Shown here: positions 1 to 64,000 of the stretch, piece after piece
How the letters are laid out: each line of letters opens with the position of its first letter
Numbering within the stretch: the stretch's first letter is position 1
NCBI GenBank assembly: GCA_965644315.1
Contig: CBFFRQ010000089.1
Location: 186,001 to 250,000 of the forward strand
Source of the DNA: Caecitellus pseudoparvulus
Lineage: Eukaryota > Protista > Bigyra: Bicosoecida
DNA length: 64,000 nucleotides
Direction: 5' to 3'
Notes under the pieces: model-generated
Told to the model about the DNA's origin: nothing
What the model saw: only the letters and a program-made list of their open reading frames with translations
Databases searched by the model: none
Translations under genes and position numbers: made by a program

Positions 1-2527
1 CCTCATGAGTGGAGGCTGACCATCAGATCGCTGACCACCAACTGTGAGCATGAACGCCTCTGTCCTGCACTGGATGGGCAGCTGCACAAGCTGAGAATAA
101 GTTTGTGAGGGGGTTCGTGCTGTGGCTGGGAATGTTCCTGCCGCGGCCCTCAGCGTGCAGAAGGACTCTTCTTGAAAAGTGAGGGTCGTGCCGTACAGGT
201 CTCGGGTTCCAGATGTGATGCTGAAGTGAGCTTGGAAACTCAGTTCGGTATCAATGCCAAGGAAAATGATGGAGCCCAAGTCCCCATTTGACTTTGGTGC
301 AGACACGGCGATGGTTGTGAGTTCAGGGTCGAAGAGGTGCGCTTGCACATGGGCGACGCCCTCGCCAAACCATCCCTGCCCGTCTCCTCCGATGCCTGTC
401 ATCCCCTCCAACGTTGGCAGGTTGTCCCCAGGCACCAAGACCGCGTTGTCTCCAAACGGAGAGCCCCGATCAGGCTGGAGCAAGTAGACGAAAACAGCCC
501 CTTCATCTCCTGCATGCAAGAAGGCGCCAATGGCAACGTCAGGGCAGCCGTCTCGGTCAATGTCCCCGATGCCCGTCACGCCGGAACCAAACCCTTCTCC
601 TGCTGGGCCAGGGAACGTGAAGTGCTGGTCCACACTTCCATCTGGACGTAAGTAGATGATGGTGACAAACCCGGGGTCACCTGCAGAGTGGTCGAAAGCC
701 AAGCTGGACTCGGGTGCGCCCACCAGCAAGTCCGGCACACCATCCAGGTCAACATCGCCAATGGACGCGACGTCGTGGCCGAAGAAGGATGCTGGCGGGA
801 CACCGAAATCCCCTCCAATGAGCAAGTAACCACCTGGAGAAGACGTGGGCCTCAGGTTGCGGTCGTCGATGTACCGGACCAGGACGTGTCCATGATTTCC
901 TGGGCCTTCACCAGGAATGCCAGTGGCCAACAGGAACGCATCTGGGCGACCTGCGAAGTCACCATGGCACAGGCCTCGAACAATGGCAAGGCTGAGACCA
1001 CCCAGTGCACTTGATGGAAGTCCTTCAGCCTCAGCGTCGATGTTGAGTTCGGACACCACGTTTGACGCTCTGATTACATCGGGGCGGTTCGACAGCGCGA
1101 GAGAGTATGGCAGCCACTCCTCTGCAGCCGGGACATGAAGAACACCAAACGTTACTTGCGGTGGCTCAACGCTTCCCCACGCAATCAATGGTTGACGATG
1201 TTCTCCATTCTGGATCGATGCTCCGTTGGCAGAGAGGAACGCGGCAGAGCCAAAGTGTACGCCGAGCTGCAGATGAGAGTCTTCACTCCCATCCAGTCGA
1301 ACAGCTGGTTTGCGACCTACCCCTCCCAAGAGCCCCGCCACAAGGAACGCTCCTGTACCGTCATCACCTTCGGGGGAGTGAAGTAGAAGCTCTGGCAAGC
1401 CGTCGCCATCGAGATCTGGCGCAACATCAGAAACGCGCAACTTTCCGCCGTCGAAAGCCGCGTCTTCCCAAAAGCCTCCCGCCTCCAGAAACTGGACGCC
1501 TCGTGGAAGCTGTTCATCATCGTAGTCAATCGCAAACACGCCACCTTGGTTTGAAGCAGCTCCTGGAGCGCTGACGAAAACCACAGCGCAGTCGGGGCAG
1601 AACAATGATCCTCGCGTCGCGGCGAGTGACTCGCCTGCCAGGAAAGATTCCGGGAGCATGCCGCTCAAGACGCCTTCGTCATTGTCCATGAAGAAATGGA
1701 GCCTCGTGAGGTGCAGGATGTTGCCATCCCAAGCCACACCAAAGTGCCCCACCCAGCCCCGGCCACCCTCATGGTGCGGCGCGCCCACCACGAGCTCCGC
1801 CACATCGGAGTCTCGCGGAGGAAGCGCGACGACGGCAGAGCCCATCCTGTCTCCTTCATTCAGGTGCTCAGAGGCGTTCACTTCGATGTTGTATGCGGAG
1901 CCGACGATGGTGCAGTGGGCGACTTCAACCGTGTCAGTGAGTCCCACAAGCGCGAGCCTCCCTCGACCCCAGCCAGGCATGCCGATGGCGTACTCGTCAG
2001 TGGAAGGGTCCTGGTCCAGTTCACCTGAGAAAGGGCACATGAGGGGGGCAGAGGAGTGAGGTTTGTGCTGCATCTCAACCTTGCGGCGCAGCTGAGCAGG
2101 ACGGACCGATGTACGCCATGGTGTACCCTAATTCAGCCCCTTCCTCCACAGGAAAGGGGGAGCCTGGGGTGTCAGGCCGCAGCTGCACTGCCTTTTGCAC
2201 AACAACTGGCTGCTGTGCGTCCGGGCCCATGCCAAGGAGCATGACGACGACTGCGCCACAGTCACGCTCTCCGCCGTGGCACTCATAGCGCGGCATCCCT
2301 ACGGCCAAGTCTGGCAGCACGTCGGACCCAAACATGCCCAGACGGTGCACGAGGAGGCCCTCTTCGCCCACTGCGCTGTCGATCTCCTGTGCCAGTTTTC
2401 CATTCAGCAGCGCTGCCAAGTTCACTGCGACAGGAGCCTCGGCGAGCTGCACGCCGAGGCACTGGGAGAAAGCAGTTACGAGGAAGACTGCCACAGCGAG
2501 CCTGGCGCGGAAAGAGTGCCAGATCAT
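1..2527 (-). CDS. Secreted/surface FG-GAP (integrin-alpha beta-propeller) repeat protein; 3' end runs off the window
   Basis: Exon 1 (2527-2080) encodes a signal peptide (MIWHSFRARLAVAVFLVTAFSQCLG) and PDLAVGMP. Predicted intron 2079-2025 (GTTGAG...TCTCAG). Manual translation of exon 2 stays open to base 1 and has FG-GAP/Ca-loop motifs: FGHDVASIGDVDLDGVPDLLVGAP, FGSGVTGIGDIDRDGCPDVAIGA, DLDGDGLPELL, ELVVGAP. It is missing from the ORF track because there is no stop in the window. Confidence 0.85.
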
Positions 2528-3269
2528 ATCTCAGTGATGTAGTGAATCAAGCCTGGCCTTTCCTCAGACACAGCTGGAATTGCAGCGGGTATCTCCTGTG
2601 TCGATCGGAAGAAGCACAAGAAAACTCGCCCACACCTCGACGCCCAGCACGAGTGCAACGGCGCTACCACTGCCAGCCAAACTAGTCAAGCAAGAAAGCC
2701 TGTCAAGTGAACACTTTGCTGGAGGACGGCACTGTAAAGAGCAGGCAAACACGCTCCAGGGAGCCCTGGCAGGCGTTGAACGGCTCGATTCTCTTTTTGC
2801 GTCGAGTACTTCCTCCTCAAGCAGGTTGCATAGAGGAGCCTGATGGCTGAGGAATCTCACACCGAAAAGCAAGAACCTGGCCTGAATGTGTTGATTGTAC
2901 ACTGAATTGCAAATCTGCGCTCCGTGGCAAGTATGCATTGCCTGCTCTTCGTGCAGAACGAAACCTAGCGAAAGCGTTTCACATGAAACGGTGACCATCC
3001 TCGGGAGGCAGTACTCTACGCCAGCGATCCAAATCCTCTTCTCCACATGGGAGTATGTCCTCCTTCGCCCTAACCCGTCGTTTCAATGCGCCAATCGTCG
3101 TATTGTCTACCAATGAGAGGAATGGCGAAGATGATTTTCCTGGTATTACGGTTCTCTCTTTATCCAGGCAAGCTCTATTTGGTCGTAACTTTGTAAAGAA
3201 ACGAGTAATTCGATTCATCATCACTTACAAAAGAGCCTGTTAGCAACTGAAAGTCCTCCACGTATCACC

Positions 3270-5678
3270 ATGACGGAGTGGTGGCTGCTCGTGCCACATG
3301 GAGGCTTCAAGCGCCCGTCGCAAGACGCCAGTGAAGCTGCAGCGGATCCTGACCATGTCGCGGCAGCTGGAGTAGCACCTGCACCTAGCCGCCATGTTGT
3401 GCACCATGTGCAGTTGCCTCACGATATCAGCGAGGCTCTGGAGGCCGCCAAGTTGCGGCATGAAGCGCGGCTGCAGTGCCACGTGGCACTGGGTGGAGCG
3501 GCGCAGCAAGACCAGGCAACCGTTGCCGACGCCGTGCCAGCAGCAGCGGGTCTTGGGAGTGAACCAGGAGAAGGACGCTCCGCCGAAGGCACATCCTCAC
3601 AATCGTTACTCTGCAGCCTGGACGTGTCGCTGAGGACGCGCCATGCAACGCTGGCGACGGCGGAGGAGAAACTTGGCGTGTCGGGGTCAATTTCCGCACC
3701 GTGCTTGGCCCTCGCATCCGGTGCTGTGGCGGCTTTACGGGCCCAGGTGCTGGGTGGCTCGCCAGTGTCCCTGTGCGTGCATCGTGGTATCCCTGCTCAG
3801 CACGCGTCGGGAGGGCAGTGGCGGCTGGGCCTGCTCGCAGATGTGCAGCACGCCGACGTGCCTGACGGGACGTCGTACAGTGGTGTGGCGCGGTATTTTC
3901 GGGGCGCTGCAGAGACGTTGGACCGCATTCTGGCGTCTCTGACGGGGGACTGGGGGGTGGACGCCATCGTGCACTGTGGCGACCTCATTGATGGGCGGGC
4001 CAAGTCAGGGAGCTTGGCGACGCTGCGCAAGTTGCTGCGGCGTTTTCCCACTGCGGCCCTGCCCTGTGCGTTTGCCATTGGGAACCACGAGCTGTACCAC
4101 ACGAGGCGGGAGGACGTGTCGGGGCTGCTGGGGCTGCCCCCTGACCGTGCAGCGTTCACGTCCATGCCGTTTCCTGGCGCTGGCGTGCGAGTCATCGTGC
4201 TGGATGCGTTTGACATTGGCGTGAAGGGGTGGCCGGCCAGCCACCCCCACGCAGTGCAGGCACACGCCCTGGTGAGGGCAGTGAACACCAACCATGCCCA
4301 GCTGAACGACGGCAGCATGCTGGGCGACCGGGGCAGTCTGCACCGGCGGTGGGTGGCGTACAACGGGGCAGTGGGTGCTGCGCAGCTGGCGTGGCTGCAC
4401 GCGGAGCTTGCGGCTGCAGACGCCGATGGCTGCGCTGCCGTGGTGATTGGGCACGTGACTCTGCACCCTCAGGCTGGGAGCAAGCAGAACACGGCGTGGA
4501 ACTATGCGGAAGTGCAGAAAGTTCTGCACGCTCACGCGTCGCCTGTTGCGTACTTTGCCGGGCACGACCACACGGGCGGCTATGCCGTGGACGCAGTGGG
4601 CGTGCACCACCTGACTCTGGATGGCATCATCGAGTTGGAGCCAGAGGCTGAGGCGTATGCCGTGCTGGCTGCCTGGCCGCTGCAGGGTGAGGCGACAACT
4701 GCACCCACCCGCCTGGCCTTTGGCGTGAGCAGTGTGGGCAAGACGGCTCGTTGGCAGGGGGGGCCACCCCAGCGCCTGACCACCCCTCGTTTTTCGCTGT
4801 TCCAGGCCGTGAGGGGCGTGGTGGAGGGCGGCCTGGACGCGTCGCACGCGCAGTTGACGTGCCATGACTTGGTGGCGTTTCTCGGCGCCGCGACGCCGCC
4901 CGGCGCTCCCGACACACACTTGGTCGTCCTGACACACCCCGACCTGTCCAGGACCAACCTGCACGGGGGCAGTGTGGTGGAGTCTCTGGCTGCTGCGGCG
5001 GCTGGCTTCCCAGCGTCTGCCGAAACGCCGCAGAAGAGCGCAAGTGACACGCACTCGTGGTGGCCCCGGCGCCTGACGCCTGGCCTGCCCCTGGGCCAAG
5101 AACTGCGCACGATGCTGCACGCACACCAGCGCACCGGCGGCGCTGCGCTGCGTTTCGCAGCCGAGGCGGCCAAGGTGCGCAGCAAGCCAGTGCCGACAAA
5201 CCTGGCGTGGCCGGGCGGTGCAGACAAGGCGGCAGAAGAGAGCACACCCCCTGTCGTGGAAGGCGCCCCCCAGGAGCTGCAAGAAGCGGTGCAGAACACG
5301 CTGCCACCGCGCGATGTCGCTGCGCTGTGGGACGGCAGCGTCGGCGGCGTGGTGCACTGCAGCGTGCCAGCCAGCACCATTCGGCACCTGTCCTTGGCCC
5401 ACAATGCGCTGACAGGCGCACTTCCCGACGTGCATGAAGGATTTTGGAGCGCGCTCACATGTCTGGAGGAGCTGGATGTGTCTGGCAACGCCCTGACGGC
5501 GCTGCCAGCCAGTCTCGCGTCCGCCCCTGCGTTGCAGCGCCTGGATTTGAGCGGCAACAACTTCTCCGCCCTGCCCGAGTGCTTGGCGGCCATGCCCAGC
5601 CTGAAGCACGTCATCATGAAGGGCAACCCAATGCCACCTGCCTCACAGCCACTGCCTGGCGTGGAGGTGGAGTGGTGA
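3270..5678 (+). CDS. Mn-dependent ADP-ribose/CDP-alcohol diphosphatase (ADPRM-like metallophosphoesterase) fused to C-terminal leucine-rich repeats
   Basis: Calcineurin-like metal motifs LADVQHAD, CGDLIDG, GNHELY, VIGH and FAGHDHTGGY, plus ADPRM-type RWVAYNGAVG and AWNYAEV. The C-terminus has LRRs: LSLAHNALTG, LEELDVSGNALTALP, LQRLDLSGNNFSALP, LKHVIMKGNP. Confidence 0.85.
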   Translation: MTEWWLLVPHGGFKRPSQDASEAAADPDHVAAAGVAPAPSRHVVHHVQLPHDISEALEAAKLRHEARLQCHVALGGAAQQDQATVADAVPAAAGLGSEPGEGRSAEGTSSQSLLCSLDVSLRTRHATLATAEEKLGVSGSISAPCLALASGAVAALRAQVLGGSPVSLCVHRGIPAQHASGGQWRLGLLADVQHADVPDGTSYSGVARYFRGAAETLDRILASLTGDWGVDAIVHCGDLIDGRAKSGSLATLRKLLRRFPTAALPCAFAIGNHELYHTRREDVSGLLGLPPDRAAFTSMPFPGAGVRVIVLDAFDIGVKGWPASHPHAVQAHALVRAVNTNHAQLNDGSMLGDRGSLHRRWVAYNGAVGAAQLAWLHAELAAADADGCAAVVIGHVTLHPQAGSKQNTAWNYAEVQKVLHAHASPVAYFAGHDHTGGYAVDAVGVHHLTLDGIIELEPEAEAYAVLAAWPLQGEATTAPTRLAFGVSSVGKTARWQGGPPQRLTTPRFSLFQAVRGVVEGGLDASHAQLTCHDLVAFLGAATPPGAPDTHLVVLTHPDLSRTNLHGGSVVESLAAAAAGFPASAETPQKSASDTHSWWPRRLTPGLPLGQELRTMLHAHQRTGGAALRFAAEAAKVRSKPVPTNLAWPGGADKAAEESTPPVVEGAPQELQEAVQNTLPPRDVAALWDGSVGGVVHCSVPASTIRHLSLAHNALTGALPDVHEGFWSALTCLEELDVSGNALTALPASLASAPALQRLDLSGNNFSALPECLAAMPSLKHVIMKGNPMPPASQPLPGVEVEW

Positions 5679-5944
5679 GGCAGGCAGTTTGGCTTGCGCC
5701 AGGTGCGTTTCGACCCAGCCGTCGAGGCGGCACTGATTCAGCACAGGGCTGCACATTGCTTTGCAATGACCCTCCCTGCACATCTTTCAATGCATGTCAT
5801 GTCAATGTTCAGCTCCTGAGCGCTTCATCCCTTCGTTTTACTCATCAACGTGGCCGGCAGCACAAAGTGCCACCACCGCACACGAGACTTGCACCTGGCG
5901 CTGCAACGGCAATAAGTCCGCGTGCAGTGGCGGCGCCTGGGACC

Positions 5945-7285
5945 ATGGCATTCGACGGCAGGTATGTAAAGCCCATCCAACGTGCACCTGTATACCGAGG
6001 CATGTCCTACCAGGCCTCTGCTGTGCGGGACGCTCTCACGGGGCACCCTGCTGGTGGCGCGGCGAGCACGCCAACCGCGCAGCCTGGGCAGCCCGGTCAG
6101 GCCCCAGGGGGGTCAAGCTACGCTGTGGCAGGACGCAACGCCCACCAGCAACCCACTGCAACCCACATGCGGAGTGATAGGCACGCAGGCGTTGACGTGG
6201 CGCCATCTGCGGGGCACGCCGATCGGCGGGGTGCAGATCAATTTCCGCAGGGCACTTCGGCGCCTGCCAGCCGCCAGCAGGTCATCAAGCACTACGCCAC
6301 GTCGGGCATGGTGTATGAACCTGATGAAGTGCGGCAGGTGACTGTGGACTTGGCTCCAGCTGGCTCGGCGTCTGCTCGGCGTGGCGGCCAGCCCTCTGGC
6401 CCGTTTGGCAAGGAAAGCTACGGCATCAACGCCATTCCTCACCGGGGGCGGCAGGCGCAGCCCAACGCAGGGCCAGGGCCCCACGACCGCCACGCTCGTG
6501 GGTGGATTCGGTACCACCTCCCAGACACCGCTCGCCCAGGCATCCGCCCCACGCACGGGTCAGCGGTGCTGCAGACGTCCAGCGCCGCTGCAGAGGCGAT
6601 ATTCGGCGAAGGCACCAGCACAGTGCAGGGGGGGCGGGGGCACTCCCCGGCATCACATGACCGCACAGCGCCCAACCCTGGCCGCCGCTTGCAGTCCTCG
6701 GAGCAAACTGCCAGCGCGTTGATGTGGCCGGCAGCGCCTGAGGGTGGCGACGAGGGGAGTGGGCCCACCGTGCGCGACCGGGGATCGTACACGTCGAAGA
6801 ACCTGACGAGCACTGCCGTGGCTGAGAGCTTGGTGTTCGACCCTGCTGCCCATGCTGGCGGCAGGCCTGGGCAAGACGGCTTCGACCCGGCCGTGTCGGT
6901 GCGCAACCGTGGTGCGTTCGTCAGCAAGAACTTGCAGAGTGCAGGTGTGGGGTCACTGCTGGGAGGCGGCGGGTTGGTGCAGGAGGGGGGTGCGCAGGGG
7001 GGGCATGTGACCGGCCCTGCGCCCATCACTGCCACGGCACAGCAGCTGTCTGCGCGAGGGGGCGCTGGCAGCGGCAAGCGCACGCAGCACTACCAGGAGC
7101 GCCTGCGGTCTTCAGACGGCATTCTGCAGGCGGACGATGGGCGGTATTTCGTGACAACACACCAGGTGGCGCACACGGGGGCGCAGGAGGGCCCTCCTCG
7201 GGCGCAAACGCCGCCGAAACGCGGCAAGCGCCACGTGCGCTCGGGCCCCAACAACCCCTACCGGCAAACGTGGGTGTTTGGCTGA
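5945..7285 (+). CDS. Hypothetical low-complexity Gly/Pro/Arg-rich protein with short repeated motifs
   Basis: Long ORF (5444-7285) with an in-frame ATG at 5945 in good context (accATGG). Repeated motifs SKNLTSTAVAESL and SKNLQSAGVGSL; ends in TWVFG. Confidence 0.6.
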   Translation: MAFDGRYVKPIQRAPVYRGMSYQASAVRDALTGHPAGGAASTPTAQPGQPGQAPGGSSYAVAGRNAHQQPTATHMRSDRHAGVDVAPSAGHADRRGADQFPQGTSAPASRQQVIKHYATSGMVYEPDEVRQVTVDLAPAGSASARRGGQPSGPFGKESYGINAIPHRGRQAQPNAGPGPHDRHARGWIRYHLPDTARPGIRPTHGSAVLQTSSAAAEAIFGEGTSTVQGGRGHSPASHDRTAPNPGRRLQSSEQTASALMWPAAPEGGDEGSGPTVRDRGSYTSKNLTSTAVAESLVFDPAAHAGGRPGQDGFDPAVSVRNRGAFVSKNLQSAGVGSLLGGGGLVQEGGAQGGHVTGPAPITATAQQLSARGGAGSGKRTQHYQERLRSSDGILQADDGRYFVTTHQVAHTGAQEGPPRAQTPPKRGKRHVRSGPNNPYRQTWVFG

Positions 7286-7378
7286 GTCAAACCGCGCTGC
7301 GCTGCAATGCATTGTCCGCAAGCGACGCATATCCAGCACACGGCCGGCTTCTTGCCTAGCGCCGGTGCAGGCTTCCAT

Positions 7379-8977
7379 TCACGGGTTGCTGCTGCTGCGT
7401 TTTCCCGGAGCCTGCGCCGCAGCTGCGGCCTGGGACGGGGAGGGCAAGCAGCTCTGCAGGGCCTGAAGAGCGCTGGCAGCGTCTGGGAACCTGCGAGCAC
7501 GGTCAGGCTCCAGGGCCCTCTGCAGCCACGCCGCGACGGCAGCGGGCATGCCGCGGGAAGTTGCTGCGTGGTGCACTGCACCTCGCCGTCGCAGGGCGTG
7601 CAGCGCAGTGCTTTTGAAACGCACTTTTTGCCCGCGAGGTGGAGTGAAGGGGTACTCGCCGCTGAGAAGGAAGTAAAGAAGGGACGCCAGGCTGAATATG
7701 TCTGACGTGGCGTCAAGTGTCGTGGGGTTGTCGAATTGTTCCCGCGGCTGTGCCACCCACAGCCCCCCCCGTGTTGGCCCCTCATACCGCAGGGCTCCTG
7801 CACCTCCCGCGCCAGGGCACGACAGGGGCCGGGCAGAGCCAAAGTCGATTAGTTGGGCCGCTTCCCAGGTCGGCGAGCCTGTGGCAGGCTGCGGCACGCA
7901 CACGTTTTCAGCGTGAATGTCCGCGTGCAGGTGTGTGGCGTGCAGCGCGCTCAACTGCCGCAGCACAGCTGCCACCACTTGCATCGCGGCAGAGAGGGAA
8001 ATCGAACCCGATGCTGCATGTTCTGCCAGCGTTGGCCCAGCGAACTTTGTGACGGCCACGCAAGAAACGGGTGCCGTGGGCAGCAGCGCAGCGCCGAAGA
8101 AACCGCCGGCCTCGCCCAAACTACGCAGGGCCGCCAGCTCCTCACCCACTCGCTCGTCCCACGGCTGCACCTTCCACACACACGACACGGTGTTCCCAGC
8201 CGCCACCTCCCACTCGCCCAGGTACGCCACACTGCGCTTGCCGCTGCCGGCTGTGCGGAGAGCGGCGTTTGCGAGCGGCAGCAGGGCAGCAGGGGGCACG
8301 CCAGCGCCCCCCCCACCCGCCCAGTGCTGGCGCTGCAGGCACTGTGGGACACTCCACTCTCCCCCGCCTGCAGCGAAGCAGGGAATGGCGGGGCAGGGTG
8401 CTTGGCTGGGCTGTGTCGCAGTGCGTAGCTGCCCCCCTGCACAGGCCAGCTCGAACTGACGCGAGGCACTGGCGCTGGGGGCGACCAAAGCAAGGTGGGA
8501 TGGCGAACTCGAGGGCATTGCGTGCCAGACTGCCGGTGGGGGCGTGGGGAGGTGCCCGCCAGTCCATGCGGCACTTGAGCCACTAGTTGCCTGGAGCCAG
8601 TGACTGGTGCCAGGGCCCAGACACAGCACATGAACTGCTACAGGCTGCAGGTTTGGCACACCCTCACTACAAGCAGCAGTTGCAAGTGTCTGATCCTCTT
8701 CATGGCCTGGGCGGGGCCGCTTTGCTGGGGGCGGTGCCGGTGCAGTTTCCGCAGTCGGCGGCGTGTGCCTTTCGACGCCGTCCTGCAGCTTCAGGAAGCT
8801 CTTGCTGCCATGTGGCCCGGCAAGCACGGCCCAGCCCTCTGGAAGTGCCGCGTCGAACCACGCCGACACGCCGCTTGTGGGGTTGTGGAAGTACCACGCC
8901 CCTCTCGACTTGGACTTGACGCAGGTCCATGGTGCTGGCGCCTGCCACGAAGGGCGCTCAGCGTCTTCCGCCGCCAT
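7379..8977 (-). CDS. WW-domain protein kinase with atypical catalytic loop
   Basis: ATG at 8977 (MAAEDAERP). WW-like segments WTCVKSKSRGAWYFHNPTSGVSAW and LPEGWAV. Kinase motifs GSGKRSVAY, VWK, EELAAL, HADIHAENV, LIDFG, SDIFSLA and LEPDRARRF. Confidence 0.8.
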   Translation of the reverse strand: MAAEDAERPSWQAPAPWTCVKSKSRGAWYFHNPTSGVSAWFDAALPEGWAVLAGPHGSKSFLKLQDGVERHTPPTAETAPAPPPAKRPRPGHEEDQTLATAACSEGVPNLQPVAVHVLCLGPGTSHWLQATSGSSAAWTGGHLPTPPPAVWHAMPSSSPSHLALVAPSASASRQFELACAGGQLRTATQPSQAPCPAIPCFAAGGGEWSVPQCLQRQHWAGGGGAGVPPAALLPLANAALRTAGSGKRSVAYLGEWEVAAGNTVSCVWKVQPWDERVGEELAALRSLGEAGGFFGAALLPTAPVSCVAVTKFAGPTLAEHAASGSISLSAAMQVVAAVLRQLSALHATHLHADIHAENVCVPQPATGSPTWEAAQLIDFGSARPLSCPGAGGAGALRYEGPTRGGLWVAQPREQFDNPTTLDATSDIFSLASLLYFLLSGEYPFTPPRGQKVRFKSTALHALRRRGAVHHAATSRGMPAAVAAWLQRALEPDRARRFPDAASALQALQSCLPSPSQAAAAAQAPGKRSSSNP

Positions 8978-9139
8978 TTCGCCGGGGCGGCCAAAGAAGC
9001 CACAATGGCGTTTGCACACGGCGCTGTAAACTACAAACCTGCAAGCGAACCGCAGGTTACACAGCAAGGTTCTCTTTTGTGCCACGCAGGAAAGTGCTCA
9101 AAGCGCTCACGCTCCCTGGCGTTTCGGTCGAAACGCAGC

Positions 9140-9352
9140 ATGGACCCTGCTCCACCTCCCATGACGAGGGAAGAGCGCATTGAGGAAATCCTGGCACTTC
9201 AAAAAGACCTGTACCGTGTCACACTGGACCTCCTGCGGTTCCAGGCCGACAGCCGTTCGTTGCAGGAACGCATTGGGGCTTGTGAGGCGTACAGCCCTCA
9301 GCACCAGCGAAGCATCCAAGCTCGACAAGGCGCAAGCCTCCCTGGCAAGTAG
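9140..9352 (+). CDS. Small putative coiled-coil protein (70 aa)
   Basis: MDPAPPPMTREERIEEILALQKDLYRVTLDLLRFQADSRSLQERI shows a heptad pattern and lies in the gap between flanking genes. No family is confidently recognised. Confidence 0.4.
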   Translation: MDPAPPPMTREERIEEILALQKDLYRVTLDLLRFQADSRSLQERIGACEAYSPQHQRSIQARQGASLPGK

Positions 9353-9423
9353 GGGCACGAGCAGGGCACACCGGGGCTCTATTCAGGCACCAGACAACAA
9401 GGAAAACACTCAACCCGCAAGTC

Positions 9424-10106
9424 ATGCTCGCGCGGTGTGCTGCTGCAGGCGCTCGGCGCGTCGTCGGGAGGGAACGCACCCTGGCGCAGTGCGCCACGTT
9501 TTCCACCGACCCCAGTGCCGGGGTTCAGTTCACAGTGCGCAACCCGCAGTACGAGGCAGACATTCGTGCTGCGTTTCAGCAGCAGGGCCTGATGGGCCAC
9601 TTGGGCGCCTCCATCGTGCAGGTGGAGCCTGGCCTCGTGACGCTGGAGGTGCGTGGCGCGTATTCGCCTGATGCGTTTCACACGCCCCACCCCCTCCCAA
9701 GCGCCGCCCCATGCATCGGCCCCCCTTGCACACTGCACCCCCTCCTGGCTCGTCCTGCCAGACTTCAGCTTCTCCCAACCTCACCCAGCAGCACGGCTAC
9801 TTCCACGCCGGCGCGTCCACTGCGCTGGGGGATACGGCAGGCGGCTTTGCAGCCATGACGTGCATGGCGCCGGGCGTGTCGCCGCTGGCGGTGGAGTTCA
9901 AGGTGTCGCTGCTGGCGCCAGCCGTGGGCGACACACTGCGGGCCACGGGGCGTGTTCTGCGTTCCGGCCGCACGCTCACGTTCACGGAGGTGGAGGTGTG
10001 GGGCGTGCGTGCGGCGACGGGGGAGGCGGTGCGGGCGGCGGTCATGCTGCAGACGGTGATCGGGTCGCGGCCGCCAGGGGACACAGACCGCGCCACGTCA
10101 CGTTAG
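9424..10106 (+). CDS. PaaI/hotdog-fold acyl-CoA thioesterase with probable mitochondrial presequence
   Basis: Exons 9424-9648 and 9762-10106; intron GTGCGT...GCCAG. The joined protein has LTQQHGYFHAGASTALGDTAGG, VEFKVSLLAPA and GRVLRSGRTL. The N-terminus is Arg/Ala-rich. Confidence 0.85.
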
Positions 10107-10136
10107 TTGGGTAGGTGCACGGTGCATTGGGTGGGG

Positions 10137-13100
10137 TCAGGCCCGGTCGAAGGTGCCGAATTCCACGGACGACAGGGCCAGCGTCATGCGCTCACGCATG
10201 ACGGCGTCGGTGGAGTAGGTTGGCAGGTACACTGCGAATTCACAGGTGGCCGCGATCATGAGGGCTTTGTCGGGGTCTTGCCCCGTGCGCCGCCACTCCC
10301 CCAACTTGAACTTCAGCGAGTCAGGCCACTGCCCAGGCGGCGGCAGGCGCCCCCGCCCCCATGCGAAGCGAATGAACTTCACCTTGAGCTGTTCGTCAAA
10401 GCTGCCGAGAACACGCCAGAAACGCTTCACGACGGGGTGGTTGGAGTTGTACTGCCCTGCGTACTTGGTGTGGGAGCGCAGGCGGTCCACGTCGATGGTG
10501 GCCTCGCCCTGCACCAGGAAGGACAGCTCTGCCGGCGTGAAGGTGCGCAGAACACGCATGGGCAGCAGGGCGTCCAGGCCCCGCTGCATGGCGGCGCAGG
10601 CGGGCTCGAATTCCCGCAGGCGGAAGGCGAGGCAGGCGGTGGCGTGGGCACGCACGGCGGCGGGGGTGGGCGGAACACCGCCCGTTGGCGTGGTCATGCC
10701 GGGGGGCGCCTGAAGCGGAACACGTGTTCCGTCCACGGACACCGCCTCCCACGCCGTGTCCCCCAGCGCAGCCAGCTCCTCATCCGAGCCACCGACGGTG
10801 GCTGCCAGGCGTTGCCGGAGAGCGGACACCGCCGCCTCGTCCGCCGCCTCCAGGTCCGTGGGGGAGGGCGTGAGGCCCAGGATGCAGCGCCAGACGATGG
10901 AGGCGAGGGGGAAGGGCTGGGGCTTGTTCATGCGCACGGCGATGCCCATGAGCACGCCCACCATCTCGAACAGGGCCAGGTCGTAGGGGGAGGTGAGGGC
11001 CGGGTTCGGAACAAATGTTCCGGCTTGGCCCAGGCGCGCCGACGCCCGCGTGGCAGGCAGGAACAGGGACAGGGTGTCCACTCGGAACAGGTCCGCCACC
11101 GCCTCCGTCATCATCTCGTTGAAGAGACCGCCCCAGTCCAAGCCCGCCTGCCGCACAGTGCGCCCCCGCGCGTCAAAGTCCTCGAACCGCACGTTGAACA
11201 GGTTCTTGCGGCTGGAGTGCGGCTTGGTGCGCAGGGGCGCCAGTTTGTCTGCCAGCGCGGCAGCTGACACAGTGCCTGTCGCCGTGTACCCGAACAGGGA
11301 CGCGTGCGTCTGCCCGACGCCGTGCCCTTTGGACCGCGTCCCCGGGCGCATGGGCAGCGACATGGCGGTGCGCAGCTTGGTGGCCAGCTGCACGAACATG
11401 CACTCGGAGGTGCGGGGGGCGACGTTGCCCTCTGCACGACTGGCGCGCGCCTTCCCCGTGTGCATGTGCACCTCCACGCCCAGGCGGGCGGAGTCGTCGC
11501 TGACCGTGTCGTCGATGGCGCGTTTCACGGCGGGCAGCTTGCTGCTCATGAACACGCAGTGACTCACATCCCGCAGGCGGCTGCCCAGGGACCAGCTGGT
11601 GGAGGAGTCAGTGGATGGCGCGGCGGGGCACGCTGCGGAATTTGACGCCTCCCCCTCGAGCAAGGCAGCAGCGGCGTCTGCGGCGTCTGCGGCGCTGACG
11701 AGGGGGGAGTCGAAAGTGAGGGGGCTGAAGCCGCCTGCACCTGTTCCGGCTGTGGGCGGAGCGCCCCCCCCCGCTGCGGCACCACCACCGCCGCCGCCGC
11801 CGCTGCCTCGTGAGTCAGTGTCGTCCACGTACTGCAGCACTGACTCCACACGCTTGTTGAGGAGCATGATGAGGGCAGCTCGCTCGCGCACACGGAGAAT
11901 GTCTACGTCTGCGAGGCCTGGGAACTTGCGGGCGTCCTCGGCGGAGACGGCGAGCTGGGAGATGTCCAGGTGCATCTCCGGCACATCAGCGGTGCGCGCT
12001 TTGGCCTGCAGCCAGTCCGCCAGCAGGGCATCCTGTGCTACACTCCACCGGGACATGTGCACCTGCGCAGCGATGGCTTCGGACTGGGTGAAGGGCCACC
12101 GCCCACGGCCCGTGCGCAGGGCGGCAGCGGGCGTGCCTCGCGCCACCACCATGGCCTTGCACAGCAACACATCGGGCAGGCGCCGGTGCCGGCGCAGGGC
12201 CGTGGCCAAATCCAACACCTCCACCAGACGCTCGTGCAGGGGCATGTCTTTGAAGCGGCGGCCCAGGGTCAGCTCCGGCACGTGGGCGCGGCCCTCTGCC
12301 ATGCTGGTGGGTGCTGGCGGGAGGGGGTCAGCGTCCTCCACGCTGAGGGCCAGGCGCAACGCAGATGAAACGCAGGCCTCGGCACGGCGCGCCATGACGC
12401 AGAGCTGCAGCAGCTGCAGCAGGGCGGGCGGCGGGGCGGCCCGAGATGAAGTCTGGATGTCCTCCAGCCGACTCTGCACCTCGCCGTACACATCCTGCGT
12501 GAGCAGGGACAAGTGCAGTGCACTTGCATCGCGCATGTGCAGGAGGAAGAGGTTGGGCGTGGCCAGCAGCTGCGCCATGATGGGCACCACCCGCTCCTTG
12601 AAGGGCAGGCCTGGCGTGCACAGGTACTTCGCCAGTGCGTTGAAGATGGCGGGGTCGTGCAGTGCGCCGGCAGAGACGACTTCTGGCGCCGACGTTGCGA
12701 GGAAACGCAGGAGCCAGACGCCGAACTCGAAGGACGGCGCGTGCAGCACCTGGCGCTCCGACAGCCAGGACACGGCGCCCATGGGCACGAGAGTCAGGCG
12801 CACACCCCAGAATTCCGACAGCATGCCCGCCGACCCCTGCGGCGGCGTCTCGTTGCACACGACGGAAATTGCCAGCGTGTCGGATGACACGATGAGCGGC
12901 GGCACGGCCCCACCGGCGCCAGCCGCCGCGGCAAAGTGCAGGCCGTACACATACCGACCTGAGGTCGCGCTGGCTACTGACTCGCTGGCCGTGCGCATGG
13001 TGCCAGCCTTGCCTGCCAGGCTGATCCACGCGCTCACGCCTGGCACACCCCGGCGGGCGGGGATGGTGCGTTCCCGGGGGGGCAGGCGGTGTTCCGCGGA

Positions 13101-16100
13101 GGGCGGACAGGGCAGGGCGCAGCGCGGGTCAAAGACGACGCAGATGGCGCTGGCACCAGGGAAGTGGTGCTTCACGTTGAAACTCAGGGGCGACGGCAGG
13201 GGGTGCAGCGTCTCCACGATGCGGGGCGCCCCCGCCACCAGCCCGCCGGCAGACGTCGCCCCGACGATGTTGGGGATGCACTCGTCCACCAGGGCGCGCG
13301 TCACGGGGCCCAGGGCGGCCTGACTCATCGTGCTGGCGGGGCGGGAGTCACCCTCGTCGCCGCCCCCCACGCCCGGCGGCAGCGCCACACGTGTCTCGTC
13401 AAACTCCGGCTTCTCACCCTCACACATCTCGCACGTCACGCTGTGCGGCTCATTCACGAATGTACACCGCTCGCATGCCCACGGCTGCGTCGAAAACGCA
13501 AGTCGGGCTTCAGCTATCGCCGTGGCACGCGCCTCCCTGGCGGCAGCTGCTGCCGCCGCCGCCGCCTCAGCACGCTTCTGCTGCTGGGACAGGTACGCAG
13601 CCAGCGCGCCCTGCATGGGGGCGCGTGATCCGTGTTCCGACTCACCCTTGCCCTCGCTGTGCGCCCCCGCCCCGTCAGCAGTGCCTGCCATGAGGCGTGC
13701 CAGTTGGGCTTCTTGGCGGAGAATTCCGCGGAGAATACGCGCAAACGCCGCCGGTGTCGGGCTGCTCTGTTCCGTCGCCTGCACAGTCGGAACAGCGACG
13801 GCCACGGAGTCGCCCGCGACGCGGCCATGGGGCGTGGCCACCATGCCCGCCCCACGGCCCTCGTCCTTGTCAGGCACTGCTGCCGTGTCACCCCCCCCCT
13901 CACCCCCCTCCTCCTCCTCCTCCTCTGCCACCTCTGCTTCGTTCCCGCTGGCAATGGTGCCGGCAGCCACCAGCCGGAACAGGCGCACCAGTTGCGCCAC
14001 AGAGGCCTGTGCGGCGGCACCCCCCCCGTCGCCGCCTGCGTCGCGCTCCAGAGACAGCTGGATCCACTGTTCCGGAGTCATGGCACTGAGAGCGCTGAGA
14101 ATGGCCCCGCGCGCGTACAGCGTGGCGAGGGATGAGTCAGTGACGGTGGCTGCGGCGGGCAGGCTGGGCGCGCCCGTCACGAGCGCTGCGCCGACGGAGT
14201 GAGGTCGGAACACCCGACTCAGAACACCAGACCCCCGCACCCCCCACATGCCCGCATCCCGATCCGCAGCGGCGGCGGCCTCCGCCTCCGGACCCCGCCC
14301 CAGCAGCGCCCGTGTACTGCCTGCGACGCCACCCCCCCGGCGCTGGGCTTGAGCTGCCTGCCAAGCTGAGGCAAGGGAACGCCCTGTGGAGGTGGAGCGG
14401 TGGGCGCCGCTGGAGGAGCCAGCCAGCACGGCAGCTGACAGGGCCACGGGCAGGGACAGGGCGACGGCGCTGGTGGGGCAGCGCAGGCGCAGTGCGGAAT
14501 TCGAGTCTAAATCCGCAGGGTCAGCCCGCAGCGCCGTGGCTGGGAAGGCGACACGGCCGGCACCTTGCACTTGCACTGCAGCCCCCGGCCACACATGCAC
14601 TTGCCCGGGGGGGGGCAGTGCCACACCTGCTGCCCCATAGCCCGCCATGAGGGTGTGCGCGTGGGCCACGGCGACTGAGGTGCTGACCCACTTCAACGCA
14701 CCACCGTGGCTGCCCAGGCGCCCATAGACGGCGCTGCCGTCCACCTCCCCAGCACCTGCGCCCCCAGCTGCTGCCTGCTGCGTTGCAGGGTGTGTGGGCC
14801 CGCCGCCGCCCCGTGCGGCACCTGACCGGCCGCTGGGACCTTGCGGAGTCACTGCCGCGACGAGCTCCAACGCAGCAGCAGGGCGCACGGTGTGGTGTCC
14901 ATCAGATGCAGCGGGGCTGTCAGTGAGGGCGCCAGCAGCTGCGCTTCGGGCAGCGGCGATGCCGTGGCGAGTGCTGGTTTCGCGGCGCAGGTTGGAGTCT
15001 CGCGCGGAGTATTGTGCGGAGAAATGGGCCCCGTGGTGCTCCAGCCACCCACGTGCCATGGCGACGTTGCCGTCGAACATGTCCAGCGTGTGTTCGCACA
15101 GCTCCTCGGGCATAGAGGTGGCCAGGGCCAGACCCGCCGCGGCAGTGGCGTGGGGTGACTCCACGCAGAAGGACCCTGACGCCGTGCGTTGCAGGGTGCC
15201 CCCGCTGCTGCCGCCGGTGGAGTCACTGGTGAGGGACAGCACTGCCGCCTCCACTGCTGCCGTGGCAGCAGCTTCGCGCCCGGCGGGGGGGGGCTGCAGG
15301 GGGGGTGGAGGGTTGACTGCGGAAACCGGCCCCGCCAACCACTGGTGCAACGCAGCACGGCGCTTCAGCAGGCTCTCCACAGTGAGCACCGTCGGCGCAT
15401 CCAGCGGCCGCAACGCAGCAGGCAGCAGGTCCCGCAGCAAAGCCGGCGGAGCAGCGTCCGAGTCAACCGAGTCACCGCCTTGTCCCGAGGCAGCCTTCTC
15501 CTCAACGTGCGCGCCCCCTTCAGGGGCCCCAGGCAGGGGCGGGAGGGGGGCCAGGTGCAGGCGTAACGCAGCAGGCTGCCGCAGGAAGAGCGGCAGCGCG
15601 TGCAGGGCAAAGGCTCGCAGCTGCGTGAGGGTGCTGACGAGTGCCAGCGCTGGGCCCACCCCCGCCGCATCGGATCCGCGGCGGAAGTCAGCGACGGGCA
15701 GGGCCACGAACGCCTGCAACGCAGCAAGCAGGCGGGGGGCGTTGTCGGGTGGCAGGTGCAGGCTGAGGAGGGGCTGTGGCGGCAGCAGCTGCAGCGCGCC
15801 GTGACTGGCAGTGCTGAAGGTGAGGTGGTCCGTGACGGCGCCGCCAAGGGAGGGGCCCCCCTGACTGCCCCCTGACCCCCCCCTGCTGGCCAGGCGGGCG
15901 TGCCCGGGGGGGGGTCCGCTGCCCCCACTGGCATGGGTCAGGTACGAACACCCACCTGGGGCCATGGCGTGTTCCGTGTTCAGCAGGCCATCCCATGGGC
16001 GGGGCGCCCCGGATAGGTGCGCCCACACCTCGAACAGGGTGGGCCCAGAGGCCGTCACGAAGGCGGGCGGCCCCCCACCCACACTGACTGGGCGCCCCAC

Positions 16101-19100
16101 CGCGAGACCCTCAGCCCAGGTGCCACCCCCCAGCAGGCCTAGAGCGCCAACGGCAGCTTGCAGGGCCACTTGCGCGACCTCACATCGCGTCAGGACAGCC
16201 TGCGCACGGGGGAACTTCAAGTCGCCGCCCCCCGCGTCGGCACGCAGCTGCAGGGCAGGCTCCCGCAGGTGACTCAGTTGACTCGTGGCAACGCACCAGA
16301 CCAGCTCGCGCCAGGCGGTGCTGACATGGCACACGTGCACCAGCAACGCACGGGCCTCCGACCCCAGCGCGATGATGTGGCCTCCCTGCAACGCAGCAGA
16401 GGCGGAGTCATGCGACACGCCCTCCCCGTCCCGCGGCAACGCACCATCCGCGAACACACTGGTGGTCACGGCGCCAGACAGCACCAGCAGGCAGGTGACC
16501 AGCCCCGACGCATCTGGCGTGGGCAGGTTCAGGGGGTGTTCCGGCGTGGGCAGGCGCAGGGGGGATGTTCCGGCTGCGGCACCCCCCCCCTCCTCCCCCC
16601 CTGCCAGCTCCCGCAGCGCCGGCACGAGGCACTGCGGCACAAACTCCGGCCCTGCTGCTGCCAGGATGTGCCCTAGGCAACGCAGGGCCAGGATACTGGA
16701 GTCACTGGGAAGTGCAACGCAGGACAGCAGGTGACTCGCGAAGGCCGTGCTGGCCAGGCGCAGGCCAGCAGCGGGTGATGTGGCGGTGATGCTGGCCAGC
16801 GCCCCCAGCAAGCGCCGCAGCGCCCGCTCCACCTCCAACGCCTCCAGGGCCACCTGCGCATCACCGGGTAGAGTCAGAACAGCGGCGCCCAGGGCGTTTT
16901 TCGCCGCAGGCACCAGCCCCGTCGGCGCGATGCCCGCCGCGCTCAGCGCTGCCAGGCTCTTCGCCGCGGCGCCCTTCCAACGCACCATGCTCTCCTCAGC
17001 AGCCTTCGCTGCGTCTGTTCCGTACTCGCCAGCCCGGAACAGCGCCGCTGCAGCTGGCGCCAGGGTGGCCAGCTCCCCCCGCAAGTACTCCACCACGGGG
17101 CGCTGCAGGGCCAGGATGCCGGACAAGGTGGCGTGGGGTGCGAATTCCGCACTTCCCCCGCCCCCCGCGTCGCCTGGTCGCTGTTCTGGCAGCAGCCCGC
17201 CACCGCCCCGCCGTAGGGCGATGCTGCTGCGGCGGGGGGACTGGGGGGGGGGCGCGTGGGGCTCGGCGCTGGGGGCGGTCAGCCGCGTTTCACCGGCGTT
17301 TCCCAGCGCCTGCAGGGCGAACCACACCTTGACCCAGGCAGCCGCCTCCACGAGCCCCTGCACCGCCTCGCCCGGAGATAGGGGCTCTTTGGGGAAGACG
17401 GGGATGGCGCGGGCCTGTCGTGCAGGCAATTGCCCAGCAAGTGCCCCCACCACCCCCTCGTAGCTGGCCAGCGCACCCGCTGACCCCAGAAACCCCGGCA
17501 CGGCCCGACGGGGGGTGCTGCCCTCCAGCACCTGACTCAGGCAACGCAGGGGGGAGGGCGGCGGTGCCAGGCGGGCCAGGGCCAGTTGGGTCTGTGCCGC
17601 GGCTCGTGTGTCTGCAACGCAGCAGGCCAGGCGCAGCACGCCGCCACCTGCCACCCACACCCCATCCCGTGGCTCCAGGTGCAGCGTCCAGCCGTGCAGG
17701 GCCGCCGCGACGAGGCGGGCCGCGTGCAGAACACGGAACACAGAGGGGTCTGCGGGATCGGGCTGCGTGACGCCCTCGGCGGCTGCGACCAGCTGCTGCG
17801 CGGCCGCCTCCCACACCGCCGTCGCACGGGCCGTCGCGGTTGAGAGCAAGGCCGCTGTGGCCAGTAGACACGCGCGCAAGTGCCCAGCACTTGCTCCGTC
17901 CAGGCCCGCCACGGGGTGTGCCTGGGACAGCGACAGGCCGTGCGCGTGTTCGCCGTCCCACCCGAGCTCCCCGTCGCCACTGAGAACACTGCGGCCCTCC
18001 TCCAGCCCCCCCTGCCCCGATGGCGTCCCCCCCACCACCGCATCCAGCGGCATGGACCCCGCCGCCCCCCCCTCACTGCTGATCCACAGCTGCCGCAGGG
18101 AACGCAGCACAAAGCCCAGTGGAAGGGCGGCCGTGTACGCGGTGGGGGGCCCCGCCTCGTCCCCTGGGCCGCCGCCACCGCCACCGCCACCGCCGCCGGC
18201 GTCAAACTCCGCGACCCGCCCCGCGTCATCAAATGCATCGCCGTACAGCGTGGAGGTCTGGTGCTGGATGCCGCCGCCGCCGCCGCCGCTAGTAGCAGCA
18301 GGGGGAGCGCGGGGGCGGCCGCGGGCCCCATCACCACCGGCGGGGGCGGGGTCCGCGCGGCCACCTGCCGCGGCCCCACCGGCACCGGTCTCGCCTGGGG
18401 GGGAGGCGGCGTCACTCCCGTCGTCCCCCCCTGCACTGGGGTCGCCACCGCCGCCGCCACCTCCCCGCAGAGCAGTCATGAGTGCCTGCACAGTGGGGGT
18501 GGCGCCATGCCCCCCCTCCCAGCCTGAGAGACCCCCGGCGCCGCCGCTGGTGCGTTGCAGCACCGTCACGAGGTGCGGGGGCAAGTACGCAAAGGCGCCT
18601 GCAAGAGCAGGTCGCAGGGCGAGCAGGGCAGCTCGGAGGTCGCAGGGGTCCAGACACGCAGCAAAGGCAGCTCGGAACAGCCGCAAGCCCGCCAACCGCG
18701 AACGCGCCCGTGCGTTAGCGTGCGCGTGGGCTGCTTGCACCGTGGCCAGCGGCACCACCTCCTGCTCCTGCGTTGCACCCGGCTGCGCAACGCGGGAGTC
18801 ACTCCCCGCACCCTGCAGCGTGACGCGCAAGGAAGCCAGGGCTCGCACGTACACGTGGGGGGGTTGCCCGGGTTTCCAGGCCCCCCCCATGCCCGCGTCC
18901 TGGTCCAGACGTGCCTCTGCCCCCTCTGCCAGGCCGTCGCGCAGAAACGCCCCAACGCCGGACAGGATGGAGCTGGTCGCAGCCACCGACTGGTCGTCGA
19001 AGGCGTCCTCCAAGCCGGCTGCCGTCACGCCTGGCACGCTCAGGGCGAGCAGGGACAGGGACGAGTCAACGCCAGCTGTGCTGCTGCGTTGCAACGCAGA

Positions 19101-22100
19101 GTCCGCGCGGGCCAGAGCTGTGGGGGCGGAGGGGGGGGCGGGCACATCCCCATCCCCCGCTGCCGCCGCCCCACCACCCCCCGCGACTGAGCTGGCCAGG
19201 TGTTCCAACTGGGCCCGTAACGCAGCAGGCGTGCTCGCTGCTGCGTTGGCAGCTGGCGGCAGGGACAGCAGGTGCTGGGCGCGCGCGATGATGGCGTCTG
19301 CCGTGAAACGCAGCGCAGCAGGGTCGCTGCCGTGGTGCTGCTTCAGCTTGACTCGCAGGTAGTCCACGTGACTCGCCACCTGCAGCATGGCGGGTGACGG
19401 CGTGAAATCCTTGGTGGCGGCGGCGCCGCGTTCTGCCACCGCCCCCAGCAACGCAGCAGCCTCCCGCCGCAGCCACGGCCCCCCATGCCGCACACAGGCA
19501 GCCGCCACAGCCCCGTCGCAGGGGGCGGGGGGCCGTCGCCGCCGCATCACCTTGGACATGCGCAGGGAGGCAGTGGCCCAAGTGGCGAGGGTGGTCCCAA
19601 ATTCCGCAGCCTGCGCCAGGCGTGGCCCCCCCGCTTCGGGGGCGGCGCCCAGGTCGAACGCCTCGTTGCCGGCCTCCACAGGGGGGGTAAAGGGGGGTCC
19701 TTGGACACCCACCCCCTCTCTCTCCTCCTCATCACCCCCCTGCGGCACCTGCTCCCACAGATGGGGGGCGGTCCACCCCTCATCCAGCGCCGGGCCATCC
19801 TGCAGGGCGGGCATGCCGGAACACAGCCACGCGCCGGTGGCCCCATGCAGAACACCGTGTTCCGAGTCACCCCCCGCGTCGGCCGCCGCCTGGACAAAGG
19901 GCGGCCGCGCCATCCACCGCAGGGATGCGAGCTCCTCGGGGGAGGGCACGGGGCCGGAGGCCAGCACGGCGCCGCAACGCACGAGGGACCACGCCAACGC
20001 ATCATGCAGCGACAGCCACAGGGCCGGCGTGTCGGCCGGCCACGCGACGTGCACGCCCCCCACCTGCATGTGGCCGTACAGGGAGAGGTGGCCGGAGGAG
20101 AGGCGGGTGTCAATTTCCGCAGGCAGCCCTCCGGCGCCCCCGCCCGAGTCAGCGGGGTGCGTGGGAGTCAGGCGCATGGCCTGGCGCAGGGAGCTGCGGA
20201 GGGAGGCTGCATCAGCAGCGTCGGGGACGGTGCGTCGCAGGGCGTCGGCGAGTGCGACCTGCACGCGTGCGAGGGCTGGGCCCAACGCCCATGCCAGCAG
20301 AGGTTCACGCCAGTGCACACGTGCTGCTGCGAGGAGCACGAACAACTGGTCCGCGCCCACCTGCAGCGGCTTCAGCGTCAGAACAGTGGGTGCCTGCTCC
20401 ACGGCGCCAGCGACGTGCTGGGCGAGCTGGTGCACTGCGTCGGCGAGCGCGACCAGCACGCCCTGCCGACTGCCACTGCCGTCGCCGCCGCCGCCCGGCA
20501 GCAGCGTCATGCCGCCCCCCGACGCCGACGCGACGCCCTCACGCCGCACTTCAGATGACGTCACGGAGCCGGCACGGGGGGTCGCAGCGGGGGTGCGTGG
20601 TGCGTTGCCAGTGGACGTCGGCAACCCCGCCGCTCGCTGCGCCAGCAACGCGTTGTACTGACACAGGATGTTGCGGTGGGAGGTGGCGGTGGCCATGGAG
20701 GCGGTGAGTGTTCGGGTGAGAGCCAGAACACCCTGCCGGGTGGGGGATGCGAAGTACGTTGCCGCGCCCACCGTCGGCTCCGGCACTGGCAGCACTGCCG
20801 CGAGGGTGGTGGGTGACGCGAGAATGCCCAGGAGAGGAGTGGAGAGAGACGCCGAGGCCGCATCGTCGGCGGCGGTGATGGAGGCAAGAACACCCCCGAC
20901 AGCCTTGGAGGACACTTGGAACATGGGCAGGGCCAGGGACGTGGCCAGTGCCAGTGCCGTGCGTTGCACTGCGGGCGAGTCAGAGCCGCCAGGGTGCCCC
21001 TGCAACGCGCAACGCAGCATGCTGCCCACGAGGGCAGTGGGCACATCGGCTGCTGATGCAGCTGGCAGCAGGGTGTGCACGAGGCCGGCGGCGGCGGTGG
21101 TGGCTGTGCGCAACATGGGGTCGCGAACGTGCGATCCTGAGTCGCACGTTTGGGACACGTGCAGTGACACCGCCTCCGGGTCCACACCCGACACGTGCAG
21201 CGTGAGCAGGTGCAGGCCGAGCCAGGTGAGAACACGGCAGACGCGGCTGGAGTCTGTTCCGGACAGCACCCAGTCCAGCAGGAACGCCAGCAGGCCAAAT
21301 GTCTCGCCACACACCTCTGCGGCATGGGGAATCTCCACGAAGCCGGGGGCGGAGCCTTTGGGGGGCAGGGGCACCGTCGCGCGATCTGGGATCGCGGGGG
21401 CGTGCGCCCCCCCCACCGCCAGCAGCAGCGCATCGGCTGCCTGCATGGCAGAGACACGGTCAGTGGAGGCGGGGGGCAGGGTGCTCTGGATACCGTCCAG
21501 GTCGCACCAGCCGACCACCGGCCCCCAGTCAGGCGCCAAGCACTCCACACCCCCCGCCACACTGCCCGCCGCCCGCTCCAGCAGCGCCCTGGACACGGTG
21601 GACGTCTGTTGGAAGGCACAGGCGGTGATGAAGGCCGCCACGCCAGCGGCTGACCCGGTGGCGGCCGCCAGACTCAGCAGCGCATCCAGCAGCTGCGACG
21701 TGACGGCGTCGTCCACGCTGGACTGCACACGCAGGAAGAAGGACATGATGCTGCTGCACAGCACGCGAAGGGGGGCGGCGTTCACGGGGGGCGTGGGCCC
21801 AGCCACCATCAGCCGCACATCAAAGAGGCCCGTCACCGCCCACACTGCCTGCTTGAAGTTCACCTCCACGGCGGTGGTGGGCACAGGGGCGGGCAGGGCC
21901 AGGGTCACCTCCAGGTCACTCCCTGACCGCTCGGGGGCCTTCCACGTCGTGGTGCGTTTCGCGGAGTCACCCCCCGCGCCCTCTGCGGTGAGGGTGATGG
22001 TGACGCCGGCAGGCGGCGCTGTGAACGCGAGGGTGGCCTCTGCGAACAGCATGGGCTGCGGGAACCGGAACACCAGGGTGGCGCTGGGCCCACCCACCCC

Positions 22101-22667
22101 CACATGTGTGATCTGCCCGGCCGCATCAGACAGCCCCGCGGTGGCCCCCGTCACAGGGCCCCGGGCCGCGTGCCCCAGCATGCTGGCTGGCAGCCGCCGC
22201 AGGAAGCGGGGACGCGGCAGCCAGTGGGCGGCCAACGCACCAGGCTGGGTGGGGAGGGAAGCCAGCAAATGCTGGGCAAGTGCTCGCACCGTGGCCTCCC
22301 CCGCCGCCTCGGGCCGCGCCAGCAGGTCGCTGAGGGCGGCTAGACTGCCCAGCTCAGCGTGCCGCACAGCGGCTGTGGGCTGCGTTGCCAACGCAGCAGG
22401 TGCCTCGGGAGTCAACCCCGCTGCCAGCTCGGCACTGTGCACGAGGGAGGCGATGGCTGCCACCACCTCCTGCGTGCTGCGTTTCATGTAGGGCTCCATG
22501 TACGTGGCGGGGGGCGTCGCTTCGCCAGCGGCAGGGCCAGCAGCCCCCAGACCGCTGTAGGCCGCTTCCCCCGTGATGCGCGTGATGTACACGCCCATCT
22601 CGCCAACATCTGCCCGCCCTGCCTCTATAAGTTCCCGCAGCAGCGGGCCGCCGTCGGAATCAGCCAT
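10137..22667 (-). CDS. Giant HECT E3 ubiquitin ligase (about 4,176 aa) with RanBP2/NZF zinc finger and UBA-like segment
   Basis: Single 12.5-kb ORF, first ATG at 22667. HECT motifs GLDWGGLFNE, FVPNP, FEMVGVLMGIAVR, FIRFAWGRGRLP, catalytic AATCEF and a Phe at -4. Zinc finger WACERCTFVNEPHSVTCEMC (about 13422-13481). UBA-like MPEELCEHTLDMFDGNVAMARGWL. Confidence 0.93.
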   Translation of the reverse strand: MADSDGGPLLRELIEAGRADVGEMGVYITRITGEAAYSGLGAAGPAAGEATPPATYMEPYMKRSTQEVVAAIASLVHSAELAAGLTPEAPAALATQPTAAVRHAELGSLAALSDLLARPEAAGEATVRALAQHLLASLPTQPGALAAHWLPRPRFLRRLPASMLGHAARGPVTGATAGLSDAAGQITHVGVGGPSATLVFRFPQPMLFAEATLAFTAPPAGVTITLTAEGAGGDSAKRTTTWKAPERSGSDLEVTLALPAPVPTTAVEVNFKQAVWAVTGLFDVRLMVAGPTPPVNAAPLRVLCSSIMSFFLRVQSSVDDAVTSQLLDALLSLAAATGSAAGVAAFITACAFQQTSTVSRALLERAAGSVAGGVECLAPDWGPVVGWCDLDGIQSTLPPASTDRVSAMQAADALLLAVGGAHAPAIPDRATVPLPPKGSAPGFVEIPHAAEVCGETFGLLAFLLDWVLSGTDSSRVCRVLTWLGLHLLTLHVSGVDPEAVSLHVSQTCDSGSHVRDPMLRTATTAAAGLVHTLLPAASAADVPTALVGSMLRCALQGHPGGSDSPAVQRTALALATSLALPMFQVSSKAVGGVLASITAADDAASASLSTPLLGILASPTTLAAVLPVPEPTVGAATYFASPTRQGVLALTRTLTASMATATSHRNILCQYNALLAQRAAGLPTSTGNAPRTPAATPRAGSVTSSEVRREGVASASGGGMTLLPGGGGDGSGSRQGVLVALADAVHQLAQHVAGAVEQAPTVLTLKPLQVGADQLFVLLAAARVHWREPLLAWALGPALARVQVALADALRRTVPDAADAASLRSSLRQAMRLTPTHPADSGGGAGGLPAEIDTRLSSGHLSLYGHMQVGGVHVAWPADTPALWLSLHDALAWSLVRCGAVLASGPVPSPEELASLRWMARPPFVQAAADAGGDSEHGVLHGATGAWLCSGMPALQDGPALDEGWTAPHLWEQVPQGGDEEEREGVGVQGPPFTPPVEAGNEAFDLGAAPEAGGPRLAQAAEFGTTLATWATASLRMSKVMRRRRPPAPCDGAVAAACVRHGGPWLRREAAALLGAVAERGAAATKDFTPSPAMLQVASHVDYLRVKLKQHHGSDPAALRFTADAIIARAQHLLSLPPAANAAASTPAALRAQLEHLASSVAGGGGAAAAGDGDVPAPPSAPTALARADSALQRSSTAGVDSSLSLLALSVPGVTAAGLEDAFDDQSVAATSSILSGVGAFLRDGLAEGAEARLDQDAGMGGAWKPGQPPHVYVRALASLRVTLQGAGSDSRVAQPGATQEQEVVPLATVQAAHAHANARARSRLAGLRLFRAAFAACLDPCDLRAALLALRPALAGAFAYLPPHLVTVLQRTSGGAGGLSGWEGGHGATPTVQALMTALRGGGGGGGDPSAGGDDGSDAASPPGETGAGGAAAGGRADPAPAGGDGARGRPRAPPAATSGGGGGGIQHQTSTLYGDAFDDAGRVAEFDAGGGGGGGGGGPGDEAGPPTAYTAALPLGFVLRSLRQLWISSEGGAAGSMPLDAVVGGTPSGQGGLEEGRSVLSGDGELGWDGEHAHGLSLSQAHPVAGLDGASAGHLRACLLATAALLSTATARATAVWEAAAQQLVAAAEGVTQPDPADPSVFRVLHAARLVAAALHGWTLHLEPRDGVWVAGGGVLRLACCVADTRAAAQTQLALARLAPPPSPLRCLSQVLEGSTPRRAVPGFLGSAGALASYEGVVGALAGQLPARQARAIPVFPKEPLSPGEAVQGLVEAAAWVKVWFALQALGNAGETRLTAPSAEPHAPPPQSPRRSSIALRRGGGGLLPEQRPGDAGGGGSAEFAPHATLSGILALQRPVVEYLRGELATLAPAAAALFRAGEYGTDAAKAAEESMVRWKGAAAKSLAALSAAGIAPTGLVPAAKNALGAAVLTLPGDAQVALEALEVERALRRLLGALASITATSPAAGLRLASTAFASHLLSCVALPSDSSILALRCLGHILAAAGPEFVPQCLVPALRELAGGEEGGGAAAGTSPLRLPTPEHPLNLPTPDASGLVTCLLVLSGAVTTSVFADGALPRDGEGVSHDSASAALQGGHIIALGSEARALLVHVCHVSTAWRELVWCVATSQLSHLREPALQLRADAGGGDLKFPRAQAVLTRCEVAQVALQAAVGALGLLGGGTWAEGLAVGRPVSVGGGPPAFVTASGPTLFEVWAHLSGAPRPWDGLLNTEHAMAPGGCSYLTHASGGSGPPPGHARLASRGGSGGSQGGPSLGGAVTDHLTFSTASHGALQLLPPQPLLSLHLPPDNAPRLLAALQAFVALPVADFRRGSDAAGVGPALALVSTLTQLRAFALHALPLFLRQPAALRLHLAPLPPLPGAPEGGAHVEEKAASGQGGDSVDSDAAPPALLRDLLPAALRPLDAPTVLTVESLLKRRAALHQWLAGPVSAVNPPPPLQPPPAGREAAATAAVEAAVLSLTSDSTGGSSGGTLQRTASGSFCVESPHATAAAGLALATSMPEELCEHTLDMFDGNVAMARGWLEHHGAHFSAQYSARDSNLRRETSTRHGIAAARSAAAGALTDSPAASDGHHTVRPAAALELVAAVTPQGPSGRSGAARGGGGPTHPATQQAAAGGAGAGEVDGSAVYGRLGSHGGALKWVSTSVAVAHAHTLMAGYGAAGVALPPPGQVHVWPGAAVQVQGAGRVAFPATALRADPADLDSNSALRLRCPTSAVALSLPVALSAAVLAGSSSGAHRSTSTGRSLASAWQAAQAQRRGGGVAGSTRALLGRGPEAEAAAAADRDAGMWGVRGSGVLSRVFRPHSVGAALVTGAPSLPAAATVTDSSLATLYARGAILSALSAMTPEQWIQLSLERDAGGDGGGAAAQASVAQLVRLFRLVAAGTIASGNEAEVAEEEEEEGGEGGGDTAAVPDKDEGRGAGMVATPHGRVAGDSVAVAVPTVQATEQSSPTPAAFARILRGILRQEAQLARLMAGTADGAGAHSEGKGESEHGSRAPMQGALAAYLSQQQKRAEAAAAAAAAAREARATAIAEARLAFSTQPWACERCTFVNEPHSVTCEMCEGEKPEFDETRVALPPGVGGGDEGDSRPASTMSQAALGPVTRALVDECIPNIVGATSAGGLVAGAPRIVETLHPLPSPLSFNVKHHFPGASAICVVFDPRCALPCPPSAEHRLPPRERTIPARRGVPGVSAWISLAGKAGTMRTASESVASATSGRYVYGLHFAAAAGAGGAVPPLIVSSDTLAISVVCNETPPQGSAGMLSEFWGVRLTLVPMGAVSWLSERQVLHAPSFEFGVWLLRFLATSAPEVVSAGALHDPAIFNALAKYLCTPGLPFKERVVPIMAQLLATPNLFLLHMRDASALHLSLLTQDVYGEVQSRLEDIQTSSRAAPPPALLQLLQLCVMARRAEACVSSALRLALSVEDADPLPPAPTSMAEGRAHVPELTLGRRFKDMPLHERLVEVLDLATALRRHRRLPDVLLCKAMVVARGTPAAALRTGRGRWPFTQSEAIAAQVHMSRWSVAQDALLADWLQAKARTADVPEMHLDISQLAVSAEDARKFPGLADVDILRVRERAALIMLLNKRVESVLQYVDDTDSRGSGGGGGGGAAAGGGAPPTAGTGAGGFSPLTFDSPLVSAADAADAAAALLEGEASNSAACPAAPSTDSSTSWSLGSRLRDVSHCVFMSSKLPAVKRAIDDTVSDDSARLGVEVHMHTGKARASRAEGNVAPRTSECMFVQLATKLRTAMSLPMRPGTRSKGHGVGQTHASLFGYTATGTVSAAALADKLAPLRTKPHSSRKNLFNVRFEDFDARGRTVRQAGLDWGGLFNEMMTEAVADLFRVDTLSLFLPATRASARLGQAGTFVPNPALTSPYDLALFEMVGVLMGIAVRMNKPQPFPLASIVWRCILGLTPSPTDLEAADEAAVSALRQRLAATVGGSDEELAALGDTAWEAVSVDGTRVPLQAPPGMTTPTGGVPPTPAAVRAHATACLAFRLREFEPACAAMQRGLDALLPMRVLRTFTPAELSFLVQGEATIDVDRLRSHTKYAGQYNSNHPVVKRFWRVLGSFDEQLKVKFIRFAWGRGRLPPPGQWPDSLKFKLGEWRRTGQDPDKALMIAATCEFAVYLPTYSTDAVMRERMTLALSSVEFGTFDRA

Positions 22668-22903
22668 TTCCCAGCGGAGGTGTGACAAGTGCACTGCACC
22701 ACCACGCCGTGGGGGAGGGGTGCCCCGCTACGCACCTGTGCACGCACTCTGACGTGCCAGATCACACCTTCACATGAATTTCATGCCGTGTATTGGATTC
22801 TTCAGCACGGCAGCAGGTGTGGGTCGTTGTGCCTGCTCACAGCAAAAACCTGTGCCAGCCAGTGGTTCTGACCACCCCCATTCACCCCCCCCCCCCCCCA
22901 CCT

Positions 22904-24880
22904 TCATCCTCTCACACGCCCCGCACGCAGCAGCACCATGTCCCGACGATGCCCCCACACACGCCCCCCCGCCCACTCCAGCACCTCCCCACAGTCCACA
23001 AACGCAGGCGGAAACGCACCCGCCACCACCTCCCCATGCCGCCGCCCATGCAAACGCACCAGCGCCAACAGCACCGCAGCGACAGGGCGCGACAAATCAC
23101 GACCCGTCACACTGCCCACTGTGTCCTCATACCGCTGCACAGACTGTGCCAGGCACGGAAAGGCCGTCATGCGCTCCCGCTCGCACTGCTTCAGGTTGCT
23201 GGCCAGGCGTGCGCTCCACACCTGCCGCAGCGCCCACACGACATGCTGCGCACAGAGGGCCCCCCACGTGAGGCCGGGAGGGGGGGGGCGGTACCGCACA
23301 TCACCCCCCTCACGCATGGCACGTGCCACCTCCAGGCCCTGCGCGTACTTGGCCGTGTCCCCCGCCACACCCAGGTCCACCACCCCAGCCTCCGCAGCCT
23401 CAGACACATCCACCAGGTCCCACCGGTGCAGGCAGGACCAAACAGCGGCAGGGACATCCGGCAAGTGTGCGTCACTACCAGGCAGACTGCGCAGACGGGC
23501 ACAGGCCCGCGCAGCCACCTCCCCAGCAGCCAGCAAACGCACCAGGCCGTCCACGCAACGCAGCAGCTGGGGACTGCTGCGCACCAGGCGAGGCACGACC
23601 ATGGGCATGCCCGCGATGTGCTGCGGGGGGATGTGGATGCCGGGAGGCGCAGTGGGCTGCCCCAGCAGCAGCTCCACGCAGCTGCCGCGTAATACGGCGC
23701 CCTCCCCCCGCGGCGGCGACACCGCCGCCTTCCACACCTCCATGCCCCCCAACGTGGCGGGAAACGCCCCCACCAGCATGCCCAGCACACGCACCGCATC
23801 CGCACGCAGCGCAGCCAGCGCCGCGGCCCGCACTGCACCAGGCCGCCGACCAGGCGTCACAGGCGACCACGCCGCCGTCAGCAGCGCCCGTGTCACATGT
23901 GCGGCGTCACCCTCCACGGCGCTCTCCATAGCATCCCGGAACAGCCGCCCGCCCTTGGCCTCCCAGTCCAGCGCCTGCCCCTGCCCTGTGGCGGTCGTGA
24001 ACACCTCCAACGCAGGCAGGTGTCCGTGCAGCGCAGCGAAGCACAGCACGTGTCGGTGACTCACATCGCTGCCCATGGAGAGGCACTTGTGGATGCTCAA
24101 GTGCAGCTGGGCGCACGCACGGAGCAGGAACTCCAAAGCACCTGAATCACCTGTCTCTGCTGCGCGCTGCAGGAGCACCAAGTGCAGCTGAGTGCTGCCA
24201 AACCAGTATGCTCGTGCAGGCGTGTCCAGCACGTGCTCGATGCAGTCAAACGGCTCAAACACTTCGAACAGACGCTCCCTGCCCTGCGCCAGGCGCAGCA
24301 AGGCAAAGATCACCTCTTCACTGCCACTGTCCAGCGCCAACGCAGGCACCTCCACACGCATGGACATGTGCAGGCTGACATCGCACCCGCGCGGAATTTG
24401 ACACGGCAACGCAGTCAACCACGCCAGGGAACGCAGCGCACCCCCCCGCACCGCAGCCTGCAGTCCGTGGTTCACCATGCAGTATGAGGAGAAGGGTGTA
24501 GCTCGCGAGTACCACGCCTCCCACCCTTCTGCTTTTGCGTTCCACCGTGCGTTGTCAAGTACTGCAGCCTGCACCTGCTGCGGCGTTGGTGTCACGTCCG
24601 TGACCAACGCAGCACCTGCTCGTGACAGCAACAGGGCCTGGGCGGCGCGAGGCTGGTCGGCCTCCAACGCAGCGTAGAAGGCCGCCTTCACGGGACAGGC
24701 CTCAGGGATGCAGTAGGGATGATAAATGTTCACGCTGGGGGGTGGAGTGGGAGGTGTGAAGGGTGTCACACTTCGCCACGCCTGTGCCAGAGCGTCCAGG
24801 TCTCCAGCCACTGCTGCGCGAGTCAGTGCAGCCTGCACCTTGTCGTCAGCATGCGTCTCCACATGCTCCGAAGCTGCCAT
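22904..24880 (-). CDS. Degenerate ankyrin-repeat protein with C-terminal WxxRR tail (copy A, 658 aa)
   Basis: ATG at 24880 (MAASEHVE). Ankyrin-like units ALTRAAVAGDLDAL, GLQAAVRGGALRSLAWL, LLQRAAETGDSGALEFLL and VLCFAALHGHLPALEVF. Ends WGHRRDMVLLRAGRVRG*. The ORF is conserved in the paralogue. Confidence 0.8.
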   Translation of the reverse strand: MAASEHVETHADDKVQAALTRAAVAGDLDALAQAWRSVTPFTPPTPPPSVNIYHPYCIPEACPVKAAFYAALEADQPRAAQALLLSRAGAALVTDVTPTPQQVQAAVLDNARWNAKAEGWEAWYSRATPFSSYCMVNHGLQAAVRGGALRSLAWLTALPCQIPRGCDVSLHMSMRVEVPALALDSGSEEVIFALLRLAQGRERLFEVFEPFDCIEHVLDTPARAYWFGSTQLHLVLLQRAAETGDSGALEFLLRACAQLHLSIHKCLSMGSDVSHRHVLCFAALHGHLPALEVFTTATGQGQALDWEAKGGRLFRDAMESAVEGDAAHVTRALLTAAWSPVTPGRRPGAVRAAALAALRADAVRVLGMLVGAFPATLGGMEVWKAAVSPPRGEGAVLRGSCVELLLGQPTAPPGIHIPPQHIAGMPMVVPRLVRSSPQLLRCVDGLVRLLAAGEVAARACARLRSLPGSDAHLPDVPAAVWSCLHRWDLVDVSEAAEAGVVDLGVAGDTAKYAQGLEVARAMREGGDVRYRPPPPGLTWGALCAQHVVWALRQVWSARLASNLKQCERERMTAFPCLAQSVQRYEDTVGSVTGRDLSRPVAAVLLALVRLHGRRHGEVVAGAFPPAFVDCGEVLEWAGGRVWGHRRDMVLLRAGRVRG

Positions 24881-25148
24881 GGTGTGATTGAGGCCCGGGA
24901 GTGCTGCCCTTCGCTCTGGGCAGTGCAAGGCGTGGTGCTGGGGTGCGTTCAATTTCCGCTGCCAAGCGCGGTGCACACGGCGCCCTGCGCTGTCCCAGGC
25001 GGAAGTGCAGTGCTCCGAATGGCACAGACGCTACGTGTACTGCACAACGACTGCGTGAAGTAGTTTGTGCCTTGGATTGTGCTGGTGCAGCAACCTGGCT
25101 TCTCGCGCAACCGCCTTCCCCAAGAGCGCTGCAAGCTCTCCGCGGTCG

Positions 25149-25252
25149 CTACCGCTTGCCACGTTGCTCCTGGCGGCAGCAGAAGACTGCCCGGCGCAGG
25201 ATCCAGTTGCCTGTGCCCAGAATGCGCTGTGCACGATCTGGACTCGTAGACG
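25149..25252 (-). pseudogene. Orphan 3' fragment (about 33 codons plus stop) of the 27527-29410 gene, carried by the duplication
   Basis: Encodes SPDRAQRILGTGNWILRRAVFCCRQEQRGKR*, versus SPDRAQRILGTGNWILRRAAICCRQEQRGKR* at the 3' end of the 27527-29410 gene. Confidence 0.85.
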
Positions 25253-25265
25253 AAGGCCCCCCTTT

Positions 25266-27630
25266 CCCCCCCACCTTCATCCTCTCACACGCCCAGCACG
25301 CAGCAGCACCATGTCCCGACGATGCCCCCACACACGCCCCCCCGCCCACTGCACCACGTCAGCCGAGTCCACAAACGCAGGCGGAAACGCACCCGCCACC
25401 ACCTCCCCATGCCGCCGCCCATGCAAACGCACCAGCGCCAACAGCACCGCAGCGACAGGACGCGACAAATCACGACCCGTCACGCTGCCCACTGTGTCTT
25501 CATACCGCTGCACGGGCTGTGCCAGGCACGGAAAGGCCGTCATGCGCTCCCGCTCGCACTGCTTCAGGTTGCTGGCCAGGCGTGCGCTCCACACCTGCCG
25601 CAGCGCCCACACGACATGCTGGGCACAGAGGGCCCCCCACGTGAGGCCGGGAGGGGGGGGGCGGTACCGCACATCACCCCCCTCACGCATGGCACGTGCC
25701 ATCTCCAGGCCCTGCGCGTACTTGGCCGTGTCCCCCGCCACACCCAGGTCCACCACCCCAGACTCCGCAGCCTCAGACACATCCACCAGATCCCACCGGT
25801 GCAGGCAGGACCAAGCAGCGGCAGGGACATCCGGCAAGTGTGCGTCACTACCAGGCAGACTGCGCAGACGGGCACAGGCCTGCGCAGCCACCTCCCCAGC
25901 AGCCAGCAAACGCACCAGGCCGTCCACGCAACGCAGCAGCTGGGGACTGCTGCGCACCAGGCGAGGCACGACCATGGGCATGCCCGCGATGTGCTGCGGG
26001 GGGATGTGGATGCCGGGAGGCGCAGTGGGCTGCCCCAGCAGCAGCTCCACGCAGCTGCCGCGTAATACGGCGCCCTCCCCCCGCGGCGGCGACACCGCCG
26101 CCTTCCACACCTCCATGTCCCCCAACGTGGCGGGAAACGCCCCCACCAGCATGCCCAGCACACGCACCGCATCCACGCGCAACGCAGCCAGCGCCGCGGC
26201 CCGCACTGCACCAGGCCGCCGACCAGGCGTCACAGGCGACCACGCCGCCGTCAACAACGCCCGTGCCACATGTGCGGCGTCACCCTCCACGGCGCTCTCC
26301 ATAGCATCCCGGAACAGCCGCCCGCCCTTCGCCTCCCAGTCCAGCGCCTGCCCCTGCCCTGTGGCGGTCGTGAACACCTCCAGCGCAGGCAGGTGTCCGT
26401 GCAGCGCGGCGAAGCACAGCACATGTCGGTGACCCACATCGCTGCCCATGGACACGCACTTGTGAATGCTCAAGTGCAGCTCGGCACACGCACGGAGCAG
26501 GAGCTGCACTGCCCACACATTTCCGGTCTCTGCAGCGCGCTGCAGAAACGCCAAGTGCAGCAAGGAGCTGCCTTGCCAGATCGCACGTGCAGGCGTGTCC
26601 AGCACGTGCTCGATGCAGTCAAACGGCTCAAACACTTCGAACAGGCGCTCCTTGCCCTGCGCCAGGCGCAGCAAGGCAAAGATCACCTCTTCACTGCCAC
26701 TCTCCAGCGCCAACGCAGGCACCTCCACACGCATATGCAGCAGCAGGCCGGCAGAGTGTCCACGCGGAATTTGACACGGCAACGCAGTCAACCACGCCAG
26801 GGAACGCAGCGCACCCCCCCGCACCGCCGCCTGCAGTCCGTTGCTGATGACGCAGTACATATTGTACGATCCGTATCGCGCAAGCCACTGTGGCCAACTA
26901 ACTGCTTGTGCGTTCCATCGTGCGTTGTCAAGCACTGCAGCCTGCACCTGCTGCGGCGTTGGCGTCACGTCTGTGACCAATGCGGCACCTGCTCGTGACA
27001 GCAACAGGGCTTGGGCGGCGCGAGGCTGGTCGGCCTCCAGCGCAGCGTAGAAGGCCGCCTTCACGGGACAGGCCTCAGTTGTGCTGTCGGGGTAGTACAC
27101 TTGCTTGTCGGGGGGTGGAGTGGGAGGTGTGAAGGGTGTCACACTTCGCCACGCCTGTGCAAGAGCGTCCAGGTCTCCAGCCACAGCTGCACGAGTCAGT
27201 GCAGCCTGCACCTTGTCGTCAGCATGCGTCTCCACATGCTCCGAAGCTGCCATGGCGTGTTTGAGGCCCGGGAGTGCTGCCCTTCGCTCTGGGCAGTGCA
27301 AGGCGTGGTGCTGGGGTGTGATCAATTTCCGCTGCCAAGCGCGGTGCACACAGCGCCCTGCGCTGTCCTAGGCTGCACTGCAGTGCTCCGAATGGCACAG
27401 ACGCTATGTGTAGGTTACAGTGACAATGTGCAGGTGTTTGTGCCTTGGATTGTGCTGGTGCAGCAACCTGCTTCCGCCTGTCCCGCAAAGACGTTCCCCA
27501 AGCGCGCTGCAAGCTGTCCGCGGTCGTCACCGCTTGCCACGTTGCTCCTGGCGGCAGCAGATGGCTGCCCGGCGCAGGATCCAGTTGCCTGTGCCCAGAA
27601 TGCGCTGTGCACGATCTGGACTCGCAGACG
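25266..27630. repeat. Tandem segmental duplication, unit 2
   Basis: Partner of 22893-25252. Confidence 0.95.
25277..27253 (-). CDS. Degenerate ankyrin-repeat protein with C-terminal WxxRR tail (copy B, 658 aa)
   Basis: Same length as copy A with no indels and the same tail. ATG at 27253. Confidence 0.8.
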   Translation of the reverse strand: MAASEHVETHADDKVQAALTRAAVAGDLDALAQAWRSVTPFTPPTPPPDKQVYYPDSTTEACPVKAAFYAALEADQPRAAQALLLSRAGAALVTDVTPTPQQVQAAVLDNARWNAQAVSWPQWLARYGSYNMYCVISNGLQAAVRGGALRSLAWLTALPCQIPRGHSAGLLLHMRVEVPALALESGSEEVIFALLRLAQGKERLFEVFEPFDCIEHVLDTPARAIWQGSSLLHLAFLQRAAETGNVWAVQLLLRACAELHLSIHKCVSMGSDVGHRHVLCFAALHGHLPALEVFTTATGQGQALDWEAKGGRLFRDAMESAVEGDAAHVARALLTAAWSPVTPGRRPGAVRAAALAALRVDAVRVLGMLVGAFPATLGDMEVWKAAVSPPRGEGAVLRGSCVELLLGQPTAPPGIHIPPQHIAGMPMVVPRLVRSSPQLLRCVDGLVRLLAAGEVAAQACARLRSLPGSDAHLPDVPAAAWSCLHRWDLVDVSEAAESGVVDLGVAGDTAKYAQGLEMARAMREGGDVRYRPPPPGLTWGALCAQHVVWALRQVWSARLASNLKQCERERMTAFPCLAQPVQRYEDTVGSVTGRDLSRPVAAVLLALVRLHGRRHGEVVAGAFPPAFVDSADVVQWAGGRVWGHRRDMVLLRAGRVRG

Positions 27631-29410
27631 GGGCTCCTCGGAAGCACGCTGGGAGTGCTGCGTTTCCATCGCGCAACGCAGCATGGAGCAGCGAGCGCCC
27701 TGCGGGCCAGTGACGCGACAGGGCCAGAGCCACTGAGGCCACCGCCAGCGCATGTATGCGGGGGAGAGAGTGTGTGCTGAGGGCATGGGACAATGCCACC
27801 ACGACGTGAATGGGTTCCAGTTCCCCGACGCGCTGCGCAAAGAGCAAGGATACTGGGGTGGCCCGCTTGGCTGCGAGGGAAGGCAGGTCGCCAAGCAGGT
27901 GGCCCTTTGACAGGATGTCCAGGCCAGGGCGCGGCATGCCCCCCTTTGTACCCCCCTCTGGCTGCAGGGGGGGCATGTCACACGCACTGCCGTCTGCCAG
28001 CGCATGGGCCCACCGCACCGCACCGGGGTGGCCCAAGCGTGCGGCGATGGGCCAACACGCCCGCTCACGGGACGCCAGCACCTCCAGCAGGGCGTGGAAA
28101 CTGCCGGGCAGCTTCGCGGCGTGTGTCACAGTGTGTGGCGCATGCAGCAGCCCAACGTCTGTGTCTGTGAGCAGCGGCGTGGCGGGGTGGCGCAGCAGCG
28201 GCCAGTACGCAGTGTAGTGAGCAGCACGGCCCACCCCGCCAAGCCGAGTGTCCAGCACACCCAAGATGTCGCTGCGAGACGGCATGCAACCGTGCTTGGC
28301 TGCCAGGTCGCACCAGGCCCACAGGCGCCCTCCTGGACATGTGTGCAGCAGGTGCCGCAGGGCTTGGGTTAGTGCTGCGTTGCGGGCGTGATGCGGAATT
28401 TGAGCCAGCACCGCCTCACGGCACTGCGCCACACCCTGCCACTTGGAGGGGCGGGCGAGGAGACACAAAGACAGAACAACTGAGGCATCTTCCCATTCTT
28501 CCGATGTCGCATCTTGGCACAGGGCTGCTGTTCCGTCAATGAGCGTTTGCAGCAGGTGTGTGTCGCGGGCGCGTGCCGCCCAGTACAGTGCAGAGTGGCG
28601 CTGGTTCTGCTTGGGCAGCGCGGAAAAGCAAGGCCACTGGCCCGAGTCACGAGGGCGCACTGCAAAGCCCGCTTCCTTCAACGCAGCACCCCGCTGCAGC
28701 CACTGCTCCACCAGTTCCGTCTTGCCCCCCGCGCTGAGCCAGCACAACACCACACGCCAGGTGTGACTCACGCCCTCCCGCCTCTGCCCCCCATCGCAAC
28801 GCACCAGGGCATCCAACAGCGCCTGGGCAGCTGCAAGGGGGTCTTCGCATGCTTGAGCCCCCCTCCACCCCCTTGGGACGACGGCGTGTGCCAAGTCGCA
28901 GAGGGCGTGCCACGTGGGCCCGCCTGACTCGTGTTCCGGCTGCATCACGGCTGCCAGCGCGCCCAGCTGACACCGGTGGAAACTGAGACACGCCATGGAC
29001 AGCCACGCCTCCTGCCAGGGCGGGAAGCGGGGGGAGGGGTACTTGAAAGGCGAGCGGGGGACAGGTATCGCGCCGACAGCCAGGCAGAACCGTGCCACAC
29101 AGGCCATGACCCGCCAGCGCAGGGAGTCAACCGCAGTGCGCAGGAGGAAGGGAGTTGAGGAAACGCGGGCCGACAGGAGGTGCATGCGTCCCCGCACTTC
29201 CACGCCCTCTGTTGGCAGGTCCGGCGTGCCTCCCAGCGTCGCAACCTCCAGCGCCGCCTTCAGCACTGCACCAGCACTCCAATCCGCCAGCGGTGCTGAG
29301 GCAAGCTCATGCAAGTGCTGCTCTGCTTCTGCCAGCAAGGCTTCATCCGTCACGCTTGGATCGCCAGTGTGTGGTGCGCTTTCCCCCGGTGTGGGCTGCG
29401 CTGCAGCCAT
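27527..29410 (-). CDS. Degenerate ankyrin-like helical-repeat protein with variant WxxRR tail (627 aa)
   Basis: ATG-initiated long ORF. Ankyrin-like units ALYWAARARDTHLLQTLI, WPIAARLGHPGAVRW and CWLSAGGKTELVEQWL. Ends WILRRAAICCRQEQRGKR*. Confidence 0.7.
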   Translation of the reverse strand: MAAAQPTPGESAPHTGDPSVTDEALLAEAEQHLHELASAPLADWSAGAVLKAALEVATLGGTPDLPTEGVEVRGRMHLLSARVSSTPFLLRTAVDSLRWRVMACVARFCLAVGAIPVPRSPFKYPSPRFPPWQEAWLSMACLSFHRCQLGALAAVMQPEHESGGPTWHALCDLAHAVVPRGWRGAQACEDPLAAAQALLDALVRCDGGQRREGVSHTWRVVLCWLSAGGKTELVEQWLQRGAALKEAGFAVRPRDSGQWPCFSALPKQNQRHSALYWAARARDTHLLQTLIDGTAALCQDATSEEWEDASVVLSLCLLARPSKWQGVAQCREAVLAQIPHHARNAALTQALRHLLHTCPGGRLWAWCDLAAKHGCMPSRSDILGVLDTRLGGVGRAAHYTAYWPLLRHPATPLLTDTDVGLLHAPHTVTHAAKLPGSFHALLEVLASRERACWPIAARLGHPGAVRWAHALADGSACDMPPLQPEGGTKGGMPRPGLDILSKGHLLGDLPSLAAKRATPVSLLFAQRVGELEPIHVVVALSHALSTHSLPRIHALAVASVALALSRHWPAGRSLLHAALRDGNAALPACFRGAPSASPDRAQRILGTGNWILRRAAICCRQEQRGKR

Positions 29411-29727
29411 ATCTAAAAATGCCCGCGTTTCAGAGAAGTTTCAACTTGCGACCGCCCACGCCGCGCGGTGCGAGGCAGTTTGAGAGGTGGCAAAGCCGCA
29501 AAAGAGCAGGATATTCAACGTTTAGTCTTAGGCGTGGGATTGAGTTTTGTCAGCTTGCGCCCATGGAGAATTGAACCTTGAGGTGATGTTGAAAACCTCT
29601 CGGCCGCCCACGCAAAACTCCAAACGCGCATGTGTTTGGACTATTTCAAAGCTACGCACTTATCATCACTAGCAGGTGCCTTCTCCCCTCGCTCGCACGC
29701 TCCCTAACTGCAGGCAGGCTGGGCAGC

Positions 29728-30672
29728 ATGGCCAGCGAAAAGTCTGTGAGACCTTTGGCGTGTTGGGCCCTGGAGCAGTCCCTGGAGGACACATGCGGTG
29801 CTTTCGGCCCCATGACGCCTCGCACTCGCCCTGGCGGAGACGCCCGCGCCAAGGAATGGCAGGCGAGCGCCGACACTGCCATGCTGGGCGAGGGCGCTGC
29901 GGAAATCGCTTCTCGTGCCCTGCAGCTTGGCCCCGCCCACGGCCACAAGTACATGGAGGTAGCAGCGCTGCCCATCACTCGTTGCGATTTCACACTATCA
30001 GCATGGGTTCTGCCCTATGCCACTGGGCAGGCCCCTGCCCGCATGTTCCTGCTGTCGGACTGGACGCACTACTGGAGCTACTATCTGGCGTTGCTGCCAA
30101 CACCCGACCCGGGGTACATGAGCGTGAGCCTGCACCTGCGGCGCAACATCAACAGCGCGGGCAGCGACCCTGCTCAAGGCTTGGTGACGGTGGATTCCAC
30201 GAATGACGACCACATCGCCGCGGCCACAGCGGAGTATGGGCCCACCTCCGCTGGCGCCCGCCTGGCCGCTGGCCAGCCCCCCTTCCACGCCACCACCGGG
30301 AGCCTGCCGGCGGTATGGTCGCAGGCGCCGTTGGGCATGGTGCCATGCGGGGCGTGGGCCCATGTCGCGGCGACATGGAGTCGCGAGCGGCGCACCGCCA
30401 CCGTGTGGGTGAACGGCACCCCCGTTGCAGCCTGCCATGCAGAGGTGCCTGAGGAAGATGTGCAGGGTAATACGCACACGGTGCACCACGTGGGGTTGAA
30501 GGCAGATGGCGGGGACTGCCACATTCACGGCTGCCTGCTGGAGCTCACTGTGCACGGGGAGGAGCTGACGCCTGGCCAGCTGCGGAGCGTCATGGGGCGC
30601 CTGCCGGGGCAGGTGGCGTGGCGCCGGCGCCGAGACATGCTGCTGCTGCGGGGGCGCCTGATGCGCAGGTGA
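29728..30672 (+). CDS. LamG/concanavalin A-like (Laminin_G_3-type) domain protein with C-terminal WxxRR tail
   Basis: ATG at 29728. Motifs DFTLSAWV, GAWAHVAATWS, ATVWVNGTPV and IHGCLLELTVHGEELT are typical of LamG-like jelly-rolls. Ends WRRRRDMLLLRGRLMRR*. No signal peptide seen. Confidence 0.8.
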   Translation: MASEKSVRPLACWALEQSLEDTCGAFGPMTPRTRPGGDARAKEWQASADTAMLGEGAAEIASRALQLGPAHGHKYMEVAALPITRCDFTLSAWVLPYATGQAPARMFLLSDWTHYWSYYLALLPTPDPGYMSVSLHLRRNINSAGSDPAQGLVTVDSTNDDHIAAATAEYGPTSAGARLAAGQPPFHATTGSLPAVWSQAPLGMVPCGAWAHVAATWSRERRTATVWVNGTPVAACHAEVPEEDVQGNTHTVHHVGLKADGGDCHIHGCLLELTVHGEELTPGQLRSVMGRLPGQVAWRRRRDMLLLRGRLMRR

Positions 30673-30841
30673 TGTGCCAGGAACAGGGCCGACCTCGAAT
30701 GACCTGTCTGCACGGTGCCTGTTGGACAATGCAGTTTTCACGAAGCTGCTTGCTCCTGCGTTTCACCCAGCTGCCGGGTCAGCTGTCACTCGACAGAGCA
30801 CAGGGACCATCCAGAGGCAGCTGCCCAGGAGCAGCGGACCT

Positions 30842-32590
30842 TCAGCCGCGAAGTACGTGTCGGAGCAGCAGCATGCGTCGGCGAGTCAGCCATGCGGTTT
30901 GCGCACACACTGCACCTGTGCGGGCAGCGGCTGTTGAGCCATGCGGCTGGGCTGGTCCCACCAGGGCCCGAGGCAAGGGTGCAGTGCCAGCTGGAACAAG
31001 GTTCGCCACCGTTGTTCCGTGTTCTGAGTGACAGCCCCAGGTGCAGTGCAGCAGCCGCAGCAGGACACCTGTCGCGGGTCCGTACAGGGCGGGGGGCGGA
31101 CCACCCCCCTGACGCGCAGGCATGCTGCTGCAAGTCACAGCGGCACAAATGTCAGCTGCGTTCAGCTCGCGAAGTGTGTCGGGGGAGCGGCCGTCGGCTG
31201 CCTTCCACGTGGTGAAGGGGTTCCACCCCCGTGGCGGTGCAGTGAGCGGCGAAGGGAAGGCGATTCCCGCCTGAGCCAGCCAGGCACGCGCAGGGGGGAA
31301 GAGAGCTGCCACCATGACGATCAGATTCCTCGCGCCGTGGATGTGGAAACGCCGCCCAGGTTCAGTGTGCACTGGCAGGGGCAGGTCCAGAGCCAGCTCG
31401 GCAGGCAGGAAGGGCAGTGCCGCAGACCAATTGCCACGCCGCGCCACGCTGCTGTTCGGGCGCAAGCACGCTCTCTGCACAATGCGAGGTACAGACTCTG
31501 ACACATATACTGCTCCCTTGTGTGTCTGCAAGGCCTCCAGAAAGTCCGCCATCTGAGCGTGGGAGGTGTTGTAAAGCAGCCGCCGAAACGCAGCGGCGAG
31601 CTCGACGGCTGCAACCTCTGGCTCCCCCCCCTCGCACAGCCGGGCAATGAATAACCGCACCAACCGCTTTGATTGAGCAGGAAAGCTGCTCCTGCTCTCT
31701 GCTGCCAGCTGCATGCACTTTGCTGGCCTGTGGTGCTTGCTTGTCGTGCCGGGTAGCGCAAAAACCGCTTGCACCATGCTCACGTCGGCGATCATCACGG
31801 CACGCTCCAAGAGGTGCAGCGCACCCGTTGCTCCCTGCTGCACTGGACAGTACAGCATTCGATGCACACGCTCTTCACCCAGAGCGGCTTCTGCTTCGCG
31901 CATGAACGCAATCACAGCTGGCGTGCGTCGCGTCTCCACCAACGCGTGCAGCGCAGCAGCCCACCGACTGGGCGCCTGCAGCACTGTGCCAGCGTGGCGA
32001 TCCGATACGACCGTACTCGCCACCTCCACCATGGCCTGCACCAGCACCTCAGTGCTCTGCCTCGCCATGGCCCACGGCAGTCGCCGCACCAGCGCGGCGT
32101 GACTGTGCACTGGCGTTGGCTTGCCCAAGGGCGCGTCCACGCACAAACGCACCAAGGACAAGTCACCCGTGCGACCTGCGGCACATGCCACGTAGTGCAG
32201 GGCTCGCAGTATCTCTCGCTCGCACTGGATGACTGGCTGCATCGCCGCGCGTGGGCGGCACGCTGCATCGCGCCCCGCCTTCCACAGGGCAAGGCCCGCC
32301 TCAGTCACATTGGCCCGCGGGCTGTGCATGAGGAGCAAGCTGATCCAAGGTGCCAGGTCCCGGAGCTTGGGCGGGGCGCCCGACGGCACTGGGATGCCGT
32401 CTGGCAGTGCGCCAGCGTCGAGCAGGCGTGGGATGCTCTGGTGCCAGCGGTCACCTTGAAAGTCACGCCAAGCCGCACTGGCCATGTCGTGGAGGCAGCG
32501 CTTGTCCTTTGCATTCAACTTGATCTCCTCTAAAACTCCACCATCTGCCTGCGCCGTGGTGGCGGCGCTGGCGACCTTGGTGGCCGCCAT
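30842..32590 (-). CDS. Degenerate ankyrin-like protein with C-terminal WxxRR tail (582 aa)
   Basis: ATG at 32590 (MAATKVASAA). Units ACAAGRTGDLSLVRLCV and LLERAVMIADVSMVQAVF. Ends WLTRRRMLLLRHVLRG*. Confidence 0.7.
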   Translation of the reverse strand: MAATKVASAATTAQADGGVLEEIKLNAKDKRCLHDMASAAWRDFQGDRWHQSIPRLLDAGALPDGIPVPSGAPPKLRDLAPWISLLLMHSPRANVTEAGLALWKAGRDAACRPRAAMQPVIQCEREILRALHYVACAAGRTGDLSLVRLCVDAPLGKPTPVHSHAALVRRLPWAMARQSTEVLVQAMVEVASTVVSDRHAGTVLQAPSRWAAALHALVETRRTPAVIAFMREAEAALGEERVHRMLYCPVQQGATGALHLLERAVMIADVSMVQAVFALPGTTSKHHRPAKCMQLAAESRSSFPAQSKRLVRLFIARLCEGGEPEVAAVELAAAFRRLLYNTSHAQMADFLEALQTHKGAVYVSESVPRIVQRACLRPNSSVARRGNWSAALPFLPAELALDLPLPVHTEPGRRFHIHGARNLIVMVAALFPPARAWLAQAGIAFPSPLTAPPRGWNPFTTWKAADGRSPDTLRELNAADICAAVTCSSMPARQGGGPPPALYGPATGVLLRLLHCTWGCHSEHGTTVANLVPAGTAPLPRALVGPAQPHGSTAAARTGAVCAQTAWLTRRRMLLLRHVLRG

Positions 32591-32793
32591 GCTGCTCTTC
32601 TGCGGTAATCGCTTTCCCCGCAACACGCCGACTGCTCGCGCTCGAGTGTTGGGACGTCTTGAGCCCTAAGTGGCAACTTCAAGGTAAAATCATACTCCAA
32701 TGTTTAAATTTGTCGGCTACTCTGCGCGTTACAGTGCCTGGGGGCACAGTTGCTGCCCCTGTACGCGAGCCAGGCCAGCCAAAATGTGCACTA

Positions 32794-35607
32794 TTATTGC
32801 TTCCCCATTGCCGCCCGCAGCAGCACCACTTTGCGGCGCAGGCGCCAGGTGGCACCCCGTAGCCTCTGTCTCCCTCCTGGTAGCCGCATGCTGGGCGTGT
32901 CACACAGGACGCGGTCCCTCAGAAACGCCACCAAGGGGTGCGACGTCGGCAAGCGGCCTGCGCAACGCACCAGCGCCAACAGCGCCGCCTGCCCCTGACA
33001 GTAAAAGTTGGAGGTCCTGTAAAATGCCCAGGCCTTCCATGCCACACGGCAGCATTCCTCTGCACCGCCTGCCGTGTGCGGGCTCAAGTGCATGCCGTCG
33101 CCCGCCGCCGACCCGTTCGCCACCCCTTGCAGGAGGGTAAAACTGCTATCCCCCAGCGGCACCATGTCCCCCGCCCCACCCATGTGAGCCATCAGGCCCT
33201 GCACCCACGCGTCTGCGCTCAGGAAGTCCAGGCTCTTCAATGGCCCCAGAAGGAACCCCAGGGACAACATGCTCAACGCGCCAGACTGCTGCACGGTTCG
33301 CAGCACGTTCCCGATGAGAGCGCAAGGAAACGCCGGGAAGGGGGGCGGCCGTGTCGCCAGCCAAGCGCTCATGCACGTACTGCGCAAGCTGTCTGCCCTG
33401 CTCTGCAAGTTCCCGTCACCTGCGACGCCGCCCCCGCCAAACGAGTCGCTCACGTCCTCCATCGACGGTCGCAAGGTCGCGGCGCGACGAGCCAGGTCAC
33501 CGCCCTCTTCTTCGGCCATGGCCAGCTCCTCGAACAGCACACGCAGTGCAGGCAGCACATATGGGGCATTGCCGGTCAAGCCCCCCACCAGGGCCCTCCA
33601 AAGAGTCCGGGAAGGGGTGGCCAGGTGGTCGGTCTGCAGCGTTTCACAACGCAGCAAGCAACGCAGCACCTCCCGACGAGCAGCCAAGGACGCGGCTGGA
33701 CGAGCCAGAGTGGCGTTTATCAAGGCTTGCAGGGCAGTTTCCGCGGCCGTTCTCGCGGCGGTGGCGCTGGCTGCGGCCTGCTGTGCCTCAGCGGCGAGCA
33801 GGACACGGACGGTGGTGGCATGACCCCCCCACGCAGCCCAGACAAGGGGGGGTACTGCGGGCTCCGGCATGCCGGGTGTGCACGGCACTGTGATCCACCT
33901 GGAAGCCGCGCCAGAGGGCGCACAGGCCATGGCTGTGAGGGCGTCGGCGTTGCCGGTCGCAGCTGCCGACGCGACCGCCGCGCCTGCGGCGAGGTGCGCA
34001 TACCGACTCAACATGCGATTCTGGCGGCCAAAGTGCCCCAGACACATCGCCTGCAGTGCCTGGAATCTAGCCACGGGCTGCTCCCAGCTCTGGGGGAAGG
34101 CGGTCGCCCAGCGACGTGCTGGCTTCGCCCCCGCCGCTCGCCCCAGCGCCGTCCACTGCCCCTCGCCATCGAACAGCCAGCGCAGGTGCCAGGCACCACG
34201 TGGCGAGGCCATTGCTGATAGCACACCCCACTGGCCCCGGCGCAAGGCGGCTTCTAGCATGTGCCGCAGGGGTTTGGCCAGTTTGCGCCGTACCGTGTGG
34301 GAGATGGTGGTGGCCAGCTCCATGAGAAACGCTGCAACGTCGGCGAAACCGCCGTGCAGCGCAGGCTTCAATAGCGCCTGCAGCACAGTTGCCAGCTGCG
34401 CACCAGGTGCAGGCAGCAGCTGCAACGTCACGTCCCTCTGGAAGAAAGGCTGGGCCAAGCACGCACGCAGACAGCGTGGGTCCAGAAAGGCTGGGGGGAG
34501 GGGTTTCTCCAGCAAGAGCGCGGCAAATGCCTCGGCCGACGGGGGACTGGCCCCCCACTCCGGCGGCACAAAGCAGTCGGGCCGTCGCTTGGCGGCTCTC
34601 TGCAGCAAGGCAGCGCCTCTGCGGCGGTCCCAGTTGGCCTGGTGGTGTGCGCGGCGGAACAACGTCAGCCGTGGACCGGCCGGCGGCAATTCCAGCCCAG
34701 CCGCCAACCACTCGCACACCAGGCGCTGCAGGGGGCGCCAGTGGTGCAGTCCGCCCCGCAGCAAGGCGTCGGACACGTGCATGCTGAGTGGCTCCACACC
34801 CAGCTCCATGCTCACCGCCGTGGACAGCCACTTGAACGCGTACCCACTGGCGTGCTCCTCGGCCAGCAGCGAAACGCACGAGGAGCCCAGCAGGCCCAGA
34901 CACAGCAGGCTGCCGTGCACGGGAGGGCAGTTGTACATGGGTTCCAGTACCATGCCTGCTGCGTTGGCCTTGGGCACGGAGATGAGGGCTGGGGCCATGC
35001 TGACATGGGGGCGCCGCAGCATGGCTTGCCGCGCAGCCTCCAACCCCTCGTCCACCCGCCCACGCTGTGTGCAGACGCCCACCAGGTCCAGCATGCGGTG
35101 GCCAAAGGCGGTGTTGACGTTCCATCGCCACAGCGTCTCGGACAGGCACTCCATGATGGGGAGGAAGTTGACGGGGCGGTCCGCTTCCAGGGCGCTGCGC
35201 AGCGCCCAGCACAAGGAGTCACCGAAGTCTTCCTCTGGAAACGCACCAGGGGGCAGGTGGCGCATGAGCAGCACAATGCCCTCTACGCTGGCCTGGGAGA
35301 GTGCACGGAATGCTTCCCTCCAAAAGGTCTGGCTGCCGCCCGGGTACTTGCCGCTCGCCCAAGTGGCCAGTGGCACGCTGCCCAGCAGAGCAGGCAGCGC
35401 AGTTGGGCACCGGTCCAAAGCAGTCAGCAGCAGCGGCAGCACGAGGCGGGCGTGAAAGGCAGTGTCTTGTGTGGCATCCGCGACACCCTGCACGTCGGCT
35501 CTCTCGACAAGGGTGGCGAGGTGAACCGCCTCCGCCGCATCCGCTGCGGAAATTGCTTGGCGTGGTGGACACGCCGCCTTCGTTCCTGCCTCGCCCACGC
35601 CAGCCAT
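32794..35607 (-). CDS. Degenerate ankyrin-like protein (937 aa) with internal and C-terminal WxxRR motifs
   Basis: Units PPLVWAAWGGHATTVRVLL, AVASAAATGNADAL and LKPALHGGFADVAAFL. Internal NWDRRRGAALLQR; terminal WRLRRKVVLLRAAMGKQ*. Confidence 0.75.
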   Translation of the reverse strand: MAGVGEAGTKAACPPRQAISAADAAEAVHLATLVERADVQGVADATQDTAFHARLVLPLLLTALDRCPTALPALLGSVPLATWASGKYPGGSQTFWREAFRALSQASVEGIVLLMRHLPPGAFPEEDFGDSLCWALRSALEADRPVNFLPIMECLSETLWRWNVNTAFGHRMLDLVGVCTQRGRVDEGLEAARQAMLRRPHVSMAPALISVPKANAAGMVLEPMYNCPPVHGSLLCLGLLGSSCVSLLAEEHASGYAFKWLSTAVSMELGVEPLSMHVSDALLRGGLHHWRPLQRLVCEWLAAGLELPPAGPRLTLFRRAHHQANWDRRRGAALLQRAAKRRPDCFVPPEWGASPPSAEAFAALLLEKPLPPAFLDPRCLRACLAQPFFQRDVTLQLLPAPGAQLATVLQALLKPALHGGFADVAAFLMELATTISHTVRRKLAKPLRHMLEAALRRGQWGVLSAMASPRGAWHLRWLFDGEGQWTALGRAAGAKPARRWATAFPQSWEQPVARFQALQAMCLGHFGRQNRMLSRYAHLAAGAAVASAAATGNADALTAMACAPSGAASRWITVPCTPGMPEPAVPPLVWAAWGGHATTVRVLLAAEAQQAAASATAARTAAETALQALINATLARPAASLAARREVLRCLLRCETLQTDHLATPSRTLWRALVGGLTGNAPYVLPALRVLFEELAMAEEEGGDLARRAATLRPSMEDVSDSFGGGGVAGDGNLQSRADSLRSTCMSAWLATRPPPFPAFPCALIGNVLRTVQQSGALSMLSLGFLLGPLKSLDFLSADAWVQGLMAHMGGAGDMVPLGDSSFTLLQGVANGSAAGDGMHLSPHTAGGAEECCRVAWKAWAFYRTSNFYCQGQAALLALVRCAGRLPTSHPLVAFLRDRVLCDTPSMRLPGGRQRLRGATWRLRRKVVLLRAAMGKQ

Positions 35608-35877
35608 GGCGGACAGAGCAGTTGAAGCACAGCACCTTCTAGTGCAAATATATAGGACACAGTGTTCGAGTCGCTGTAATGTAAATTCCCGCAGCTACTG
35701 CCATTCCAGCCAAGCTGCGCATGCCCGTCAACCAGGCCCACACTTGCCAGTGACCACATAGTCACTTTGCAGCGCCCACGGACGCACAAGATGAACATCA
35801 AGACACGCATTACTGTGATTCTCTGCAGGCTGGCGCAGTGCTACAGTCCTGCGGCAGCATGCAGCCCTCGCCTGGCC

Positions 35878-37797
35878 TCATTTGTGGGGCGCCTCCCCAC
35901 CCTCCTCAGCTGCGCCGCCACCCCCGGCAGCGGCTTGCCTAGCAGCTTGGTCCACCTGCCACTGAGTCAGCACTGCCACGACGTCCTGGTGGCCGCCCCG
36001 CTCCGCCCACTGGAGCAGCGTGGCGGGTTCACGACACGCATCCGAGGGCCGGCCGACCAGGTTCAAGTACGCCTGCAGCGCTTGGCACCCGTCCCTGCAC
36101 ACCGCCTCAAACAATGCCACGTGCCCTGTCGCCGCGGCAGCGCTCATCGCGTCACCCATGTGGCAGTCCGTCAGTCCCTGCCGGTCAAATTCATGACGCT
36201 GCCAAAGCTTCGCCTGCAGAGTGCGCACGGCGTGCAGCCTGCTGAGTGCACTGGCATGGGTTTTGTGGCAGACAGCGCCGGCGTTGGGCCGTGACGCCGC
36301 TGCGCGCAGCAGGCAGCGCCACTGCAGGGGCTGCAGCAGCTTCCGCAAAAAGCTGCGCCCTCGGCAGTTCACAGTCGCGGCCAGCATGGTCAGACTGCCC
36401 CGTAACAGAGATGCAGTCAACATGGGCAGCAGCGCTTTGCCCAGGAGCTTGCTGCACGCTGTTGAGTGTGCCTGGGCAGCGTCCACGATGGCAGCGGAAG
36501 TTGCTGCGTTGCCCGCACGCAGTGTCACTCGCAGCAGGCTTGCCGAGCGGTGGGCCAGGAAGCCAGCTTCAAACGGCGGACAGCACCACCCGAGTGCCTC
36601 TGAAAACCCTTCTTGTGCAAAGCACTCGGCCAGGAAGGCGTTGCTTCGCAGCTCAGCGGGGGGCGGGTTGGCCCGCAGCAACGTGCGAAACGCCGGCGCA
36701 GCCAGCGGAGCACGAGGGGGCCCCTGCGCAGGCGCACTGCCACACGGAGAGCTGCGCGAGCGGGCCCTGAAACGCAGCATGCGCTCACGCCTCTCCCAAT
36801 TCACCTGGCCCTGCGCCCGCTGCACGAGGAGGTATCGCAGCAGCTGGCGGTGCTCTGCTGCGTCGCTTCGCTGCAGCACGCCAGGCAGGGCGGTCGCCAG
36901 GCGCTGCAGGGGGGGGCAGTGGTGCAGGCCGCCTTTGAGTATGGCGCGTTGCAGGAGGAGGTCAGTCGGTAGCGTGTACATCTCCATGGAGCAGGAAGCT
37001 TGCAAGGCATATGGCAACTGCGGCAGAACCTGCTCCAGCTCCAGCTCGCGCACACTGCCCAGCACGGCAAGGGCGGCGACGGGGGATACTGGAAAGGTGC
37101 CCCTCTCACGGTCCCTTCGTGCAACTGAACCCACCCCTATCCGGCGCTTTACTGCTTTCTGGGCGCTGGCGATGCACTCCCTGCGGCTGACCTGATCGGT
37201 GAAGCCTCCTGCAATCATTTCCGCAACCATGCTGGCGCGTCCCACGGAAAGCATGTACTCCAACAACATACGGAACGCATGATAACTTTCCTCGAATGGT
37301 CCCCATCTCCCCGCAGCTCGCTTCATGACGCCAAGTGCCGGCGCCAGGTCACACGTGGCAAACCTCAGCTTGCTTGTGGAGCCAAAGCGCATGCTTTGCA
37401 GCATGTCCTCTCCCTTGTCCAACACCTCCGTGGGCAGGTGCAGCATGATGTAAGGGAGGGCTTCCGCCGCTCGCCCTTGGCCCTTTTGGAACAGCAGCCT
37501 CCAGAACTCCTCCGCAGACAGGTGGTAATTCGTGCGCGTGGCCCAGTCTTCCGGCGTGTTGGCTCGCAGCAGTGCCTGCACCAGCGGCAGCCCGTACGGC
37601 AAGGCCTCGGACAGGTGAGCCAGCAGGACACTGGGGGTGAAGGAGAACTTGCCCAGCATCTTCATGGCCCGGGTTGTTTTCCCCGCAAGGATGGCTTCGC
37701 GCAGTGCCTTGTCCACCACAGTCGCCTGGCAAGAAACGTCCTCGTGCCAGGCATAGTTTCCGTGCAGTGTGGGGTGCATGTCGCTGCAGCGATGCAT
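35878..37797 (-). CDS. Shorter paralogue of the 937-aa ankyrin-like protein; start codon uncertain
   Basis: Colinear blocks: ILKGGLHHCPPLQRL versus LLRGGLHHWRPLQRL, EEFWRLLF versus QTFWREAF, AMSAAAATGHVAL versus AVASAAATGNADAL, LLQWAERGGH versus LVWAAWGGH. Internal NWERRERMLRFR. Confidence 0.7.
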   Translation of the reverse strand: MHRCSDMHPTLHGNYAWHEDVSCQATVVDKALREAILAGKTTRAMKMLGKFSFTPSVLLAHLSEALPYGLPLVQALLRANTPEDWATRTNYHLSAEEFWRLLFQKGQGRAAEALPYIMLHLPTEVLDKGEDMLQSMRFGSTSKLRFATCDLAPALGVMKRAAGRWGPFEESYHAFRMLLEYMLSVGRASMVAEMIAGGFTDQVSRRECIASAQKAVKRRIGVGSVARRDRERGTFPVSPVAALAVLGSVRELELEQVLPQLPYALQASCSMEMYTLPTDLLLQRAILKGGLHHCPPLQRLATALPGVLQRSDAAEHRQLLRYLLVQRAQGQVNWERRERMLRFRARSRSSPCGSAPAQGPPRAPLAAPAFRTLLRANPPPAELRSNAFLAECFAQEGFSEALGWCCPPFEAGFLAHRSASLLRVTLRAGNAATSAAIVDAAQAHSTACSKLLGKALLPMLTASLLRGSLTMLAATVNCRGRSFLRKLLQPLQWRCLLRAAASRPNAGAVCHKTHASALSRLHAVRTLQAKLWQRHEFDRQGLTDCHMGDAMSAAAATGHVALFEAVCRDGCQALQAYLNLVGRPSDACREPATLLQWAERGGHQDVVAVLTQWQVDQAARQAAAGGGGAAEEGGEAPHK

Positions 37798-37871
37798 TGG
37801 GCACCGGACACACACACAGCCCTCGCTCAGGTGACGCGCTCCACTCGAGGAAGGAATTTGCCAGAGCGCTG

Positions 37872-39458
37872 TCAGTGGCTCGCCTGCACCCAGGAGGCGG
37901 TGGGGGTTGCTGCCTGCGTCCAGCTGCCCTTGGGCGCAGCAGCCCTGCCGCCGACGCCGCTGTCGGCGCCGAGAGAGGTCGACGCCGAGGGCATGTCGAA
38001 GAAGCTGAGGGAGTGCGGTTCGTCGTCGCTGGAGCTCTCCGTGATGTCTGACAGGCTGCCGCTGTCATCCCCCCAAGCGCCACCACCGCCCCCTGCGCCC
38101 GCCATGCTGGGGACAGACGCCCACACGGCGGCGAGGACGGCGCGGGAGGTGGCGCCACCGCCGCTGGGTGACTCCGGCAGACCAGTACGGACGGGTGTGT
38201 GCCCTGCCCCGCCCCCCTTGGCCGCGCCATGGGTGGCGAAGGCGGCTGGCAAGGCAGCCTCCATGCGTGCGAGGCTGGGGGCGGCGGGGCGGGGGGGAGT
38301 GCCTGTGGAGGCCAGTGACTCGCCGCCACCGCTGCTGGCCATGCTCGTGGAACGGCCTCGCGACCTTCCGGGCAGTGGCGCCAGCACCGCCCCCCCCCTG
38401 CGCTGTGCACTGCGCTCGCTGTGCACGCTGGCCAGCCCCTCCGAGCTCAGCGCAGAGGCGGAGCTGGAGCCGTGCAGGGCAGCGGAAGCGGCGTGCGAGG
38501 GGGGGTGTTGTTGAGGGGGGTGGGCGTGGCTTTCTTCCCGCGCCACGGCCCAGGGCATGACGAGCCCCTCGCCCTTGGCTGTGCCGGGCAGCGCGTGCAC
38601 TGCGGAAATGTGTGACGCGTCCGACACGCTGCGAATCTCACGAGGCGGCGAGGCGGCGCGGCGGCGAGGGGGAGGGGCGCCCTCCAGCGCAGACTGAATG
38701 GCACGTGCTGTTGCCTTCTGGTGGGACTTGAAGTGGGGCGGCGGGTGGAAGGGCCCTTGCAGCGCGTACTGCAGGGGCGTGCGCCCACCCGCCGTGGCAC
38801 GTGGGTCTGCGCCGCGCTGCAGCAACAGCTCTGCGCCGTCCGCCACACCGCCCCGCGCGAGGATGTGCAGGGCTGTGGGCGCGTCATGGCTGCCGTCTGT
38901 CGCATTCACGTCTGCCCCTGCGTCCAGCAGCACGCGCAGCATGTCCAGCGCAGCCTCCGTGCGGTCTGGGCCGATGCCCCGCAACTTCCACTCCAGCGCG
39001 ACGCAGGCATGCCACGCCATGCAGGTGAGGGGCGTCGCAGGGGCGTTGGGATTCTTGTACACGCCGTGCACATCTGCGCCTGCTTCGATCAGCTCCGTCA
39101 GAATGGCGGCTGAGCCCGTGTGCCGGCACGCTGCCATGAGAGGGGGCATGGGCCCACGCCCGTCAGCGCCGCCTTTGTCCAGGGCATGCACGTCCGCGCC
39201 CTTCACCAGCAGCTGTGAGACGACTTTGGACCACTCGTACCCGCCAACCCAGCGGTGCAGGGGCGTGCGGCCGTCCCCAACGGCGCCGTTCACCGCTGCG
39301 CCGTGGGCAATGAGTGCCAACGCTGCTTCAGGTGCAGGGCACAGTACCAGGAACTTGGGGCTGTCCAAGTTGACCCCCGTGCCGCACAGGCGGTTCACGG
39401 CCGCCACATCGTTGCGTTGGATGGCTGACTTCAAGGCTGTGCTGCAGCAGGCCCCCAT
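37872..39458 (-). CDS. Canonical ankyrin-repeat protein with predicted N-myristoylation/palmitoylation and disordered C-terminus
   Basis: ATG at 39458 gives MGACCS. Repeats GRTPLHRW, LLVKGADVHA, LLDAGADVNA, PTALHILA and GRTPLQYA. Confidence 0.85.
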   Translation of the reverse strand: MGACCSTALKSAIQRNDVAAVNRLCGTGVNLDSPKFLVLCPAPEAALALIAHGAAVNGAVGDGRTPLHRWVGGYEWSKVVSQLLVKGADVHALDKGGADGRGPMPPLMAACRHTGSAAILTELIEAGADVHGVYKNPNAPATPLTCMAWHACVALEWKLRGIGPDRTEAALDMLRVLLDAGADVNATDGSHDAPTALHILARGGVADGAELLLQRGADPRATAGGRTPLQYALQGPFHPPPHFKSHQKATARAIQSALEGAPPPRRRAASPPREIRSVSDASHISAVHALPGTAKGEGLVMPWAVAREESHAHPPQQHPPSHAASAALHGSSSASALSSEGLASVHSERSAQRRGGAVLAPLPGRSRGRSTSMASSGGGESLASTGTPPRPAAPSLARMEAALPAAFATHGAAKGGGAGHTPVRTGLPESPSGGGATSRAVLAAVWASVPSMAGAGGGGGAWGDDSGSLSDITESSSDDEPHSLSFFDMPSASTSLGADSGVGGRAAAPKGSWTQAATPTASWVQASH

Positions 39459-40228
39459 GGTGGCTGCAGGGCGCTGTCGTCGGATGGTATGCCGCTGCCA
39501 CGCTGGCAAGCAAGCGCTAGCAGATCTCCGGGTCTGCGCACACGCTCCAGGCGTTGGCGCGGTGCTCGAGCTGCGCAAGTAGGGACAGGGAGCAGATTGA
39601 AAGGCGGTGAAGATGGTTGAGAGCGCGCAGCGGCCCCCACACCGCCCGGGCATGATGGAACGGCGATCGAGCCCTGAGCGCTCATCCGAAGCACTGCCTG
39701 CACGCCCAACGCTGTGCGCAGCGACGTGGGTGAGAGAGAGGATTCACGTACGGTTTAAAGTGTCTCAGAAGGCCCAAGATGGCATGTGGTGTCGCCAGCG
39801 GTGGGGAGGTTTTCGTTTAGCCGGCGGGCGCGGCTTGCGCTGGGCTGAGCCGCTTTGCCGAGCAGCTGGCAGCGTCGGCGTGCCCACCCTTGAAGGTGCC
39901 AGAGCTCGCGCAGCGACGCCAAAGCCAAGCAAGGGGGCATGGTGAACCCGAGCAGGACAGTGAAGTTCCCCGGGGCGGCTCAGCCCGCCAGCGCTGGGCG
40001 CCAGGCTGCTCGCTCGCAGACGGAGTAGCTTGAGGCGCGGTTCGGTTGGGCAGCTGTGACGCCAGCTGCCCTTCCCGCGCTAGCAAACGATGCTTAGCGG
40101 CATGGAAACGGGGGCAAAGCATGCATGCGAGTCTGGACCACACTGGCCTTCCGTAGCACACGCGTTTCACCCGCTTGAGCGGGCGCTGGGGCAGCCTTTG
40201 CGCTGGAAGGGTGCGATGTCGTGTGCAA

Positions 40229-40274
40229 CCTTGACCCCCTTGACCCCCCCTTGACCCCCCCTTGACCCCCCTTG
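40229..40274 (-). repeat. Four-copy (G5-7 TCAA) microrepeat, potential G-quadruplex
   Basis: Plus strand CCTTGACCCCCTTGACCCCCCCTTGACCCCCCCTTGACCCCCCTTG, in a divergent intergenic region. Confidence 0.7.
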
Positions 40275-40581
40275 TGCGAGGCAGCGAGCGGCTCCTCTTT
40301 GCTCTGTTCACGCTGCTCTCCCGCTTGCCCCGCGCAGGGACGGTGCTGTAACACATTTTCAACCACACACACTCTTCCCGACACAGGGCCACACGAACCT
40401 CCTGGCCCCTCCCGGCATTTCATTGCTCGCAGTCGTTCACTCGCGGTGCCTGTCAAGTGCAGGCAGCTGGCAGCAGCCTCTCGCGACGCACAGCATCGCT
40501 CAGCTGCGACGCGCGCGTGCTCGCGGCACAAGGGACACACACGCGACACCCTGGGCTCCAGGGAGCCCCTGTTTACCTGCC

Positions 40582-43562
40582 ATGCAAGGCCTGAGTCTTC
40601 CTGTGGACGATTCCAGCCCGCGCGGGCACCCGCTGCCTCGCCATGCCGATCTCAACTGTGAAGGTACGCGGCGTGTCAGCCAATGCAGGCAGCTCCCGAG
40701 GGGACAGGCTGCCAAAGGAACCAGCAGCACAAGGCTTTGCCCCTCACATGCCCGGCACTCACCCTCGCCTCTCGGTGTGTGCAGGGGGCGTGCTGCAGCA
40801 AGGCGGGCAGGGCAGCGTTTCGCTGGGCCGCTGGCGAGGCGAGCCAGTGGCGGTGAAGGCCATTGCGCCAGGGCTGAACAGCGCTGTGCGGGCAGAAAGG
40901 GCAGCAGTGAGTGCAAGCCATGGAGTTGCAGCGGCTGGGCTGGGGCTGCGTGCGCTGCAGCTGCGCGCACTGCGCCGCCTCGCCTCCTCGCGCAGATGGA
41001 GCGTCTGCAAAACCAGCACGTGCACATCGTGCGCTACATGGCGTATGTGGGGGACGCCAAGGGTGCCCGGGCATTCCTGCAGGGTGTGGGTGCCGGGGAC
41101 TTGCATGACTTCATCGCCCACACCCCAGCCAGACGGTGAGTGAGCGCACAGTGGGAGCGAGGTAGCCTCGCCTCGGAAGCCGGGCGCGTGAGAAAGCTCT
41201 CCTTGAGCTGATGGGCGCCACAGCACGCCGGCACTGGCACGCCCCACAACTACGCGCAGGTTGGGTGAAGTTCCAGGAACTCGAGAATGGGCGCTGCAGC
41301 TGGCGCACGCGCTGCGGTTCTGCCACGGGCAAGGCGTTGCGCACCGTGATGGTACGTTTCATCTGGCGAAGCCTCAGATTCAGCTGCTTCGCGTCACGTC
41401 ACGCGCCGCACCCAGCCCCCCACACGCCCACGCCCGCCCGCCCGCTCGCAGTGAAGCCTGAGAATGTCTTGCTCCTGCCCCATGGTGGCTTCTCCGTGCC
41501 AAACCAGGGCCCTGGCTCGGTCACAGCTGCCCACCGCGCAGCGGGCAAGGCGTTGTTGGAAGCGGCGGCGTCGCTGCCCGACCCCGTCCTGAGCGCCCCC
41601 GCCCCCGCCATGCACAACTACATGGTGCAGCTGTGCGACTTCGGAGCTGCCCTGGTCGTGCAGCCCTCCGCCACTGAGCCAGCCTTGGGCATCACGCCGC
41701 GTGGCTCCACCATGTACGCCTGCCCGCAAGTCGTCGCAGCGCACACACAGCGCCAGCACCCCGACCTGTCTGCGAAGCTGTGGCCCACCGACAGCGCCGC
41801 CAGCGCCGCGTTGGGGGATGGCTACGACGCCTACGGTGCTGACGTGTGGAGCTACGGCGTGTCGCTGTTCCGGGCCGTCACGGGGCGCCTGCCGTTTCGC
41901 TTGGCTTGCTCGTCCAGCGGCACCTTCCGCGCCTTCGTCATCAGCACACAGCCCCACGTGCGGCACGACGCGGTGGTGGCGCCCCACGCAGACATCTGGG
42001 CCAAGGACGAGGAGTTCATTCGGGCGGGGGGCGACGCTTCCTGGGCCTGGCCGTCCCTGCTGTCTCCCGCCCTCGTGCACCTGCTGCGGGGCTGCCTGGC
42101 CGTCCGTGAGTCGGAGCGGTTCACCATGGGGCAGGTGTTGGAACACCCCTGGTTCACGCGGCCGCACTGGGTGCCGCCCGCCGCCCCCGTCATCGCCACG
42201 CCCCGCCTCCCCGTGTCCCCGCGCCTGCAGGGGGCTGTCCCCCCTCTGCAACCCCCCAGCGGTGCCGACGCCCAAACACTGCGCCCCCTGCCGTCGGACC
42301 CCACGACAGGCAGCGCCTGCAGTGTCAGTGGCACAGATGTCAGCACTGCGACCTTCAGCGCAGGGCCGCCAGGGGGAGCCGCCGGCGGCCGCGTCTCCAG
42401 CACGCCCACCACCACCGTCACACTGGCCCCGCTGGGCAGCAGCGGGGCACAACGCAGGCCGCAGGAGGCAGCGCCCCACAGCCCTGCACAGGACCACATC
42501 AAGCCGCCTGTCCTGGCCAGCGGCCGTCGTGAGGGGGGTGCAGAGGTGGAGGCGGAGGCGGAGGTGGACGCAGGGTTCATCGTTGGCCCCAGCTCCGCCC
42601 GGCAAGGGGTGTGTGGGGGGGGTGACACGGGGGGGGGACACAGCAGCCGCAGCAGCTGCGCGCCACCCCCCTCCACCGCCCCCCCCAGCGGCACAGACGC
42701 CTCCACCGCCACTCATGCCGGCAGTGAGTACCCAGTCAGCCCCACGGGACCCCCCCCCCCTGTCCTGGCTGGGGGCCCCTCCGGCGAGGGGTCCATGACC
42801 GGCGGCGGCCTGCCCTCCATCCTGTCCAGTCGCACGGGGTCCGGCCGCGTCCCCTGCACCTCCCGTGCCGCGATGAGCCTGTCCCACCGCGCAGTGGCCA
42901 TGCCCAGCCAGTCCGGCCGCGCGGGGACCGCCCGGCAGTTCCCAGCCACGCCCCACGGCGCCAAACGGGCGGCGTTTTTCCCAGACGAGGATGCGGCGGG
43001 TGGCCCCACTAGCCCCCCTGGCACCCCCAGTGCCCGGCAGGGCGAGGGTCACGAGAGCGCCTCCAGTCGGCGGGACGGCTCGGTGGCCAGTGTGGCGAGT
43101 GGGCGGGGCGGGGCGCGTATTACGCTGGGCGCCAGCGCACCCCCTGACCCCTCCGCCCGCCTGCGCCTGCACCCCCTCTCGCCAGGCGGCAGTAACAGCG
43201 TCGTGTGCGGAGGAGGCGGTGTGAGTGCACTGCAGGGCGCCGCCAGGAGCGCCCTCGTGCCGCTGCTCATGCCAGCCTCAGCCCTGCGCCGCACACGAGG
43301 CAAGGCCCACCGGCAGCAGGGACCCCGGCTGGAGACAGTGCCGAGTGGGCACAGTGTGGGGGGAGGGGGCGACACCAGTGGGCGCAGCACATGCCGCGCG
43401 CCACGGGGCAGCGCACGTGACGCGCCAGTGATGGCGCAGCCGGCGCCTGATGCCACGCTGACGTCCCAGGGTCAGCCCACTACCCCAGCTTCGCAGGTGG
43501 CAGGGGCAGGCACGGCCATAACTGGCGCCAGCCCTGGAACTGTGAAGCTCCCTGCCCTGTAA
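40582..43562 (+). CDS. Ser/Thr protein kinase (CAMK-like), tandem paralogue 1
   Basis: Predicted introns 40664-40784, 40907-40995, 41136-41259 and 41352-41451. The spliced protein has QGGQGSV, VAVK, HRD/VKPEN, LCDFG, GSTMYACPQ, DVWSYG and HPWF, followed by a long disordered tail. Confidence 0.85.
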
Positions 43563-43904
43563 CGGGCGTCGTGACTCGTATCGGTGCCGCCCAGACGGCA
43601 ATGCATTGCCTGCTTGTGCTGCGCGCTGGCGCGTTTCGCGGTGCGTGAGGGGCCCCCTCGGTGACGCCCGGCTGACGGGGCGATTTGCGCCACCAGGCAC
43701 CGCAAAAGCCCGCGCATTACAAACCCAACAACCACAGAAACACGTCAAAAGTACATGTGCATGCAAGGACTGCTGCCCAGATTACCCTCCTGAGCTGAGG
43801 CGACGCACTGTGTGCGCCCCCGCCCGAAGCCGAGCCGAGCACCAGCTGAGCCCTGCCCAGACCGGCACGAATCTGCGCACTGCAACGAGGCGTCACCCTC
43901 CGCC

Positions 43905-46009
43905 ATGGAACACCAGACCGCCATTGCAGACAGGACACAGGCACTGAAAGGTGAGACTGAGCCTGTTCGTGCCGCCTGTGCGTGGCTGGGTGCGCACCAG
44001 AGCGCCCCAGAGTGGCGGGAGCAGGCAAATGTCAAGCGAAGGCAGGCTCAGCGAAACACGCTGTGCGCTCGCCGAGCTTGTGTCCGCGGACGAGCCTTGG
44101 CAGGCACACCGCCGCATGCCGGAATTGTCCCCCCCCCCTCACCTGTGTCCCCTCTCCCTCTGTCGCGCAGAGGAGCCCGGCTTTCTGCAAGCTGGCGGCC
44201 AGGGCGTCGTGCACGTGGTGACAAGAGGCACTGGTCACAAGCCCCTAGCCCGCAAACGCATCCCAGCTCACCGCCGACGAGTGGCTGAAGCCGAGTATGC
44301 AGCTGTGAGTGTCCCTATTGCGTGAACTGTGCGCTGGGCGGCCCGTGGCGCGGCGCCGAGCATTGCGCCAAGAAGCTTCGATGGGCACAGTATTCTCCTC
44401 ACACCGCACAGTGCCTGCGGCTGGGGACGGTGCCCCACGCCCACGTGACGCGCCTCGTGGACGCATATGTGGATGACGAGGGAGAGTCGTCCCTGTTCTT
44501 TGAGCTGGGCCTGGTGGACGTGCATGCAGTGCTGGACTGTGTGCCAAAGAAGGGGTGAGCTATGCCCAGCGCGAGCGGCTGTGGCCATTTGCGGCGTGCT
44601 TGAGGCAGGCGCCCCACACTGCCCACACGCCCTCCCCGCGCAGGACCCGAGAGCACTCCTTTGCCCGAGAGTGGATGCTGCAAGTTGCCCACGCGCTGGG
44701 GCACTGCCACTCCCTGGGGGTGGCGCACAGAGACTGTGAGTGCACCCGAACAGCTGGCCGTGCCGGTGATTTGCCTGCCTACAGTGCGCTCGCCACACTC
44801 ACAGCGTCAGCACCCACGGCAATCGCCCACCGCCATTCCTTTGCAGTGAAACCCGAGAATATCCTGGTGTTCCCCATGCACCGCCCCGGCGCGGCTGCCA
44901 CGCCCCAGGGCAAAGAGCCGCTTGTGGCCGCGTTGCAGCAGGTGGCGGCAGGGGGCGCCGCCGCGAAAGCTGGCACGCAGACCCTGCATGGGTACCTGCT
45001 GAAACTGTGCGACTTTGGCTCTGCTCTCGTGGCGCCTGAGGGCCACGTGGGCCCCATCCAGGGCCACTCAGCCCGCGGCTCCGCCATGTATGCTTGCCCA
45101 CAGGTGTGTGCGCTGCACATCGGCTCGAGGCGACCTGAGCTCGCGCAGCGCTTCTGGACGCCTTCCTTCTTGAACAAGATGTCCAGTGATGGGTACGATG
45201 CCGCCGCAGCCGACGTGTGGAGCTGGGGCGTGACTGTGTTCACCCTGGTGGCGGGGCACCTGCCTTTCCGCACAGCCAGTCCGGACAGCAGCACTTACCG
45301 CGCATTCGTCCTGGCCACACAGCCCGAGGTGGTGGATGACGCCCTCATGGCGCCTGGCTGCAGTGAATGGCAGCTGACACACTCTGCCATGGCAGCCGGC
45401 AGCTCCCGCCTCGCTGCCAGTGAATGGTCCTGGCCAGCCGCCTTCTCCCCCGCTCTGCGGCACTTGCTGGGGCGCTGCTTGCGCGTGCGGGAGGGCGAGC
45501 GCTGGACCACGGAGGACATCAAGAGCCACCCCTGGTTCGCGAACCCGCGCTGGAAGCCCAGCCCCGTCGCGCCCCTGACGCTGCCCACCAGCCCTCCCCG
45601 CCTGGCCATCTTGGCAGGAGGCCCCTCCTCCAGCACACCCACGACTCAGACCACGTCCGGGCACCCCACCAGCGCAGCCTCCGGGGCAGGGGGCGGCATG
45701 TGGTCCGCTGCTCCCTCCTTCCAGGGCGCGGCAGACAGACTGGCTGCCCCCCTAAGCCAGAGTAACACCGCCTCCACCGCCTCCAGCCATGACCAGCACG
45801 GCAGTCGGCTGGCGTCAGGCCACAATGCGGCCGGCACCGCCCCTGCTCAGCAGTTGCCCGCTATCTCCTCCACAGAGCCGTGGGTCACGGCGGCGCCTGG
45901 GCGGGCGGGCGGCATCGGCGCCTGCTGTGACGCATCTCTGCGCTGGCCGGGCCAGCCAGCCGCCCCGGGTGTGCTGGTCAAGCAGCAAGCTGTGGGCGTG
46001 ATGGGTTGA
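43905..46009 (+). CDS. Ser/Thr protein kinase, tandem paralogue 2
   Basis: Predicted introns 43951-44170, 44305-44411, 44555-44643 and 44736-44846. Motifs AGGQGVV, LARK, HRD/LKPEN, LCDFG, GSAMYACPQ, DVWSWG and HPWF. Confidence 0.85.
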
Positions 46010-47049
46010 ACCGGAGCTCTGATCCTGCTCTGCGCCGAGAATGTGCAGGCTTGCGCGTCGGCCCCCACCCTCGCTAGCGTGGGTCATTGCGCCGCGAACC
46101 CTGGCCAGGTGAACGCCCTGGAGCCCAGTGACGCCTTGCACTACCCTGCTTCCCCTCCCCCATTCCTGTGTGTTGTCCAGCGTGGCGCCGCTGAGCTGCA
46201 GCGTACGCCGCGCTTCGCTGTCTTGTTTCATTCCCTTTCGATTGCCGCCAGCCGTTCGGTGGCGGCCAGCCGAATCCAATTCACTGTCGTTCACACTCTG
46301 GCTGAGCAGGCTGGCGGAAGGGCGGGCCCATGGGGCCATGAAGCCGCTCCTTCCACTGAAAGCAGTTGCACTCACCCCATCCCTCGCAGCACTTCCCAAC
46401 GAGACACTCTGCTGCAAAGCCCGGCCCGTCGCTTGAGCAGTGCGGGATACAATCTTCCCCTTGCCATGCAGGCCTTGCCGGTCATCAATCGCCTGGACCG
46501 TCACCCCATTGCAGTGTGGGGCGCGGGAAGACTTTCGCTGCTGCGGCGGCGGTGGCGGCGGCTTCTTTGCTGCCTCTGGCGCAGGCTCTCGAATGCTTGG
46601 CCCGGGTACGCGCAGTGCGCGGGGCCTGGCGCCCGCAGGCGGTGCACGGCGGCACGGCAGGCCCGCCAGCTACTTGACAAGGTAAGAAGCATGCCTTTAC
46701 CCCGCTAGGTGTGCGCGCTGGCGGCGTGTGGCGTGGTGAGGGGGGCGGTGAAGGGGGGAGGGTGGGGGAGCCGAGCGATGCGTCGGGCGCTCTCGCCAGC
46801 AATGCCGCCCATCAGCCAAACTCAGACACCCACCTACAAGTACCGGCGCGCAACACCCCAAAACCCCCCACCCTTTGCGCACATCTTCCCACCCCTTCAG
46901 CGTCACCCGGGACCCTCTGGCTGTTCAAGACGCCGACCCACGGCGCAGCAAGCCGTCGCTGAAGGCTCAGAACCCTCCGCGCTTCTGTGCCAGGACCAGT
47001 GCTTCGATTCGGGGCCCAGCAGCAGCAGGCAACGCACCAGTCAGGAAAT

Positions 47050-49687
47050 ATGTCCAAGTCAGGGCAGATAAGTGATGGCGTGGTAGTCCTAGATGATGGT
47101 GCGTGGTGCGGTCAGCAGCAGGGGGGCAGAGTGGCCGATGGGCGCAGGCGCGAGGTGCACTGCCTTTGCAGCTCAAGCCTGCCCCTGCACGCGCCCACAC
47201 GGCGCGGCTGCCCTGCTCAGTACCCTGTCCAGCATGTAGTGCGAATCCTATCACCTGCACATGCTCTACACCCCGCTCCCTGCACAGGCGCCGGCTTGAG
47301 TGGCAGCGGAGCGCAGGGCAGCATTCGCTCGGCCACTCTTGACGGGCACACGTACGCCGTCAAGACATTCAGCCGCAGGGCTGCGTCGGCAGCCAACACG
47401 GAGCGGTCAGCGGTGCGTGCTGCTCTCGCGTGCGGCGCAGGTGCTCGGCTGGGAGCCTGCACATACGCACCCCTGACGCACGCCCACGCCACCTCCCCGC
47501 CCACCAACAACAGGCTTCCCGCCTCGGCAGCGTCACGCCCGTGCACGCCCACGTGACTGCTGTGACGCACGCAAGGGCTCTGCCAAGTGGAGAAGTGCAG
47601 TTGTTCATGGAGCACGGCGTGTGTGACCTGCACACGGCGCGCTGCGCGCTGCCTCGCAACCGGTACGTGCTGCAAGCTCCCGCCGGCAGCTGGCCCGATG
47701 CCGCCGGCGCACTCCCAGCACGCTTGCTCGCGCCACAGGGCTGGAGAGGCCGCCTTCCTGAGGGAGTGGATGCTGCAGCTGGCCCATGCGTTGGGGCACT
47801 GCCACAAGCTGGGCATCGCGCATCGAGATGGTGAGGCTTCCGGTGCTCGGCAGCGCGAAAGGGCACGCACCGCGGAAACGCTCTCGGCCTGTCGCGGGTG
47901 TCACTTGCCGCCGCTGACGCACTCACCCCACGCTCTGCCCCGCAGTGAAGCCGGAGAACATCCTCGTCTTCCCCATGAACGAAGCGGGCGCGACAGCTCC
48001 CGTTCCTGCTGGGCAGCACAAGGCCATGCTGGCAGCGCTGAAGAAGGCTGCTTCGGACAGCTGTGGCCCCGACTCGGGCCACTCGGCTTTGGAGGCTGAG
48101 CAGGTGGCTGCAGCTGCTCGGGGGCGCCTGCGCCGGCACTTGGTCAAGCTGTGTGACTTCGGCTCAGCCCTCGTCGTTCGGGAGGACCTCATCGGCAGCG
48201 CCGACGTGCGGGGCATGTCAGCGCATGGCAGCACCAAGTACGCACCCCCCGAAACGCTGCTCCGGCACACGTACAACGTGGACGCGTCCGAAGCCCTCAA
48301 GCTGTGGCCTGAGCACTTCATCTTTGCTGAACGGTCTGCAGGGTACTCCCCCTTCCCTGTGGACGTGTGGAGCTTCGGCGTGACGCTGTTCGCGCTGGCA
48401 GCTGGGCGCCTGCCGTTTCGCCACGCCTGCATCACGTCCAGCACCTTCCGCGCCTTCCTCATGGCCACTCAGCGCGAGTGCCTGCACGACACCATGGCTG
48501 GGCCCAAGTCCACCATTTGGCACGCTGTGCCGCTGGCCCAGCTGCGCTGGGCGTGGCCGTCACACCTCTCACCCGCACTCACCCACTTGCTCGGCGGCTG
48601 CTTGCGCCTGAGGCCTGCTGAGCGCTGGACCATGGCGCAGGTGATGGCCCACCCCTGGTTCGGCAACCCCAGCTGGAACCCACACGGCGCACCAGCTGGC
48701 AACCTCTCCCCCCGCCTGGCACGCAGCCCTACCCCGTCTGCCCCAAGCAGCAGCAGTCGCCGCCCAGACACGAGCCGGGATGCGGCTGCCGAGGGCAGGG
48801 CGCGCACCTCCACTGTGCCCTCCACGGGGTCCAGCGGTGACTCGGGTGACTCCGCCGCGAGTCAGGACTACCCCCCCGCCACCTCCCCCTCCACCCACGG
48901 CGGCGCCAGTGGCTCCTTCCTGCCCAGTCTGAGTGAACGGGCAGGCTCCGTTGTTGGGCACGCCCCCTCCATCGCCTCTGCTGGCAGCCGCGCCCTGGCC
49001 GATGCTCGCGCCGGCTCTGCCTCCGTGCAGACGGCTGCCGCGTCAGTGAGCAGCCGTGCCTCCCCTGCGCCTTCCGCAGGGCAGGGCGCCCACCTCCTGG
49101 CGGGTGCCTCCCCCAACGTCGCCCGGCGCGCCAAACGGCCGTCCCTGGAGGGGCGTCCTGGGGGCCATGCTCAGGCTGGTGCAGGGGGGGCAGGTGACGT
49201 GGTGCTGGGGGTCATTGCGCTTCGCTCCCAGTCGGAGGGTGCCCCTGGGCTCAGCAGTCGCCGGCGCAGCCACCCGCCCCCCACCTCCTCCGGCGGCGTG
49301 GCGGTGTCCCCAGCCCGGGGGGACACCGCCGCCCACACCGCCAGCATGCCACGGCGTGTGGGCGCCGCCAGTCGCTCCCAGACCGTGGGCAGTCCTCCTT
49401 CACAGGGGGGCAGGGGTGAGCCTGGCAGCGGCACGGCACGCCTGGATGTGACGTCAGACGGGGAGGAGGAGGGGGGGGGGGACAGCGCCTTCCTGGTCAG
49501 TGCTGCCAACATGAAGAGCGTGCCGTCCTTGGGGGAGGTTCTGCCCGGCACGGTGCTGGAGGTGCCGGCGCAGGCGGAGGGTGGCGCCACGCCCCGCCTG
49601 GGCCGGAACAGCATCAGCTCCCCTGGCGCCCCTGGGCGGCAGGAGATGGACAAGGCTGACGGCGGCCGGACTGTGGTGTCGGGGTGA
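47050..49687 (+). CDS. Ser/Thr protein kinase, tandem paralogue 3
   Basis: Predicted introns 47099-47287, 47413-47513, 47663-47738 and 47831-47945. Motifs GSGAQGSI, YAVK, HRD/VKPEN, LCDFG, GSTKYAPPE, DVWSFG and HPWF. Confidence 0.85.
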
Positions 49688-49891
49688 CTGTCACCTGGCC
49701 CTCACGAGACACGCGCTGGGCAGGTGCGGTGGGCGGGCCAATTTGCACTGGATGCACAACCCGGTCAGCGACAGCAACCCGGTTGAGATGACGACACTGC
49801 AGCCTCCTTCGTAGTGCCGCCTCAGTGAACAATACACTCGTAAATCCAGCTCGCGTGGGGGGGGGAGAGGCGGGTGTGGCCACCTCTCGCC

Positions 49892-52800
49892 ATGCCGCTC
49901 AGGCACATGCGCCTGCTGCCGCTCGGCGCGGCGCTGCTGGCCCTGGCCCTGCACAGCACAGCTGCGACGCAGCGCCTCGTGCTGAACTCCACCTGGACCA
50001 AGCTGCATGACGTGGTGGGGGCGGCGGCGCCGGTGGGGGCGGCAGACGCGCCCGCCGCACGCCACGCCCACATTGCCGTCGGGCCAGTGTTTGGGCGTTA
50101 CATGCTGGTGCACGGTGGTGCGTCACGTCGCGGGCGAGTTTTGTGTGGAAGATCGTGCAGAGAGCTCCCCTTCCCTTGCGCCCCCTTGCAGGATTCTCGG
50201 ATGCCTCGGATGAAGCGCAGTTCTTCGACGATGCATGGCTGGTGCGGAGTTTCAGCCAGTGCCGAAGCGACGCCTTGCATCGCCCCCTGCATCCCCACCG
50301 CACCCCACTCCGACGCAGTTCGACCCCATTTCAACCACATGGGTGCAGCTGGTCTTTGAAGGCGCCAAGCCTGGCGCTCGGGCCCGCCACGGTGCTGTGC
50401 GTGGCGCCGCGAGCCCTGCTGGGAAACGCCACGACACGCTCCTATCAAGCCCGCGCTGCCACCCCTCCCGCACAGGCCCTGGACAGCACGACGCACACTC
50501 TAGCGATTTTCGGTGGCCTGCAGGAGTCGGGCAGCTCGACTGAGGACATGGATGACTTGTGGTTGCTGCCGCTGGGTCCGCTGCTGGCCAACGCAAGCAA
50601 GCCCAGCACTGCGCCTGCCATGACGGCAGATGCGCCTGCCTCGCCCGTGACGACGGCTGGCCAACAGCTGGACCTGGGCCAAGTGTCGGAGGTGACCCTG
50701 CGGTGGGAAGCGGTGCCTCGACCAGAGTACAGCGGCGGCCCGTCCGTGGCAGCGAGCGTGAACGCAATGACGCAAGCCTGCAGCTGGCCGCAGGCACGCA
50801 ACGAACCAGAGCTTGTGTTCCGGCATGGCATCCTGTTCATGTTTGGTGGCCTGCACTCCCAGTCGGACGTGACGCTGGGGGACCTGTGGGCGTGGCGCGC
50901 TGACCTGCAGCGCTGGGCTCGGTATGCCTCCATCCCAAACTCCGCAGCTGACGGGCTGAAGTTTGGCGGCGCCTGCGAAGGCTGCGTGGACCCCGAGGAG
51001 CGCTTCGCGCACTCCCTGGACCTCAGCGAAGGGGCTCTGTGGCGGTACTCGCAAGACCCTGCTGGGGCCATCTCGCGGCAGCTGCGTGGCGCTGGCAACG
51101 CAGCAAGTGGTGGCACCACGCCCGAGGCGTCCCACCGACACCTGGCCGTGTCCAACCGCACAGCGTGGGGGGGCAATTGGACGGGCAGTTCCCTGGTCAT
51201 GTTTGGCGGCCGGCGGTTCCAGCCTGACACCTCGGAGGTGCTGGGCTCCCTGTGGGCGTTCGATTTCCTCGGCGTTTCGGCGGCGGACTTTGAGTACTCG
51301 CCCTCCTTCGACCCCGCCGCTGCCGGCTGGCGCCACGCGGGAGAAGTCACGCCAGCACTGGCTGTCGGCCCCATCACGCCGTGGGGGACGTATCAGCTGC
51401 AGCGCTGCGCTGCGCTGGCGCCTGAGCGCGTCACCGGCGAGCCGTCGGAAACGCCGCCGCTGCCTGGCACGCCCCCCGCCGTGGGAGGGTGGCCCGTTGG
51501 GCGCTGGCGCGAGGTGCCCGTGTCTGGCACCACCTTCACCCGAGCCTACCACGCAGCGACGTTTTGGAATGGGCACCTGTCTGTCTTTGGCGGGTACAGC
51601 GAGGACGTCACGAGCCGGGGTTTCCGCGTGGGCGCCGTGTTTGCGGACCTGTTGACGCTGGGCCCAGAGCCCGCTGGCACTCCTGACCAAGGCCACTGGT
51701 CCCTGTTTCTGAACGAAGGCAGCAGCGAGCCGAGTGAGCGGTTCGAAGCCAAGGCGGTGCCGGCGCCAGGCGTGCTGGGGCGCCGCTCCGCCACCACGCC
51801 AAACCTGGGCACAAGCACGAACACCAGCACGCCGGTGTTCTTGATGTTCGGGGGCGATTTTCGGGGCGTCTGGGGCGACGTGTGGGCCGTGCCGCTGCTG
51901 AGCATGGCGGCGCGGCCCGCGGACGATGCGGATTTTGAAGTGGAAGGCACCTCCCTGAACATCCTGGACTCCACCGTGTTCATGGCTGTCGTGTTCTCAG
52001 TGGTCGGCCTCTGCTTCATCGGCATGTTAGTTGCGCTGCACCGTCGATCCGGCCAGCGGCGGGAGATGATGCGGGTGCTGGAGGGGCTCATGGCTGAGCA
52101 GGCCGCAGCCACAGAGGAGGCGGAGGGGGGGTCCGCCTCCCGCCGGAGGGGGGTCAGCCCCGCCACCCTCGCCGCCCTGCCCAAAGTCATCTGGCAAGCG
52201 CCTGCGCCGGTGGAGGGGGCCCCTGCCGGCGGCGCGGAGGGGGGGTCGCCGCCGGAAGGCACGCTGCTGTGCCCCACACTGCCCCCCCACTGGACCCCAC
52301 CCCTGTCCGGACAGGACTCCTGTGCCGTGTGCCTGGAGGAGTTCGGGGAGGGAGGGGGGGAGGACGCCGACAAGCGCCTGGTGGCGCTGCCCTGCGGCCA
52401 CGTCTTCCACACCTCCTGCATCTCCACGTGGCTGGAGTCACACCGCCAGTGCCCCCTGTGCAAGGCGTCGGTCTCACGAGGCATGCGGGGGGCCGGGCGC
52501 CGCACAGGCGACTCGGACAGCGCTGCAGAGGAGGAGGAGGAGGAGGGGGGGCGGGGGTGGCAGCGAGGAGGGGGGGGTGCAGCTGTCCCCCCTCCGCACA
52601 GCGCCTGCCGCAGCGGTGGAGCCAGGCGCCGCACGAGTCGTGCACGTCGCGCCAGCGGCCCCAGGGGCGCCCTCGCCTCCGCCCAATGGTCGGAGGCCTG
52701 CGTGATGCGTTTCTCGTTTGCGAGCACGGCGTCCTGCGCAGGGTGTGGGGGGGTCCAGCCCCGTGCCGTGCGAGGGGAGCGATTTCCGCAGGTTCGAGCG

Positions 52801-52893
52801 GCAAGCCGCCCATTCCAAATCCCCCTGCCCGTCCAAAGCTGCCCTGGACAATGCACTGTGGTCTTGGACTGCCCACCGTGCCAAGAGAGTTGA
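49892..52893 (+). CDS. Type I membrane E3 ligase: signal peptide, Kelch beta-propeller, TM helix, RING-H2
   Basis: Signal peptide [17 protein letters not shown]. Predicted introns 50118-50191, 50242-50318 and 50397-50475. Kelch motifs AIFGG, FMFGG, VMFGG, RAYHAA..SVFGG and [36 protein letters not shown]...[14 protein letters not shown]...CPLC. The true stop may be 52705 if the G-run at 52545-52551 is miscalled. Confidence 0.85.
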
Positions 52894-53402
52894 AACCCGT
52901 TTGTTGCTGGTGCGAGCTGAGCTGCGCGTGCAGGTTGCCGTGCGCCATCAATGCCTCATCATGCCACCACCCTGCACGCCTCGCAGTCACTACCGCCGCC
53001 GCACGCTGACTCACCGCGTGTCTCCATGCAAGTGTACGTGTCCTACGCTTTGTATTCTCTGGCTGCTGCTGCCTTTGCTGCCCTGGCACTGTGCCAGCCG
53101 CCACACCTCCACACTCTGCTGCCCGAGTTGGGCGGCCTTGGATGGAACTGAAGCAGGCGAGGCGGCAGGAAACCCCGCTGCGAGGGCCTGAAACGAGGAC
53201 CAGTCCCGCCGGGCCTGCTCGGTGACTTGTATCATGGAGTTTCTACCCTGCCCTGCGCCGGGAGGCGCCTGTGGACGCTTGCTGTCTGGCATCGTGTGAC
53301 GCCCGTTTCCCGTGATGCCTGCTGATGTGCACTGCACCTTGACCGACCACCACCCTTCCTGCCCCTCGCAGACTGGCCCCCTCACGAGTGCCGCCCGCCG
53401 AC

Positions 53403-55056
53403 ATGCAGCAGGCCGGATACAACATGAGCGCAGCGTACCACCCTCACTCCTCCTACCACGCTGCCCCCCCCACAACCTCCTCAGCCCAGCACCCCCACCA
53501 CGCAGCCCCCCCGCCCACCTCCACCGGCGGCGGCGGCGGCAGCGGCAGCCTGTTCACCTTCAGCCTTGGCGGGGCGGAGGGTGGCGGGCCCCCTGGCCTG
53601 GGTGACTCCGCCGCCCCCCCCCTGGGCGGTGACTCCATCCGCCTGGAGACGTTCCAGTCGGAGGGGGGGCAAGGCCCCCCTCCCCCCGCCAGTGCCGGCA
53701 CCCTGTACCGCTCCTTGCAGCACACCTTCCACAGCCACACCAGCGGAGGGGGTGCAGGGGGGGGTCAGGGGGGCTCCGCCCGCATGGGCACGTGGCAAGC
53801 CCCCCCCGGCTCCTCCTCTGACGCAGCAGCGGCCCTGGCGCAGTTGGCGTCATCCCCCGCACACCCCGGCGCAGCGGCTAGCAGTCTACGAGTGGACTCC
53901 ATGCGCCTGCCGTCCTGGGGTGTGCCTGCGGGACAACCCTCATCCATGGGAGGAGGAGGGGGGGGGGCGGGTACGGCGGAGGGGGGTGCACCCCCTCCCT
54001 GCACCGCCAGTGGCCCGGGGCGGGGATGTGGACCTGGACGCCATGCTGGGGGCAGACCCCCATGCGGGGGGTGGAGGGGGGGCCGACACCCCCCCCTACA
54101 ACCCCCCCCCCACCACACATTGGGCCGGGCCCACCGCCTCCCAGGGCCTGCCTCTGCCCCAAGCCTTCACCTCCGCCCTGCACCCCGCCAGCATGGGGCT
54201 GGGCTTTGCGCCACAGCAGGGCACGGCGGGCGCCCGCCCCCCTGCCACGTGGCAGACCTCCCGCCCAGCCCCTGGCCCCGCCCCCGAGTCTCTGAACGAC
54301 ACCACCTCTGACGCCGAGTCAGCGCCGGAGTCCAAGCAGGGCAGGAGGCGGCGGGGGCGCAGTCGGCGGGGGGGGGGCGGCAGCTCGGCAGGGGGGCGCT
54401 CCCTGCCCACGACGGCCGTGCGGAAATTGAAACAGTGGCTCCTGGCGCCAGAGAACTTCGACCACCCGTGGCCGACGGAAGACGAGAAGGTGGCCCTGGC
54501 CAGCGCATGTGACATCACTGTGCGCCAGGTGACAGTGTGGCTCACCAACGCCCGCAAACGCATCTGGAAACCCCTGCGGGAGTCACAGGGACTGCCCGTC
54601 ACAGACTACAAAGCCGCGAAAAACGCCCGCCGCCGGGAAGAGCTGGCCAGCATGGCAGCCACCGCCGCCGCAGCAGAGAAAGCCGCCTCAGAGGCGCCCT
54701 CTGCCACCCGTTCTGCAAGGGGCACCAAGCGAACGCGGGAAGCGGACGGGAGCGCCGAGGGCGGCAGTGGCCCCTCCCCAGCAACGCAGCAGGAGCTGCA
54801 AGACGTGCAGCGGCAGCTGGAAGCCACCCTGCTGGCGCTGCGAGGGACGCTGCAGCACTTGCTGCACGCCGGCATGCGGCAAGTGGGCGAGTCACAGGCC
54901 CTGGCCCATGCTGCCGCGCAAGTGAGTGCGCTGGCGCCCAACGCCGAAGCGCGTGTGCAGGCTGAGCACCTGCTGCGGGAATTGCAGCAGCTGTCAGCTG
55001 ACGGCGTGGCGGCCATGGCACAGGGGCAGGACGGCGAGAAACGCCCCCGTGTGTGA
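53403..55056 (+). CDS. TALE-class homeodomain transcription factor (apparent frameshift near 53981-53987)
   Basis: Homeodomain [57 protein letters not shown] (about 54400-54573) followed by a coiled coil. The N-terminal part is in the adjacent frame (ORF 53388-54311). Confidence 0.85.
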
Positions 55057-55108
55057 GTGTGACGCAAATGCATTGTTCCAACCACACACCACCCCAGCGG
55101 GCGCTGCC

Positions 55109-55792
55109 TCAGCTCTTGTCAATCTGCTTGTCAATGTCTGCCATGCGGGTGAGCATGACGGGCTGACTGGTCTCCAGCAGCTCCCCGCCGCAGATGAACT
55201 CGTCCAGGATGGCGTACACCTTGTTGAAGTTGAACACCAGGTCCAGCTCGCACACCTGCGATGCAGAGGAGTCGTCGTGGAGGGCGTGGCGATGCCGCAG
55301 GCACACCAGCGCCAGCACGCACGTTGCCAAAGTACTTGTCCAGCAGCTCCACGAACAGATGGATGCTCTCCAGGTACCCCAGCTCGTTGTCTGTCGGGTC
55401 CACGCAAATGGAGAAGAACAGCCCCGCGTACCGCCGGTAGATGATCTTGTAGTTCTGGAACTGCGCTCGGCCGCCAAGGCGGGGTGAAACGCCGCCGGCA
55501 CAGCTCGCCGCCGCAGCGCCGCTGCCGTACCTCGACAAAGTTTGTGTACTTGCCGTCCCGCATCGTGATCATGCGGTGCACCTCCCCCTCAATCTTCCGC
55601 TTCTCAGCCTCCTCCACGTCCACATACCACTTGCTCAGCCGGGTCTTGCCCTGCCGGTTTTGGAGCAGAAAGAAGCGAATCTGCACAGCGCACGACAGCA
55701 AGGCGGGCCGTGCACACGGGCCAGGAACGGCGTTTAACGTTGAGAAACGCGCGCGCAGAGCCTGCACCGCCAGGCGCCACACCACGCACCAT
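55109..55792 (-). CDS. AP2S1: AP-2 complex subunit sigma
   Basis: Exons 55792-55790 (ATG only), 55680-55531, 55460-55323 and 55255-55109. Protein [20 protein letters not shown]...[21 protein letters not shown]...[14 protein letters not shown]. Confidence 0.93.
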
Positions 55793-56267
55793 TGCGAAGG
55801 GAGCGTGCCACCGGCGTTTCACTGGCGACAAGTCAAGCACAGCCGACAAACGACACGCAACGGGCTGTATGGACAACGAGAGGCTGCCGCATACCTTGAA
55901 AGCGCAGAGTATGGCTTAGTTTGGGGGGGGATTTTTGGCTCTAGAGCATCTTTTTCACACAAAGGTGACAGACCGCGATGGAGTCTTTGCCTCTCAGCAA
56001 GGTTCGGCTGCCGACGACACGCTATTTTCAAAGCGCAGGCAGCTTCCAAGGTGGCACATGATACAAAACACTTGACGCACACATGCTCACAGATCATGTC
56101 CAGGTTCTACACAGTAAAGAGCCCCTCCTGCCCTCCAGCACAGGGTGTGAAAAGGCGCTCGAGCACGGTGGTGCTGAGGAGGGCAGCTGCGCTCCAGCTC
56201 AGCTTCGACCGGCAACGCATACACCGGGAATAGCCGGGAGGTGGACTCTTGCTGTGAGGCAGACGAC

Positions 56268-59200
56268 ATGGCATGTTCTGCTGAGCTGTACGATGGGTAT
56301 GCTGTGCAGGTTCCCGCCGCGCTGACGGCGCTGTGGCCGAAGGTGTGTGGCAGACCACAAGCGATTTCCGCACGCCCACGTCGCTGCTATCCGGAGCCAC
56401 AGCGCACTGGAGCGCTCGCTTCCGCGACAGGACACCATCGCAGTGGACGTAGAATTGGAGATGCAAGGACGTACGGTCGCTTTCTTCTTGCCATGGACGC
56501 ATGCAGCCTTAGCAAGCCCTTCACAGTGCGTCGTGGCTCCCGCTCACACCCTGCACCACACTGCACACTCCTGCGCTGCCTGCACACAGGCACGCGCGCC
56601 TCCCACGAGACCACGTCAGCGCGCTGTTTCCCAGTGTGGCACAAGTACAGCAGGGTGCTTCGGCTGACTGCGCCACCTTGCATGTCTTCCTGTCGCCCGT
56701 GGCAGCGTCTCAGGCGCCGCCCCTCGCGAGCGCCACGCTCCTGCTGCCGTCCTCTGCTGCGTTTCAGGCCGTCGCACAGCACCAAGAGGACCTCTGCGAC
56801 TCCATGCTGCGCAGTGTCTCTGCTGTGCGGCATGGGCAGGCCGTGCCGCTGCTGCTGCCTGGGAGCACGTTTCTCGGGCACATTCTGTGCGACGCTTCGG
56901 CGCAGCAGGGGCTCCACAGACTCGTGCACGACACACAGCTGCACGTGCAGTGTGCTGAGGGTCCTGACGATGCACAAGGGCCGCAGGATCCGCCTCTCAC
57001 GGCTCCCCCCCGCCCGCCGCAAGTGAGTGTGCTCGCGGAAATTGGTGGCAACGCAGTGCGAGCTGCTCTGCCACTGCCCGAGGCTGCCGGCGCCGAAGCA
57101 GCTCCCTTTGCACTGGTACGCCTCAGTGGGGGCATCACAGCCACACTGCCGGTTACCTGGATTGAAGGCGACCCAGCTGCCACCACGCCTGCGCTGCCGC
57201 TGGGGCTGCTGCTGCGTTTCCAGACCGCTGGCAACGCGTCTCAGGAGTCAACCCCCGCCCTGCACATCGAAGAAGTGACACCCATTCCATCCGTCACCAT
57301 GCCGCGCGGCACGTGTGTGGGTGTGCGGCAGGTGCTGTGGGAGGGTGACTCGGGCGCGTTGCAGCCTGCAGCGTTGGCGGCAGCCGCGAAACGCACCCTG
57401 CAGGGGCTGCCCTCCCACCACGCAACGTGTGCTGCTGTGTCCCAGCTGCTGCTTCCCGTCAAGGCGGGGGCAGGAACGCCAAGAATAGTGTTCCTGCAAC
57501 TGTCTGTGCAGAGCGCGCCGCCGTCAGGTTTGCCAGGCGGCAGTGGGGTCATGGTGGGCCCACCCCTGCCCCTCCGACACACAGCACCCGGCACTTCCCT
57601 GGCCCTGTCCTTGGCCACAGCTGACCCCCCCCTGCACCCCTTGCAGTGGGTCCCTGCGCTGTCCACGGCACTGGCTGCCGCGGACGCGGGATGTGGCCCA
57701 GCCATCCTGCACATCACCCGCGCATCAACCTGCCCAGCCGCCACAGCCGAGTCAGTGGCGCATTCCTGTGCTCTACTCGGCGCTCTGGCGTTGGCGGGGT
57801 GCCAGGGGTGTCGGGGGGGGGGTCTGCTCCTCCCCCGCACAGCGTCGCCACCCCCCACTCTTGACGCTCGCAGCCTTCTGGAACCCCCCCCTCCAAATGC
57901 TGCACCTGTTGCGCTGCTGCGCCACGCAGACGTGCTGTGCCCCGACCAGGAACACGTCGATCCCTCTCACACTGACGCTCGGGGCGCGGCGAGTGCTGCA
58001 TTGGCGGAGGGTCAAGCCTGGTTCGCAACGCACCGTGCACTGGCCGGCGTGGCGCTCGTCGTGGCGGTGCACGACACACCGACACCCCACGCACCCCAGC
58101 AGCCGCCAGCTTGGGGCGTGGGGCATGGAGTCACTGGCGTGCATCTCCCTGGGCCCACCCCCCCGCCTGCCGGAACACCCGTCCCCGCAGCTGCCAATGC
58201 CGCAGAGAGTGTCGACGAGGGCGACCCACGTGCGGCCCTGGACGCTGCGTTTCCAGGCATTGGCGGGCTGTGGCCCGCGAAACAGGCGCTGCGTGATGCG
58301 TTACTGCTGCCCCTGCGTTGGCCACGTGTGTTTGGCGCAGCAGGCATGCCGCCGCCGCGGGGGGTGCTGTTGCACGGCCCCAGCGGCTGTGGCAAGTCGG
58401 CCCTGGCTGCGGCCGCGGCTGAGGCCGCAGGAGTCACCGTGCACAGCGTCGCGTGCCCATCCCTGCTGGACAAATATGTGGGCGGGAGCGAGGCTGCGCT
58501 GCGCAGGGTGTGGGCGGAAGCACAAGCCACTGCCCCTGCTGTGTTGGTGCTGGATGAGTTGGACGCCATCGCGCCACAGCGGGGAGCAGGGGGGGCGGAC
58601 GCCGGAACAGGAGTCACTGAACGCATGGTGAACCAACTGCTGACCCTGCTCGATGGCGTGGAAGGCGGGCCGGCCACGGGGGAGCGCGACGTGAAACGCA
58701 GCACGGTGGCCCAGCCCTGGCAGGCGTGGTTGGCACGTGTGCTGGGCATCGACCCTGAAGGCGAGGCGACAGGGGAGGGTGGGCAGGAAAGTGCGCCCTT
58801 TGATGTGTTCGTGATCGGAGTCACCTCCCGGCCTGGTCTCGTGGATGCTGCGTTGAAGCGTCACGGCCGCCTGGGCACGCTGGTGGAGTGTGGCATGCCC
58901 ACCGCAGCGGAGCGCCGCTGCATCGCACAGGCGTTGCTGTCTCAGCATGCACCGGATGAGCAGTGGGACGCCATTGCCGTGCATGCTCTGCTGAGCTGGG
59001 CGGGGGGTGCCCGACACATCACTGGCGCTGACATTGCGGGTGTCATCACGGCAGCAAGCTTGTCCGCCGCTGAGGAGGGGGCCGCCGTGCCCAGCGAAGC
59101 ACACGTGCGTGGTGCGTTTCAGACGGTGCAGCGCCCTGCTCAGCCTGCTCAGCCGACAGTGCGCGGTGGAAAGGGCCGTTCCCGCGTGGCGCTCATGTAG
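56268..59200 (+). CDS. PEX1: Peroxisome biogenesis AAA ATPase PEX1-like (5' exons tentative)
   Basis: D2 domain GPSGCGKS, LLDKYVGGSE, LVLDELDAIAPQRG, TGVTERMVNQLLTLLDGVEG, and a PEX1-like end (GRSRVALM). Probable upstream exons from ATG 56268 (YAVQVPAALTALWPK / DTIAVDVELE..FLPW). Confidence 0.75.
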
Positions 59201-59512
59201 CGCTGCGCAAGGTTGGCGTGTTGCGCGCACGGGGAATGGCTGGGAAGGGGAGTGGTGTGTTGGAGGTAGGTCGGTTTCCTCCACGCCTTGTCTGCTGGTG
59301 GTGTGTGCTCGGGCGCGCTGGCAGGTTGCAGAGTCCGCTTCGCCCTGGTGCAGACTTGCTTGCCTTCGGCTGCTGAGGCTCCGCAGTACACGTCAACTCG
59401 AGCAGCCGCAGTCATATGTAAAAAACCAAGTACACTCCCCATCTTCTCTTCGAAAGCATTTTCGCGGCACCCGCTTTCCTCGCTTTGATCACACACGTAC
59501 GAAGTACGCACC

Positions 59513-61965
59513 ATGGCAGCAGCGGCCACCAGCGCGGCCGTGAAGGCGGGCATGTCAGCGGCCTCCAAGCTGTCCAAACTGCGGCAGGCGTTTGCCTCTG
59601 CAGGGGTGGGCGGTGCGCCCATCCACGCGTTTGTCGTGCCGACGGACGACGCGCACTCGGTGCGTGGCCGGTCTGCCGTTTCGCAGCGAAACGCGTGCGT
59701 GCCACCCCGCCAAGCGCCTCCCTGTGCAGTCGGAGTACGTTGCAGACCACGACAAGCGCCGGGAGTGGCTATCTCATTTCACAGGCTCTGCAGGCACGGC
59801 AGTGGTCACTGAGTCAGAGGCCAAGCTGTGGACGGACGGGCGGTACTTCGCTCAGGCGGTGCGGGAGCTGCCTGAGGGCTGGGCGCTCATGAAGGACCGG
59901 CTGCCGGAGACGCCCTCCGTGGACGCGTGGCTGGCCAAGGTGCTGAAGCCCGGCAGTGCTGTGGGCGTGGACCCCACGACAGTGTCGGCTGGCACGGCTC
60001 TGGCTTGGGAGGCCACCCTGGCTGCAGCTGGCATCACGCTGATGCCTGTGGCGGAGAACCCCATCGACTCGCTGTGGGGCAGCGACACGCCCAGCCAGCC
60101 GCCCGCCCCCTCAGCTGGCGTGCGCGTGCACCCCGTGGCCCTCAGCGGGCAGGCTGCCCCCGCCAAGCTGCAGGCAGTGCGGGAGGCGGCTCTGGATGCG
60201 GGTGTGCACGCGGTGGTGGTGTCCGCTCTGGATGATGTGGCGTGGCTGCTGAACATCCGGGGCGGGGACATCGCCTTCAACCCTGTCGTGCAGGCGTATG
60301 TGCTGGTGACGCAGGGCGCAGTGCAGTTGTTCTTGGACGACTCCAAACTCACTCCAGCTGTTCGGGCGTACCTCACTGGGGAGGGGTACTCCCCCCCTGC
60401 ACAGACAGATGAGGGCGCCTTGCGCTCGCTGCGGGGGGGGCCTGACGGCTCAGCGCTGCTGACGACTGCCGATGAGTCACCTCAAGTGACTCTGCACCCC
60501 TACACGGACATCGTAGACGCGGTGGCTGCCGCGGGGGCACAAGGCAAGGTGTTGCTGGACTCGGCATCTGCGAACTACGCGCTGCTGAACGCACTGCAGC
60601 CTGAAGCCAGGCACGTGACTTCTTCCCCTGTTCGCCTGCCCAAGGCGCTCAAAAATGCCACTGAACTGGCGGGTTTTCGAGCCTGCCACCTGCGTGACGG
60701 CACGGCCCTGACGCAGTGGCTTGCGTGGCTACAGGGGCAAATGGAAGCCGTTGCAAAAACCGCAGCCGCTGCAGTGGAGGGCGGGGCCGACGCTGCCGAA
60801 GCGTACAGCACTGCCTCAGCAGAGGCAGGCCTGACGGAAGCCACTGTGGCCGACAAGCTGCAGTCGTTCCGCGAGGCAGTGCCCGGCTTCGTGAGCCTGT
60901 CGTTCGACACTATTTCCGGCAGTGCCGGCAACGGCGCCATCATCCACTACCACGCCACGCCAGACATCGCCAAGCCTGTGCGGGCTGACAGCATGTACCT
61001 CGTGGACTCGGGCGCACAGTACTTGGTGAGACGGCAGCATGCCTGCCGCCTGCTGTGACATTTGTGAAGCGCACTGCCCCTTGGACACCCGACCACTCCC
61101 CTGTTTCGCAGGACGGCACGACAGACGTTACCCGCACAGTGCACTTCGGAGAGCCCAGCGAGTGGGAGAAGGAGTGCTTCACGCGCGTCTTGCGGGCGCA
61201 CATCGCCATGGACACGGCGGTGTTCCCCGTTGGCTGGTCGTGCGTACAGCGTGTGCCTGCCAGCCCACGCATCCTGCTAGCCACCACCCATCACCCTGCA
61301 CCCCCCACAGCGGAGGCGCCATTGACGGCATCACTCGGCAACCCCTGTGGGAAGGTGGGCTGGAGTACCTGCACGGAACAGGGCACGGCGTGGGGCATTT
61401 CCTGAACGTGCACGAGGGGCCGCAGAGCGTGTCGTTCCGGCCCAACGCGTACAAAGGCGGGCTGCAGCTGGGCATGACCATCACGGATGAGCCTGGGTAC
61501 TACGAGGAAGGCGCCTTCGGCATTCGGTGCGTGGGGTGAACAGTGCTAGGCAAGAGGCGTGCCCGCCAGCCAGGCGTCAGAAACCGCACGCCCCCCATAC
61601 CCCCTCTTCCCTGATGCAGCATTGAGAACGTGTGCGTGGTGGTGCAAGCTGCCAAGGACATCAAGCCGCGAGGACAGGGAGCGACGTTTGAGCACATCAC
61701 GTGCGCCCCCATCACGCCCAAGCTGGTGAACGTGGACCTCCTGAGCGACAAGGAACTGGGCTGGCTGAACGCATACAACGCGTGGGTCAAGGCCATGCTG
61801 ACTCCCCGCCTGGAGGCGGCAGGGGATGCGGCAGCTCTCGCGTACCTGGAGGCGGAGACCCGCCCCGTGGCACGGGCTGACGGCAGCACGGGGCGGTATA
61901 TCCCCGCTGCCAAGGTGCCCGCTGGGGCCGGCACGATGGCTGCTGCGCCTGGCACGCACGCTTGA
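59513..61965 (+). CDS. XPNPEP1: Xaa-Pro aminopeptidase 1 (aminopeptidase P, M24B)
   Basis: Introns 59660-59729, 61026-61111, 61240-61310 and 61527-61619. Motifs [56 protein letters not shown] and GIRIEN. Confidence 0.93.
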
Positions 61966-62389
61966 AGGTGACTTGACACAGTGCCGCCGGCAATGCACTG
62001 CTCCCGTCACGGTGCCTTGGTTGTGCTGTGTATTGGCCACGCCTCGCTAGGCCGGGGATCCCCAGTACAGGCCAGCCAGCTCTGCACACAAAGACGGCAC
62101 CATGGACAGGGGAATCAGGGGACAATCCGACAGCTGCAGCCCGCGGCAGCATGCTCCATCGTTCCGTTCTAGGCTGCAACGGGCGTGTGAAAGAGAGCGG
62201 GTTTGGCTGCTGAAAATATACTCCGTGCGCCACGCTGCTCAAACCAGGAATGTGGCAAAAGCAGCCAACCCAGTCATTCTTCAGTTGCAACGAGGGTTCA
62301 ATTTCCAACTCCGGCTCCATGTTGGCGCTGCCCTGACTGGCCAGTTGTTTCAACTCGAGAGCTGTCGAGGACCAGCCGCACGAAGTGCC

Positions 62390-63289
62390 ATGGCTGCTGT
62401 GAAGGAGAGCACCGGAGAGGCTGAGTCCCCTAACATCGCACCATATGTTGAAATCCTATCGCGACGCGCTCAGCACATCGAAGAGCACGGGTATGGTGCA
62501 CCGGTGGCACTGGGAGAAGGGTCCAGTGTACAGGAAGCAATTTCCGCAGCAAATCCGACCGGCGATCTGCCTGCGCGAGTCCCCCCGCGCATCGTGTTGG
62601 AGGGGGAAGACGGTGCAACCATGGCACTAAGTATGGGGGGGCATGCGTCCCCCGCTGACCCTGCTGTTTCTGCCAAGGCCGATGGCGGCGTAACCACCTC
62701 GCACCCAGCGCCTGCTGACGTCGCTGCGTGCGTGCGCAGTGCCCTGACGACGCAGCAGCAGCGAGTCGCAGCGTACAGGGAGCTAGATGCTGCCTTGAGT
62801 TGCTTCACATCCGACCCGACCCCGCAGCGCCACGGCCAGCTGCTAGCCGAGCTACAGCGGTTGACTCGCGAGTGCGCTGCGATCAGCAACGCAATGCGCC
62901 GCATTGGCACAGCAGCGAGTGAATTGGAGGCTGGCGGCGAGGTCGCTGAGCTCGTAGCACAGCTGCAACAGAATGAAGGCGTGAAATGGCGGCTGACACT
63001 GAACGCGTTGTCGCTGCGTGTGCAGTTGGCTATGCTGGCTCGTGCGCCTGGTGCTGTGTCAGCAGATTGCGAGGCTGCGGAAGTTGAAGCAGACCTTCGC
63101 CAGCGCCTGGCAGAGGCGCGGTCCAGCTTGGCAGGCGTTGTGGAGGAGGTGGCGGATGTGATGGGCTACTTGTCCCTGGCGGGCGTGGAGGGCAGTGATG
63201 AGACGCGTCCCTCGGTGCCTGCTGCCTCCGCGCCAGGTAGGGCAGGGCCAGGCGAGGCTCCTACAGAAGCGAGCGCATCACCGGAATGA
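62390..63289 (+). CDS. REX1-B (required for excision 1-B) domain protein
   Basis: ATG at 62390. Helical pattern QQQRVAAYRELDAAL...LTRECAAISNAMRRI...LVAQLQQNEGVKWRLT resembles the REX1-B family (recalled, not searched). Confidence 0.65.
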   Translation: MAAVKESTGEAESPNIAPYVEILSRRAQHIEEHGYGAPVALGEGSSVQEAISAANPTGDLPARVPPRIVLEGEDGATMALSMGGHASPADPAVSAKADGGVTTSHPAPADVAACVRSALTTQQQRVAAYRELDAALSCFTSDPTPQRHGQLLAELQRLTRECAAISNAMRRIGTAASELEAGGEVAELVAQLQQNEGVKWRLTLNALSLRVQLAMLARAPGAVSADCEAAEVEADLRQRLAEARSSLAGVVEEVADVMGYLSLAGVEGSDETRPSVPAASAPGRAGPGEAPTEASASPE

Positions 63290-63824
63290 AATTGCAGCTA
63301 AGAGCACCCGTCTTGATGCAAATTTCCAACTCTGCTCTCAACAGAGCATGCCTCGGAGCGGGAAAGGCATGGAAACTGAAATGTCCTGCGTTTCACCACG
63401 CGCACACAAACTCTGGCGCATTCCCCGAGCAGGAAAATTAGTCACCCTGAGCTTTTTCCTATCCCGAAGCTAAAAGTAAGCCCACCAGTGCTCTACTGTT
63501 GCTGGAAGTGTGCGTCGACAAGTGTGCCGCCAGGCACTTGGGCACATCTCCGCACCACTTTCGTCAACAACCCCTGATCTGTGAGCCCCACGGATCCCCC
63601 CTTCAGTGCGTGCAGCGGTGAGGCAATGAAGGTGCAAGATCCAAACATTGTCCTCCGCCCGGCCATGCCACAAGCGGCGCGGACTGTGACGCGTTGGTGC
63701 CCCTTTGCGAGTTGGCGTGGTGGTGAGCGGGGGTTTGGCGAAGCACTTCGTTTCCCTTTGCCCTACTCCCAGGACTGACAGGGCGACTGCAAGGAACCCT
63801 CCACACCAAGTCCCCATCTACATC

Positions 63825-64000
63825 ATGGATGCCATGGCTGATGATCTCGTGGCCATCGCCTCGTCTGAGCTGGTGCAGGCGCTGGCGCGTTCAGACGTCG
63901 TGGCAGTCAGAGAAGCACTGGCAACGCCCGGCGTGAAGCCCAACTTGGACATGGAGCCGTACGGCGGGCAAGGCACGCCCCTCAGCTGGGTCATTGGCTT
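63825..64000 (+). CDS. 5' part of a probable ankyrin-like protein (truncated by the window)
   Basis: MDAMADDLVAIASSELVQALARSDVVAVREALATPGVKPNLDMEPYGGQGTPLSWVIG is open to the window end and has an ankyrin-like GTPLSW. Confidence 0.45.
   Translation, partial: MDAMADDLVAIASSELVQALARSDVVAVREALATPGVKPNLDMEPYGGQGTPLSWVIG

Follow-up and report, generated by a model that had tools for sequence, protein, structure and literature searches.

Poxviral ANK/PRANC and ANK/BC proteins and the metazoan ASB proteins form large paralogous families in which a variable ankyrin part is followed by a short constant C-terminal box, and the same design recurs in the protist genome analysed here. The conserved residues differ, however: those of the present tail are a Trp, an RR pair, four hydrophobic residues and an Arg, and neither sequence nor profile similarity connects it with the F-box or BC-box of those systems. 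Large ankyrin expansions have also often been reported in marine phytoplankton genomes, without an assigned function. In Bathycoccus, for instance, a member of the marine picophytoplankton, an ankyrin-repeat family comprises 149 copies (PMC3491373). Such families, like the one described below, are lineage-specific, tandemly arranged and unevenly distributed in small marine eukaryotes; no conserved C-terminal motif is described for them in PMC3491373 or PMC11409870. The resemblance is one of description as far as homology is concerned, and a search of 1.84 billion proteins matched close relatives of the present organism only.

Among short binding segments, the D-motif/KIM serves in MAP-kinase docking, as do the LxxRR motifs that MAPK-activated kinases carry at their C-termini. 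Like the tail, MAPK docking motifs have an RR pair that is preceded, across two spacers, by a hydrophobic residue and followed, after a short spacer, by a hydrophobic-x-hydrophobic element, and they sometimes lie near the C-terminus, whereas the Trp and the conserved final Arg-Ala of the tail are foreign to D-motifs; of 60 tails, 55 agree with a loose MAPK D-motif pattern, a circular figure and so no more than a lead, since the pattern is satisfied by the definition of the tail motif itself. Similarly, calmodulin-binding 1-10 and 1-14 segments resemble the tail in being positively charged overall and in having a bulky Trp anchor that is followed, 9 or 13 residues later, by a hydrophobic one; the four consecutive hydrophobic residues of the tail, by contrast, are not amphipathic, and the IQ pattern [FILV]Q-x3-[RK]G-x3-[RK] occurs in none of the 60 tails of this genome and in none of 19 foreign tails.

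In the window, that is, the whole stretch of 64,000 nucleotides that was analysed, the tailed genes and their neighbours are arranged as follows.

10137..22694, minus strand: HECT-ending intronless ORF of 4185 aa (context)
22904..24976, minus strand: tailed gene 1, an ORF of 690 aa; motif WGHRRDMVLLR at 22925-22957; all-alpha, with a weak ankyrin-like signal
25149..25244, minus strand: orphan tail cassette without a gene body; motif WILRRAVFCCR at 25173-25205; stop at 25149-25151
25277..27349, minus strand: tailed gene 2, a tandem duplicate of gene 1; motif WGHRRDMVLLR at 25298-25330
27527..29410, minus strand: tailed gene 3, 627 aa; motif WILRRAAICCR at 27551-27583; weak Ank_3 match
29632..30672, plus strand: tailed LamG/ConA-like gene; motif WRRRRDMLLLR at 30619-30651; probable start ATG 29728
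30842..32626, minus strand: tailed gene 5; motif WLTRRRMLLLR at 30860-30892; probable start ATG 32590; all-alpha body
32794..35607, minus strand: tailed gene 6, 937 aa; terminal motif WRLRRKVVLLR at 32815-32847
35878..37815, minus strand: paralogue of gene 6 without a terminal tail; only a degenerate internal copy, WERRERMLRFR, at 36766-36798
37872..39653, minus strand: canonical ankyrin-repeat gene without the tail (context)

An earlier note on this DNA had described six genes ending in a common motif 5–7 residues before the stop, together with an internal copy in a seventh gene, and had held that the housekeeping genes of the window lack this ending; each of these statements was borne out. 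The regular expression that it proposed, W..RR.[MVA][VLIA][LC][LC]R, has exactly six matches in the six-frame translation of the window, all of them at the C-terminal ends of ORFs longer than 340 aa and at the distance from the stop that the note had given, and no further long ORF in the window ends with the motif. Order-2 Markov simulations of the window, 200 in number, yielded no match, so that an origin by chance or composition is rejected; the motif lies far above chance and is terminal in all six cases. The Arg and Leu codons of the motif vary from gene to gene; the tail is therefore conserved at the protein level, and a DNA-level repeat as the source of this conservation is likewise rejected. 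Between the LamG gene and gene 5, which lie tail to tail, the sole DNA similarity is a 23-nt inverted match limited to the motif.

Gene 2 is 90% identical to gene 1, with the differences clustered in patches, and the orphan cassette duplicates the 3' end of gene 3. The gene 6 paralogue, at 28% identity to gene 6 (E 1e-23), has its internal copy on the minus strand at a position homologous to that of an additional degenerate internal copy in gene 6 (WDRRRGAALLQ, 34600-34632, minus strand). The final R has become Q in gene 6 and RR has become RE in the paralogue, and the degeneration of both copies would fit a requirement for a free C-terminal position.

The view that the tail marks this cluster holds only in part: the cluster does carry it, but the motif is genome-wide, with at least 150 matches to the tail profile in the 30.6 Mb genome, nearly all of the inspected ones being C-terminal. 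Most carriers are ankyrin-repeat proteins arranged in tandem arrays, and the canonical carriers, in which the tail directly adjoins the last ankyrin repeat, give Pfam Ank matches above threshold. The consensus box consists of a Trp, a spacer, RR-x-(M/V/A)(V/L)(L)(L/H)-R-A and then about 5 residues; the spacing from Trp to RR is 2, 8 or about 25 residues, the commonest form being W-x8-RR-x-MVLL-R-A, while the window genes have the W-x2-RR form. In a census of 57 inspected, regex-defined tails, 51 lie no more than 30 aa from the stop, and of these 38 have 4–7 residues past the final Arg and 11 are extended by 8–30 residues after the motif. The last residue of the 51 is R in 14, G in 7, A in 7 and one of nine other residues in the remainder, twelve kinds in all.

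The bodies that precede the tail differ less than had been proposed. The earlier note spoke of divergent recognition folds, one of them LamG; the LamG body is demonstrably different (ORF 29632-30672: Pfam Laminin_G_3 at E 6.8e-11, scoring 43 bits where the cut-off is 27.6), and its gene has one copy in the genome. The other bodies are all-alpha and weakly ankyrin-like, so that the description is overstated for them: gene 3 matches Ank_3 at E 0.06 in Pfam, gene 1 gives a weak hhalign match to canonical repeats (E 0.039), the bodies of genes 3 and 5 give no hhalign match to canonical repeats, and gene 5 shows a weak ankyrin-like signal from atlas feature neighbours. An AlphaFold model of gene 5 from two sequences (mean pLDDT 38) is uninformative except in being all-alpha. 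The non-LamG bodies of the window thus look like degenerate ankyrin-like helical repeats, and between some tailed bodies sequence similarity is undetectable while the box remains. The architecture of a variable binding domain with a short constant C-terminal box, as the note had put it, is supported, one non-ankyrin (LamG) body included.

Beyond this genome, the tail profile found 15 matches at E ≤0.001 among the 1.84 billion proteins, a search that distant tails would escape owing to the shortness of the profile. Fourteen come from close relatives of this organism, and the fifteenth, a bacterial protein, was judged a false positive. Across 11 orthologue pairs with a close relative from marine metagenomes, 117 of 118 motif residues are identical as against 95.2% in the bodies, which agrees with the proposed constancy of the box; since the relatives share 95% identity overall, the test is marginal (Fisher p 0.045). 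In other marine protists, ankyrin proteins on cellular contigs end in a related box, GRRxMVL[L/H]RA, which matches the present tail in profile comparison (hhalign 81%, E 1.2e-5; cross-HMM E 8.8e-8). One bin bears the label of a giant-virus MAG, and all six ankyrin-type genes inspected in it end in a looser W-x2-RR-x-V variant, which scores below significance against the tail profiles (E 0.05–0.3); no viral hallmark genes occur in the inspected stretches of the bin, which by its label is possibly a virus. In a viral collection, the canonical tail has no match and the repeat alignment matches one bin only.

The earlier note had not recognised the tail as a named domain, and its judgement is upheld: alignments of 21 and 19 tails gave no match in Pfam, F-box and SOCS_box included, and two tail alignments gave none in a profile search of the PDB, so that an assignment to a named domain is rejected. 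The D-box pattern is also absent from the tails. The motif was previously unnamed, and databases, in which such C-termini now go unannotated, could take it up as a clean new definition of a domain or motif.

As an account of the observed architecture, copy number, terminal position, motif constraint and lack of a named domain, we tentatively favour, at somewhat less than even confidence, the reading that the tail is the C-terminal signature box of a large, fast-evolving gene family in this marine protist lineage and acts as a partner-docking element. The box would be a short docking element that folds conditionally. Through it, the variable repeat domain that binds the targets would be held to a single cellular partner common to the family, whereby many different targets would reach the same machine. 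That the box binds any partner is inferred, and a ubiquitin-ligase scaffold, a MAP kinase docking groove and calmodulin are candidates. In an AlphaFold model from a 31-sequence alignment, the repeats reach pLDDT >90 while the conserved tail stays at 47–55 and is left off the solenoid, with no packing on the repeats; low confidence despite strong conservation is typical of partner-dependent elements and would hint weakly at one here. A short conserved terminal box provides an experimental handle on ankyrin expansions, and with one tail peptide as bait the partner shared by more than 150 proteins could be retrieved and the role of the whole family revealed.

Because most carriers share ankyrin ancestry, the box could be merely the slowest-evolving part of one family. 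On such an account, unlikely in our estimate, the tail is a family signature kept by descent, a C-terminal cap or solubilising end that stabilises the last repeat, and the window genes are merely strongly diverged members of the same ankyrin family. Almost all carriers do have ankyrin repeats or weak ankyrin-like signals, the canonical tail adjoins the last repeat, and the narrow spacing to the stop, mostly 4–7 residues, is expected where a fold ends; yet the predicted tail stands off the solenoid despite its strong conservation in the alignment, its three Trp-to-RR distances are hard to square with a fixed packing geometry, and the LamG protein carries it as well, the only clear transfer of the box onto another fold. 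A sorting signal, by which a basic-hydrophobic tail would send the proteins to a single compartment, for example the nucleus or nucleolus or the surface of a membrane or organelle, is unlikely: the terminal position, the Arg-rich clusters (RRGRR) adjoining the hydrophobic patch and the lack of an N-terminal signal peptide would suit it, but known basic targeting signals are less specific than the tail, with its invariant Trp and exact hydrophobic run, and the tail has no hydrophobic stretch of transmembrane length. The C-degron alternative raised in the earlier note, in which recognition of the extreme C-terminus would destabilise the proteins, is highly improbable. Although 21 of the 51 tails do end in R or G, the extreme C-terminal residues are not conserved, being of twelve kinds, the motif is followed by long extensions in 11 of the 51, and the conserved part sits 4–7 residues inside, away from the end.

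The earlier note itself took the tail for a docking helix for a shared partner such as a ubiquitin-ligase scaffold; in the specific form of a substrate-receptor box for a cullin-type or HECT ubiquitin ligase, comparable to the SOCS/BC-box, F-box and PRANC, we consider this quite improbable. The design is that of ANK-SOCS, ANK-PRANC and ANK/BC proteins, the poxviral boxes are truncated and difficult to detect by sequence, such viral boxes having earlier escaped detection (PMC6232478), and the genome has only 8 F-box-like matches as against its at least 150 tails. Likeness to SOCS, F-box, PRANC or IQ elements was nevertheless not borne out in direct comparison: by hhalign, the tail profile matched one built from the genome's own 8 segments of the roughly 45-residue F-box (LPxE...W) at a probability of 0.15%, the poxviral F-box core pattern is present in 0 of 60 tails, and the BC-box pattern, a [TSP]-L-x3-[CSA]-x3-hydrophobic helix that in the SOCS box comes with a Cul box, is rare in its strict form (2 of 60 own and 1 of 19 foreign tails) and in a relaxed form (3 of 60 and 4 of 19). 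The empty Pfam and PDB searches speak against the ligase reading as well. The HECT neighbour is linked to the tail by adjacency only, and this carries little weight because the tail family is scattered over dozens of contigs. Skp1_POZ has a single match in the genome, to part of an exon within an open frame of 79 aa; like the calmodulin gene, the Skp1/Elongin C-type gene is interrupted by introns. A copy of the family in a giant virus, which is possible, would suit hijacking, and a bolder form of the docking reading, of low probability in our view, is that in a lineage of marine picoeukaryotes a new class of adaptor box couples more than 150 hypervariable ankyrin genes to one conserved machine, such as a ubiquitin ligase or a kinase, and that giant viruses of these hosts have captured the family for hijacking. 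If this were true, the logic of ANK-PRANC and ANK-SOCS proteins would have been invented independently; should the copies in the giant-virus bin be genuine, the box would also mark where host and virus are in conflict, in an organism that is ecologically abundant.

DNA of the window is present in many marine metagenomes. In a search with 6000 letters of the window, marine metagenome contigs that are 90–99% alike partly cover genes 3, 5 and 6 and the LamG gene, the tails lying outside the covered parts. The matching runs are filed as metatranscriptomic yet flagged 'probably DNA', and they lend weak support to expression of the cluster genes.

On translation of the long open reading frames between 22.9 and 37.8 kb, in a window that is gene-dense and has a GC content of 59–74%, six genes were found to end, as the earlier note had claimed, in the same short C-terminal tail (W, a spacer, RR-x, four hydrophobic residues and R, shortly before the stop), and the internal copy ascribed to a seventh gene is likewise present; motif coordinates were verified by translation.

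22904-24976, minus strand: gene 1
25149-25244, minus strand: orphan tail cassette of 31 codons with its own stop, without a gene body, just downstream of gene 2
25277-27349, minus strand: gene 2
27527-29410, minus strand: gene 3
29632-30672, plus strand: LamG gene
30842-32626, minus strand: gene 5
32794-35607, minus strand: gene 6
35878-37815, minus strand: paralogue of gene 6, with the internal motif copy only

The pattern W..RR.[MVA][VLIA][LC][LC]R gives six matches in the six frames of the 64 kb window, all six being those ORF ends, 5–7 residues upstream of the stop in open frames of 342–949 codons, and 200 order-2 Markov simulations of the window give none. The codons at the conserved Arg and Leu positions differ from gene to gene; therefore, selection acts at the protein level. 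Gene 6 holds a second, internal and degenerate motif copy (34600-34632); in its paralogue (28% identity over ~550 residues, E = 1e-23), the internal copy occupies the homologous position. The orphan cassette nearly reproduces the 3′ end of gene 3, with AVFCC in place of AAICC. The tail of gene 3 itself (27551-27583) has ICC in place of the LLL seen in other tails, its DNA reading TGCTGC versus the usual CTGCTG, as though the same letters were read one base out of register. The LamG gene and gene 5 are convergent, and their tail codons make up an inverted repeat of 23 nt (30628-30650 and 30861-30883, 87% complementary) that stays within the motif.

The description of the gene bodies as divergent recognition folds stands for the single-copy LamG gene, which encodes a LamG/ConA-like domain (Pfam Laminin_G_3, E = 6.8e-11), whereas the remainder are best read as very diverged ankyrin-like solenoids, given the weak hhalign alignment of gene 1 with the repeats of the canonical subfamily described below (E = 0.039, 93 columns), a below-threshold Ank_3 match in gene 3, and language-model neighbours of gene 5 among which ankyrin clusters predominate, with low recognition. 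The AlphaFold model of gene 5 is all-helical and unreliable (mean pLDDT 38), and genes 3 and 5 have no detectable similarity to each other. Gene 1 shares 90% identity with gene 2 (67 of 690 residues differ; pN/pS ~0.55), the differences falling in patches (80-90, 147-169, 197-204, 256-282 and 661-666) where synonymous differences are raised too (pS 0.22 versus 0.05), a distribution more suggestive of mosaic gene conversion, with third copies as donors, than of positive selection acting point by point.

A 30-position profile, derived from the tails in the window and run with one iteration on the whole assembly (30.6 Mb, 215 contigs, the window being C89:186001-250000), yields at least 150 scored matches among 178 candidates, so that the motif is not restricted to the window cluster and recurs on other contigs. 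Among 57 distinct tails inspected, 51 lie within 30 residues of the stop, which follows 4–7 residues after the final Arg in 38 of these 51; the six non-terminal ones comprise the two internal window copies, three regex false positives and one copy 50 residues from the frame end. Two Trp-to-RR spacing classes occur, namely W-x2-RR (n = 16, all window genes included) and the commoner, canonical W-x8-RR (n = 36), whose members end in QPAKDAVWxGTSTRxGRRxMVLLRA plus about four residues, have bodies of 38-residue ankyrin-type repeats (Pfam Ank families; alignment), and are arranged in tandem, frequently on small contigs that break off within the array. A signal peptide was found in none of 12 full-length canonical members.

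Against 1.84 billion representative proteins, the tail profile has 15 matches at E up to 0.001, every one C-terminal; 14 come from marine metagenome assemblies and are near-identical relatives, and the remaining bacterial match was rejected as a false positive. Across eleven orthologue pairs, the motif is identical at 117 of 118 positions versus 95.2% identity elsewhere in the proteins (Fisher p = 0.045), and a 4.7 kb ENA metagenome contig from a close relative (94–95% protein identity) keeps the gene 6–gene 5 adjacency, both gene 6 motifs, including the internal one, and the same stops. With a full-length canonical member as the query, ENA, JGI and NCBI assemblies gave 121 ankyrin proteins, many of which end in DAVWxGVxVP, ~20 variable residues and ALxRxGRRxxVLHRA. 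These foreign tails align with the tails of this genome across the GRRxMVL[L/H]RA core (hhalign 81%, E = 1.2e-5), are matched by the window-genome profile at E = 8.8e-8 to 1.6e-3 (set of 530 ORFs), and lie on contigs bearing ordinary cellular genes (kinesin, Ufd2/U-box, anoctamin). The box is thus older than this species, and its Trp-to-RR distance is elastic.

Two of the 121 matches are labelled "viral metagenome" in UniProt, and their DNA is also in IMG/VR as GVMAG-S-1103017-74, a bin labelled giant virus and the sole entry there with this 38-residue repeat type (42–54% identical to the canonical repeats). The six ankyrin-type genes inspected in it end in W-x2-RR-like tails, e.g., LHWRRRRTLLLKR and LVWRARRVVCAARR, and could represent a viral copy of the family; for the body of one tailed gene, the window's genome holds no relative. 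These contigs may, however, be mis-binned, since their tails score non-significantly against the tail profiles (E = 0.05–0.3), the stretches read hold ankyrin genes and ORFans without viral hallmark genes, and their GC of 65–69% is host-like.

For canonical members, AlphaFold run on the C-terminal 200 residues (31-sequence alignment) gives the repeats a pLDDT above 90 and the strongly conserved tail 47–55, drawn as a helix-break-helix undocked from the solenoid. The window stretch is present in DNA runs and marine metagenomes; in two runs filed as metatranscriptomic and flagged as probably DNA, contigs fall within the LamG gene and genes 3, 5 and 6 (90–99% identity), which weakly supports expression of these four genes; none extends to a tail, and the 3′ ends are uncovered.

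At somewhat under an even chance, the tail is a docking element: it would dock variable repeat proteins on a shared partner and depend on that partner for its fold. This fits better than a structural cap because the box is short and invariant, strictly terminal, decayed where internalised, borne by a carrier of unrelated fold, elastic in spacing and of low structural confidence despite its conservation; a structural or by-descent family signature is unlikely. A sorting signal would be less probable again, and a C-degron very improbable. The ubiquitin-ligase box proposed in the earlier note is a subset of the docking reading that we would hold doubtful, slightly more so than sorting; the analogy in design holds well, and there is precedent for truncated viral boxes going undetected (PMC6232478), but the sequence tests run are all negative. 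The tail profile matches a profile of the genome's own eight F-box-like matches with a probability of 0.15%, the BC-box pattern that served to find poxviral ANK/BC proteins (PMC6232478) occurs in 2–3 of 60 tails, and the poxviral F-box core and the IQ pattern each occur in 0 of 60. Moreover, the neighbouring HECT frame (10137-22694, minus strand; 4185 uninterrupted codons, HECT domain at its end at E = 6.5e-42, nothing recognised in the first 833 residues) is a case of mere adjacency, which carries little weight because the tailed family is dispersed.

In a six-frame search of the genome, F-box-like matches numbered only 8 and Skp1_POZ was represented by one partial exon, low figures for a eukaryote of 30 Mb, with intron-split genes under-detected; the Skp1/Elongin C-type and calmodulin genes are both interrupted by introns. 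Elsewhere in the assembly, contig C81 (462535-506238) holds tandemly arrayed rDNA in which 18S copies recur about every 8.45 kb, and C213 has a bacterial-type SSU match that may stem from an organelle or a contaminant. Pfam scans of two tail sets at E up to 10 returned isolated noise only, PDB profile searches nothing significant, and literature searches located no description, which bears out the statement that the tail is not a named domain; architectures that combine a repeat domain with a short C-terminal box are already known, and the box itself is undescribed in these sources. The D-box pattern occurs in 2 of 60 tails; 55 of 60 fit a loose pattern for MAP-kinase D-motifs, a likeness that is close to circular given how the motif is defined and that may serve only as a lead.
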